Assembly: GCA_964372565.1 (NCBI GenBank)
Contig: CAYJRH010000002.1
Span: 1-43,360, forward strand
Source: an uncultured archaeon
GTDB taxonomy: Archaea > Iainarchaeota > Iainarchaeia > Iainarchaeales > Iainarchaeaceae
Reading direction: 5' to 3'
DNA length: 43,360 nucleotides
Positions 1-43,360 of the stretch are shown in pieces (positions within the stretch are counted from its first letter, which is position 1; each line of letters begins with the position of its first letter). The position numbers were made by a program, and so were the translations under genes. Under the pieces are notes generated by a model, which was given only the letters and a program-made list of their open reading frames with translations, was not told the origin of the DNA and did no database searches.

Positions 1-82
1 GCAAAGCAAGCTGCTTGACAGCGTTTACCACCAGAGAAGGATAACCGGCTACCTGTGAAAGTTTTTATACTAATTATGCCTT

Positions 83-1231
83 ATGGGGTCCATGGGCAAA
101 AAGTCCGGCGTGGGCGGCCAAGGGGCGCTCCAGTACCTTCTCCTCATTGGAGGGGCGGTGGCCGTTGCGGCGTTAGTTGTCAGTGCGCTGATGAATGTGT
201 CGATTTCCGGAAGCAGCGGCAAGCCCAGCGCTGTTGCGGGCAACATGTGCACCAAGGCTGCCCTGGTTGACCAGTGCAAAAATTGCCAGTATACAGGTGC
301 GCCCAATTGCACAACAGCAAGGACTCTTAAGATTGGCGCCGCAGAGTTTACATGCACCGGGCCCTACCCGAATTGCATTGCCGAACAATGCGTTTCAGGT
401 TCCCTATGCACCTCCTTCACTTATTCCGATTTTGGGCCATGCGTGTCTGGTTCGCAATCAAGGACTTTACTTTCAAGTTCACCGTGCGGCTGCACCGGAG
501 GAACCCCGGCATTGACACAGGCCTGCTCTACTAACCCGCCTTCGGTATCCCTGGCCTCGCCCGCAAACAACAGCAACCATCTGGTTAGCACTAGTATCCC
601 CATTAACGCCACCGCTTCAGACGCCGATGGCACGATAACCAAGGTTGAGTTTTATCAGGATGCTGCTTTGCTGGGTACCGACCTGACGTCTCCATACTCT
701 TTGACTTGGCTGCCTATCGTTGAGGGAACTTATTCTCTTACCGCAAAGGCGTATGATGACGGTGCGAATGTTGCGACGTCGGGCGCGGTTACGGTGAACG
801 TGCTTTCCAATATGCCTCCTACGGTGTCCATAACTCTCCCCGCCGAAGGCGCAAATTATTACGCCCCGGCTTCAGTAATAATAACCGCGGCTGCATCGGA
901 CAGCGGCGGCACAATAAGCAAGGTCGAGTTTTACGCGGATTCAACGCTCCTTTCAACAGACACAGTTTCGCCTTACGTATTCGTTTGGATTGTTGCATCT
1001 GAAGGCGATTACCAGATTAACGCAATAGCATACGACAATGGCGGCGCATCAGCAACTTCAGGCTACAGAAACATTACAGTTAACGAATCATTATGCGGAA
1101 CCCCATCCGAAGAGTGCGACCCTTCACTGTTCCCTATGAGTTGCTCTGAATGGAGTGGCGAGTGCTGGGGTGGCGGAGTTAGTTGTGATGACGGGTGCCG
1201 TCTAGACAGTTCAAGCTGCACATGCGCCTAA
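83..1231 (+). CDS. membrane-anchored/secreted Cys-rich surface protein with two tandem Ig-like (Big_7-type) repeats
   Basis: N-terminal hydrophobic helix (LQYLLLIGGAVAVAALVVSAL). Two ~85-aa internal repeats share GTI[TS]KVEFY.D..LL.TD..SPY..W.....G.Y...A.AYD.G....TSG. Cys-rich N- and C-terminal segments. TATA-like tttttatac just upstream. Confidence 0.6.
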   Translation: MGSMGKKSGVGGQGALQYLLLIGGAVAVAALVVSALMNVSISGSSGKPSAVAGNMCTKAALVDQCKNCQYTGAPNCTTARTLKIGAAEFTCTGPYPNCIAEQCVSGSLCTSFTYSDFGPCVSGSQSRTLLSSSPCGCTGGTPALTQACSTNPPSVSLASPANNSNHLVSTSIPINATASDADGTITKVEFYQDAALLGTDLTSPYSLTWLPIVEGTYSLTAKAYDDGANVATSGAVTVNVLSNMPPTVSITLPAEGANYYAPASVIITAAASDSGGTISKVEFYADSTLLSTDTVSPYVFVWIVASEGDYQINAIAYDNGGASATSGYRNITVNESLCGTPSEECDPSLFPMSCSEWSGECWGGGVSCDDGCRLDSSSCTCA

Positions 1232-1255
1232 TCGGCGCATTTATTTTCCCAAATC

Positions 1256-3544
1256 CTATTTCCTGTATTTGAGGAACTGCGCCAGCAGCGCCTCCAGCTG
1301 CACCCTTTCATTCGCGCCTTCCACCATGCGGAAATTGTATTCGCCGATTTTGTCAATCAGCTCGATTTTGATTTTCCCCGGCACTTCATTCTCGTCCATG
1401 TCAATCATCTCGCGGTGCAGCTGGAGCACGACATCCTCGCCTGACATGCCGTATTCATACATGAGCTTCTCGAGCAGCGCCCGTGCTTCGAGGAATTTCC
1501 CAGAGAGGGCCTCGCGTATCATGAGCTTCACTTCCTCGGGCCTCGCGCGGGCGCTCACTTCGTAAACCGTCTTCTCGGAAACCGCGCCGCCCGAAGAGGA
1601 GGCCGCCTGCAGCACGTTTATCGCCTTCCTCAAATCCCCCTGGCACACGTATACCACGGCCTTTACAGCGCCGTCGTCAACCTGAACGCCCTCCTTTTTT
1701 GCGACATCCTTCACCCTTGCCTCGATGTCCTTCGAGGAAAGCTGCGAGAACCTGAACACGACGCACCTCGACTGTATGGGCTCGATGATTTTGCTGGAAT
1801 AGTTCGCGCTCAGGACGAACCTGCACGTGCGCGAGTACCTCTCCATTGTCCTCCTAAGGGCCTGCTGCGCGTCAAACGTGAGCGCGTCGCTCTCGTCAAG
1901 GAAAATGATTTTGAAGCCCCGGTCGAACGCAAGTGTGCGGGCGAAGTTCTTTATCGTGTCGCGCACGACGTCAATCCCGCGGTCATCGCTGTTGTGCAGG
2001 AGTAGGGGAACCGTTCCTCCGAAAAACATCTGGCTTTCAGGAACGGAAAAGTCATACACCCAATCATCGTATCCTGATATTTGCACATTTTTTACCTTTG
2101 TCCCGAAGAGGCCAGACTGTGCCGCCTGCACAAGTTTTGAAAATTTGGCTCTTTTTGCTATCGGCTGATTTTGGATAAATTCAATTATTTTGCTTTTGAG
2201 GATTCTTTTTGATTTTTTATGGTATAACGAGTGTCTGAACTCATAGTAATAGTTTATTCCTTCCCTTTCAAACGCATTGGTAAATGGTTCGCTTGGCATT
2301 AGATTTGCCTTAATTGCCTTATAGTTCTTCCCTTCCCATACTATGCGCAATTCCCTATTATAGAGCGCGACATTTAGCCCGCATGTCATTGCTAGCCATG
2401 CAATGTCAATGAGGTTTTCCTGTGAAGTTGAGGAGTATCTTACGTATTTTCCCCATTCACCCCACGCGTCTCCCATGTAGCCTTTAAGGAAACTTATCCT
2501 TTTCTCCAGAGGCGCATTAAACATGAATCCAGGCACTCTTTTTGTCGTAGCCCTTCTTTTCACATTCCCCCCATAAAAGTTTTCCTTGAAAAATTTTGCA
2601 AACTGCGTATTGAACGTCGCCACCTGTATTGACGATTCCTTCTTCCTGTCAAACCCGGATTTTCCTAGGCTATATTTGGTTTTGAGCGAAAACTTTCTTG
2701 CCAATATTTCCGAAATTCTTTCCGCCACCGGTTTTTCTTTTGGGTACGCAAGTGTAAAAATAGTTACGCCACTTGAGCCTTTCCTGTTGAATGACGCACA
2801 CCCTTCTGCAAGGTAGAGTCCACAAAGCCACGCAAAATCGTCGTCCATGCTAATTTGCCCAAGTTTAAGCGTTATTTTCGGATTTGGTATCATGCCGCTC
2901 CGCAGTAAATTCGCTTCCTTTAGCGGGTATTCATTGAAGTCTATTACCTGCTCTTTTGCGGTTTCAACTTCCTGATTGAAGGACAAGAGCACATCATCCT
3001 TTTTCACGTCTTTGCATTCTTTTCCCGCCAGATTTCCGTGGGAGTCAAGCACTATAACCGAATGGTTCAGGCTGGTTTTTACTTCCCCGCCCTCAAAAAC
3101 AATCCTTGCTATTTTGCCGACTTTATGTCTGGAGATTAGGCTCACCGGCATAAATTTTATTGCATAATTTTTGTCAATTGAAAGTGTTTCGAGTTTTTCA
3201 GGGAATGAATAGCCTTCACTTCCCTGGAAATATTTTTTGGCTATTTCAGAGAATGTTGTCCGGCTTATTCTCCCGTTCTCACGCACGAGCACTGGCGTAT
3301 CCCCAGTCACGCTCGCGTTAAGCTCAAGGAAATTCTGCTGGAAATTTTCGCCGAACATTTCGCGCGCAAGCGCCACTGCGCTGCTGGTCTTGCCCACCCC
3401 TGCCTGCCCCGCAAAAAGGAGGTTTGGCATTGTCCTGTTCTTGACATAGTTCTCGAGGCGGCCGGTTATTTCCTTCTGGCCGACGACATCGGAGAGCCTC
3501 TCGGGCCTGTATTTTTCTATCCATGGCAGCTCTATCTGGGCCAT
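1256..3544 (-). CDS. rfcS: replication factor C small subunit, interrupted by one intein
   Basis: MAQIELPWIEKYRPERLSDVVGQ, P-loop GQAGVGKTS, ELNA|..|SDDRGI, Walker B IIFLDESDAL, SRC motif (IQSRCVVFRF). The ORF track starts at 3562, but the second ATG at 3544 gives the canonical N-terminus. Exteins total about 321 aa. Confidence 0.93.
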   Translation of the reverse strand: MAQIELPWIEKYRPERLSDVVGQKEITGRLENYVKNRTMPNLLFAGQAGVGKTSSAVALAREMFGENFQQNFLELNASVTGDTPVLVRENGRISRTTFSEIAKKYFQGSEGYSFPEKLETLSIDKNYAIKFMPVSLISRHKVGKIARIVFEGGEVKTSLNHSVIVLDSHGNLAGKECKDVKKDDVLLSFNQEVETAKEQVIDFNEYPLKEANLLRSGMIPNPKITLKLGQISMDDDFAWLCGLYLAEGCASFNRKGSSGVTIFTLAYPKEKPVAERISEILARKFSLKTKYSLGKSGFDRKKESSIQVATFNTQFAKFFKENFYGGNVKRRATTKRVPGFMFNAPLEKRISFLKGYMGDAWGEWGKYVRYSSTSQENLIDIAWLAMTCGLNVALYNRELRIVWEGKNYKAIKANLMPSEPFTNAFEREGINYYYEFRHSLYHKKSKRILKSKIIEFIQNQPIAKRAKFSKLVQAAQSGLFGTKVKNVQISGYDDWVYDFSVPESQMFFGGTVPLLLHNSDDRGIDVVRDTIKNFARTLAFDRGFKIIFLDESDALTFDAQQALRRTMERYSRTCRFVLSANYSSKIIEPIQSRCVVFRFSQLSSKDIEARVKDVAKKEGVQVDDGAVKAVVYVCQGDLRKAINVLQAASSSGGAVSEKTVYEVSARARPEEVKLMIREALSGKFLEARALLEKLMYEYGMSGEDVVLQLHREMIDMDENEVPGKIKIELIDKIGEYNFRMVEGANERVQLEALLAQFLKYRK
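1991..3313 (-). mobile_element. intein (441 aa) with LAGLIDADG homing endonuclease domain in rfcS
   Basis: Begins with Ser (SVTGDTPVLV) right after ELNA. Ends ...VPLLLHN followed by +1 Ser, so removal restores ELNA-SDDRGI. LAGLIDADG-type motifs LCGLYLAEGCASF and FLKGYMGDAWGEWG. The segment looks AT-richer than the flanking extein DNA. Confidence 0.9.
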
Positions 3545-3601
3545 GAAAAAACATCGAATCATAATTGTTATAAACCGATTGCGGCACTTTCAGTAGGTTT
3601 T

Positions 3602-4102
3602 ATGGATTCGCGTTCGCTGAAGGTTTTTTTCCTTTTCCTCGCTTCATATGCGCTGCTCTTTTTCCTCGGCAACTTTCTCAGCAAATCTTTGGGAGTAAAG
3701 GCGTGGGACTTCAGCAACGGCATTTGGAGGCTTGACTACATGCTCTGGTTCACCCCAATTGCCGGGTTCTTCTTCATTTACATGCTCATCCCATACCTCC
3801 GCTCGGAGTTCGGGTTCGGCAGGCATTTCATTTACTCCTTCCCTATTTTGTACTTCGTTTTTTCGTTCCTCGCTTACCAGCTTTCTGTCTGGTGGTATTA
3901 TGGGAACCAGCTGTTCCTCGCAACCAACGGCACATATGCTGGATGCGCGCTTTTCCTTTGCATCGACGTTTCGCCATTCGGCCTCAATTACTGGAACATG
4001 TTTGTGCAGTCGCAGTACCTTTACTTTGTCGTCGCCGGCGTGCTCGGCTGGGGCGCGAGGATGCTTATTGAATATTTCGAGCCTCCCGCAGAGGCGAAAT
4101 AA
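3602..4102 (+). CDS. hypothetical multi-pass membrane protein
   Basis: 166-aa ORF with 4-5 hydrophobic helices and aromatic-rich loops. No recognisable catalytic motif. Confidence 0.5.
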   Translation: MDSRSLKVFFLFLASYALLFFLGNFLSKSLGVKAWDFSNGIWRLDYMLWFTPIAGFFFIYMLIPYLRSEFGFGRHFIYSFPILYFVFSFLAYQLSVWWYYGNQLFLATNGTYAGCALFLCIDVSPFGLNYWNMFVQSQYLYFVVAGVLGWGARMLIEYFEPPAEAK

Positions 4103-4248
4103 CAGGAATATGCCCATTTGTTCAGTTCACTGCCGAGAGGCATCTTGCAAAGCAGTGCTTTGCGAGGCCTCCCAGAACTTTGTTCTGGGAAGGTGCCCGG
4201 AATCGCTTTTTTAATCCTTTCAGGGCCTTTTTCTTACTGGTTTTTCGG

Positions 4249-4986
4249 ATGGAATACCTGCACTCTGTAAGGGCTTACCTCGGCAATCTTCCCAGCGCGC
4301 TGGCGTTCGCCCTGTTGCTTGTTTTCGCCCTTCCTTTCGCCTGGATTTCCAATGCCATTGTTTCTTCGGGAACCGTGCTCATAGGCTACGGTTTCCTGAA
4401 GCAGCCGCTCCTCGAAATCATTCTGCTTCTCTGCCTCACCCTCGCCTTCCTCTTCTTTTACTCGGTAATAGTGTGCGTCATGGTCCTTGCCGTGCGCCGC
4501 GACCTGAGTTCAGTCAAAACCAATTACTATTTGAGGGAGAAGGTGCAGAAGTTCGGCCTCAAATACTTCAGGTTCCTCGCCATTTTCACCATAATAGCGG
4601 CGGTTGCAGCGACACTCCTTCTTGAGATTGGAGTCCCGCTCGCGCTCGTGAACCTTGCCCTGCTGCTGGTTTCGGCCTCGTTCATTTTCCTTCCGCAGGC
4701 AATCGTCGTTGACGAGGAGGGCCTTGCCGCATCCGTCCTCTCAAACTGGGACTTCATAATCAAGAATCCGGGAACGTTCCTCCTTGTTTCGGCTTTCGGG
4801 GCTGTAACTCTTCTGCTCCTGCAGCTCCTGGAATATTTGGCGGATTATTTCCTTTTTGCCGGCAGCTACCTCTCGCTCCTGATTGCGCTTGTTGTGCTCG
4901 TGCCTTTTTTCGAGGCATTGAAGACGCAGGTGTACATGGAAAGGTTCTCCCTCATCAGCAGCTACGAGCACTTCACAAACCGCTGA
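4249..4986 (+). CDS. hypothetical multi-pass membrane protein
   Basis: Hydrophobic helices run through the whole ORF. The ORF track starts at a TTG (4180). The first ATG is at 4249 (MEYLHSVRAY), with an A/T-rich box about 35 nt upstream. Confidence 0.5.
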   Translation: MEYLHSVRAYLGNLPSALAFALLLVFALPFAWISNAIVSSGTVLIGYGFLKQPLLEIILLLCLTLAFLFFYSVIVCVMVLAVRRDLSSVKTNYYLREKVQKFGLKYFRFLAIFTIIAAVAATLLLEIGVPLALVNLALLLVSASFIFLPQAIVVDEEGLAASVLSNWDFIIKNPGTFLLVSAFGAVTLLLLQLLEYLADYFLFAGSYLSLLIALVVLVPFFEALKTQVYMERFSLISSYEHFTNR

Positions 4987-5017
4987 TTTTTCGCAGGGAC
5001 AAAATATATATCTGCGC

Positions 5018-6628
5018 TCATTTCTGTTCAGTGTTTTGCCGCTGCGGCGCAAATTCAACGAACGGGCATTCCTCGAGAAGCGCCTCGGCTTCCTTCAGGC
5101 TTGACGCCGCGTAGGCAAAGGCAAAAGCCTTCCTCGCCTTTGCCCCGGCTTTGAGAAGCATATTTTTGCTTTCATCGTGCAGTTCCTTGACGCCGAACCT
5201 CCTTGCAACAGCATCATCCCCCAATGCGGAAACCGCCAACCCGCGGCCATGGAAAGCATTGATTATTTCAGTTGCCGCCGAAGGCGGGTCATCCTGCCTG
5301 ATCGCAAGCGCGGCCTGCCAAAGCCCTGAAAGGAACGCGGCGCCTTCCGTTTCTGCCTCCATCCATTTTTCAAAATACGGCCTCTTCGAGAGGCAATCCA
5401 TTTTTTTTGCAACTATTTCTGTTGCCAATCCTGCAATTTCTTCAACCATGGGGGAAAACTTCTCCTCCCTTCCGAGCGCCTGTTCAGCAACTTTCCGCAG
5501 GTTGACTCCAACAGGCTGGGAAATCCCGTGCTTTTCGCCCGCGTACAGCGCGTTGCCGAAAACGCACTGCCCGCTTCGCATGCCATTTGAAATCAAAACC
5601 CCTGAAGAAAGGCTTTTCCTTTCGATGAGCTTGAGCTGGTATTTCGACTCCAGGGAAAGATAAGGCTGCAAAAAGGCCTTTCGGTCTCCGAGCATGCAAT
5701 TTGCGAACCACATTGCCGCGGATTTCCGGTTGCCGTAGTCCTCCCAGCGCTCGTCAACATAAAGTGCGAGTTCAGCGGGCCGCGGCTTTCCCGTGAGCGA
5801 AAAAATTTTCCCGAAATAATCGCATGCGCCCTTCACTTTTTTCTTCGTGGGCTTTGAGGCGGAAACGCAGGAGAAGTTGAGCGCCCTCAGCGTCAGCGGC
5901 TCGGTGCACAGCGCGTCATTTTTTTTGGCTTCAAGCGCAATGTCCTCCGCGTTTCCTGGCACGAAGCGCGAAGCGGCAAATATCCTGGATGAGAAGTCAT
6001 GGGCGGCGAAGATGTGGATGGCTCCCTCGAAATGCAGCTGCCTCGCCTTCTGCGGTATTTCCGCGAGCCAATTGTATTCGGACAGAATCTCCTCATTCTC
6101 GAACATTCCCGCTGAGAGCTTCCTCCGGACTTCATAAACCGGCATCCCTATTCTCGCGTACTGCGAATGCACGGGCTCGTGCCCGTACTCCAGCAGCTTT
6201 ACGTTCACCATTTCGCGTATGATGTGCGTGTTCAGGTACTCGAGCTTCATGTCCTTGATTTTCCCCTCGACTTCGGAGCCTATTTTTTCCGCGACATGCC
6301 TGCTGACAACGGTCTCCTTCAGCAGCGACTTGATTATGTTGCCCCTGTCGAATGGCTCGAGCTTCTGGGCGGAAGTGTAAACACGCATCCTCTCAAAAGA
6401 GCTGAAGGTCTTCGCGGCTTCGGGGTTGAGCGCAGAGAGCATCTCCGAAGCCTTCCGCCTCAGCTGCTGTTCCGTAATTTCGGCGCCCTCAAGGCCCTTC
6501 AGGATTTTCAGGGCCTGCCACTTTGTCGCGCCGCTTTCCTGCAATTCAAAGGCAATCTGCTGCAGGCTTTCCCTTATCTGGTTCCCTTTGTCCACGCCAA
6601 TAAAGGGGGCACAAAAATTCTTAACCAT
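5018..6628 (-). CDS. ATP-cone domain protein with class III ribonucleotide reductase (NrdD)-like region, apparently lacking the glycyl-radical C-terminus
   Basis: ATP-cone-like stretch (LEPFDRGNIIKSLLKETVVSRHVAEKIG...IIREMVNVKLLEYGH). NrdD-like segments LHFEGAIHIFAAHDF (compare ..G.IH.HDLDY) and GVNLRKVAEQALG (compare ..SLNLPRIALEA). No RVCGY-type glycyl radical motif or C-terminal zinc ribbon seen. First ATG at 6628; the ORF-track start at 6646 is GTG. Confidence 0.5.
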   Translation of the reverse strand: MVKNFCAPFIGVDKGNQIRESLQQIAFELQESGATKWQALKILKGLEGAEITEQQLRRKASEMLSALNPEAAKTFSSFERMRVYTSAQKLEPFDRGNIIKSLLKETVVSRHVAEKIGSEVEGKIKDMKLEYLNTHIIREMVNVKLLEYGHEPVHSQYARIGMPVYEVRRKLSAGMFENEEILSEYNWLAEIPQKARQLHFEGAIHIFAAHDFSSRIFAASRFVPGNAEDIALEAKKNDALCTEPLTLRALNFSCVSASKPTKKKVKGACDYFGKIFSLTGKPRPAELALYVDERWEDYGNRKSAAMWFANCMLGDRKAFLQPYLSLESKYQLKLIERKSLSSGVLISNGMRSGQCVFGNALYAGEKHGISQPVGVNLRKVAEQALGREEKFSPMVEEIAGLATEIVAKKMDCLSKRPYFEKWMEAETEGAAFLSGLWQAALAIRQDDPPSAATEIINAFHGRGLAVSALGDDAVARRFGVKELHDESKNMLLKAGAKARKAFAFAYAASSLKEAEALLEECPFVEFAPQRQNTEQK

Positions 6629-6706
6629 AGTGAAGCCCCCAAACACGCTTTTTTCGGAAACTTAACTTTTTAATGCTTTTGCGTTCGGAATAGTCTATTC
6701 GGGGGT

Positions 6707-7186
6707 TTGTTTTTGGAAGTTCTGGACAAGATTGACCACAAGATTCTCGGGCTGCTTCTTGAAGACGGGAGGGCCTCATTCAGCGCGATTGCGGGGGAGG
6801 TAAAGCTCACCGACGTTGCAATAAAAAAAAGGGTTGAGCGCCTCAAGCGCCGCGGGATTATAAACTCAATAACCGCCGATTTGAACCTCAAGGCCCTCGG
6901 GTATGAAAACCCTGTTTATGTGCAGATACGCTCCGAGCTTTCAAAGAACCGCGATGTGATAAAGCGCCTATCAGAGCTTGATTACGTGATCGAGCTTTAC
7001 CAGGTCCTCGGCGAGTACAACATTTTTGCGAAGCTTGTAGTCCCCGACCTTGACAGCGCGGAAAAATTCATCGAGCGCCTCGGCACCCTTGACGGCGTCC
7101 TCGACATCAAGACGCTTGTCGTGATTTCCGAAGTGAAGAAATCCAAGGCGCTGCCCGCGTTCTCATTGCAGAAAACCCTAGAATGA
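6707..7186 (+). CDS. Lrp/AsnC family transcriptional regulator
   Basis: LDKIDHKILGLLLEDGRASFSAIAGEVKLTDVAIKKRVERLKRRGII wHTH followed by an AsnC-type ligand domain. TTG start, no ATG available. Confidence 0.85.
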   Translation: MFLEVLDKIDHKILGLLLEDGRASFSAIAGEVKLTDVAIKKRVERLKRRGIINSITADLNLKALGYENPVYVQIRSELSKNRDVIKRLSELDYVIELYQVLGEYNIFAKLVVPDLDSAEKFIERLGTLDGVLDIKTLVVISEVKKSKALPAFSLQKTLE

Positions 7187-7257
7187 GTCCGGTAAATTCA
7201 GGCCCATCGAACTTATAGATTTAAATTCTGCGGACGTGCAGTTATATTTGTGGTGTC

Positions 7258-7473
7258 ATGGAATACAAGGTCGTTCTGACAAGGGATTCGGAAACAAAAT
7301 GGTATGTTGTCGAGGTTCCGAATTTGCCCGGTTGCATTTCGCAGGGTAAAACAAAAGCCGAGGCGCTGGTGAACATAAAAGACGCGATATCCGGCTATCT
7401 TGGAAGCGTCCGGAAGCATCCCGAAGAAAGGATTTACGGGAAAACGATTGAAATAGAATCCGTCTCAGTCTAA
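7258..7473 (+). CDS. hicB: HicB-family antitoxin (UPF0150)
   Basis: MEYKVVLTRDSETKWYVVEVPNLPGCISQGKTKAEALVNIKDAI is the typical HicB N-domain signature. Adjacent to hicA. Confidence 0.85.
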   Translation: MEYKVVLTRDSETKWYVVEVPNLPGCISQGKTKAEALVNIKDAISGYLGSVRKHPEERIYGKTIEIESVSV

Positions 7474-7498
7474 TAATTTATTCGGGCTTTTTGCATTC

Positions 7499-7720
7499 AT
7501 GAAATTGCCGGTTCTTTCAGGAATAAAAGTCGTGAAGGCATTGTTTGCCATGGGCTTTGAGGTCGACCACCAGGCCGGCAGCCATTTCATTCTAAGGGAA
7601 AACAAAGAGCCTTTCAGGCGCGTAACTGTTCCGAACCATCGGCGAATCGTCCCGGGCACGCTTCTCTCAATTCTCAGGCAAGCCGGCATTTCGCGCGATG
7701 AGTTCATCCGCCTGCTGTAA
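7499..7720 (+). CDS. hicA: HicA-family mRNA interferase toxin
   Basis: LSGIKVVKALFAMGFEVDHQAGSHFILRE....VTVPNHRRIVPGTLLSILRQAGISRDEF is the typical YcfA/HicA fold signature. Confidence 0.85.
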   Translation: MKLPVLSGIKVVKALFAMGFEVDHQAGSHFILRENKEPFRRVTVPNHRRIVPGTLLSILRQAGISRDEFIRLL

Positions 7721-8327
7721 CCGGATATTTTATGTATCCTGGCTTATCACTTAAGAATGGGTTTGTGTATTCAAAGTACAGCAACACGATATTGGTACCC
7801 GCAGGCTTTTCTATTGCCACCCATCCGCTTGTCTTTTGGCCAGGGTTCAATTGCTTGATAAAACCGAGTATTTTGCCATATTTGTCTGACAATCCTATAG
7901 GTATCGTCCTATCGTATTTTTCTTTTTCAGGGTCTTCCCCATAGATTGATGGAGTGAAAAAGTCTGTATCGTCGCCGGTATTCTTGATTTCAAAGAATGC
8001 CATAAGGTATTCTTTATCGAAATAGGCGTTGTCAGATTTCACAAATTCGGCTTCCTTTAGGGTAATTTCATACTCAGTATTCGTGTATTTTATCTTGTAT
8101 ACTGAGCCGATTTCACCATTTTCAACATTTACATTCGGATTTTTGTTTTCAGTAGTCTGTTCTTTGACCGGATTAACCGTATTTTCCTGCGCAGTGCCTC
8201 CTGTTTCTTTAGGCACGCTTCCAGTATTCGTCGTGGAAACCTTTTCCGCCTTTCCAGAGCATCCGGCGAATGTCAAAAGCACAGCCACCAAAATAATTGC
8301 CGTGCAATTACCGAGTTTAAACTTCAT
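7704..8327 (-). CDS. secreted lipoprotein, DUF4352-like
   Basis: MKFKLGNCTAIILVAVLLTFAGCSG lipobox-type signal, Thr/Asn-rich linker, then a beta-rich domain (YEITLKEAEFV...FFEIKNTGDD...GWVAIE). Confidence 0.55.
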   Translation of the reverse strand: MKFKLGNCTAIILVAVLLTFAGCSGKAEKVSTTNTGSVPKETGGTAQENTVNPVKEQTTENKNPNVNVENGEIGSVYKIKYTNTEYEITLKEAEFVKSDNAYFDKEYLMAFFEIKNTGDDTDFFTPSIYGEDPEKEKYDRTIPIGLSDKYGKILGFIKQLNPGQKTSGWVAIEKPAGTNIVLLYFEYTNPFLSDKPGYIKYPVTAGG

Positions 8328-8421
8328 GCAACCACCATGCAAAAAGATGCTACGAAATTATTATAAAGATGTTATGCTGGTGTTATGACTCGCCTTAAAT
8401 CACTGGCTGGTCATCATATAA

Positions 8422-8664
8422 ATGTACGATGAAATTGCCAAGCTGAAACGAAGCAACACAAAAAAGATGATACTCGGGAAGCTCAACTCGCCAAAAACAC
8501 CGTCCGAACTGGCAAGGGAACTGAACCTTTACCAGTCAAGCGTTTCAAGGAGCCTCATCGAACTCGAAAAGGGAAAATTAGTGAAGTGCATCACCCCAAA
8601 TCAAAAGAATTTCAGGCATTACAAAATAACGCTTAAAGGCAAAGAGCTTCTTAGGGAGCTTTAA
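8422..8664 (+). CDS. small winged-helix transcriptional regulator (ArsR/MarR-like)
   Basis: 80 aa. KTPSELARELNLYQSSVSRSLIELEKGKLVKC HTH plus wing (FRHYKITLKGKELL). Confidence 0.6.
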   Translation: MYDEIAKLKRSNTKKMILGKLNSPKTPSELARELNLYQSSVSRSLIELEKGKLVKCITPNQKNFRHYKITLKGKELLREL

Positions 8665-8723
8665 CAGCGCACCCACACTGCCCACTTTAAATTTTCTTGC
8701 GCTGGTTAAATCACTTGGTAATC

Positions 8724-10829
8724 ATGCTGAAGCTCGTCATCGCCGAAAAGTCCATCGCAGGAAGGAACATTGCGCAGCTTCTCGCCGGCAAAAGCGTTCC
8801 CGCTTCTATGGAAGGCAAGGCGCAGGTCTTCCGCTTCACAATCGGCGCTGAAGATTGGGTCGTGGTCCCGCTGCGCGGCCACATTTCCGATGTCGAATTC
8901 CCGAAAAAGTACAGCTACTGGGTCGGCACCGATTTGAAAAAGCTGGTTGACGCCGAAATCGAGTACACGGGCACCGAAGCCGAAATAATACACGGGCTCA
9001 AGTCCCTTGCGAAAAGCGCCGACGAAGTCGTAATTGCAACCGATGCGGACCGCGAGGGCGAGAGCATCGGAGTAGAGGCCCTCAACTACCTCAAGGCATC
9101 CAACCCGGAAATCAGGGCAAAGCGCGCCTACTTCTCCGCAATAACAAAGAAGGACATTACCGACGCATTCGCAAAGCTCGCTGAAGTGGATTACAATTTT
9201 GCCGATTCCGCGGATTCGCGCCGAGAGATAGATTTGATCTGGGGCGCGGTGCTCACGCGTTTCCTGTCGCTTGTTTCGGGGAAGCTCGGCAAGGATTACC
9301 TGAGCGTCGGGAGGGTGCAGAGCCCCACGCTCGCCCTGATAGTTGAACGGGAAAAGGAAAGGCTCGCTTTCAGGAAAAAAACCTACTGGGAACTTAAAGC
9401 GATTTTCGAGAAGGATTCAAAAAAATTCGAGGCCGAGCACAGGAAAGGCAAATTCTGGGGGAAAAGCGAGGCCGAGGCAATCCACCTCCAGAAGCACACC
9501 CACGGCACGGTAAAGGGCATCAAGCGCCAGAAGCGCGTGCTGAAGAAACCTACGCCATTCAACACGACCGATTTCCTGAGGCAGGCGACTTCGATAGGCT
9601 TCTCCGCCGCACAGGCAATGGATTCCGCCGAGCGCCTCTACCAGATGGGCTACACTTCATATCCCCGCACCGACAACACGGTTTATTCGGCAACCTTGGG
9701 CCTTCGCGAAGTTCTTGGGGAATTGTCCAAAGTAAGCGAGTTCAGGAAGGATTCCGAGGCCCTGCTGGCGAGGAAAGCCCTCGGGCCCTCGAGAGGCAAG
9801 AAGGAAACAAAGGACCACCCGCCTATACACCCGGTCACTGCCGCGCCGAAGGAAAAGCTGAGCGGGCATGACTGGAAAATTTATGAGCTGATTTGCCGCA
9901 GGTTCCTCGCGACGCTTTCGGATGACGCGGTAACCGAAAATCTCGCAGTGGAAATTTTCCTCGGAAGCGAGCCATTTGTCGCGCACGGCCAGAAAATCCT
10001 GGAGCAGGGCTGGAAAGCCGTTTACCCCTATTCGGAAATCACCGAAGTCATTTTGCCGGAGCTCAGGGAGGGCGAGAGCGTGAAGCTTGACAGGCTTGAC
10101 ATGCTTGAAAAGGAAACCCAGCCTCCTTCGCGCTACAGCCAGTCAACGCTCCTCAAACTTATGGAGGATTTGGGAATCGGCACGAAAAGCACGAGGCATT
10201 CAATCATCCAGAAGCTCTACGGCCGCCAGTATATTTCAGGCATCAAGGCGATCGAGCCGAACAAGATCGCCTTTGCGGTTGTCGATTCGCTGGAAAAGCA
10301 TGAGGTCGATGCGGTAAAGCCGGAGATGACTTCGTTTTTGGAGAAGGAGATGGACAAGGTTGCCGCGGGGAAAAAATCCAAGGCCGAGGTTGTGAACGGT
10401 TCGAGGGCGCTCCTCATGAAGGTGCTCGAGAAAATGCTCAAGAGCAAGGATGAAATCGGGTCAGAGCTGCGCTCCGCGCTCCGCAGCGATTCCATTGTCG
10501 GGAAATGCGGCAAGTGCGAGGGCGGCCTGCTGCGCGTGCTCATCAGCAAAAACAGGAAGCGTTTCCTCGGGTGCACAAATTACCCGAAATGCACGAACAC
10601 GTTCCCGCTCCCGCAAAAAGGGAAAATGGAGGTTCTCGGCACGGTTTGCGAAAAATGCGGCACCCCCAAAATCAAAATCATCGGCCAGCGCTACAGGTTC
10701 GAGATGTGCGTCAACCCAGAATGCGAGACAAAGGCCGAGTGGAAGGCGCGGGCAGCGGCGAAAGCGCAGGCTTCTGTATCGGCTGATGAAAATGCAAAAG
10801 TCGCCAAACCCGAAAGTAATGCCGAGTGA
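8724..10829 (+). CDS. topA: DNA topoisomerase, type IA (archaeal topoisomerase I/III-like)
   Basis: Toprim domain (KLVIAEKSIAGRNIA, ATDADREGESIG). Active-site Tyr context GYTSYPRTDN. C-terminal Cys4 zinc ribbons (CGKCEGG...LGCTNYPKC; CEKCGTP...CVNPEC). ATG at 8724 preferred over the ORF-track start at 8697. Confidence 0.9.
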   Translation: MLKLVIAEKSIAGRNIAQLLAGKSVPASMEGKAQVFRFTIGAEDWVVVPLRGHISDVEFPKKYSYWVGTDLKKLVDAEIEYTGTEAEIIHGLKSLAKSADEVVIATDADREGESIGVEALNYLKASNPEIRAKRAYFSAITKKDITDAFAKLAEVDYNFADSADSRREIDLIWGAVLTRFLSLVSGKLGKDYLSVGRVQSPTLALIVEREKERLAFRKKTYWELKAIFEKDSKKFEAEHRKGKFWGKSEAEAIHLQKHTHGTVKGIKRQKRVLKKPTPFNTTDFLRQATSIGFSAAQAMDSAERLYQMGYTSYPRTDNTVYSATLGLREVLGELSKVSEFRKDSEALLARKALGPSRGKKETKDHPPIHPVTAAPKEKLSGHDWKIYELICRRFLATLSDDAVTENLAVEIFLGSEPFVAHGQKILEQGWKAVYPYSEITEVILPELREGESVKLDRLDMLEKETQPPSRYSQSTLLKLMEDLGIGTKSTRHSIIQKLYGRQYISGIKAIEPNKIAFAVVDSLEKHEVDAVKPEMTSFLEKEMDKVAAGKKSKAEVVNGSRALLMKVLEKMLKSKDEIGSELRSALRSDSIVGKCGKCEGGLLRVLISKNRKRFLGCTNYPKCTNTFPLPQKGKMEVLGTVCEKCGTPKIKIIGQRYRFEMCVNPECETKAEWKARAAAKAQASVSADENAKVAKPESNAE

Positions 10830-10836
10830 TGATATT

Positions 10837-11532
10837 TCAATTCCTGTCACGGTATTTTGGCGTGTTTTTCAAAATAGATTTTTTTAGGCCAGGCATTCCC
10901 TTCTTCCAATTTGGCGTCAACCTACCCCTGAATTCATCCATCCATTTTTGCCCATACACTGTCTGATGCGCCAATATGTTCTCATTATATGCCGTTGGCT
11001 TATAGTGTTTTTCGAATTCTGCGGTATCATAGGTTGCCATGTGAAGAGGGAACCCAAAAGTTTTTTCCAGGGATTCGGCTAATGTTTGAATGGAAACCCG
11101 CATCAGTGCAATTTGGTTATGCGATTCATGGCTTAATACTAATTTTGGCGATGAATCGACTATGAATTCGCCTCCCCATTTTGGCTCTGAAATAATTAAA
11201 ATGAGGTCAAGGTCGGATTTTTCTGTTTGGTTTTTCCCTGCGAGAGTGGTCTTCCTTATTCCTGTTTGGGCGCTTCCGCTTAAGAGTAGCGCTACCATCT
11301 TGCCGCCAAGTATTTTCCTTAACTCGGGGAGAACGTATTGCCTGGCAATCAGTTCCCTTGCCACTGATTCTCTAAAAGCTTGCGGCTTGCCTCTTGTCAA
11401 TTTTGTTTCGCCTTGGCGCATGCGTTTTACCGCGTCGAGAAGCTCGTTCTGATTAGGTTTGTATCTAATATTTCGTAAGCCTTTTCCGAGTTTTCGAATA
11501 TTTGAAAGTAATTGTTTGAAACGGTGAAGCAT
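10837..11532 (-). CDS. putative nucleotidyltransferase-domain (Pol-beta superfamily) protein
   Basis: LLSGSAQTGIRK...SDLDLILII matches the GS...[DE].D NTase signature. AT-rich gene. Confidence 0.45.
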   Translation of the reverse strand: MLHRFKQLLSNIRKLGKGLRNIRYKPNQNELLDAVKRMRQGETKLTRGKPQAFRESVARELIARQYVLPELRKILGGKMVALLLSGSAQTGIRKTTLAGKNQTEKSDLDLILIISEPKWGGEFIVDSSPKLVLSHESHNQIALMRVSIQTLAESLEKTFGFPLHMATYDTAEFEKHYKPTAYNENILAHQTVYGQKWMDEFRGRLTPNWKKGMPGLKKSILKNTPKYRDRN

Positions 11533-11599
11533 ATTGAATATTCTTGCTTCAGGGATATAAACCTGTTATTTGCGGAATTCAATAAAACAAGAAAGAGAA

Positions 11600-11658
11600 G
11601 CGGATGGGGTTTTTTGGAAGGTGTCTTCCAGCTTGGTGAGCCTATAACCCCATCCCGC
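11600..11658. repeat. long imperfect inverted repeat (12-bp stem with a one-nt bulge, and an inner 5-bp hairpin) in a divergent intergenic region
   Basis: gcggatggggtt ... aaccccatcccgc, with inner ggaag-gtgt-cttcc. Lies between the divergently transcribed 11532(-) and 11818(+) genes. Confidence 0.5.
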
Positions 11659-11817
11659 TTTGGATTCACTTTTTAGGATTGGATTCCCCCTATTTTCTTT
11701 GCAATCATAATACGCCCTCTATAGTTTATATAATCTCAGTGGCTTTAACTGTCCATTTTTCACACCTATTATTAAATCGGCTGTGCCAAAAGTATATTGA
11801 TTTGCATGGCTGGTGTA

Positions 11818-12342
11818 ATGAAGATGGATGACGAGGTGAGGCTGAACATCCTCGCGGCGCTCCTCAAAACAGGGAGCGTTACCCCTAACCTGAGGCATAT
11901 CCAGAAGCTGACAGGCTACCACAAGGCCACAATAAAATCTTCGATTGATTTCCTCGCGAAAGAGGGGCTGCTGACAGGCTATGGGCCGAAGGTCGATTTC
12001 AGGAAGTTCGATTACAAGCTTGAGGTGCTGACGCTCCTGCAGGTTGACCTTTCGGACAGGGATTTCATGAGGAAATTCCTTGACGAGGTTAAGAAGGACG
12101 AGAACCTTTATTTCCTTTCAGGAATAATAGGCTCGGGGAACTGGAACCTCCTTGCGCGGCACATTTACCGCGACATAGAATCCTACCACAAGGGCGTCGG
12201 CCTGAAGTACTTCGAGAAGCTTCCTGGCATTTACGATTTTGTCAAGGCGCGGGAAATCTTTTATGTCACGGAGCCGTTCTACAAGCTTGATTCGAGGACC
12301 GACTCGCTGATACACTCAATAAGGAAAGCGAGGGGGCTTTGA
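11818..12342 (+). CDS. wHTH transcriptional regulator with Lrp-like C-terminal domain
   Basis: RLNILAALLKTGSVTPNLRHIQKLTGYHKATIKSSIDFLAKEGLL. TATA-like aagtatattgattt lies about 25 nt upstream of the ATG at 11818. The ORF track starts at a TTG (11797). Confidence 0.55.
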   Translation: MKMDDEVRLNILAALLKTGSVTPNLRHIQKLTGYHKATIKSSIDFLAKEGLLTGYGPKVDFRKFDYKLEVLTLLQVDLSDRDFMRKFLDEVKKDENLYFLSGIIGSGNWNLLARHIYRDIESYHKGVGLKYFEKLPGIYDFVKAREIFYVTEPFYKLDSRTDSLIHSIRKARGL

Positions 12343-12343
12343 T

Positions 12344-13147
12344 TTGCGCGTCACGATCGATTTGCGCAGGGGCGTGAAGGAGAACGCCTCCGCATATTTT
12401 GAAGCGGCGAAGAAGGCGAAGCGGAAGCTCGGCGGCCTCAAAAAAGGGGAAGCCGAGCTCGAGCGGAAAATCCTGGCGGAGAGGCAAGGCTCCCTGCCAA
12501 AGGAAACCCTTCTAAAAATCAGGCGCGAGCGCAAATGGCATGAAAAGTTCCACTGGTTCTTCACAAGCGAGGGCTTTCTCGTGATTTCGGGCAGGGACGC
12601 GAGGGGCAACGATGATGTTGTAAAAAGGCACATGGGGGCGGGAGATGTTTATTTCCATGCCGACATCCAGGGTGCGGCGCATACAATCCTGAAATCGGAT
12701 GGCAGGGTTCCCGGCCCGCAATCAAGGGCCGAGGCCGCGATTTTCGCCGCGGTTTTTTCAAAGGCGTGGCAGTTCAAGCTTGCCGCGGTTGACGTTTACT
12801 CCGTGCGCCCCGAGCAGGTTAGCAAAACCGCGCAGAGCGGCGAGTCGATGGGCACTGGCGCGTTCATGATTCGTGGGGAGCGCGAGTGGTTCAGGAAAAC
12901 ACCGCTCGAGTTCGCGGTTGGCTACGCGCAGAAAGGCGGCACTTTCGAAGTTTTTTCAGGGCCGCCTGAAGCGGTCAAAAAGATGGCGGGTTTTTCCCTG
13001 AATGTATCCGTTGGCGGGATGGATAAAGGAGACGCCGCCAAAAAGGCCCTTTCGCTCTTCAGGCAGAATGCGGGAAAATCGGCGCAGTTCTCGCTTGACG
13101 ATATTGTCGCGCTCCTTCCCAGCGGCGGGATTGCGATTTCAGGGTAA
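12344..13147 (+). CDS. short NFACT-R (DUF814) domain protein, RqcH/NEMF-related
   Basis: WFFTSEGFLVISGRDARGNDDVVKRHMGAGDVYFHADIQGAAHTILK is the NFACT RNA-binding domain signature, preceded by a charged coiled-coil. TTG start 1 nt after the upstream stop. Confidence 0.75.
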   Translation: MRVTIDLRRGVKENASAYFEAAKKAKRKLGGLKKGEAELERKILAERQGSLPKETLLKIRRERKWHEKFHWFFTSEGFLVISGRDARGNDDVVKRHMGAGDVYFHADIQGAAHTILKSDGRVPGPQSRAEAAIFAAVFSKAWQFKLAAVDVYSVRPEQVSKTAQSGESMGTGAFMIRGEREWFRKTPLEFAVGYAQKGGTFEVFSGPPEAVKKMAGFSLNVSVGGMDKGDAAKKALSLFRQNAGKSAQFSLDDIVALLPSGGIAISG

Positions 13148-13213
13148 TTTGCAGGAATTTTCGCGCCTTGCCAATTAGTTATATTCTTATTAGTTACCGA
13201 TTTCTCCTTTTGC

Positions 13214-16200
13214 ATGGCTGAAGGAAAGCACAGGCAGGTTTCCCTGCGCGTGGAGGAACCCGACCCTTCGCATGTGGGAAGGAACATTATCACGCTTGAC
13301 AGGCGCACAAAGGAGGACCTCGGCGTCACTTCAGGGGACATTGTAGAAATTGCAGGTTCGCAGAAAACCGCCGCAGTGATATGGCCCGCGCGCCAGGAGG
13401 ACGAGGGCAAGGGCATCATAAGGATGGACAACCTCATCCGCAAGAACGCGGGCGTGGGCCTCGGCGAAAAAGTAAATGTGCAGAAAGCCGAGTTCACCGA
13501 GGCGAAGCGCGTTGTGCTCGCCCCGACGCAGGAAGTGCGCATCATTGCCTCGGGGTATGACCGCATCCTCAAGAAGAATTTCATCGGCAGGCCGCTGAAC
13601 AAGGGCGACCGCGTACTGATAAGCGTGTTCGGCTCGGGCTTCATTTACCAGGTCATCGACACAAACCCGCGTGGCATAGTAAAAGTCACCGATTTCACGC
13701 AATTCGTGCTGAAGGAGGAGCCTGTCAAGGACGGAATAGCAGGGATACCTAAGGTTGCTTACGAGGACATCGGCGGAATGGAGGACCAGGTGCAAAGGGT
13801 GAGGGAGATGATTGAACTGCCCATGAAGCACCCCGAGATTTTCAGGCGCCTCGGCATCAATCCGCCGAAAGGCGTGCTGCTTTACGGGCCCCCTGGAACC
13901 GGGAAAACGCTGCTCGCAAAGGCGGTTGCGAACGAAACGCAGGCGCATTTCATTTCGATATCAAGCCCGAGCATAATGTGTGTTGAAGGAAATACTCCAA
14001 TCCTGACCAACCCCAGGGGTTTTGAGAGCGCGGAAGGGATGTTCTCGGCTGCTTTGAAAAGCGGGACTTTGATAAATGACGGGAAGCTGAAGATTGTGGA
14101 ACTTAAAGAGCCGTTATCCGTATACTCGCTAAACAATGAGCTCAAAATCGAGAAAGGGAAAGTGACCCACCTCACAAAGCTGCGCGCAAAAACTTACAGG
14201 GTCAAAACAAGCTTCGGGGACGAGGTGGTAGTTTCCTCCAACCAGCCATTTGCGATGCTGGATTCTTTTGGTGGCATCGTGTGGAAAATCGCCTCGGAAC
14301 TGAGGGCCGGAGAAAAGATTGCAGTTGCGTCCGCATTGCCCGAAGGCAAGAGCCATGACTTCGGCGATTACCTGCGCGGGTTTCCGGATGCCACCATGGT
14401 AAAAACTTCAGGCGGCGTAAAAAAACTCTCAGCCCTGCGCAAAAATGAAAAAGTCCTGGGAGTGAAAATTGGCCATATGGAGAGGAGCACGGACGGAAAC
14501 TTCATTTCTCTCCCAAAAAAAACCTCGCCGGAACTCATGAGAATACTAGGTTTCATGTATTCCGAAGGGAACATAGATGAGGACGGCCTGCATTTTTCCA
14601 ACAATGACCCTGTTCTGCTTAATGAATTTGCGCAGCTGTGCAAATCAGTTTTCGGCATGAACCCAAAGATAAAGAGTAATCGCGTACATTGCTATTCCAG
14701 AACACTCAGGCATTTCTTTTCAGAAGTGCTTGGCAGCCCCATTGGGAGAAAAGGCAATTACTCCCTTCCAAAATGGTTTTTTTCACTTTCGAAAGAAGAA
14801 ATCGCCTCTTTTATAAGGGGATTTTGGGAAGGTGACGGCACCACAAGTAAGGGAGTCGGCGGCTATCCTACAATAAGGATTTATTCTATCACGAGGGCCG
14901 TGCTTGAACAGTTGTCGGTTTTGGGCAAAAAGCTGGGGCTGATAGCAGAAATCAAGCCATGGAAAACAAAGCTTTCTGACATGTGGGCGCTGACATACGT
15001 TGGGAACAGGTCAAGGGAAATATTCGCTGAACTGATAGAATCCAAAACGAAAAAGTATTCCATTATCAGGAAATGGTACGCCGGGAGAAAGAAGAAAGGC
15101 GATGATTTGAGCATTCCTGACATAAGCCCGCTGCTCAAAAAAATAAAGCCGGAAAAGAATCTCATTTACGGCAAAAACCTCCCGGAAGGGCCGACTGAAC
15201 GGTACATTTCCGGAAGGGACCCGCTGACAGTAAGGAAGCTTGAGGAGATTTGCTCGCTTTTCGGGAATAATGGCAAGCCCTTGGAGAATTTAGCGAATGC
15301 GCAACTTCGGTGGGCGAAGGTCACCAATGTCATTGCAGAAGGCGAAAAGGAATTATTTGACCTCACTGTTGAGCCGTTCAATAATTTCCTTGCTGGCCAT
15401 TCCCTCATGGTGCTGCACAACTCAAAATTCGTCGGCGAGGCCGAGGAGCGCATCCGCGAGGTTTTCAAGGAAGCGGAGAAGAACGCGCCTTCAATAATTT
15501 TTTTCGATGAAATAGACGCGATTGCCCCGAAGCGCGACGAGGTTGTCGGCGAGGTCGAGCGCCGCGTTGTCGCGCAGATACTCTCCGCAATGGACGGGAT
15601 GGAGTCGCGCGGGCAGGTCATTGTCATCGGCGCAACCAACCGCGTCAACAGCATCGACGAGGCGCTGCGCAGGCCCGGCCGTTTCGACCGCGAGATTGAA
15701 ATCGGCGTTCCCTCGAAGAAAGGCAGGCTTGACATACTGCGGATTCACACTCGCGGGATGCCGCTCGCGAAGAACGTTGACCTTGATTATTTCGGCGGAA
15801 TCACGCACGGGTTTGTGGGCGCGGATTTGGAATCGCTGGCAAAGGAATCCGCGATGAAGGCGCTGCGCCGCTACCTGCCGAAAATAAATCTCGAGGAGGA
15901 AACAATTCCGTCAGAGGTCCTCGAATCAATGGAAGTCAAGCGCGAGGACTTCCTCGAGGCATTGAAAGATGTCCAGCCCTCTGCTTTGAGGGAAGTCGCC
16001 ATTGAGGTTCCCAATGTCAAGTGGTCCGACATCGGCGGCCTTCTGGATGTGAAGAACGAGCTGAAGCAGGCCGTTGAATGGCCGCTGAAGAATCCGGAGT
16101 CTTTCCAGAAGATGGGTATCCGGCCGCCGCGTGGCATTTTGCTTTACGGCCCCCCGGGTTGCGGAAAGACCGCCATCGCAAAGGCAATCGCAACAGAGAG

Positions 16201-16843
16201 CGAGGCGAATTTCATCAGCATCAAGGGGCCGCAGCTTTTGAGTCTCTGGGTGGGCGAGAGCGAGAAGGGGATTCGCAAGGTTTTCCAGCGTGCCCGCCAG
16301 GTTTCGCCGGTTGTCATTTTCTTTGACGAGATTGACAGCATAGCCATGAGGCGCGGGATGTCCGCCGATTCGGGCGTAACCGAGAGGATGGTCAACCAGC
16401 TGCTGACAGAGCTCGACGGCGTCGAGGAGCTGAAAGGAGTTGTTTTCATTGCGGCAACAAACAGGCCCGACCTTATCGACCCCGCTCTTTTGAGGCCTGG
16501 AAGGATTGACAAGATTGTGAGGGTGGCTGCCCCGGATTTGGAGTCAAGGAAGGCGATTTTCTCGATACACGCGAAGAACGTGCCGCTTGCTCGCAACGTT
16601 TCGATTGACGACCTCGCTTCGAAGACCGAGGGCTACAGCGGCGCGGACATCGAAGGCCTGATAAGGGAGGCTGCGCTGATTTCCCTTGAAGAGTCGCACT
16701 TCAAGCCCTCCGAAGTCAAGCTTTTGCATTTCGAGGCCGCCATGAAAAAGGTCACGCCCTCGATCTCAAAGGAGACGAGCGACGCCTACGAGGCTTTCAA
16801 GTCAACTGTCGCGCAGGCGTTCAGGCCTTCATATGTGAGATGA
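13214..16843 (+). CDS. cdc48: Cdc48/VCP-like AAA+ ATPase, interrupted by one intein
   Basis: CDC48 N-domain. D1 Walker [17 protein letters not shown]2 Walker [16 protein letters not shown]. Walker [10 protein letters not shown] and VIFFDEIDS. Exteins total 728 aa. Confidence 0.95.
13979..15421 (+). mobile_element. intein (481 aa) with LAGLIDADG homing endonuclease domain in cdc48 D1
   Basis: Starts at Cys256 ([10 protein letters not shown]) after ..ISISSPSIM. Ends ..HSLMVLHN followed by +1 Ser (SKFVGEAEE). Block B-like region. LAGLIDADG motifs [14 protein letters not shown] and [14 protein letters not shown]-richer than the exteins. Confidence 0.9.
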
Positions 16844-16905
16844 CGTGCGTATTACGGCATGCCGGCCCCAAGTGAGGCAAAGGTTTTTCGGGCCAATTTT
16901 TTAAT

Positions 16906-17658
16906 TCAATTTGCCCCTACCGGCGCGCTGCAGAGCTCCGCAGTGCTCCCCGTCGCAACCACGATTCCAGTTTCGGGCACGCACTGTTCCTTTGTGGAGA
17001 ATTCCGGTTCGCAGTAAATGAGCTGGAATTCCAGCGGCCCGAAAGTGTTCTGGCCGCGAATCTCCCACGCCTGCCCCCTGTACCTCGTGCCGAGGAAGCT
17101 GTAATCCTGTTCCTCCCAGAGAATCCTCCCTTTTGCATAGTTCGACTGTATTGTTTTATAGGAGCCGTAATTTATCGAGGGCACTTTTACCCATATTGTG
17201 GCCCTGTAAGTGGGTACATTCTCAGTGGTGTTCCTTATCTGGTAGAAGAGGGTGTACTTGTGGACTATCGCGTCGTAATCGCAGAACAAAAGATTCGCGT
17301 CGAATACGAATCTCCTCTGGCTGGGAGACATGCATGATTGGTTGTAAGGGTTCTGCTGTGCGTATGTGCACACGCCGAGCGAGCACGTTCCGTTTGAGTA
17401 GAATGTGGTGCCGATGCACTTGTCCCCGCATGCTACTCCCGCGCATAAATCAGGCACAACAACCGGGCCGGAGCCGTTCTGCCCGCATTTGTCAACGAGC
17501 GTGTATCCAACCGGAACTTCGCAGGGGGTCGTAAACTCCTTGCACGTTCCATCAGGCGAAACCGCCGGAGTAATCACCTGCGCGCACGCTTTTTCCTGTG
17601 AGCACCCCGAAAGCAAGAGAATCAGGGCGGCGGCGCACAACCCAATTAGTATTTTCAT
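16906..17658 (-). CDS. secreted Cys-rich lipoprotein, hypothetical
   Basis: MKILIGLCAAALILLLSGCSQ lipobox signal. Many Cys in the first 110 aa. No known motif. Confidence 0.55.
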   Translation of the reverse strand: MKILIGLCAAALILLLSGCSQEKACAQVITPAVSPDGTCKEFTTPCEVPVGYTLVDKCGQNGSGPVVVPDLCAGVACGDKCIGTTFYSNGTCSLGVCTYAQQNPYNQSCMSPSQRRFVFDANLLFCDYDAIVHKYTLFYQIRNTTENVPTYRATIWVKVPSINYGSYKTIQSNYAKGRILWEEQDYSFLGTRYRGQAWEIRGQNTFGPLEFQLIYCEPEFSTKEQCVPETGIVVATGSTAELCSAPVGAN

Positions 17659-17701
17659 GCTTCAATATCGTGCTTAAGTGCTTAAACTGCTTTTCCGTTT
17701 G

Positions 17702-18319
17702 TCAAATTCCCGCGAAAATTGCCGCAATGAAAGGGAAGAAAAAAACGCCCGCAGCGGCAATGAGGGTTGTGGCGAGCCACGCAGCCTTGTTCCACATGAA
17801 CACCTTGCTCCCGTCAAGCGGGAAAAAAGGAATCATGTTGAACGCGGCGAGGAAAAAGTTCACGTACATCACGGAAAGCAGGATTCCGCCCAAAAATCCA
17901 TTCGCCCCCACTAGCGGGAGCATTGAGCCGAAAACCAGGACTATTGCAAGGTTCGTTGCGGGGCCCGCAAGCGAGATTATCCCGTTTTTCCTCACGCTTA
18001 TATTATTGCCGAAGACATACACCGCTCCCGGGGCGGCGAAAACAAACGCGCCATTGGTGAAAATCGCCAGCCCTATTGCCAGAAGAAGCCCTTCGCGCCA
18101 CGCCCTGAACTCCGCATGGGCGCCGTAATGAATTGCCACATACTTATGTGCGAGTTCGTGGAGTATGAACCCTGTCCCAACGGCAACAAGCATAATAACG
18201 AGTTGTGCCGTGAATTCCGCGGCTCCGGCAGGGCTGAAGATTCGCGTGCCAATCCATGCAAACGCAAAGCTTATTGTGAGCCAGCTGATTATGAGGTCGT
18301 TCATTTCGCGGCTGTTCAT
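17702..18319 (-). CDS. site-2 protease family (peptidase M50) membrane metalloprotease
   Basis: HELAHKYVAIHYG (HExxH) and NMIPFFPLDGSKV (NxxPxxxLDG) within a multi-pass membrane protein. ATG at 18319; the ORF-track start at 18355 is GTG. Confidence 0.88.
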   Translation of the reverse strand: MNSREMNDLIISWLTISFAFAWIGTRIFSPAGAAEFTAQLVIMLVAVGTGFILHELAHKYVAIHYGAHAEFRAWREGLLLAIGLAIFTNGAFVFAAPGAVYVFGNNISVRKNGIISLAGPATNLAIVLVFGSMLPLVGANGFLGGILLSVMYVNFFLAAFNMIPFFPLDGSKVFMWNKAAWLATTLIAAAGVFFFPFIAAIFAGI

Positions 18320-18415
18320 GGCTGAATTGAATTTCAAAACCCATAAAAAACCCACATAATAGATTATTCGGCAATTGACGTACTATTTTTAAATTGTTTT
18401 GAGCGTAATTTCACC

Positions 18416-18610
18416 ATGTTACCGGAATTTCACGATTCCAAAGGCGCATGGGAGCGCGCCCAGGTTTCCATAGAGCTGATAATAGTCCTTGCCGCGGTTG
18501 TTGCAATCGTTTTGCTCCTTGTTTCCCAGCTCCAAAAGACCGCGGAAAAGGGCGCGGACGTTTTCTCGAAAAAATCCGACTCGATTTTCAAGGAAATAGA
18601 TGATATCTGA
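18416..18610 (+). CDS. class III signal peptide (archaeal type IV pilin-like) protein
   Basis: ..WERAQVSIELIIVLAAVVAIVLLLV has the [KR][GA]Q.S.E + hydrophobic helix signature of archaeal prepilins. Confidence 0.6.
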   Translation: MLPEFHDSKGAWERAQVSIELIIVLAAVVAIVLLLVSQLQKTAEKGADVFSKKSDSIFKEIDDI

Positions 18611-19023
18611 TGCCAATCCGCGGACAGGTTTCCCTTGAGCTCCTTGCGCTTGCAGCAGCGGCTTTGGGTATCCTTTCCCTCATTCTCGCCGGTTTTTCCT
18701 CGGCTCGCAGCTCGGCGTTCGCGGCAATTGATTTGCAGGAAGCGCGTGCGTTCGCGCACAGCGCCGAAGCAGCTGCAGGAAACCTCTCGCTTTTGGGCAA
18801 CGGTTCTTCGCTGAGGCTTCACGCTCACGCCCTGAATCCGTGGGGATTTTCAAATTACGGCGGCTCATGTGTCATTGCTGTGGAAAAAAACGGCATCGCT
18901 GAAAAAGAAATAAAACTGCCGGAAGGCATGCGCTGCAATTTCGAGGGCGAAGCGAAAGGCAGCATAGGGTTCTCGCTGCGGAAAATTTCAGGCAACCTTG
19001 TCCTATTCCGTGATTATGGTTAG
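18610..19023 (+). CDS. class III signal peptide (pilin-like) protein
   Basis: MPIRGQVSLELLALAAAALGILSLIL. The start overlaps the upstream stop by 1 nt (tgATG). Confidence 0.6.
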   Translation: MPIRGQVSLELLALAAAALGILSLILAGFSSARSSAFAAIDLQEARAFAHSAEAAAGNLSLLGNGSSLRLHAHALNPWGFSNYGGSCVIAVEKNGIAEKEIKLPEGMRCNFEGEAKGSIGFSLRKISGNLVLFRDYG

Positions 19024-27403: not shown

Positions 27404-28861
27404 TCACTCCAAAACCATCGGCGCGTCGCGCAGCCACTGCAAGTCATCCGAAAACAGGTGCCTTATGTCCTTGATCCCGAGCTTGAACATTGCGAGCCTG
27501 TCAATCCCTATTCCCCACGCAATTGCCTGCCCCCTAATCCCCAAATTCTCCAGAATTTCTGGCCTGAACATCCCCGCGCCGCCGAGCTCGACCCACCCGA
27601 GTTTCGGGTGCCTCGCGGAGAGCTGCACCGAAGGCTCGGTGAACGGGTAATAATCAGGAATGAATTTCACTTCTTCCGCGCCTGCGATTTCCTTTGCGAA
27701 CTGCTCCAGAATCCCCAAAAGGTGCGTGAAGTTCAATTCCTCTCCGGCAATGAACCCTTCGGCCTGGTTGAACTCTATCAGGTGCGTTGCATCCAGCACA
27801 TCAGGCCTGAAGCAGCGCGCTATCGCGAAATATTTTCCGGGCACCTGCACGCCTTTCACAAGCTGCCTCGCGCTGTGTGCCGTTCCGTGCGCGGTTGGCA
27901 TGAGCTTCTCGGCGATTTCCTCAAGCCACGTGTAGCGCCACCCGCTCGAAGCGGAAACCCCGCCTGTTTCATGCGCGGCCTTCACTGCAGCGATTTTTCC
28001 GCGGTCGGGGATTTTAGCGCGCTGCGGATTCTTCAGTTGGTATGTGTCTGTCCAGGCCCGCGCGGGGTGGTTCTGCGGCTGGAAGAGCACGTCAAAATTG
28101 TAGAATTCGTGCACCACAAGCGGCGCCTCCATCTCCACGAACCCTAATTCGGTCAGTTTCCGCCTGATGATGTTCAGGAACTGCACGTATGGCTGCTTTT
28201 TTCCGATGTGTATTTCAGGCACATGCTCGAGCACATTATACGCGCGCCGCGCGGAAAACTCCCGCATGCCAAGGGCTTCAGTGCCTTTTGCAGTGATTTT
28301 CGCGAGGCGCCCCGTATGTTCCTTATGCTCCGCGAGCCCGCGCGAAACGATTTCATCCAGCGCTGCTGGATTTGACGCCGGCCATTTCTCCGCAATCTCC
28401 CTGAGCGCCTTTTCCGCGGCGTTCTCATCGCCGATGGACGCTTTTCCCGTTTCTGTAATCATGATTTTCGGCGCCTCTTCATTCACAATTGCGATGAACG
28501 CGTTTCTCTTGTTCGTGCCGAGCGCCGCGCTGAATTCCTGCTGCGAAAGCCCCGCCTCCGCACAGGCTTCGCCGAAGCCCATTTTTTCCTTTTTCGCGAG
28601 CGCGTTCAGCAGCCTTTTTTCCGGCATGCCTCTTTCCAGAGCCTTCTTCCCTTCATCTGTGAGCGAGGGCCTTGAAGATTTTGTTTCCGAAACCTCGGCC
28701 AACCCCTTTTCCGAGAGCCACGAGAGGGCGCGCCTTACCGAATCGATGGGTATTTTTGCAGCCGGTGCGATCTCTTCCGGGCTTTTCATCCGCGTGGCAA
28801 GCGCCGCAAGCGTCTTCCTTTCGATGTCGCTCAGCGACGCGGCCGTGGCCTTGAGGTCCAT
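27404..28861 (-). CDS. pheS: phenylalanine--tRNA ligase alpha subunit (archaeal type)
   Basis: N-terminal wHTH repeats. Class II core motifs (FNFDVLFQPQNHPAR; FRPD..DATHLIEFNQAEG; GAGMFRPEIL..LG..AWGIGIDRLAM). The ATG at 28861 fits a TATA-like box about 35 nt upstream. Confidence 0.92.
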   Translation of the reverse strand: MDLKATAASLSDIERKTLAALATRMKSPEEIAPAAKIPIDSVRRALSWLSEKGLAEVSETKSSRPSLTDEGKKALERGMPEKRLLNALAKKEKMGFGEACAEAGLSQQEFSAALGTNKRNAFIAIVNEEAPKIMITETGKASIGDENAAEKALREIAEKWPASNPAALDEIVSRGLAEHKEHTGRLAKITAKGTEALGMREFSARRAYNVLEHVPEIHIGKKQPYVQFLNIIRRKLTELGFVEMEAPLVVHEFYNFDVLFQPQNHPARAWTDTYQLKNPQRAKIPDRGKIAAVKAAHETGGVSASSGWRYTWLEEIAEKLMPTAHGTAHSARQLVKGVQVPGKYFAIARCFRPDVLDATHLIEFNQAEGFIAGEELNFTHLLGILEQFAKEIAGAEEVKFIPDYYPFTEPSVQLSARHPKLGWVELGGAGMFRPEILENLGIRGQAIAWGIGIDRLAMFKLGIKDIRHLFSDDLQWLRDAPMVLE

Positions 28862-28934
28862 TCCAACACTCCAATATATTGGCATCAATAGAATTAAAAG
28901 CGTTGAACAGCCAGAATGCTTGTAAGGGTTCCCG

Positions 28935-29345
28935 ATGATTTACCTTCTCGATGCCGCGGCGCTGCTCAACAACGAGCTTTTCTCATTCGACCCGAAGCAC
29001 CGGTATTTCACCACTTCCAAGGTTTTTGCGGAATGGAGGGGCGTCCAGAGCAGGCTGCTTGCGGAAAACGCTTTTTCACACGGCATGCTTGTTGTGCAGG
29101 ACCCGTGCGGGCTCTCCACGCAGAAAGCCGCGGAAAAGTGCGAGGAATCCGGCACATTGCTCGGCGATGCGGACATCTCAATTGTTGCCCTCGCAGCCGA
29201 ATTCAAGTCAAGGAAGGAAAAATTTTTGGCAATCACAGATGATTACAGCGTCCAGAACGTCCTCAAGAAAATGGGCGTTGGCTTCATCGGCGTTTGCCAG
29301 GGCGAAATCAGGAAGCACAGGGTCTTCAAAAAGAGGAAAAAGTGA
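28935..29345 (+). CDS. PIN-domain endoribonuclease, Nob1-like, without zinc ribbon
   Basis: MIYLLDAAALLN (PIN Asp), GDADISIVALAAEF, ITDDYSVQNVLKKMGV (Nob1-type TDDY.[IV]QNV). Basic tail, no CxxC pairs. Confidence 0.65.
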   Translation: MIYLLDAAALLNNELFSFDPKHRYFTTSKVFAEWRGVQSRLLAENAFSHGMLVVQDPCGLSTQKAAEKCEESGTLLGDADISIVALAAEFKSRKEKFLAITDDYSVQNVLKKMGVGFIGVCQGEIRKHRVFKKRKK

Positions 29346-29354
29346 ATCGCGTGT

Positions 29355-30137
29355 TCATTTGCCTAGGTCAACGCTGAACTCTTCCTCGGGGCTGCGCTGC
29401 TTTATTTCGGAGTGCTCAACCAGGTAATCTTCAAGCTTTTCCCCGATTTCCTCGCGCTTCACATAAACCGCGAGGACAATAAGCAGGAGAACCGGCGCGA
29501 AAAGGTAAACGTTGGAAATCCCCTGTATGATATCCCCGCCCTTCGGCCCAAGCGGCTTCAGCACGGTGTAGGTTATATTGAGCGAATTGCTCTGTATTCC
29601 GCTCATCACGACCTCGTTCCCGAACACCTGCACCTTGCCTGGCAGGCTGCTTCGGTCAACTTCCGCATTCTGCGGGAGCCTTATGTCGATTGTGGTGTTT
29701 TCCGGTATTGCTATTGTGCCAGCGGTGTTGAATGCCGCGAGCTGCGAGTCGTCAATGGCGAAAAAATCTGCCCTCTGCTCGCTTTTCCTGAGCGTTGCAA
29801 TCCTGTTCTCGAGCCCATACTTGAGGGTCAGGTTGCGGGAATTCTCGTCAAATGTTATGGTTGACTCCGTGATTTTGTTCCTTGCAGAATCCGCGAAGTG
29901 CGGCTTGAAAAAACTGTATGTGGCCTGCCATGCGCTGAGGCTTGACGCGTTTTTCTTTGCCGCATCCTTGAAATCAGAGAACTCGAAGTCGCTTATGAAT
30001 GAAATCCCGTAGCTCTCGGTCACGGATGCAAACCCCTGTTCATCCACATTTATTATTATGTCAAGCCTTGAGACGCCGATGGCCGCGGCAGGCGCGCAGA
30101 GCACGGCAAGAAAAGCAACCAAGGCAACAATCCGCAT
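29355..30137 (-). CDS. secreted protein with C-terminal membrane anchor, hypothetical
   Basis: Signal peptide MRIVALVAFLAVLCAPAAA. C-terminal TM helix VYLFAPVLLLIVLAVYV followed by an acidic tail. Confidence 0.5.
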   Translation of the reverse strand: MRIVALVAFLAVLCAPAAAIGVSRLDIIINVDEQGFASVTESYGISFISDFEFSDFKDAAKKNASSLSAWQATYSFFKPHFADSARNKITESTITFDENSRNLTLKYGLENRIATLRKSEQRADFFAIDDSQLAAFNTAGTIAIPENTTIDIRLPQNAEVDRSSLPGKVQVFGNEVVMSGIQSNSLNITYTVLKPLGPKGGDIIQGISNVYLFAPVLLLIVLAVYVKREEIGEKLEDYLVEHSEIKQRSPEEEFSVDLGK

Positions 30138-30259
30138 GACACAATATTGGGCTTTATCAATATTAAATTGTTTCCGCTTGCCGGGGCAAACGGGCTTTTC
30201 CGCTCTTTTGCAGTTGCAAACACTTAAATACCATCCAAGGCTTTATTCTATTGGTCCCG

Positions 30260-30967
30260 ATGAAACTGCAGTACCTCTGGCATTCTTTTTTCAAAATCAC
30301 GTTTCAGGGCATCAACCTGCTTGTTGACCCTTTCATATCAATGCCGGAAGGAGACTCCACTTTCAAGGCAGTGCTGAAGTGCCCCGTGGATTCCTCGAAA
30401 GTCACCGGCATCGATGCGATATGCGTCAGCAACGAGCACTTCGACCATTTCGACAAAAAGGCCGTTGAGGAAATCGCGCTCCGCGAAAACGCGGTTGTCG
30501 TCGCGCACGAATCCGTGCTCAACGAGCTTAACCTCCCGAACGACCTAAAGCACAATGTAAAGGTTGGGGACAATTTCAACCTGCGTGGCGTGAAGATTTC
30601 AGTCCTCGGCGCGCATTACCCGAATTCCTTCTATCCCCTGAGCTTTGTTTTTTCAAAAGACGATGAATCCGTTTTCTTTGCCGGCAACACCGCGCTCATG
30701 GATTCATTTGCCGAAATAAAGAGCGACGTCGCCATCCTTCCGATAGGCGGCAGCACCACAATGGACGTGATAGACGCGGTGCGCGCGACGAAAACGATGA
30801 AGCCGAAATACGTCATCCCGATGCACTACAATTCCTTTGACACGATCCTCGCGGACCCGAACGATTTCAAACAGCGCATCGAGAAAAGCATCCTGAAGAC
30901 AATCCCCGTGATATTGAAGCCGGGGCAGATTTTCAAGACCGAGCGTGCCGGCGGGCAGCAAAGTTAA
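30260..30967 (+). CDS. metallo-beta-lactamase-fold metal-dependent hydrolase (UPF0173-like)
   Basis: MKLQYLWHSFFKITFQGINLLVDPF and SNEHFDHFD. ATG at 30260; the ORF-track start at 30251 is TTG. Confidence 0.75.
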   Translation: MKLQYLWHSFFKITFQGINLLVDPFISMPEGDSTFKAVLKCPVDSSKVTGIDAICVSNEHFDHFDKKAVEEIALRENAVVVAHESVLNELNLPNDLKHNVKVGDNFNLRGVKISVLGAHYPNSFYPLSFVFSKDDESVFFAGNTALMDSFAEIKSDVAILPIGGSTTMDVIDAVRATKTMKPKYVIPMHYNSFDTILADPNDFKQRIEKSILKTIPVILKPGQIFKTERAGGQQS

Positions 30968-31000
30968 TTTTCATTTTTGGGCCGCCAGCCCATTGTATTG

Positions 31001-31723
31001 CTACTTCGGGAACACCGCGTCTTCCATCGCGTTCGCGTCTTTCAAATCTTGCATGCTCGCAATGTCAAGGCACACATTCTCGCAGAGCACGTAATCCACG
31101 CGCTTTCCCGATGCGATGAAATCCCTTATCGAGTCAACGATTTCGTATTCGCCGCGCTGCGAGAGCTCCGTGCGCAGCACGGAATCCAGGAAGCTTTTTT
31201 CGAACCTGTACACGCCGGCATTGATTATGTTGCCGGGCTCCTTGCCCGGGTTCGGCTTTTCTATGACATCAATTATCCTGTTGCCCTTCGCTTTCAATAC
31301 CCCGAAGCGCCACGGGTCCTCAACTTTCCGCGCGAGCACAAGGCCGTTGAATTCCTCGCCTTTGTCCACGCGCAGAATCCTCCTGTAGTCCTTGGGGCTT
31401 GCGAGCACGTCCGCATTGGCAATGAGGAAAGTGTCCTTGATGAAGTCATTGACAAGGCTTACTGCGTGTGCTGTTCCGAGCTGCTCCTGCTGGACAAAGT
31501 AATTTATTGCGGCGCCGCCGAATTCCGCGCCGAAGTGGTCCTCGATTATTTCGCGCTTGTAGCCGACAATGACATTGAGTTCGGTGATGCCCGCCTCGAT
31601 GAGGTTTTCAAAAACCCTTTCGAGCAGCGGCTTGCCCTTCACTTCGACAAGGCACTTCGGAATCTTTTCCGTAATGGGCTTGAGGCGCAAGCCCCTTCCC
31701 CCCGCGAGAATCACTGCCTGCAT
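31001..31723 (-). CDS. sugar-phosphate nucleotidyltransferase (NDP-sugar pyrophosphorylase)
   Basis: MQAVILAGGRGLRLKPITEKIPKCLVEVKGKPLLE is the canonical GxGxRLxPxT motif. Confidence 0.85.
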   Translation of the reverse strand: MQAVILAGGRGLRLKPITEKIPKCLVEVKGKPLLERVFENLIEAGITELNVIVGYKREIIEDHFGAEFGGAAINYFVQQEQLGTAHAVSLVNDFIKDTFLIANADVLASPKDYRRILRVDKGEEFNGLVLARKVEDPWRFGVLKAKGNRIIDVIEKPNPGKEPGNIINAGVYRFEKSFLDSVLRTELSQRGEYEIVDSIRDFIASGKRVDYVLCENVCLDIASMQDLKDANAMEDAVFPK

Positions 31724-31833
31724 AAAGACCAAATCAATAAACGCGGCTGGAGAATAAATAATGTGCCCCCACGGGGCAACTTACACTGGCGGCGGTTTAT
31801 GGCCGAGTTGTCAGTAATTTTCCGTTCATTTTC

Positions 31834-32478
31834 CTAAAATTTATTTTTAAGATAAGGTGAAAAATACTTTCCGTATTGTTTCTGAATCGACTTTATTTTC
31901 CAATCATCTGGGTGGATAGTTTTTCTGCAGTTTTTTGATTTGCAATTGCACTCAAAGGGCGCGAATGTAGTCTGGCTGAATGCATAATCCCATGTTATCT
32001 CTTCTCCTGGGGGTATATCCCTCAGTGCAATTATTATGATTGTATCCAAAAACCCCGCATTTGGTTCGCAAGAATGATTAATAGTGGCAGTTAGGTCTAG
32101 GTCTTCCTTTGTCGGAGCCATTAAAAATTCGTCATGGACATCAAGATAAATATTGTCCACTTCAAAATGCATTATTTTGTTGTATCTTTCCACATCCTGT
32201 TTTGGCACTATTATTCCGCCAGTTACCCTGATAATTTCATTTTTCTGTATCTTATCTTTGGCGAAAACTCCTTTTGCGCAAATTGGCGATTTCCTAACTT
32301 CTGCCTTGGGGGTTAACCAACGGTGTGACCAAATGTTATGAATATCCCCCATATTGTAAGATTGGGGCTTTTTCTTTATTAAAGTTTGTTCAAAAATTTT
32401 CGTGAATTCGGGGACTTGCCATCGCGGACTCCGCCATTGCGAATATATTGTGCCCTGCGAGGGCTCAAATAGGGCCAC
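31834..32478 (-). CDS. SET-domain protein (putative protein lysine methyltransferase) with post-SET Cys cluster
   Basis: NHSCEPNAGF, EEITWDYAF, CNCKSKNCRKTI. AT-rich gene. Confidence 0.85.
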   Translation of the reverse strand: MALFEPSQGTIYSQWRSPRWQVPEFTKIFEQTLIKKKPQSYNMGDIHNIWSHRWLTPKAEVRKSPICAKGVFAKDKIQKNEIIRVTGGIIVPKQDVERYNKIMHFEVDNIYLDVHDEFLMAPTKEDLDLTATINHSCEPNAGFLDTIIIIALRDIPPGEEITWDYAFSQTTFAPFECNCKSKNCRKTIHPDDWKIKSIQKQYGKYFSPYLKNKF

Positions 32479-32493
32479 GGGGGGGCGTTCTTT

Positions 32494-32760
32494 TCATTTT
32501 TTATAGATGTTATCATGGTGGTCGTAATCGCGTATGGTGAGGGTTTTGTCTTTTTCCTTGATGTCATAAACCAATACAAAAGAACTGTAAACATGCGCGC
32601 GGCGGAGGTTTTGAAGCGGAAAATGGAGTGGCTTTCCTATTTGTGGGTTTTGCTTGAGTTGTTCGATTTTTTTGTTTACCGCCATTAATTGGGTTTTATC
32701 TTTTTTTGCGAGTTTTTTGAAAATTTTGTCCACAACTGGCAGGACGAGGATTTGATACAT
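32494..32760 (-). CDS. relE: RelE/ParE-family type II toxin
   Basis: ..KLAKKDKTQLMAVNKKIEQLKQNPQIGKPL..NLRRAHVYSSFVLVYDIKEKDKTLTIRDYDHHDNIY. Lies 2 nt downstream of the antitoxin gene. Confidence 0.8.
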   Translation of the reverse strand: MYQILVLPVVDKIFKKLAKKDKTQLMAVNKKIEQLKQNPQIGKPLHFPLQNLRRAHVYSSFVLVYDIKEKDKTLTIRDYDHHDNIYKK

Positions 32761-32762
32761 GT

Positions 32763-33020
32763 TTATTCCAGCCCGTAACGCTTGGCAAAACTGTCAACAG
32801 GAATCCCGCTCATTTTCTCGCGTTTTTTCATTTTTTTGACGAACGATTCTTTCAGTTCAAAATCCTTGTCGGAAAGCCGGACTTTGGTCAAAACCAGCTT
32901 GTTGTGGACTGTTTTCATCGCAACACCAGCGTTTTTGGTAAGCCCCAGCTCATCTCGTATTTCTTTTGGAATAACTATCTGGCCTCTTTCGGAAACCGTA
33001 GTTACAGCAACTTCACTCAT
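32763..33020 (-). CDS. AbrB/SpoVT-fold antitoxin
   Basis: MSEVAVTTVSERGQIVIPKEIRDELGL (SpoVT/AbrB swapped-hairpin signature). The internal ATG at 33020 is preferred over the ORF-track start at 33146. Confidence 0.8.
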   Translation of the reverse strand: MSEVAVTTVSERGQIVIPKEIRDELGLTKNAGVAMKTVHNKLVLTKVRLSDKDFELKESFVKKMKKREKMSGIPVDSFAKRYGLE

Positions 33021-33035
33021 TACATCACCTATTGT

Positions 33036-33054
33036 AAGTATGAAATTCATACTT
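33036..33054. promoter_or_regulatory. 19-bp perfect palindrome, putative operator of the AbrB/RelE module
   Basis: aagtatgaa-a-ttcatactt lies 16 nt upstream of the antitoxin ATG, next to an A/T-rich TATA-like run. Confidence 0.4.
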
Positions 33055-33196
33055 AAAAAACCATAGGTTTTGAAGGTGTACTTATACTTGTTGATGGGCA
33101 TAATACAATGGGCATAATATAATTTGCTTAAAGCCAATCCAATCAAGAAGTGCGGTCCAAATTTTGAGACTTCATCACAGCCTACGTTTGCGATGG

Positions 33197-33235
33197 TATA
33201 TTTTGCCCCAACCCATGGCTCAAATGAATAAATAC
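33197..33235 (+). repeat. 39-nt direct repeat, copy A (31-nt identical core gccccaacccatggctcaaatgaataaatac)
   Basis: 38/39 identical to 33769-33807. Confidence 0.9.
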
Positions 33236-33284
33236 TTAGCCCTGTTGGGGGTACTTATAGTGGTTAGGGTTGTGAATGTGAATT

Positions 33285-33710
33285 TTATCTTTGGCCATGT
33301 TTTTGTCTTTTTCCTTTAAACCGTCCAGGCGGGCTATATTCCGTTTCTGTTACACGTTCAGTTTCACCAATATTTTTTCCGGGTTTTATAACCCTTTTTT
33401 TTACCAGTTTTCCATCGGCTGTGAATATCCTATTGACAATTTTTCGTTTAGGCGCAGAATTTCCAGCGCCAGCCCAATCACTTAAACTATCTCTGGATGG
33501 ACCATAATGAGTAGAATCCCAAGTAATCGTTCCATCAGCTCTTTTAATCAATTCATTTCCAACGGCTTTTCCAGTAAGGACTGGGTCGTCTTTAAAATCC
33601 CGATGAAATTCACCTGCAAGTCTCATTTTTCTTCTGGAAAGTTGCCTTCCAGCCAATACCTTTGGGGCTCTACCTATAGCAGATAAAAATTTTCTGGCAA
33701 CGTTTTTCAT
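33285..33710 (-). CDS. highly basic hypothetical protein
   Basis: 141-aa ORF, Lys/Arg-rich, no recognisable motif. Bracketed by the 39-nt direct repeats. Confidence 0.45.
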   Translation of the reverse strand: MKNVARKFLSAIGRAPKVLAGRQLSRRKMRLAGEFHRDFKDDPVLTGKAVGNELIKRADGTITWDSTHYGPSRDSLSDWAGAGNSAPKRKIVNRIFTADGKLVKKRVIKPGKNIGETERVTETEYSPPGRFKGKRQKHGQR

Positions 33711-33768
33711 AACATATATGTAATTTTTAAGATTATTAAACTTTGTCTTTAGTCTCCGCCTATGCCGT

Positions 33769-33807
33769 TATATTTCGCCCCAACCCATGGCTCAAATGAA
33801 TAAATAC
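33769..33807 (+). repeat. 39-nt direct repeat, copy B
   Basis: See copy A. Spacing between copies is 572 bp. Confidence 0.9.
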
Positions 33808-33823
33808 GTTGCCTTGCCCCGCC

Positions 33824-34177
33824 TCACTTCGCGAGGCATATCTCGAGCGTGTCGTATTTCGCCTTGAGCAGGGTGTTCCTGCCCCTGCGGATTTTTTCCA
33901 CGAATTCGTGTTTTTCCAAGGTTGTTGCATCGCGGCTTACAGCCTCCTGCTTGCGGTTGGTGCTTGCCGAAATTTCTCCCACACTTCTTGGGTTTCTCGC
34001 ATGGCTTATTATGAGCTGCAACATTTCCAATCTTTTGGGTGATAGCATCTCATGCAGATCTTCCGCACTTTTAAAGTACACGGTGTGTGTTCCGGGCCGG
34101 TGCTTGGAAGGGTCGCGCATTATTTCCCTGATGTCTTCAATCGGGTTTCCACCGATTTTTATCCTGAGCTTCTTCAC
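33824..34177 (-). CDS. HTH DNA-binding protein of the kind paired with DUF6516 (TumA-like antitoxin / HVO_A0114-like)
   Basis: KLRIKIGG...VYFKSAEDLHEMLSPKRLEMLQLI....PRSVGEISASTNRKQEAVSRDATTLEKHEFVE....G....LKAKYDTLEI. The family pattern is recalled from memory, not searched. Confidence 0.6.
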   Translation of the reverse strand: MKKLRIKIGGNPIEDIREIMRDPSKHRPGTHTVYFKSAEDLHEMLSPKRLEMLQLIISHARNPRSVGEISASTNRKQEAVSRDATTLEKHEFVEKIRRGRNTLLKAKYDTLEICLAK

Positions 34178-34210
34178 GCAATTGCCTCATTAAACATATA
34201 ACCTTCACAG

Positions 34211-34563
34211 TTATAAATAACTTTCGGTTGGCCAGCGATTTTCCTTATAATTCAGCAGGTAGTGAACCCAGTTCCTCCTTATGTTGTCCCGGAATTCTTC
34301 AAGCGTTTCTACATTCTTTGCCTTGTCCAGGTATTCCTTTGTCGGCGGGCTGCTATAGAATCTGTGCACATTCGAAGTTTCATGCACGGAGCAGTCAAAT
34401 CTGATGATCTCGTAAGTTTTCCCTTTTATAGTATAAATCTGGGCAATCGAGAAGGCCTCCAGCGCCTTATATAGTCTTGGGTGAACACCACCCTAATCAG
34501 GATTGAATTGATTTTTTGGCTGTCAAGATACTCGATGTAAATGTATTCGTTCTCTTTCTTCAT
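34211..34563 (-). pseudogene. frameshifted DUF6516/TumE-like toxin gene
   Basis: The ATG at 34563 opens MKKENEYIYIEYLDSQKINSILIRVVFTQDYI.., which stops after 47 codons. Another frame continues ..ALEAFSIAQIYTIKGKTYEIIRFDCSVHETSNVHRFY...EEFRDNIRRNWVHYLL to the TAA at 34211-13. Total length is 353 nt, not a multiple of 3. Confidence 0.5.
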
Positions 34564-34598
34564 CCATTGACGTGGTACCTTGTGGTTTTTATTCAAAA

Positions 34599-34775
34599 GG
34601 AGGGTTCGCTGCCGGTGCCGCGTCCGAATTCCGCTTCGGAAGAACGGAGCGCCAGCCTATGGCTGGCGGTGGCTACGCCACTCCGAATTCCGCTTCGGAA
34701 GAACGGATGCCCATGCTTTGCATGGGCTGTGCTCGCTCCGCTCGCCAAGTCCAGATTTTTCGGACAGTGCGCGAG
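34599..34775. other. GC-rich structured element: GCCGGTGC-motif copy followed by five contiguous perfect hairpins and a T-tract hairpin (candidate ncRNA or REP-like palindrome cluster)
   Basis: 26-nt palindromic unit tccgaattccgcttcggaagaacgga at 34623-34648 and 34682-34707. 8-bp hairpin at 34650-34668. 5-bp hairpin at 34669-34681. 8-bp hairpin at 34709-34727. ctcgc..gtcc-agatttttc-ggac..gcgag at 34741-34775. Confidence 0.4.
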
Positions 34776-34777
34776 AT

Positions 34778-35692
34778 TCACAGCTCGATTTCCATTAAAT
34801 CCTTCGCAACGACAACGTTTTCAAATTCCTTCCGCGCCTCTTCGAGGAACTTCCCGTCTTCTTTATGCCTCGCGCTCAGGTGGAAGAGCGCGAGCTTTTT
34901 GCATCCTGTTTGCTTCGCCGCGAGCGCCGCATCAAGCGCGGTCGAGTGCATTGTCTCGTGCGCCCTTTCCTTGAGCTCCTCGAGGAACGAGGATTCGTGT
35001 ATGAGCAGATCAGAGCCTTCCACAGCCTTGTGGTACGCTTTTGTCGGCGCCGTGTCGAACACCATTGAAACTTTCCTCCCTTTGCGCGCCTTCGACCTGT
35101 CCATCACTTCCTCGGGCTTCACGGTTTTTTTCCCGGCCTTCACTTTTTTCCCGCGCTGGAGCTCGCTGAACAGCGGGCCGACAGGAACGCCGAGTTCAAT
35201 CGCCTTCTCCCTGTCGAACTCCCCTGCCTTGTCATTTTCCCTGAACACGTACCCGTAGCACTCTACCTCATGCTTCAGGGGAACAGCCTCGACAGAAAAT
35301 TTTTCAGCCTTCAGCAAAACCCCTTTTTTTGCGCGCACGCACTTCACCTCGAAGCCCGGGGCGAGCATTGCGAGCCTCATGCTCACACTCACGATTTCCT
35401 CTATGCCCTTCGGCCCGTAAATTGTCACCGGCCAGTCGCGGCCGTGGAGGTTCATTGTTGCGAGCAGCCCGCCCAGGCCGAGGATGTGGTCGGCGTGCAG
35501 GTGCGAGATGAAAATGTGGCTGATGCGCAGGTAGCTCACTCCTGAAGACATCATCTGCCTCTGGGTGCCTTCAGGAGCGTCGAAGAGCAGCCACTCGCCC
35601 ATGAACCTGATGGCTATGCTGCTCAGGTTCCTGTCCTTTGTCGGCACGCTGGCGCTCGTGCCGAGGAAAACGACTTTCAACTTTTCGGCCAT
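34778..35692 (-). CDS. rnz: ribonuclease Z (tRNA 3' endonuclease)
   Basis: KVVFLGTSASVPTKDRNLSSIAIRF, HLHADHILGLGGLL (HxHxDH), ~304 aa. Confidence 0.9.
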   Translation of the reverse strand: MAEKLKVVFLGTSASVPTKDRNLSSIAIRFMGEWLLFDAPEGTQRQMMSSGVSYLRISHIFISHLHADHILGLGGLLATMNLHGRDWPVTIYGPKGIEEIVSVSMRLAMLAPGFEVKCVRAKKGVLLKAEKFSVEAVPLKHEVECYGYVFRENDKAGEFDREKAIELGVPVGPLFSELQRGKKVKAGKKTVKPEEVMDRSKARKGRKVSMVFDTAPTKAYHKAVEGSDLLIHESSFLEELKERAHETMHSTALDAALAAKQTGCKKLALFHLSARHKEDGKFLEEARKEFENVVVAKDLMEIEL

Positions 35693-35771
35693 GCCCTATC
35701 CCATATCCCTGTGTTTAGCTGCTGTTTTGCTTGCCCTAATTTCTTCCGCCGATTGTACCTAAACGCTGCGG

Positions 35772-35783
35772 AACCTATTTAAT
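35772..35783 (+). promoter_or_regulatory. BRE/TATA-like box aacctatttaat upstream of Lon fragment 1
   Basis: Ends 27 nt upstream of the ATG at 35811. An identical 12-mer lies upstream of Lon fragment 2. Confidence 0.45.
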
Positions 35784-35810
35784 TCTCTTTCTTCATTAAG
35801 TATACTCATT

Positions 35811-36830
35811 ATGCCAGACCTGCTCAAGCTCGGTTCCACAAAGGAAGTGCCCGTCCCAAAACTGTTGTTGGACCAGATTGTGGGCCAGGACAAGAGCGTC
35901 GAGCTCATAAGGAAGGCGGCTGTTCAGCGCAGGAACGTGCTCCTTGTCGGCCTTCCGGGAACCGGCAAGTCGATGCTGGCAAAGGCAATGTCCGAAATAA
36001 TGCCGATACAGAAATTGCAGGACGTGATGATTTACCCGAATGAGGAAGACGCCAACAACCCGTTCGTCAAAACAGTGAAGGCGGGCGACGGGCAAAAAAT
36101 CCTGGAGCAGGCGCGTGTCGAGGTCAGGGCGCAGGACGACAACATGCGCCTCATAGGGTTCATACTCCCGATGGGCTGGTTCCTGCTCACTTATGTCCTG
36201 TGGACGCTCAAGCTCATGCCCGATGTTGTTTATGCCGCCACGCTGATACTCGGCGGGTTCCTCATGGTAGGGTTTGTCCTCGGCTCGCAGATGCGCGTGC
36301 GCACGGTGCTCGTTCCGCCCAAGCTCCTCATCAACAACGCGGGAAAGAAGATTGCCCCGTTCTTCGAGGCAACCGGCGCGCGCGCTGGGGCGCTGCTCGG
36401 GGACGTTCGTCACGACCCCTTGCAGTGCAATTACGGTTTTAACGAGCTTTTAGTCCAAAAGAAGGGTGAAAAAGACTTGGAATTTGAAAAAAAACCTTTT
36501 AACAAACTTTGGGATGAGATGAGACAGAAGCATCCTAAAGAAATAATCAAAACCGAGAAAGGATATGAGGCAATAATGCTCCCTGCCGAAGAGAAAGTTT
36601 ACACTTTAGGTTACAAAGACGGAAAGCCGGTTCTTTCAAAGATTTTATCTTTGAATAGGCGGCCGTTTGAAGGTGAGCTTGTGGACATACAATCAGGCGA
36701 TGCGAGAATTTCCGTCACACCAGAGCACAAGGTTGATGTGCCGGGCAACTATAAGCTGGCGTCAAATATTTCCACGGCAGATAACCTCATAAAACTCTTA
36801 ACGGAAAAAATCCAGGCAATAAACAGGTAA
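35811..36830 (+). CDS. lon: LonB protease fragment 1: N-terminal AAA+ part with two TM helices (205 aa) fused to intein-1 N-half
   Basis: LLLDQIVGQDKSVELIRKAA, Walker A GLPGTGKSMLAKAM, TM helices LIGFILPMGWFLLTYVLW and VVYAATLILGGFLMVGFVLG, ..GALLGDVRHDPLQ, then CNYGFNELLV.., and a stop at 36828. Confidence 0.9.
   Translation: MPDLLKLGSTKEVPVPKLLLDQIVGQDKSVELIRKAAVQRRNVLLVGLPGTGKSMLAKAMSEIMPIQKLQDVMIYPNEEDANNPFVKTVKAGDGQKILEQARVEVRAQDDNMRLIGFILPMGWFLLTYVLWTLKLMPDVVYAATLILGGFLMVGFVLGSQMRVRTVLVPPKLLINNAGKKIAPFFEATGARAGALLGDVRHDPLQCNYGFNELLVQKKGEKDLEFEKKPFNKLWDEMRQKHPKEIIKTEKGYEAIMLPAEEKVYTLGYKDGKPVLSKILSLNRRPFEGELVDIQSGDARISVTPEHKVDVPGNYKLASNISTADNLIKLLTEKIQAINR
36426..36827 (+). mobile_element. 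split intein 1, N-half (IntN1, 134 aa)
   Basis: Cys1 sits at the extein junction (DPLQ|C). Block B ISVTPEH. Colinear with the IntN of intein 2 (..TPEH..GN[YF]..). Composition turns abruptly AT-rich at 36426. Confidence 0.85.
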
Positions 36831-37042
36831 TCCGTTAGGTCAAATTCTTCTGTTGCCGCCTTCTGCTTTTCGTAAGAATTCTTTCATGTCAATCCCTCGC
36901 CACCTCCGCGGAATTTTTTCATTCCGACTCTGGGCTTTGCCTGCTTAAACCTTCTGCCCTCTTGGGAGGCCAAAGGATTTAATGCAGTCAAAGCCCTCCA
37001 AAGAGTCTCCATGAAAAAATTCCTTTCACGGAGGTGGCTCGA

Positions 37043-37183
37043 ATGGAGTTTTTGAAAGAATTTCAGATTCTTCCTCCAACAGCAGAGGAAATAGCCGCAG
37101 TTATCAAACTGCAGGAAATGGATTCGGAGTTTCTCACAGACAGGGAACTCTGGATTCTGCAAGAGTTCGGAGGTGATTGCTGA
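37043..37183 (+). CDS. 46-aa acidic ORF translationally coupled to the endonuclease gene (speculative)
   Basis: MEFLKEFQILPPTAEEIAAVIKLQEMDSEFLTDRELWILQEFGGDC. Its TGA overlaps the ATG at 37183 (tgATG). Not in the ORF track (<60 aa). Confidence 0.25.
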   Translation: MEFLKEFQILPPTAEEIAAVIKLQEMDSEFLTDRELWILQEFGGDC

Positions 37184-38292
37184 TGAGCGCACCGGCACCG
37201 AACTCCCTGAATAACAATATAAATGCCGCGAAGGCAGATTCGTCTGCGAGCAAGGGAAACAATCAATCTGCTTCTGAAACGGAAGCGTCTGTAATGCAGT
37301 CAATTATCACTGAACAGGACATAATCAATACTTATTCTAAGGAAGAGCAATTTTCCTGCAAGAAATATTTCGAGTATCAGAAACTCATTGTGGAGAATCC
37401 ATTGCTTGGTTACAAGAAAGCCGCAAAGCTTCTCGGAATAAAGCAGGGGTCGACAAGGTGGTGGCATACAAAAGGTGCAAAGCGTGCTATTCCTTTGCCT
37501 CTTAAAGTTATTGAGAAATTGAAGGGCGCAGGGTTGCTTCCGTTTTATGAAAACCATAAATCGTCTGAAACAATTTTCAACATGCTAGGCGTCTTGTTTG
37601 GAGATGGTGGCATTGATATACGTTACAACACGGTTGCATTCATTTCTTCTGACAGGAATGATATTGATTTGTGGCAGGCGGATTTGCTGAGGGTTTTTCC
37701 ATTTGCCCAAGGAAAAACACAAATTGTTGAAAGGGGTGAATATGGGCACTCCTACAATCTTCGCTCCTATGACCGCGCGGTAGTCAGGTTTTTTGCTGCT
37801 TTAGGTGTTCCTGTGGGAGACAAAGTAACCATACCCTACTCATTGCCAACACGGATTTTCAACTCTTCAGAAAAATCAAGAATTGCGTTTCTCGATGGTT
37901 ATCTTGCCGCTGAAGTTTCCGTTCCTTCATGGAGGTCGGACCCTCACGGAATAAATCGTTTCCAAAATTTTGCGATTGGCATTTCAAAAATTGAGTTCCT
38001 TGAGAAAGAGCACAGGGAATTTTTGAAAAGCGTTGAAGAACTCCTTGAATCTGTAGGAATTCAAACAACAGGAAACATCAACAAAAACTATTCTGCAGGT
38101 CATCACCGGAAGGATGGCGCATTCACCGCAAACTACCGCATATTTATCCGAACGCCTTTCCAAAGGGTTCTTTTCTTCAACGATAAATTCCAATTGCGCT
38201 ACGCGAGAGGCAAGAAAGAGAGATTCGGCAAAGTGATAGCCGAAGCGCTCGAAGAGAGGGCGGGGTGCGGAAGGCTTGGTCGGATAAAATAA
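37183..38292 (+). CDS. free-standing LAGLIDADG homing endonuclease with N-terminal HTH-like region
   Basis: LAGLIDADG motifs MLGVLFGDGGID and IAFLDGYLAAEVS. Colinear similarity to the endonuclease part of Lon intein 2 (IINTYS/IIQTYS; [28 protein letters not shown]; [19 protein letters not shown]). The conserved part may start at the ATG at 37294. Confidence 0.8.
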   Translation: MSAPAPNSLNNNINAAKADSSASKGNNQSASETEASVMQSIITEQDIINTYSKEEQFSCKKYFEYQKLIVENPLLGYKKAAKLLGIKQGSTRWWHTKGAKRAIPLPLKVIEKLKGAGLLPFYENHKSSETIFNMLGVLFGDGGIDIRYNTVAFISSDRNDIDLWQADLLRVFPFAQGKTQIVERGEYGHSYNLRSYDRAVVRFFAALGVPVGDKVTIPYSLPTRIFNSSEKSRIAFLDGYLAAEVSVPSWRSDPHGINRFQNFAIGISKIEFLEKEHREFLKSVEELLESVGIQTTGNINKNYSAGHHRKDGAFTANYRIFIRTPFQRVLFFNDKFQLRYARGKKERFGKVIAEALEERAGCGRLGRIK

Positions 38293-38339
38293 CCATTCGT
38301 ACCAGAAATGATTATAATCGCTTCAAGGAGAACACCTTT

Positions 38340-39023
38340 ATGGCGGGCTTGTTCACGCACGAGTGGATTGCCAAACTGGCCTTGGAGAAGCTTTCCAGAA
38401 GGGGCTTCATTTCGAGTTATGAGAACATTGACGATTATTTCTTCGGCGCAATCGCGCCGGACATAAGGTACATCGCCAATTCACAAAGGGATGTAACGCA
38501 CCGCCCGCTAGGCAAACATTCGATTTTTCAGGCTTTTCCTGTCAGCAGCACCTCAATTCCTTTCATGGCAGGCTATGAAACACATTTGATTGTTGACAGC
38601 ACCTGGGCGAACGACAACGGCGAGCTTGGCAGGAGCATTTATGCAAATTATGGCATTAACCAGAACGAACCAATCCAAAAATTCGGCCTTTACTTGGCTG
38701 TGGATGATTATTTTCAGGGCGAAGCGGATTGGCTTTTCCAATTTGAATGCGCAGGCAACATACTCAGGGCCAACGACACATCACTTTTGCTCAAACTTGG
38801 GTTCAGCCAAAATGATGCCCTAAAATTCAAGAGGCTTGCTGCACTCTATTTAAGGGAGCCTGGCTTAGACACCTTCAACGCATTCAATCTTTTCCCAAAC
38901 AATTTTGATGAGGCATTGCTTGGAAAAGTCGCCGACCAGATGCAGGCTTTGGCTTCCTTTTTGAAGGAATTCAAAAATGTCTCAGTAGAAAAGTGCCTTG
39001 AATCTTTGGAGAGATTACTATGA
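38340..39023 (+). CDS. zinc-dependent phospholipase C-like family protein (tentative)
   Basis: MAGLFTHEWIAKLA, FFGAIAPDIRY, THRP, GYETHLIVDSTW resemble the H/D metal-ligand spacing of PLC/P1-nuclease-like hypothetical proteins. ATG at 38340 preferred over 38265. Confidence 0.45.
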   Translation: MAGLFTHEWIAKLALEKLSRRGFISSYENIDDYFFGAIAPDIRYIANSQRDVTHRPLGKHSIFQAFPVSSTSIPFMAGYETHLIVDSTWANDNGELGRSIYANYGINQNEPIQKFGLYLAVDDYFQGEADWLFQFECAGNILRANDTSLLLKLGFSQNDALKFKRLAALYLREPGLDTFNAFNLFPNNFDEALLGKVADQMQALASFLKEFKNVSVEKCLESLERLL

Positions 39024-39148
39024 GGCCTGTTTTCAAAATAATTTTGGGGTTTGCCTCTGCAGTATTCATCGTTTTTATGATTTTTTATTTTCTTGTCTAT
39101 GTGGATATGCTGGCGTATTTCTATAATTTTGCGACAGCCATTGACTGA
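39020..39148 (+). CDS. 42-aa hydrophobic peptide, copy 1 (speculative small membrane protein)
   Basis: MRPVFKIILGFASAVFIVFMIFYFLVYVDMLAYFYNFATAID. ATGA overlap with the stop of the upstream gene. Not in the ORF track. Confidence 0.35.
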   Translation: MRPVFKIILGFASAVFIVFMIFYFLVYVDMLAYFYNFATAID

Positions 39149-39262
39149 CGGGGCAATTTTCATGCCTTGGCAGGGGGAGGCCATAAGTTGCGGCGGCCTG
39201 CGCCCAAGAAATTTTAAAAGAATTTCATTGGAAAAATGCGCCGAATCCCTGGAGTTGTATCT

Positions 39263-39391
39263 GTGAGGCTTATTTTCAAAATAATTTCGGGGGCAGTTAT
39301 CGCACTGTTTGCCTTATATCTGGCATTTCACATTGTGGGCTTTGCACTTTGGCTCGTGTATACCTATAACTTTTTGACGGCAGTTGATTGA
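39263..39391 (+). CDS. 42-aa hydrophobic peptide, copy 2 (GTG start; speculative)
   Basis: (M)RLIFKIISGAVIALFALYLAFHIVGFALWLVYTYNFLTAVD. Same length and shared MR..FKII.G / Y.YNF.TA.D ends as copy 1. Preceded by a degenerate copy of the 3' end of the PLC-like gene. Confidence 0.3.
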   Translation: MRLIFKIISGAVIALFALYLAFHIVGFALWLVYTYNFLTAVD

Positions 39392-39421
39392 ATCCAAGAC
39401 GCAAATTCCATTAACCAATGC

Positions 39422-39433
39422 AACCTATTTAAT
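39422..39433 (+). promoter_or_regulatory. BRE/TATA-like box aacctatttaat upstream of Lon fragment 2
   Basis: Ends 23 nt upstream of the ATG at 39457. Identical to 35772-35783. Confidence 0.45.
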
Positions 39434-39456
39434 AATTTTCCAACCATACGTCTAAC

Positions 39457-39579
39457 ATGGATTTCAGGGCAAAAGAGGAAAATGTAACCTCTGTCCAGAA
39501 GCGCCCTTTCAAGGGCCACGTTTACAACGTTACTACTGAAACTGGCAATCTCTTTGTAGAAAATATTTTGGTGCATAAT
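39457..39579 (+). mobile_element. split intein 1, C-half (IntC1, 41 aa)
   Basis: Blocks F/G: [23 protein letters not shown], then +1 Ser (tca at 39580). Begins at its own ATG. Confidence 0.85.
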
Positions 39580-41340
39580 TCAGGCGGCCTCGGGACCCCC
39601 CCGCATCTGCGTGTCGAGCCCGGCATGATTCACAAGGCCTCCGGCGGCGTGCTTTTCGTTGACGAGATTGCCACGCTTTCGCAGAAGAGCCAGCAGGAGC
39701 TCCTGACCGCGATGCAGGAGAAAAAGTACCCCATCACCGGCCAGAGCGAGATGAGCTCGGGGGCCATGACCCGAACCGAACCGATTCCGTGTTTTCCCGC
39801 GGAAGCAGTTTTGTCCGCCATGAACGGCAAAACCCCCATAGGGTCGCTTGTTGATTCAATTTTGTCGGAGAACCAAGGCAAAGTTAAGGTAATCGATGGC
39901 GTTGAAACTTTTGATTTGGAAAAAGAGCATCAAATTTTGGCATATTCCGAAGGGAAAATAGTCCCTTCAAAACTTCAAAGGGTTTACAGGAGAAAATATT
40001 CAGGGAAAGTCCTGAAAATAAAATTTGATGATGGAACCGAGCTGATAGCCACGCCGGAACATCCGATAAAGACATTAGGCAATTTTATCAAGGCGGATGA
40101 TTTAAGGGTTGGGGCCGTTGTGGAAGCTGAAGAAAAATCAGCAATATCGGAGGGCAAAAATATTATTCAAACCTACAGTAATGCCAATCAACTTATCGCC
40201 AAAAAGTTTGCTGCTTGGCTTTCATCAGAAAAAAGCCTTTCCCATAAAGAATTGGGGGTAGATAGCAAAACCGTATATTTATGGAAAAGGGGCGCAATGC
40301 CGCGACCATTAAAAGCAGCTCGATTTCTTAATAGTAAAAATCTGTTGCCATTGGCCGCTGACGATGCAAGGCTGCCGATAATAGCAAGAGTGGCCGGCGC
40401 ACTATTCGGGGACGGAGGTCTAGACGGGCGAAGATTTGCGAGAATCTATTTTGTTGCAGGTTCGGACGAACTTGCGGATATAAACGAATTCAAGGAAGAC
40501 CTATTGGCTATATTCGGGCGCGATATAGAGCCTGAAATTACTATTAGAAAAAGCGTATCCAAAACGGGTTCCGGTTTGGAATTATCCGTCAATAATTCAT
40601 TTATTGCAAGGTTTTTTTACGCGCTGGGCGTTCCAAAAGGCGATAAAGTTTCCCAACCGCTTAAAGTGCCTTCCTGGATAAATGGCTCAGACATATTGGG
40701 GCGCGAATTTTTCTCATCTCTTCTAACATGCGAGTTATATGGGGGCATCAGGAGCAGCCAGGACACCCCCAAATTTGTGATGGCTAAAATAAAAGACTTT
40801 GAAAAAGAGCACTTTGAATTTCTCAATTGTATAAGGGGCTTTTTATCAAAAAATGGCGTCGAAGTTGGGGAAGCAAGGGCGGTCAGGGAGTACACTAAAA
40901 ACAAGAATCTCGTGAAACCAAAACTAGCCGCCACTTATTCATTTAGCATAAAGCCCTCTTACAAAAACATAATCCGCCTGTCTAAAACTGTAAATTTTTA
41001 CTATGCGTATGGCAAGCGGACTGCAATGCTTGAAGCTGTGGGGCGCGGCGAAGCGTTTGTGGCGTATCAGGGCAATTTGAGAAATAAAAAGCAGCAAGCG
41101 GTTCTTTTAAGGCAAGATGGAAAAACTATTAGGCAAATAGCGGCTGAAACGCGGCTGCAAAAAAACACCGTTCTAAAGCTCGTGGCCCCTACTTATAAAA
41201 AATATTCAGAGGACGACAAAAGCAGAGTTTTTGAATTATTCAAACAGCAAATTTCGCCAAAGGCTGCAGCCAAAACGCTTCAAATCCCATATACAACCGT
41301 GCTTTACTGGAAAAATAATTATTATGGTGGCGGGCAATGA
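39457..41340 (+). CDS. lon: LonB fragment 2: intein-1 C-half (41 aa) + 70-aa Lon middle extein (Walker B) + intein-2 N-half with LAGLIDADG endonuclease and HTH regions
   Basis: ..[22 protein letters not shown]|[33 protein letters not shown]...[10 protein letters not shown]|[10 protein letters not shown]...ATPEH...[11 protein letters not shown]...LLTCELYGG...[16 protein letters not shown]...[12 protein letters not shown]. Stop at 41338. Confidence 0.9.
39790..41337 (+). mobile_element. split intein 2, N-half with fused LAGLIDADG endonuclease/HTH domains (IntN2, 516 aa)
   Basis: Cys1 (tgt at 39790) directly after TEPIP. Block B IATPEH. Two LAGLIDADG motifs. Terminated by the TGA at 41338-40. 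Confidence 0.85.
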
Positions 41341-41459
41341 TGTATCCGAAAACAACCAAAAAAATTATTGGAATAGAAGAAGAAAATTTTGGCGGCTACG
41401 TATATAACGTTAAAACGGAAGCCGGAACTTATCTAGCCAACTCCATAGTTGTCCATAAT
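41337..41459 (+). mobile_element. split intein 2, C-half (IntC2, 41 aa)
   Basis: Blocks F/G: [23 protein letters not shown], then +1 Cys (tgc at 41460). The ATG overlaps the IntN2 stop (caATGAtg). Confidence 0.85.
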
Positions 41460-42557
41460 TGCGATTTCGTCCTTGCCGCCGCGGGGAATTACGAGGACCT
41501 TGAGAAGGTCCACCCCGCGCTTCGTTCGAGGATAAGGGGTTACGGCTACGAGATTTACATGAATGTCGACATGGATGACACCGAGGAGAACCGCAACAAG
41601 ATAGTGCAGTTCGTCGCGCAGGAAGTCACGAACGACGGCAAAATCCCGCACTTCTCGATGGACGCGATACAGGAGATTATTTTCGAGGCGCGGAGGCGCG
41701 CGGGAAGGAAAAACAAGCTGACGCTGAAGCTCCGCGATTTGGGCGGGCTTGTCCGCGCCGCCGGCGACCTGTCAAAGGAAAAGAACCACCGGCTTGTTTC
41801 GAGGCAGGATGTGCTCGAGGCAAAGATGACCGCGCGCACGCTCGAGCAGCAGATGGTCGGGAAAATCATCGAGGAGAAGAAGGATTACGAGGTTTACCGC
41901 TTCGAGGGCTCGGCAATCGGCCGCGTGAACGGCCTTGCTGTTATGGCCGACGGCGACGCGGGCCTGATAATGCCCATTGAGGCCGAGATTGCGCCTGCGC
42001 AGTCCGCGAGCGAGGGGAAAGTCATTGCGACAGGCAAGCTCGGGGAGATTGCGAAGGAAGCCGTGCAGAATGTTTCCGCAATAATAAAGCGCCTTTCGGG
42101 AAAAGACCTCACAAAGCAGGATTTGCACATCCAGTTCCTGCAGTCCTACAGCGGTGTCGAGGGAGATTCCGCTTCGGTGAGCGTTGCGACAGCGGTCGTT
42201 TCTGCGCTTGAGGGTATTCCGGTGAAGCAGAACCTCGCAATGACCGGCTCGCTGAGCGTGCGCGGCGAGGTGCTCCCTGTCGGAGGGGTTACCGCAAAGG
42301 TTTCCGCCGCGATAAACGCGGGCTTCACGGAAGTGATAATCCCGAGGGCGAACTCCGAGGATGTGGTGATTTCGGCAGGCCAGCTCAACAAAATCAGGCT
42401 CATCCCTGTTTCAAACCTTTCGGACGTCCTTGAAAACGCGTTTGTGAAGGGCGAGAAGACCGACAAGCTCCTCACAAGCCTGAGGAAGCTCATCAAGGGC
42501 ACGCTGCTGAAGGAATCCGCCAAGCCCAAGGGCGGCGCGGCGGTCAACATTCTGTGA
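41337..42557 (+). CDS. lon: LonB fragment 3: intein-2 C-half (41 aa) + C-terminal AAA+ remainder and Lon protease domain (365 aa)
   Basis: [41 protein letters not shown]|[23 protein letters not shown]... Protease Ser in [19 protein letters not shown] and Lys in [13 protein letters not shown]. Confidence 0.9.
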
Positions 42558-42572
42558 AACCCGCTATTGCAT

Positions 42573-42935
42573 TTATTTCACGAACACGGCATTTTCCATG
42601 CGCTCGAATTCCTTATCCCCGGTAAGGAATTTGATGCCAAGCCTTTTTGCGATAGTGTAGCCGATTGCATCAGGCATTGATAGCGCTTTTTTTTCAAGCC
42701 TTAAATTAGAGGCATTTGAAATATCCTCGGTTGTCACTTCTGTGAGGAATCTCCAGTATTTTTTTGTGTATTCATCAGCCTGTTTTTTGCCCTCGCGCTT
42801 CATCGCATAGCTCAGTTCAGCTAGGTTAAATATGGTTGTGACTGCACTTGCTTCCTGAAAACCCGCATAGCTTACCGTGCCGTTAATGATTCCGAAAAAA
42901 GCGTAGGTGTCAAAGAAAATTTTCCCGTTAGTCAT
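42573..42935 (-). CDS. vapC: PIN-domain toxin (VapC-like)
   Basis: KIFFDTYAFFGII (first acidic residue), MPDAIGYTIAKRLGIKFLTGDKEF (C-terminal PIN motif). 8-nt overlap with the upstream antitoxin gene. Confidence 0.85.
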   Translation of the reverse strand: MTNGKIFFDTYAFFGIINGTVSYAGFQEASAVTTIFNLAELSYAMKREGKKQADEYTKKYWRFLTEVTTEDISNASNLRLEKKALSMPDAIGYTIAKRLGIKFLTGDKEFERMENAVFVK

Positions 42936-43155
42936 TCCAAAGTTCCTTGTCGACTTCCTTCAATATGGCCTCAATCGGCCTCGAGAATTTTATGGTGCCC
43001 CACGTTTCCTTCAGCGGGTTTTTCCCGGATTTTTTCCTTATGAGAAGCTCCACTTCCTCGCCAGTCTTCAGTTTTTCCTTCAGTACGGCGTCCCGCGGAA
43101 TCACAACACCTTTCGACTTCCCCCACTTCCTTATTGTTGCCGTGACTTCTATCAT
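42928..43155 (-). CDS. vapB: AbrB/SpoVT-type antitoxin (VapB-like)
   Basis: MIEVTATIRKWGKSKGVVIPRDAVLKEKLKTGEEVELLI. The internal ATG at 43155 is preferred over 43209. Confidence 0.8.
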   Translation of the reverse strand: MIEVTATIRKWGKSKGVVIPRDAVLKEKLKTGEEVELLIRKKSGKNPLKETWGTIKFSRPIEAILKEVDKELWND

Positions 43156-43293
43156 AAAACCGCAATAATTATATCGATATAACTGGTTAAAAGGCTTCCG
43201 CCTTTCCAAGCCCGCTCACCAGTCGCTTGGAATCTTCCGCCGGTCCGTCATCCTTGGTTTTGCCGGCAGGCCTGCAAGTATGCGGGTATCGGC

Positions 43294-43360
43294 TTCACTC
43301 CATCGTTATCCTGCCTTCGCTGAATATGAACTCGCCGGCCTTGAGCTTGTGCTGCCTTTT
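43294..43360 (-). CDS. 3' end of an unidentified CDS running off the window
   Basis: The open frame ..KRQHKLKAGEFIFSEGRITME ends at a TGA (43294-96). Too short to assign. Confidence 0.3.

Follow-up and report, generated by a model that had tools for sequence, protein, structure and literature searches.

The three lonB ORFs and their putative expression signals

In the window, i.e., the whole stretch of 43,360 nt that was analyzed, the lonB gene is distributed over three ORFs in the order E1-IntN1, IntC1-E2-IntN2(HEN-HTH) and IntC2-E3, with all canonical splicing residues present (Table 1). The first-pass annotation had described LonB as split in this way, and our re-reading of the ORFs bore out all of its coordinates and its ORF anatomy, together with the ATGA overlap of ORF2 and ORF3, seen at 41337-41340. 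Removal of the intein parts in silico yields a product of 640 aa that aligns with T. onnurineus LonB (PDB 3k1j, E 2.6e-224; also 4zpx) free of gaps at both junctions, HDPLQ/SGGLGTP facing HDPFQSGGLGTP and TEPIP/CDFVL facing TEPVPCDFVL, in agreement with the earlier claim that both read as uninterrupted LonB. The spliced product retains Walker A at residue 47, Walker B at residue 229 and the previously proposed catalytic Ser/Lys contexts, GDSAS at residue 510 and GGVTAK at residue 550. Profile searches against Pfam matched Intein_splicing and HTH_23 in ORF2, Lon_C and LonB_AAA-LID in ORF3 and AAA-type P-loop families in ORF1; with the LonB alignment they confirmed the intein and Lon_C domains and the junctions.

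Table 1. Features of the fractured lonB region (positions in the window)
Feature	Position	Strand	Description
BRE/TATA-like 12-mer AACCTATTTAAT	35772..35783	+	28-39 nt upstream of ORF1 ATG; putative promoter, near-leaderless mRNA
ORF1	35811-36830	+	339 aa: extein 1 (205 aa), IntN1 (134 aa)
Extein 1 (E1)	35811..36425	+	LonB residues 1-205; Walker A GLPGTGKS, two hydrophobic transmembrane segments, C-terminal GDVRHDPLQ
IntN1	36426..36830	+	134 aa; Cys1 at nt 36426, block B VTPEH, stop 36828-30
LAGLIDADG homing-endonuclease gene, free-standing	37177..38292	+	Start TTG 37177 or ATG 37183, GGAGGTGA before it
Zn-dependent-PLC-like (PLPC-like) ORF	38340..39023	+	227 aa; Pfam PF00882, 27.4 bits; longest ORF from GTG 38265
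Two paralogous 42-aa hydrophobic ORFs	39020..39391 (39020-39148; 39263-39391)	+	In 243-nt tandem partial duplication
Second copy of AACCTATTTAAT	39422..39433	+	24-35 nt upstream of ORF2 ATG; putative own promoter for ORF2-ORF3
ORF2	39457-41340	+	627 aa: IntC1 (41 aa), extein 2 (70 aa), IntN2 (516 aa)
IntC1	39457..39579	+	Intein 1 C-half, 41 aa, VHN end
Extein 2 (E2)	39580..39789	+	LonB residues 206-275; Ser+1 at nt 39580, SGGLGTP...Walker B VLFVDE...TEPIP
IntN2	39790..41340	+	516 aa; Cys1 at nt 39790, TPEH; endonuclease still fused; stop 41338-40
IntN2 subparts	~39790-40120; ~40120-41020; ~41085-41325	+	Splicing domain; LAGLIDADG endonuclease (LFGDGG, CELYG); two HTH motifs
ORF3	41337-42557	+	406 aa: IntC2 (41 aa), extein 3 (365 aa)
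IntC2	41337..41459	+	Intein 2 C-half, 41 aa, VHN end; ATG overlaps ORF2 stop (ATGA)
Extein 3 (E3)	41460..42557	+	LonB residues 276-640; Cys+1 at nt 41460, rest of AAA+ module, LID, Ser-Lys protease domain

The 12-mer AACCTATTTAAT occurs only twice in the window, before ORF1 and before ORF2, against a chance expectation of 0.08, and a CCTATTTAA-type element lies at the matching place before ORF2 in two relatives (L009 and L002); the promoters are assigned by motif and position. The ATG of ORF3 is preceded by a Shine-Dalgarno-like GGTGG.

Intein halves and the gap at site 1

IntN1 on its own, being too diverged, gave no Pfam match. A profile built on 21 IntN1 homologues matched the solved inteins 2jmz (E 4e-15), Pho RadA, NrdJ-1 and PI-PkoII, with the Neq068 N-half as a marginal match, and 18 of the 21 homologues matched Pfam Intein_splicing. 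The IntN2 region is modeled by AF2 with pLDDT 80-95; Foldseek searches with the ORF2 model retrieved the TliVMA and PI-PkoII inteins and I-DmoI, as well as the SICLOPPS crystal structures 5ol6 and 5ol5. Among 17 ORF2 homologues (identity down to 37%), N41, S42, C112, T199, H202, LFGDGG (G314-G320) and E426 are invariant. The penultimate residue of IntC1 varies across homologues (H/S/C/R/K), which counts against splicing; the penultimate His is absent from many active inteins. Judging by these motifs and matches, inteins whose catalytic residues are intact interrupt LonB at both places, and each is truly divided between separate ORFs.

IntC1 and IntC2 share 34% identity over 41 aa (tblastn E ~1e-6) and 37% over the last 35 aa, including the identities listed in the first-pass annotation; for IntN1 and IntN2 the identity is 29% over 95 aa (E 1e-8). 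When intein 2 was compared with 1.84 billion representative proteins, LonB site-1 inteins and the free-standing endonucleases that belong to them ranked best, behind only its own orthologues. By homology each of the two inteins has the other as its nearest relative, and the proposed paralogy holds. The same 1.84 billion representatives contained no contiguous intein 2; this intein is known only in split form, its N-half carrying the fused endonuclease.

The 2.6-kb gap between ORF1 and ORF2 holds the endonuclease gene, the PLPC-like ORF and two small ORFs. The endonuclease matches Pfam LAGLIDADG_3 weakly, shares 35% identity (E 3e-37) with the endonuclease domain that A. profundus carries in its contiguous LonB intein and 28% (E 1e-25) with that of intein 2, and has homologues in the same gap in ~30 other species. 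It is the detached endonuclease of intein 1, in a "fractured gene" layout. The PLPC-like ORF has 81 homologue clusters, all from DPANN and almost all of 227 aa, and recurs as cargo of the site-1 gap (L001, L020, L021, L028, L031, L040). Its stop is overlapped through ATGA by the first 42-aa hydrophobic ORF; such ORFs are called as genes in L090/L091 and are possible members of the split-intein system. The occupied gap, the classical LonB site of intein 1 and the missing contiguous form of intein 2 had passed without comment in the first-pass annotation.

Conservation of the layout and competing explanations

We found the three-ORF layout, which it had been suggested to look for in relatives, in at least five diverged lineages (42-63% identity) with invariant splicing residues; the same three ORFs are present in L001, L002-4, L005/6 and L009, and in the GTDB species representatives L010-L016. 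Exteins of the three-piece lineages are 58-87% identical (extein 2 alone 76-87%) with intact catalytic motifs. Site 1 is split in ~65 of 80 DPANN species representatives, as judged by a genome scan whose pattern demanded Asn before SGGLGTP and to which intein-free lonB copies are therefore invisible. Where only site 1 is split, IntC1-E2-E3 proteins of ~475 aa are encoded; a split at site 2 only is found in L007/L008, P0017 and P0021. Each of the two splits thus seems to work alone elsewhere, and intein 1 belongs, to judge from its relatives, to a family of split LonB inteins that is very widespread in DPANN. We consider it likely, from sequence, that two paralogous split inteins of natural origin have permanently broken this lonB gene at two sites, and we infer that the three-piece LonB is trans-spliced.

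It is unlikely that the three polypeptides form an active Lon without ligation, the intein halves serving only as high-affinity docking domains. Such an arrangement has a precedent in the fragmented NrdA of phage Aeh1, assembled via mobile-element-derived domains (PMC3045599), and would fit the unconserved penultimate His of IntC1. Yet the residues required only for chemistry (Cys/Ser/Thr1, block B Thr and His, terminal Asn, Ser+1/Cys+1) are invariant at 37-63% overall identity, both breaks lie inside the AAA+ module beside Walker B, and the hexameric ring would have to tolerate ~175 to 560 aa of unexcised intein.

The middle ORF has an IntC-X-IntN topology, which requires the two intein pairs to be orthogonal if E2 is not to be cyclised or skipped. 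The C-halves fall into two orthologous groups, IntC1 and IntC2, with 58-60% identity within and 33% between groups. In five of six lineages charge signatures are complementary, with a swap between the two inteins; the L005 lineage breaks this rule. In the AlphaFold model of ORF2, IntC1 is docked onto IntN2, so the wrong pair may be structurally compatible. We regard it as quite unlikely that splicing occurs with the fragmentation co-opted for regulation or alternative products, such as Lon dosage set by separate promoters, E1-E3 exon skipping, or an IntC1/IntN2 reaction that makes the 70-aa E2 cyclic. This modeled pairing, the exact SICLOPPS topology of ORF2 and the separate promoter-like elements for ORF1 and ORF2-ORF3 would all suit co-option, whereas both intein families keep distinct group-specific sequences, as expected under selection against cross-reaction, and the promoter 12-mer, being identical, points to co-regulation more than to differential control.

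That the locus is a decaying lonB with broken-up inteins and unused pieces, another protease or a second lon doing the work, is very improbable. No second, uninterrupted lon lies in the 43,360-nt window; one may exist outside it, and one MAG (L037/L051) has two lonB loci, one split and one with a contiguous intein. Against decay, the extein and intein segments of more than 10 diverged loci are all free of stops and frameshifts, and relatives that could have accumulated stops keep the ORFs at 42-63% identity. Relative to close relatives, with dS saturated, dN/dS is 0.10-0.12 for IntN1, 0.01-0.06 for IntC1 and 0.02-0.10 for the exteins, i.e., at most ~0.1. The catalytic motifs have stayed intact, the downstream ORFs have conserved start codons, SD-like motifs and promoter-like elements, and single-split versions occur in ~65 species representatives.

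The breaks themselves recur in four independent assemblies from different runs (99.8-100% identity), in which the junction DNA is unchanged wherever covered, no continuous frame is restored and differences are confined to 36478, 36970/1 (an intergenic indel), 38603, 38609, 40692, 41581/2 and positions beyond 42146; three of the four reach the ORF1 stop. The offset of ORF3 relative to ORF2 is +2 in the window and L001 and +1 in L002, L005, L007 and L009, and because it differs between lineages recoding is excluded. The nearest upstream stop in the ORF3 frame, at 41316-18, leaves a frameshift window of only 18 nt, in which no slippery heptamer was found. Sequencing or assembly errors, or programmed frameshifting or readthrough leaving at least intein 2 contiguous, are thus extremely improbable: a 4-nt overlap is a typical spot where a single indel fakes a split, but to the identical junctions and the lineage-specific offsets are added intein 2 orthologues whose stop codons, always after the HTH domain, differ in place by no more than a few codons, the next ORF restarting with Met, the lack of a contiguous intein 2 among the 1.84 billion representatives, and site-1 halves 2.6 kb apart with other genes between.

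On the trans-splicing reading, the membrane-bound Lon protease of this DPANN archaeon is probably made as three polypeptides and joined into one enzyme by two protein-splicing steps. A TATA-type promoter of its own would drive ORF1, whose product would enter the membrane by means of its two TM helices. ORF2 and ORF3 would be co-transcribed from the second promoter bearing the same 12-mer, ORF3 being translated by coupling through the ATGA overlap and GGTGG. IntN2 of the ORF2 product would capture IntC2 of the ORF3 product, ligating E2 to E3, and IntC1 would pair with IntN1 of the ORF1 product, ligating E1 to E2. The outcome would be a scarless 640-aa LonB in its usual hexamer. Homing-endonuclease activity may persist in the excised IntN2-HEN-HTH/IntC2 complex and in the free endonuclease of intein 1.

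Comparison with known systems

Contiguous LonB inteins in our comparison set are those of Pyrococcus (P0074), T. zilligii (P0118), A. profundus (P0040) and archaeon AR10 (P0099); the Pab/Pho Lon inteins of InBase are of this kind. Intein 1 sits at the classical LonB site and shares with the Thermococcales/Archaeoglobus forms the identical insertion site (HDP[FL]Q/SGGLGTP), homologous splicing blocks (TPEHKV; YN[VI]TTETGNL...N) and a homologous LAGLIDADG endonuclease (35% identity). Those inteins, however, reside in one polypeptide and splice in cis, whereas here IntN, endonuclease gene and IntC lie apart with further genes between.

Dassa et al. (2009; PMC2677866) described "fractured genes", in which split intein halves stand on either side of a free-standing homing-endonuclease gene on the same strand. 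The published examples are phage-like loci from marine metagenomes (gp41, NrdA/J, IMPDH, DnaE) with GIY-YIG or Vsr-like endonucleases, and the term "LAGLIDADG" is absent from the text of that paper (PMC2677866). Intein 1 follows the same plan on one strand: N-part with IntN, non-coding spacer, endonuclease ORF, and IntC with C-part. It differs in its host, a cellular archaeal housekeeping protease, its LAGLIDADG enzyme, its extra cargo genes and the second split intein in the same lonB gene. Intein 2, with an endonuclease fused to its IntN, falls outside the fractured-gene definition.

Cyanobacterial DnaE and Nanoarchaeum equitans PolB are essential proteins made in pieces and rejoined by a split intein, divided at the endonuclease insertion point into an IntN of ~100-135 aa and an IntC of ~36-41 aa. 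LonB resembles them as a cellular protein in pieces whose inteins are split at that point; unlike LonB, they have one split, two pieces and distant loci, with no remaining endonuclease.

For a natural protein with two trans-splicing events we found no published example, the cases we came across all being engineered proteins. In engineered tandem trans-splicing with orthogonal split inteins, three fragments are joined, the middle one carrying an N-terminal IntC and a C-terminal IntN (PMC7210297, PMC12707363, PMC7090010). The three-piece LonB shares this logic, and its ORF2 model matches SICLOPPS 5ol6 and 5ol5. Yet, the engineered systems are man-made from unrelated pairs chosen for orthogonality, while LonB is natural and its paralogous pairs are presumably orthogonal.

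Architecture of the split lonB locus

The first-pass annotation had described a lonB gene divided into three ORFs by two split inteins, and translation and dissection of the locus returned its coordinates and content exactly (see table). ORF1 ends in the N-half of intein 1 (IntN1), ORF2 carries the C-half of intein 1 (IntC1) in front of its LonB part and the N-half of intein 2 (IntN2) behind it, and ORF3 opens with the C-half of intein 2 (IntC2), its start overlapping the ORF2 stop by ATGA. Joined in silico, the three Lon parts give the uninterrupted LonB of about 640 aa that had been foreseen: the product, exactly 640 aa long, aligns with Thermococcus onnurineus LonB (3k1j, E 2.6e-224; 4zpx) without gaps over both junctions, with the TM region aligned too, and has Walker A, Walker B, the catalytic serine of GDSAS and the lysine of GGVTAK in place. 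The features of LonB are hence complete, i.e., AAA+ with Walker A/B, a membrane anchor in the ATPase domain, a LID and a C-terminal Ser-Lys protease. Pfam recognized Lon_C (E 3.3e-33), LonB_AAA-LID and AAA_32 on the pieces. No second lon was found within the 43-kb window.

Features of the lonB region and other intein-bearing or neighboring genes of the window
Feature	Coordinates	Strand	Length	Content
ORF1	35811-36830	+	339 aa	LonB residues 1-205 to GDVRHDPLQ; 134-aa segment from Cys (nt 36426), VTPEH inside; stop
Endonuclease ORF	37177-38292	+		LAGLIDADG endonuclease
PLPC-like ORF	38340-39023	+		Zn-dependent-phospholipase-C-like
Tandem partial duplication	38970-39391	+	243 nt	38970-39049 vs. 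39213-39292, 73% identity
Small ORF, first copy	39020-39148			membrane peptide
Small ORF, second copy	39263-39391			membrane peptide
ORF2	39457-41340	+	627 aa	41 aa to VHN; Ser (nt 39580), 70 aa of LonB to TEPIP; 516 aa from Cys (nt 39790)
ORF3	41337-42557	+	406 aa	41 aa to VHN; then Cys (nt 41460), 365 aa of LonB
Toxin-antitoxin pair	42573-43209	-		PIN-domain toxin, MazE-like antitoxin
Replication factor C small subunit	1256-3562	-	768 aa	contiguous intein
Cdc48	13214-16843	+	1209 aa	contiguous intein with LAGLIDADG_3 domain

The NCBI name of the middle ORF in four homologous protein clusters (P0002, P0005, P0013 and P0017) is 'sigma 54-interacting transcriptional regulator', which stems from a match of the 70-aa Lon fragment to PF00158. 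This name is a systematic misannotation of fractured lonB pieces, owing to which genome surveys may score LonB as partial or absent. Directly downstream of lonB lies the toxin-antitoxin pair; since a gene for a DUF373 membrane protein is the immediate neighbor in relatives, the pair looks like a local insertion.

As for expression signals, the 43-kb window has exactly two copies of the 12-mer AACCTATTTAAT (chance expectation 0.08), one 28-39 nt 5' of the ORF1 ATG and one 24-35 nt 5' of the ORF2 ATG, and CCTATTTAA-like elements were detected 5' of ORF2 in the related loci L009 and L002. Judging by its position, the 12-mer could be the BRE/TATA element of an archaeal promoter that yields a near-leaderless mRNA. 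Before ORF3 we found no such promoter-like element; instead, a GGTGG, GAGGAG or AGGTGA motif precedes it inside the end of ORF2 in all lineages, which suggests that ORF2 and ORF3 share a bicistronic message and are translationally coupled.

Two split inteins and their relationship

Both interruptions proved to be inteins, as had been proposed, which is supported by their splicing residues, by Pfam and profile matches and by the colinear host protein restored on their removal. Each IntN starts with a nucleophile Cys and contains the block B motif TxxH (VTPEH in IntN1, ATPEH in IntN2), while blocks F and G are present in both C-halves, which end in Asn and are followed by Ser+1 (IntC1) or Cys+1 (IntC2). 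In the alignment of 17 ORF2 homologues, Cys1 (C112) and the block B residues T199 and H202 of intein 2 are invariant, as are the terminal Asn (N41) and Ser+1 (S42) of IntC1; the penultimate His varies among IntC1 homologues. In L002, for example, IntC1 ends with VCN, not VHN. The homologues of IntN1 start with S, C or T, and retain an invariant H101 and a nearly invariant T98. ORF2 matches Pfam Intein_splicing (E 9.4e-10), and IntN2 matches the solved inteins 2jmz, NrdJ-1 and PI-PkoII. IntN1 by itself had no match among PDB sequences; a profile of 21 homologues recovered 2jmz (Mja KlbA intein, E 4e-15), Pho RadA and PolB16 among solved inteins, and 18 of these 21 match Pfam Intein_splicing individually. 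IntN1 is more diverged than IntN2.

In the AlphaFold model of ORF2, computed with the 17 homologues (mean pLDDT 81), IntC1, IntN2, the endonuclease and the HTH part are modelled with confidence, and the isolated 70-aa Lon fragment is disordered. Foldseek matched the model to the endonuclease-containing inteins TliVMA (E 5e-9), PhoVMA and PI-PkoII and to the LAGLIDADG enzymes I-DmoI, I-Tsp061I and E-DreI (TMt 0.46-0.66). The predicted LAGLIDADG endonuclease, which remains fused to IntN2 together with two HTH motifs, possesses the two motifs, the acidic residues and the fold of this class; D319 and the LFGDGG motif are invariant in the 17 homologues, as is the second LAGLIDADG glutamate, E426.

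Intein 1 occupies the classical LonB intein site HDP[LF]Q/S (site 1; slashes mark insertion points or breaks), where contiguous inteins reside in Pyrococcus, Thermococcus zilligii, Archaeoglobus profundus and archaeon AR10; for Euryarchaeota, 10 LonB inteins were listed by Novikova et al. (PMC4760082). Genes that the first-pass annotation had overlooked lie in the 2.6-kb gap separating ORF1 from ORF2. One of them encodes a LAGLIDADG endonuclease. It shares 35% identity (E 3e-37) with the corresponding domain of the contiguous LonB intein from A. profundus and 28% with the endonuclease domain of intein 2, and homologues of it are located in this gap in about 30 further species. Since this free-standing endonuclease ORF lies between the two halves and on the same strand, intein 1 corresponds to what Dassa et al. 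(PMC2677866) termed a 'fractured gene'. Intein 2 does not, its endonuclease being fused to IntN2. Apart from the contiguous form and the IntN/HEN/IntC order of the window (HEN, homing endonuclease), we detected IntN1 fused to the endonuclease with a separate IntC (L063, P0127, P0128 and P0135) and, in L064, intein 1 halves located 77 nt apart without an endonuclease. These four arrangements may be read as stages of the gene-breaking model of Dassa et al.

In many relatives, among them L001, L002, L011, L019-L021 and L024-L028, IntN1 starts with Ser (in some with Thr) and is combined with Ser+1, which would make them natural split inteins without a cysteine nucleophile. The gap also contains the PLPC-like ORF, found as well in L001 (7130-7831) and in the site-1 gaps of L020, L021, L028, L031 and L040. 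It scores barely above the cut-off of Pfam PF00882. Nearly all of its homologues have a length of exactly 227 aa; they form 81 clusters confined to DPANN, with many members sharing contigs with split lonB. The ORF may be cargo of the mobile element or encode a PLC/P1-superfamily nuclease. Its stop is overlapped by ATGA by the first of two small ORFs. The unit of the tandem partial duplication comprises the 3' end of the PLPC-like gene and a 42-aa hydrophobic ORF, resulting in two paralogous small membrane-peptide ORFs.

In turn, no contiguous form of intein 2 was found when 1.84 billion representative proteins were searched exhaustively with phmmer; all forms end where ORF2 ends. Next after its own orthologues, intein 2 best matches LonB site-1 inteins together with their free-standing endonucleases; this supports the paralogy of the two inteins noted previously and points to an origin of intein 2 from intein 1. 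Inteins are frequent in the P-loop ATPases of this genome, the other intein-bearing AAA+ genes of the window being those for the replication factor C small subunit and Cdc48. In L001, ORF1 (4669-7077) contains, besides the split IntN1, a third intein, contiguous and of LAGLIDADG type, in the Walker A loop (GTGK/C...HN/S), and P0100 carries a further contiguous intein at RVE/C inside extein 2, so that DPANN lonB has at least four intein insertion sites.

Conservation of the breaks and alternative explanations

With ORF2 as query, Micrarchaeota and Diapherotrites/Iainarchaeia yielded ~22 clusters of full-length homologues, 584-640 aa long, with 38-65% identity and 92-100% coverage. The three-ORF layout, sought in relatives, is present in every locus examined, i.e., L001 (GCA_040755695.1), L002-L004 (Hainich groundwater), L005/L006 and L009 (GCA_043809245.1). 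With E1-E3 denoting the LonB exteins, these loci encode E1-IntN1, the gap, IntC1-E2-IntN2-HEN-HTH and then, overlapping or abutting, IntC2-E3. A genome scan with one representative per GTDB species, using patterns that demand the intein-derived Asn and to which intein-free lon is invisible, confirmed 251 loci. Among the 80 listed, which were sorted by a simple classifier, essentially all belong to DPANN; about 65 are split at site 1, seven have a contiguous intein there (the complete AR10 genome included), none has a contiguous intein at site 2, and seven species representatives (L010-L016) are split at both sites. Loci split at site 2 alone exist as well (L007 and L008). In one MAG (JBDRLP01), a lonB split at site 1 accompanies one whose site-1 intein is contiguous and 429 aa long (L037 and L051, contigs 43 and 44), which reflects either two lonB paralogues or a mixed bin. 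In L019 and L021, IntC1 is about 90% identical to that of the window, and IntN1 only 33-40%; such pairing of a near-identical C-half with strongly diverged N-halves hints at recombination or relaxed partner specificity within intein 1.

Compared with closer relatives, dN/dS amounts to about 0.10-0.12 for IntN1 and 0.01-0.06 for IntC1, the same range as for the exteins, with dS being saturated; the nearest DNA relatives for intein 2 are about 60% identical. Purifying selection and the invariant catalytic residues lend indirect support to splicing in trans, and the most likely mechanism would comprise two trans-splicing reactions that release a scarless LonB. Non-covalent assembly of the three pieces is unlikely, given that residues needed for the chemistry alone are invariant. 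That fragmentation serves regulation or alternative products is unlikely, and nothing was found in support of it. Pseudogenization of lonB is at odds with its conservation, the selection acting on it and its intact motifs.

Finally, the breaks could be an artefact or a case of recoding, which we exclude. Four more contigs from different sequencing runs or assemblies (GCA_947085725.1, ERR4904390, ERR3478686 and ERR4904391) encode an identical ORF2 protein and jointly span window positions 36457-43360 with 99.8-100% identity. Their differences are few, none being near 36.8, 39.4 or 41.3 kb, and the sole indel is intergenic, at 36970. These four independent assemblies, which restore no continuous frame at the junctions where a misassembly or indel had to be considered, rule out misassembly. 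A programmed frameshift or readthrough at 41316-41340 was likewise rejected: because of the stop at 41316-18 in the ORF3 frame, a shift from ORF2 to ORF3 would be confined to 18 nt, in which there is no slippery site, and the frame offset (+2 in the window and L001; +1 in L002, L005, L007 and L009) differs between lineages, which is incompatible with a conserved recoding signal. Like naturally split inteins, the pieces are separate ORFs with their own starts and stops, and the breaks are kept in diverged lineages.

Partner choice and relation to known systems

With IntC at the N-terminus and IntN at the C-terminus, ORF2 has the topology of SICLOPPS. Wrong pairing of IntC1 with IntN2 would cyclize the 70-aa fragment, and pairing of IntN1 with IntC2 would skip it. 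AlphaFold indeed places IntC1 on IntN2 within ORF2, and the Foldseek matches include SICLOPPS crystal structures (TMt about 0.7); fold compatibility alone therefore does not prevent wrong pairing. The two families are distinct all the same, with 58-60% identity inside each orthologous group, IntC1 or IntC2, and 33% between the groups. The net charges of whole intein halves revealed no clear pattern of complementarity. Local charges of a single strand segment in IntN and a single segment in IntC are complementary within each pair and swapped between the inteins in 5/6 lineages (IntN/IntC -1/+3 to +5 in intein 1 and +4 to +6/-2 to -3 in intein 2; L005 deviates). Charge-based pairing of split inteins is a known principle (PMC2677866), and we hypothesize that the two pairs may be discriminated in this way.

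Taken together, the genomic data make it likely that DPANN archaea of several classes produce LonB from three separately translated polypeptides via two consecutive trans-splicing reactions, carried out by two paralogous split inteins that would have to be mutually orthogonal; this would be the first natural tandem case. The locus would belong to a family-wide series leading from contiguous inteins through IntN-HEN/IntC and IntN/HEN/IntC to IntN/IntC, and its Ser1/Ser+1 members would represent natural cysteine-less split inteins. A central quality-control protease of DPANN would then depend on post-translational ligation.

Three-fragment tandem trans-splicing is regarded by protein chemists as an engineering feat that requires orthogonal intein pairs. 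A conserved natural case, if true, would mean that evolution solved orthogonality with two paralogous pairs, and would supply ready-made candidate orthogonal pairs. Engineered tandem trans-splicing has been described (PMC7210297, PMC12707363, PMC7090010), as have split inteins, fractured genes and LonB inteins. In the full-text literature, the coverage of which is incomplete so that absence is no proof, we found no report of a split-intein LonB, of split inteins in DPANN archaea or of a natural protein built by two trans-splicing events. Efficient cysteine-less split inteins are scarce, with a single highly efficient example reported previously according to PMC12707363; given this scarcity, the many relatives with Ser1 and Ser+1 may offer useful chemistry. 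The locus is thus of relevance to intein biology, to the discovery of protein-engineering tools and to DPANN genome annotation.

Among the closest known systems are the fractured genes of Dassa et al. (PMC2677866), where the enzymes are GIY-YIG or Vsr-like and the term 'LAGLIDADG' does not occur. In contrast, the window enzyme is of LAGLIDADG type (LFGDGG, AAEV/CELYG) and the broken gene is a cellular archaeal one; the site-1 family would thereby extend the gene-breaking model to LAGLIDADG enzymes in cellular genomes.

Follow-up and report, generated by a model that had tools for sequence, protein, structure and literature searches.

In the archaeal contig analysed here (a stretch of 43,360 nucleotides, or 43 kb, hereafter the window), the gene for the LonB protease is carried in collinear parts, and a gap of 2.6 kb separates the two halves of its first intein, raising the question of what this gap is and how it came to hold a gene of its own. 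A sequence-only reading of the locus had proposed that the gap contains a free-standing LAGLIDADG endonuclease gene, a paralog of the endonuclease domain of the second intein, in a 'fractured gene' arrangement. The evidence below makes it very probable that the gap represents the inside of a LonB intein that occupies the site DPLQ|SGG and is naturally fractured into three pieces, and with this we propose how LonB is assembled, how the endonuclease homes and how its expression is gated. The comparisons show an ancestral intein of Hint-N, LAGLIDADG endonuclease and Hint-C cut at both Hint/endonuclease boundaries, which has left lonN-IntN1 and IntC1-lonM as separate genes and the endonuclease as a separate gene behind a hairpin and small-ORF (sORF) control module, with unrelated cargo genes settled between the endonuclease and IntC1. 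The features of the locus are collected in Table 1.

Table 1. Features of the fractured lonB locus, in positions of the window.
Feature	Position	Strand	Remarks
Putative promoter-like box AACCTATTTAAT	35772..35783	+	3' end 28 nt before lonN ATG
ORF A: LonB N-extein + IntN1	35811-36830	+	IntN1 CNYGF...AINR, then stop
LonB N-extein	35811..36425	+	205 codons; ends DVRHDPLQ; Walker A and membrane anchor
IntN1, N-terminal half of split intein 1	36426..36830	+	134 codons + stop; Cys1, block B TPEH
Conserved long hairpin/palindrome	36893..37047	+	~150 nt
sORF, conserved 46-aa acidic protein	37043..37183	+	P[ST]xEEI...RELW[IV]LEN...
Free-standing LAGLIDADG homing endonuclease	37183..38292	+	369 aa; assigned by fold and motifs
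Cargo: Zn-dependent phospholipase-C-like (PLC-like) protein	38340..39023	+	227 aa; PF00882
Cargo: small hydrophobic (membrane) peptide ORF	39020..39148	+	42 aa; ATGA-coupled to PLC-like gene
Cargo: paralogous small hydrophobic (membrane) peptide ORF	39236..39391	+	51 aa
Putative promoter-like box AACCTATTTAAT, second copy	39422..39433	+	3' end 24 nt before IntC1 ATG
ORF B: IntC1 + LonB middle extein + IntN2-endonuclease 2	39457-41340	+	junction ..ILVHN|SGGLGTPPH
IntC1, C-terminal half of split intein 1	39457..39579	+	41 codons; ends VHN before Ser+1
LonB middle extein (LonM)	39580..39789	+	70 codons; SGGLGTPPH...TEPIP
IntN2 + fused LAGLIDADG endonuclease 2 + two C-terminal helix-turn-helix domains	39790..41340	+	stop TGA 41338-41340
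IntC2, C-terminal half of split intein 2 (start of ORF C)	41337..41459	+	41 codons; ends VHN before Cys+1
LonB C-extein (rest of ORF C)	41460..42557	+	AAA lid + Lon_C protease domain; Pfam Lon_C E 3.3e-33, LonB_AAA-LID

The extein ends of both inteins were set against uninterrupted LonB. In-silico removal of the two inteins yields a LonB of 640 aa that aligns without a gap to uninterrupted LonB from a sister lineage (P0121, likewise 640 aa) at 86% amino-acid and 79% nucleotide identity; the N-extein, colinear with P0121, also has AAA-type Pfam matches. Intein 1 begins with Cys directly after DPLQ, and intein 2, inserted 70 codons downstream (TEPIP|CDF), with Cys directly after TEPIP; their C-termini read ..ILVHN|S and ..IVVHN|C, and block B of both IntN1 and IntN2 is TPEH, aligning with the TPEH/TPDH of contiguous Lon inteins. 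IntN1 can be aligned to the N-terminal portion of the Hint domain in contiguous Lon inteins and, at E 1e-9, to IntN2. When joined by a linker, the intein-1 halves match the Pfam Intein_splicing profile (PF14890) over positions 10-155 of 155 at E 4e-6, with 27.1 bits against a cut-off of 35.8, which intein 2 (38.9 bits) exceeds; a two-piece relative, P0244, scores 46.4 bits, and the region of IntN2 and endonuclease 2 matches Intein_splicing at E 9.4e-10 and HTH_23 as well. Judged by Cys1, TPEH and VHN|S, the free endonuclease is flanked by two genuine Hint halves, and the break points are colinear with contiguous inteins, as the proposal of an intein cut at both Hint/endonuclease boundaries had it. 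Intein 2, too, is split, at a single point: IntN2 keeps its endonuclease fused and is coupled to IntC2 by an ATGA overlap in which the ORF C start codon (ATG at 41337) shares letters with the ORF B stop. LonB would consequently be made here as three polypeptides, A, B and C, which associate through IntN1/IntC1 and IntN2/IntC2 and are joined by two trans-splicing reactions into the 640-aa protein.

The ORF in the gap lies between IntN1 and IntC1 just where it had been placed, and its assignment to the LAGLIDADG enzymes is upheld jointly by an AF2 model (pLDDT 85.5, pTM 0.82), Foldseek matches and conserved acidic residues. The model predicts a pseudo-dimeric alpha-beta-beta-alpha-beta-beta-alpha fold, for which the best PDB matches are 2dch I-Tsp061I (E 2.4e-8), I-DmoI, E-DreI, PI-SceI and the TliVMA intein endonuclease, with target-normalised TM-scores (TMt) of 0.58-0.72 for stand-alone enzymes and 0.32-0.38 for intein chains. 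A leader of ~39 aa and an N-terminal helix-turn-helix (HTH) region precede two LAGLIDADG motifs, MLGVLFGDGG and IAFLDGYLAAE; across 17 homologues (31-70% identity), D141 of the first is invariant and E244 of the second is kept in at least 90%. Because the family is divergent and sequence profiles stay below threshold (Pfam LAGLIDADG_3, PF14528, 19.3 bits against a gathering cut-off of 22.5), the assignment to the family is based on fold and motifs; a fold search was required because searching PDB with a sequence profile of the endonuclease alignment returned no LAGLIDADG protein, the sole match being a spurious penicillin-binding protein.

Alignment of the free endonuclease with residues 222-521 of ORF B (28% identity over 322 aa, E 2e-25) contains every motif pair listed in the sequence-only reading and establishes homology with the intein-2 endonuclease; the latter is not, however, its nearest relative. 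Closest to it stand the endonuclease domains of inteins that are contiguous and occupy the same Lon site, such as the one in Thermococcus nautili; the endonuclease body is colinear with these domains and 32-38% identical to them, the N-terminal HTH region (DIINTYS...GYKxxAKxLG...TRWW) included, and in a single unsupported NJ tree the intein-2 endonucleases branch outside all site-1 endonucleases. Proteins of ~1040 aa matched by the endonuclease profile, considered as Lon with a contiguous intein 2, proved to be Hef-like helicases, which carry an intein with the same endonuclease family.

That the gap might be an assembly artefact is excluded: the locus, with 100% identical proteins, was independently re-assembled (five assemblies: GCA_947085725.1, ERR4904390/1/2 and ERR3478686), which rules out a chimeric join, and it is chromosomal and syntenic with intein-less genomes. 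The split arrangement recurs in 80 species-level genomes, mostly of DPANN archaea but including one closed Heimdallarchaeum chromosome, always in the order LonN, endonuclease, IntC-Lon; these were found by a scan with endonuclease-derived patterns, to which split lon loci now lacking an endonuclease would be invisible. Four states occur at the DPLQ|SGG site: empty (P0121, L086 and L087, from syntenic sister genomes), contiguous (P0248, P0250, P0256, P0259 and T. nautili LonB, P0263), two-piece, in which IntN plus endonuclease and IntC are joined by an ATGA overlap conserved together with a 39-aa IntC in about 20 species, and three-piece.

We propose that the free endonuclease continues to cleave lonB alleles that have no intein, at the DPLQ|SGG codons (the candidate target in the empty site of L086 is CTCGGCGACGTGCGCCACGACCCCCTGCAG|AGCGGCGGCCTCGGCACCCCGCCGCATTTG) and that double-strand-break repair would then copy the whole cassette, cargo included, into the cut allele. 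Endonuclease and extein divergence correlate overall (r = 0.82), but strict co-inheritance was rejected as an account of this value, which is driven by the deep split into two clades and falls to 0.2-0.5 within them; between the two extein halves the correlation is 0.7-0.8. The weak within-clade correlation is consistent with movement between lineages, and could stem in part from rate heterogeneity. Alternatively, homing may have been lost, the endonuclease being domesticated for a host function or kept, together with the acidic sORF product, as an addiction-like nuclease/inhibitor pair. The endonuclease is under purifying selection (omega 0.04-0.19; this and the other omega values are rough because dS is saturated), with a dN close to the extein values. 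For an endonuclease that is purely selfish and already fixed, selection matching that on LonB, with 77 of the 80 species-level copies free of internal stops, is unusual, and the acidic sORF is conserved and translationally coupled in every case. Nevertheless, targets exist, lonB without an intein being common among the closest relatives, the histories of endonuclease and IntC are partly decoupled from those of the exteins, and cassettes can be mosaic, as in L007, where an IntN1 of 44% identity adjoins a LonN of 85%; retrieval, moreover, favoured loci that keep the endonuclease. We therefore consider loss of homing rather unlikely and keep, in the fractured-intein explanation, an enzyme that would still be homing.

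The endonuclease gene is preceded by a conserved module. The proposed stop/start coupling of the 46-aa ORF to the endonuclease gene was confirmed, the sORF TGA overlapping the endonuclease ATG (TGATG), and a GGAGGTG Shine-Dalgarno sequence lies upstream of the sORF. Conservation of the sORF is seen in an alignment of 14 loci, in 185 protein clusters at 90% identity and in an omega of 0.2-0.37; it has no match in Pfam, and its origin as a leftover of the IntN-endonuclease linker is ruled out, as contiguous inteins have no equivalent segment. In the hairpin (minimum free energy -76.5 kcal/mol, z = -8.1), the left arm CCACCTCC pairs with the sORF Shine-Dalgarno GGAGGTGG, and the predicted fold would thus mask the ribosome-binding site of the sORF, while a TATA-like TTTAAT sits in the loop-proximal right arm. 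Among 13 sequences, 94.4% of the positions in 39 pairs are paired and 15 pairs have changes on both sides; none of 500 shuffles equalled this, and slid controls reached at most 58%. C-A departures are as many as G-U departures, so the hairpin could be kept as a DNA palindrome rather than as an RNA structure. Rfam has no match for the hairpin, nor for anything else in the locus or the 43-kb window, which is also without tRNAs.

We propose that this module gates endonuclease expression: lonN read-through RNA would fold the hairpin and hide the ribosome-binding site, and the TATA-like box within the hairpin would give a transcript in which the site is exposed. The lon fragments themselves may be co-regulated, lonN and the IntC1 fragment through identical promoter boxes and fragment C through translational coupling. 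With at most one mismatch allowed, AACCTATTTAAT occurs only twice in the window (0.08 expected), as identical 12-mers, one per lon fragment, before lonN and before IntC1; boxes resembling it stand upstream of intein-less lonB genes, and in most clade-A loci it lies ~30 nt upstream of the IntC ORF. Its assignment as a promoter is by sequence resemblance. The IntC1 ORF has no Shine-Dalgarno sequence, from which a leaderless mRNA is inferred.

The same hairpin, sORF and leader module is found elsewhere too, at intergenic sites, ahead of unrelated free-standing LAGLIDADG genes, of which there are at least four: L088, L089 and L090, which share a genome, and also L260 and L263. Collection scans with the pattern GAAAAAATTN{7,10}GGAGGTGG matched 51 viral and at least 120 metagenome stretches; requiring the left arm or the RELW peptide left five metagenome loci and no viral one, so most matches are due to chance, and the module, of which viral contigs gave no genuine copy, cannot be called viral. 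Its presence ahead of other genes fits an invasion, in which a free-standing sORF+LAGLIDADG gene entered a mini-intein or replaced the original endonuclease domain, a route proposed by Dassa et al., who predicted that LAGLIDADG enzymes could fracture genes too. We judge this unlikely: the endonuclease body is colinear with same-site contiguous Lon inteins at the identities given above, the other sORF-linked LAGLIDADG genes are only marginally similar to it (about 22%, E 2e-4 or worse), and clade-B three-piece loci lack the hairpin and sORF module. More economically, only the ~0.4-kb 5' module would have been acquired, the endonuclease body being native to the intein. Within the fractured-intein explanation we tentatively consider that hairpin, acidic sORF and a leader of ~25 aa form a portable gene-fracturing cassette among Iainarchaeota LAGLIDADG genes, the sORF product being a leader-recognising regulator or inhibitor. 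Insertion at a Hint/endonuclease boundary would supply stop, promoter, ribosome-binding site and start, turning an embedded endonuclease domain into a free-standing gene with the split intein as a by-product.

A decaying lon pseudogene, sequencing or assembly errors, or ribosomal frameshifting or bypassing to one polypeptide are extremely improbable: the intein-2 break, a single ATGA overlap, could alone pass as a frameshift error, but the structure is identical in all five assemblies, the same overlap is found in about 20 species and on the closed Heimdallarchaeum chromosome, the exteins are strongly conserved (LonM 67-100% identical across loci; omega 0.01-0.07 in the close pairs tested), and bypassing is impossible across the gaps of 0.05-3.8 kb, holding other genes, that fractured lon loci contain.

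Among these other genes, the PLC-like protein matches Pfam PF00882 at E 3.7e-6 (27.4 bits, cut-off 26.8) and has orthologues at the same position in seven loci. The second membrane-peptide ORF lies inside a partial tandem duplication (38970-39049/39213-39292, 73% identity). Other fractured lon interiors hold a DNA methylase, a diversity-generating retroelement-like set (DGR) and an IS transposase.

Some naturally split inteins, among them those of cyanobacterial DnaE and the Nanoarchaeum equitans DNA polymerase, have halves that are encoded far apart and have lost the endonuclease; reviews describe natural split inteins as being without endonuclease domains. The Lon inteins resemble them in being broken where an endonuclease is canonically inserted, in having a short IntC (39-41 aa in Lon) and in needing trans-splicing to assemble the host protein, and differ in that the halves are at one locus, the endonuclease is retained, free or fused to IntN, and the host protein needs two split inteins. 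The T. nautili LonB intein (WP_042693108.1) has the same site, DP[FL]Q|SGG, domain order and endonuclease family with N-terminal HTH region, but is a single cis-splicing polypeptide that ends in VKN rather than VHN, without the hairpin/sORF module and without cargo. T4 I-TevI is under hairpin and internal-promoter control. The same applies to other phage homing endonucleases, such as that of Aeh1 nrdA, in which, as cited by Dassa et al. (PMC2677866), a read-through hairpin hides the ribosome-binding site and a promoter within the hairpin gives a translatable transcript; the Lon hairpin differs in having an archaeal TATA-like box in place of a phage late promoter and, as putative target, a conserved small ORF coupled to the endonuclease.

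The kinship with 'fractured genes' suggested by the sequence-only reading extends to the arrangement of the locus and not to endonuclease type or phage context. The fractured genes of Dassa, London, Stoddard, Schueler-Furman and Pietrokovski (NAR 2009, PMC2677866) have GIY-YIG or Vsr-like endonucleases, not of intein type, in DNA-metabolism enzymes of mainly phage-like marine metagenome DNA, and invasion of an intein was proposed as their origin; endonuclease type and phage context are features of the published examples, not of the definition. Shared are a host gene divided at one locus into collinear same-strand parts that each carry half of a split intein, an endonuclease gene standing free between the parts, overlaps of adjacent coding regions, and a hairpin upstream of the endonuclease with a promoter-like element inside and a ribosome-binding site that it can sequester. 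The Lon locus differs by the intein's native LAGLIDADG enzyme, a protease host, an archaeal chromosome, cargo genes in the break, and contiguous and two-piece alleles at the site; judged by sequence, it extends Dassa's fractured genes to a cellular, archaeal case that uses the intein's own LAGLIDADG. Our literature search found no split or fractured Lon intein and no natural split intein with a LAGLIDADG endonuclease, which does not mean that none is published; an earlier archaeal intein survey covered only two DPANN genomes.

It has long been asked how contiguous inteins give rise to split ones; the published 'missing link' had foreign endonucleases and phage-like DNA. Here, one site in one cellular gene shows every stage, from empty and contiguous to an endonuclease fused to IntN and one set free, and with all stages at one site and the breaks at the Hint/endonuclease domain borders the pathway is directly testable. 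The locus indicates that a homing endonuclease can remain under strong selection after leaving its intein, that the interior of a fractured gene is a landing pad for other genes, and that an essential-type protease may depend on two successive trans-splicing reactions. The dozens of diverged natural split-intein pairs with an IntC of 39-41 aa, two of them, presumably orthogonal, in one protein, are of interest for protein ligation tools. If the portable-cassette proposal is true, the DPANN Lon locus would offer a natural supply of many orthogonal split-intein pairs, and no protein before LonB would have been known to need two natural split inteins for its assembly.

An archaeal LonB protease is spread over three reading frames of the window (35811-42557, forward strand), interrupted by two split inteins whose parts are listed in the table below. 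Splicing out the two inteins in silico leaves a protein of 640 aa, which aligns with 0 gaps to an uninterrupted LonB of the same length from a sister lineage (P0121), with 86% amino-acid and 79% nucleotide identity. The start codon of the third reading frame (ATG 41337) is overlapped by the stop codon of the second (TGA 41338-41340), and translation of ORF C is predicted to be coupled to that of ORF B. IntN1 and IntC1, the two halves of intein 1 at the DPLQ|SGG site (site 1), are 2.6 kb apart, and ORF 37183-38292 lies in this interval. The observation made in the sequence-only reading is confirmed.

Features of the fractured lon locus in the window and of comparison loci (L-numbers) in other genomes
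Feature	Coordinates	Strand	Content
ORF A	35811-36830	+	N-extein with Walker A and membrane anchor, ending DVRHDPLQ; then 134-aa IntN1 (CNYGF...TPEH...AINR, stop)
ORF B	39457-41340	+	41-aa IntC1 (ending ILVHN), 70 LonB residues (SGGLGTPPH...TEPIP), then second intein
Second intein of ORF B			CFPAEAV...TPEH..., fused to LAGLIDADG-like region and two helix-turn-helix domains
ORF C	41337-42557	+	second 41-aa IntC (..IVVHN), then LonB up to Lon_C protease domain
5' module, window	36893-37183	+	hairpin and sORF
5' module copies elsewhere	L088:4770-6450, L089:4770-6063, L090:4770-6138, L263:5001-6037
5' module copy	L260, around 3900-4270	minus
Cargo, window	38340-39391		Zn-phospholipase-C-like gene and two small hydrophobic peptide ORFs
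Cargo elsewhere	L265:2130-4629; L019:1907-4968; L063:8152-9132; L052:1418-3353; L034:5400-6710		mobile or defence-type

BLASTP of the ORF 37183-38292 product against ORF B upheld its proposed homology to the intein-2 endonuclease region (28% identity over 322 residues, E 2e-25), and the motif pairs singled out by eye all fall inside this alignment. Pfam gave a sub-threshold LAGLIDADG_3 match, and a PDB sequence-profile search with the endonuclease returned no relevant match. A confident AlphaFold2 model of the free endonuclease (17 homologues as input; pLDDT 85.5, pTM 0.82) has LAGLIDADG enzymes as all of its best PDB fold matches (I-Tsp061I, the TliVMA intein endonuclease, E-DreI, I-DmoI and PI-SceI), and both motif acids are kept among homologues down to 31% identity, D141 (LFGDGG) being invariant and E244 (FLDGxxxxE) conserved in at least 90%, bearing out its description as a free-standing LAGLIDADG enzyme. 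The free gene is thus truly homologous to the intein-2 domain, but in a rough neighbor-joining tree without support values the intein-2 endonucleases fall outside all site-1 ones, and the nearest relatives of the free gene are endonuclease domains from contiguous Lon inteins at site 1.

The DPLQ|SGG site was found in four states. In the proteins that best match the spliced LonB, uninterrupted LonB proteins of 630-670 aa from Diapherotrites, it is empty. In one empty locus (L086) lonB is flanked by the same divergently oriented Apyc1-like upstream gene as in the window; in another (L087) it again lies upstream, separated from lonB by one further gene, and the downstream genes DUF373, Band_7, SpoIIM and RNA_pol_L are common to the window's contig. 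Among 1.84 billion representative proteins, searched with an HMM, are LonB proteins of 1070-1159 aa in the contiguous state, with an intein of the same family in the same position; one of them is that of Thermococcus nautili. In the two-piece state, seen in ~35 species, LonN (the N-terminal extein), IntN and the endonuclease form one ORF and IntC-Lon another, ~20 of these species sharing the same ATGA overlap at the junction with a 39-aa IntC; the window's intein 2 has this architecture. The three-piece state comprises the window, all Iainarchaeota-like loci and a nested subset of the Woesearchaeota-like clade. The neighbor-joining tree places the contiguous forms basal to both clade A and clade B, the two groups of fractured lon loci. 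In a multiple alignment the window's three pieces are colinear with contiguous Lon inteins, break 1 lying directly ahead of IITEQDIINTYS, the conserved beginning of the endonuclease region, and break 2 between the final endonuclease helix and block F, in agreement with the proposal that intein 1 is cut at both Hint/endonuclease boundaries.

Other Diapherotrites, represented by P0145 and P0230 (archaeon GW2011_AR10), carry a different contiguous intein at DPLQ|SGG (CILPDQ...LTHN, with a standard LAGLIDADG), and therefore at least two intein lineages compete for the site. A third LonB intein site lies in the Walker A motif (GTGK|S; P0242; L013:4216-6201, L044, L066:4466-6613), and its intein co-occurs with the split site-1 intein in some species. 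The same endonuclease family, with its N-terminal DIxxTYS helix-turn-helix region, occurs in contiguous inteins of Hef/DEAD-like helicases (P0270, P0279; DEC|..|CHR). The site-1 Ser+1 codon (39580-39582 in the window) is TCA in the occupied allele, against AGC or AGT in the empty alleles of L086 and L087, a multi-step codon difference at the junction itself that may reflect co-conversion or target immunity.

The possibility that the arrangement is an assembly artefact is contradicted by identical proteins in the same gene order in one NCBI MAG and four Logan assemblies from two projects. Scanning one genome per species, we found 80 fractured lon loci, hosted by Iainarchaeota/Diapherotrites, Woesearchaeota, Micrarchaeota, Nanoarchaeota and one closed Heimdallarchaeum chromosome, and wherever both flanks are present, the endonuclease has LonN on one side and IntC-LonM on the other (LonM, the middle extein). 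The scan is blind to endonuclease-less loci because its patterns came from endonuclease peptides, and is biased against some contiguous forms. One such archaeal locus (L029, JAFCCG010000016.1) sits in a MAG labelled Chloroflexi bacterium, probably a binning error.

Upstream of the endonuclease gene, a long hairpin (36893-37047; -76.5 kcal/mol, z = -8.1) has an outermost stem in which CCACCTCC pairs with GGAGGTGG, the ribosome-binding site (GGAGGTG) of a 46-aa sORF (37043-37183). Equivalent hairpins are present in most clade-A loci and in none of the clade-B three-piece loci. Across 13 sequences, 39 pairs are 94.4% paired and 15 pairs have changed on both sides; 0 of 500 shuffles reached the observed values, and slid controls gave at most 58%. 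Because departures from pairing are C-A just as frequently as G-U, the hairpin may equally well be a palindrome at the DNA level or an RNA structure. Close to the loop, its arms include AAAGGnTTTAAT, similar to an archaeal BRE/TATA, and a transcript with the predicted start ~25 nt downstream of it, near 37006, would yield an mRNA without the left arm. The sORF product is an acidic peptide that is conserved (P[ST]xEEI...RELW[IV]LEN...; 185 clusters in the protein collection), and the reported stop/start coupling holds, its stop overlapping the endonuclease start in the window and in all other cases.

The same hairpin, acidic sORF and first ~25 codons (M..SPA.N....YKA.E) also stand ahead of LAGLIDADG genes of quite different sequence in ordinary intergenic positions, three copies (L088-L090) lying on one 985-kb Iainarchaeota contig; these genes share 20-25% mutual identity and have marginal similarity to the Lon endonuclease. 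Hairpin, sORF and ~25-aa leader together resemble a 5' module that is portable between homing endonuclease genes. Since this module precedes such divergent genes, we infer that clade-A break 1 was made, or stabilised, by its acquisition, the endonuclease body itself presumably being native to the Lon intein.

The interior of the fractured gene behaves as ordinary intergenic DNA. Across loci, the spacing between endonuclease gene and IntC ranges from a short overlap to ~3.8 kb. The window's phospholipase-C-like gene, found at the same position in 7 loci and followed in L014, L026 and L033 by a ~200-aa membrane protein family, is coupled through ATGA to a hydrophobic peptide ORF of 42 aa; the second peptide ORF, of 51 aa, is carried by the partial tandem duplication that comes next (38970-39049 and 39213-39292, 73% identity). 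Cargo in other species includes a DDE transposase, a C-5 DNA methylase, an AAA_14/DUF4143 ATPase, a DGR-like reverse transcriptase with Lcl_C and bAvd neighbours, a radical-SAM enzyme and TrmB regulators, one of these regulators accompanying the radical-SAM enzyme. In L052 the cargo lies between IntN and the endonuclease gene, unlike the endonuclease-to-IntC placement elsewhere. Directly downstream of lon in the window is a PIN toxin and AbrB/MazE-type antitoxin pair (42573-43209); L087 lacks this pair at the syntenic position and has DUF373 after lon.

Endonuclease omega against close relatives is ~0.04-0.19, approximate values because dS is saturated, and dN is near that of the Lon exteins; 77 of the 80 copies lack an internal stop, in a scan whose retrieval is biased towards endonuclease-retaining loci. 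The endonuclease could have been domesticated instead of homing. Over all loci its divergence correlates with that of the exteins (r = 0.82), but inside each clade r drops to 0.2-0.5, whereas the two extein halves hold 0.7-0.8. The L007 cassette indicates recombination inside the cassette: its IntN1 (L007:6271-6600) has 44% identity to that of the window (dN 0.50), and the other parts are close (LonN 85%, endonuclease 69%, IntC 88%). Mosaic cassettes, within-clade decoupling and abundant empty alleles together favour continuing homing of the whole cassette by presumed cleavage.

The locus was recognized as a fractured gene, here in an archaeal Lon, and its architecture fits the definition of Dassa et al. 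(NAR 2009, PMC2677866), hairpin included; the hairpin resembles the hairpin-plus-late-promoter control found upstream of 15/16 endonuclease genes in their fractured loci. It differs in endonuclease class, LAGLIDADG fracturing having been predicted but not observed in that work, in host (a protease on an archaeal chromosome), in likely origin (domain release vs invasion) and in its cargo. Natural split inteins are described in reviews as lacking endonuclease domains, and no account of a Lon intein that is split or fractured turned up in our literature search.

Expression of the separate pieces may be coordinated. The 12-mer AACCTATTTAAT has two copies only in the window (35772-35783 and 39422-39433; expected 0.08), 28 nt ahead of the lonN ATG and 24 nt ahead of the IntC1 ATG; most clade-A loci have the box ~30 nt ahead of their IntC ORF, and intein-less lonB is preceded by a similar one. 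These positions suggest co-regulated, leaderless lon transcripts, with predicted starts near 35808 and 39455, and make AACCTATTTAAT a candidate shared promoter or regulator site for co-expression of the split halves. Intein 2 occurs in only 3 species of the locus set (the window, L035 and L036) and is split in every one, so LonB in these organisms must, given the predicted splicing, be built from three polypeptides, an assembly that we do not know to have been described for any natural protein.
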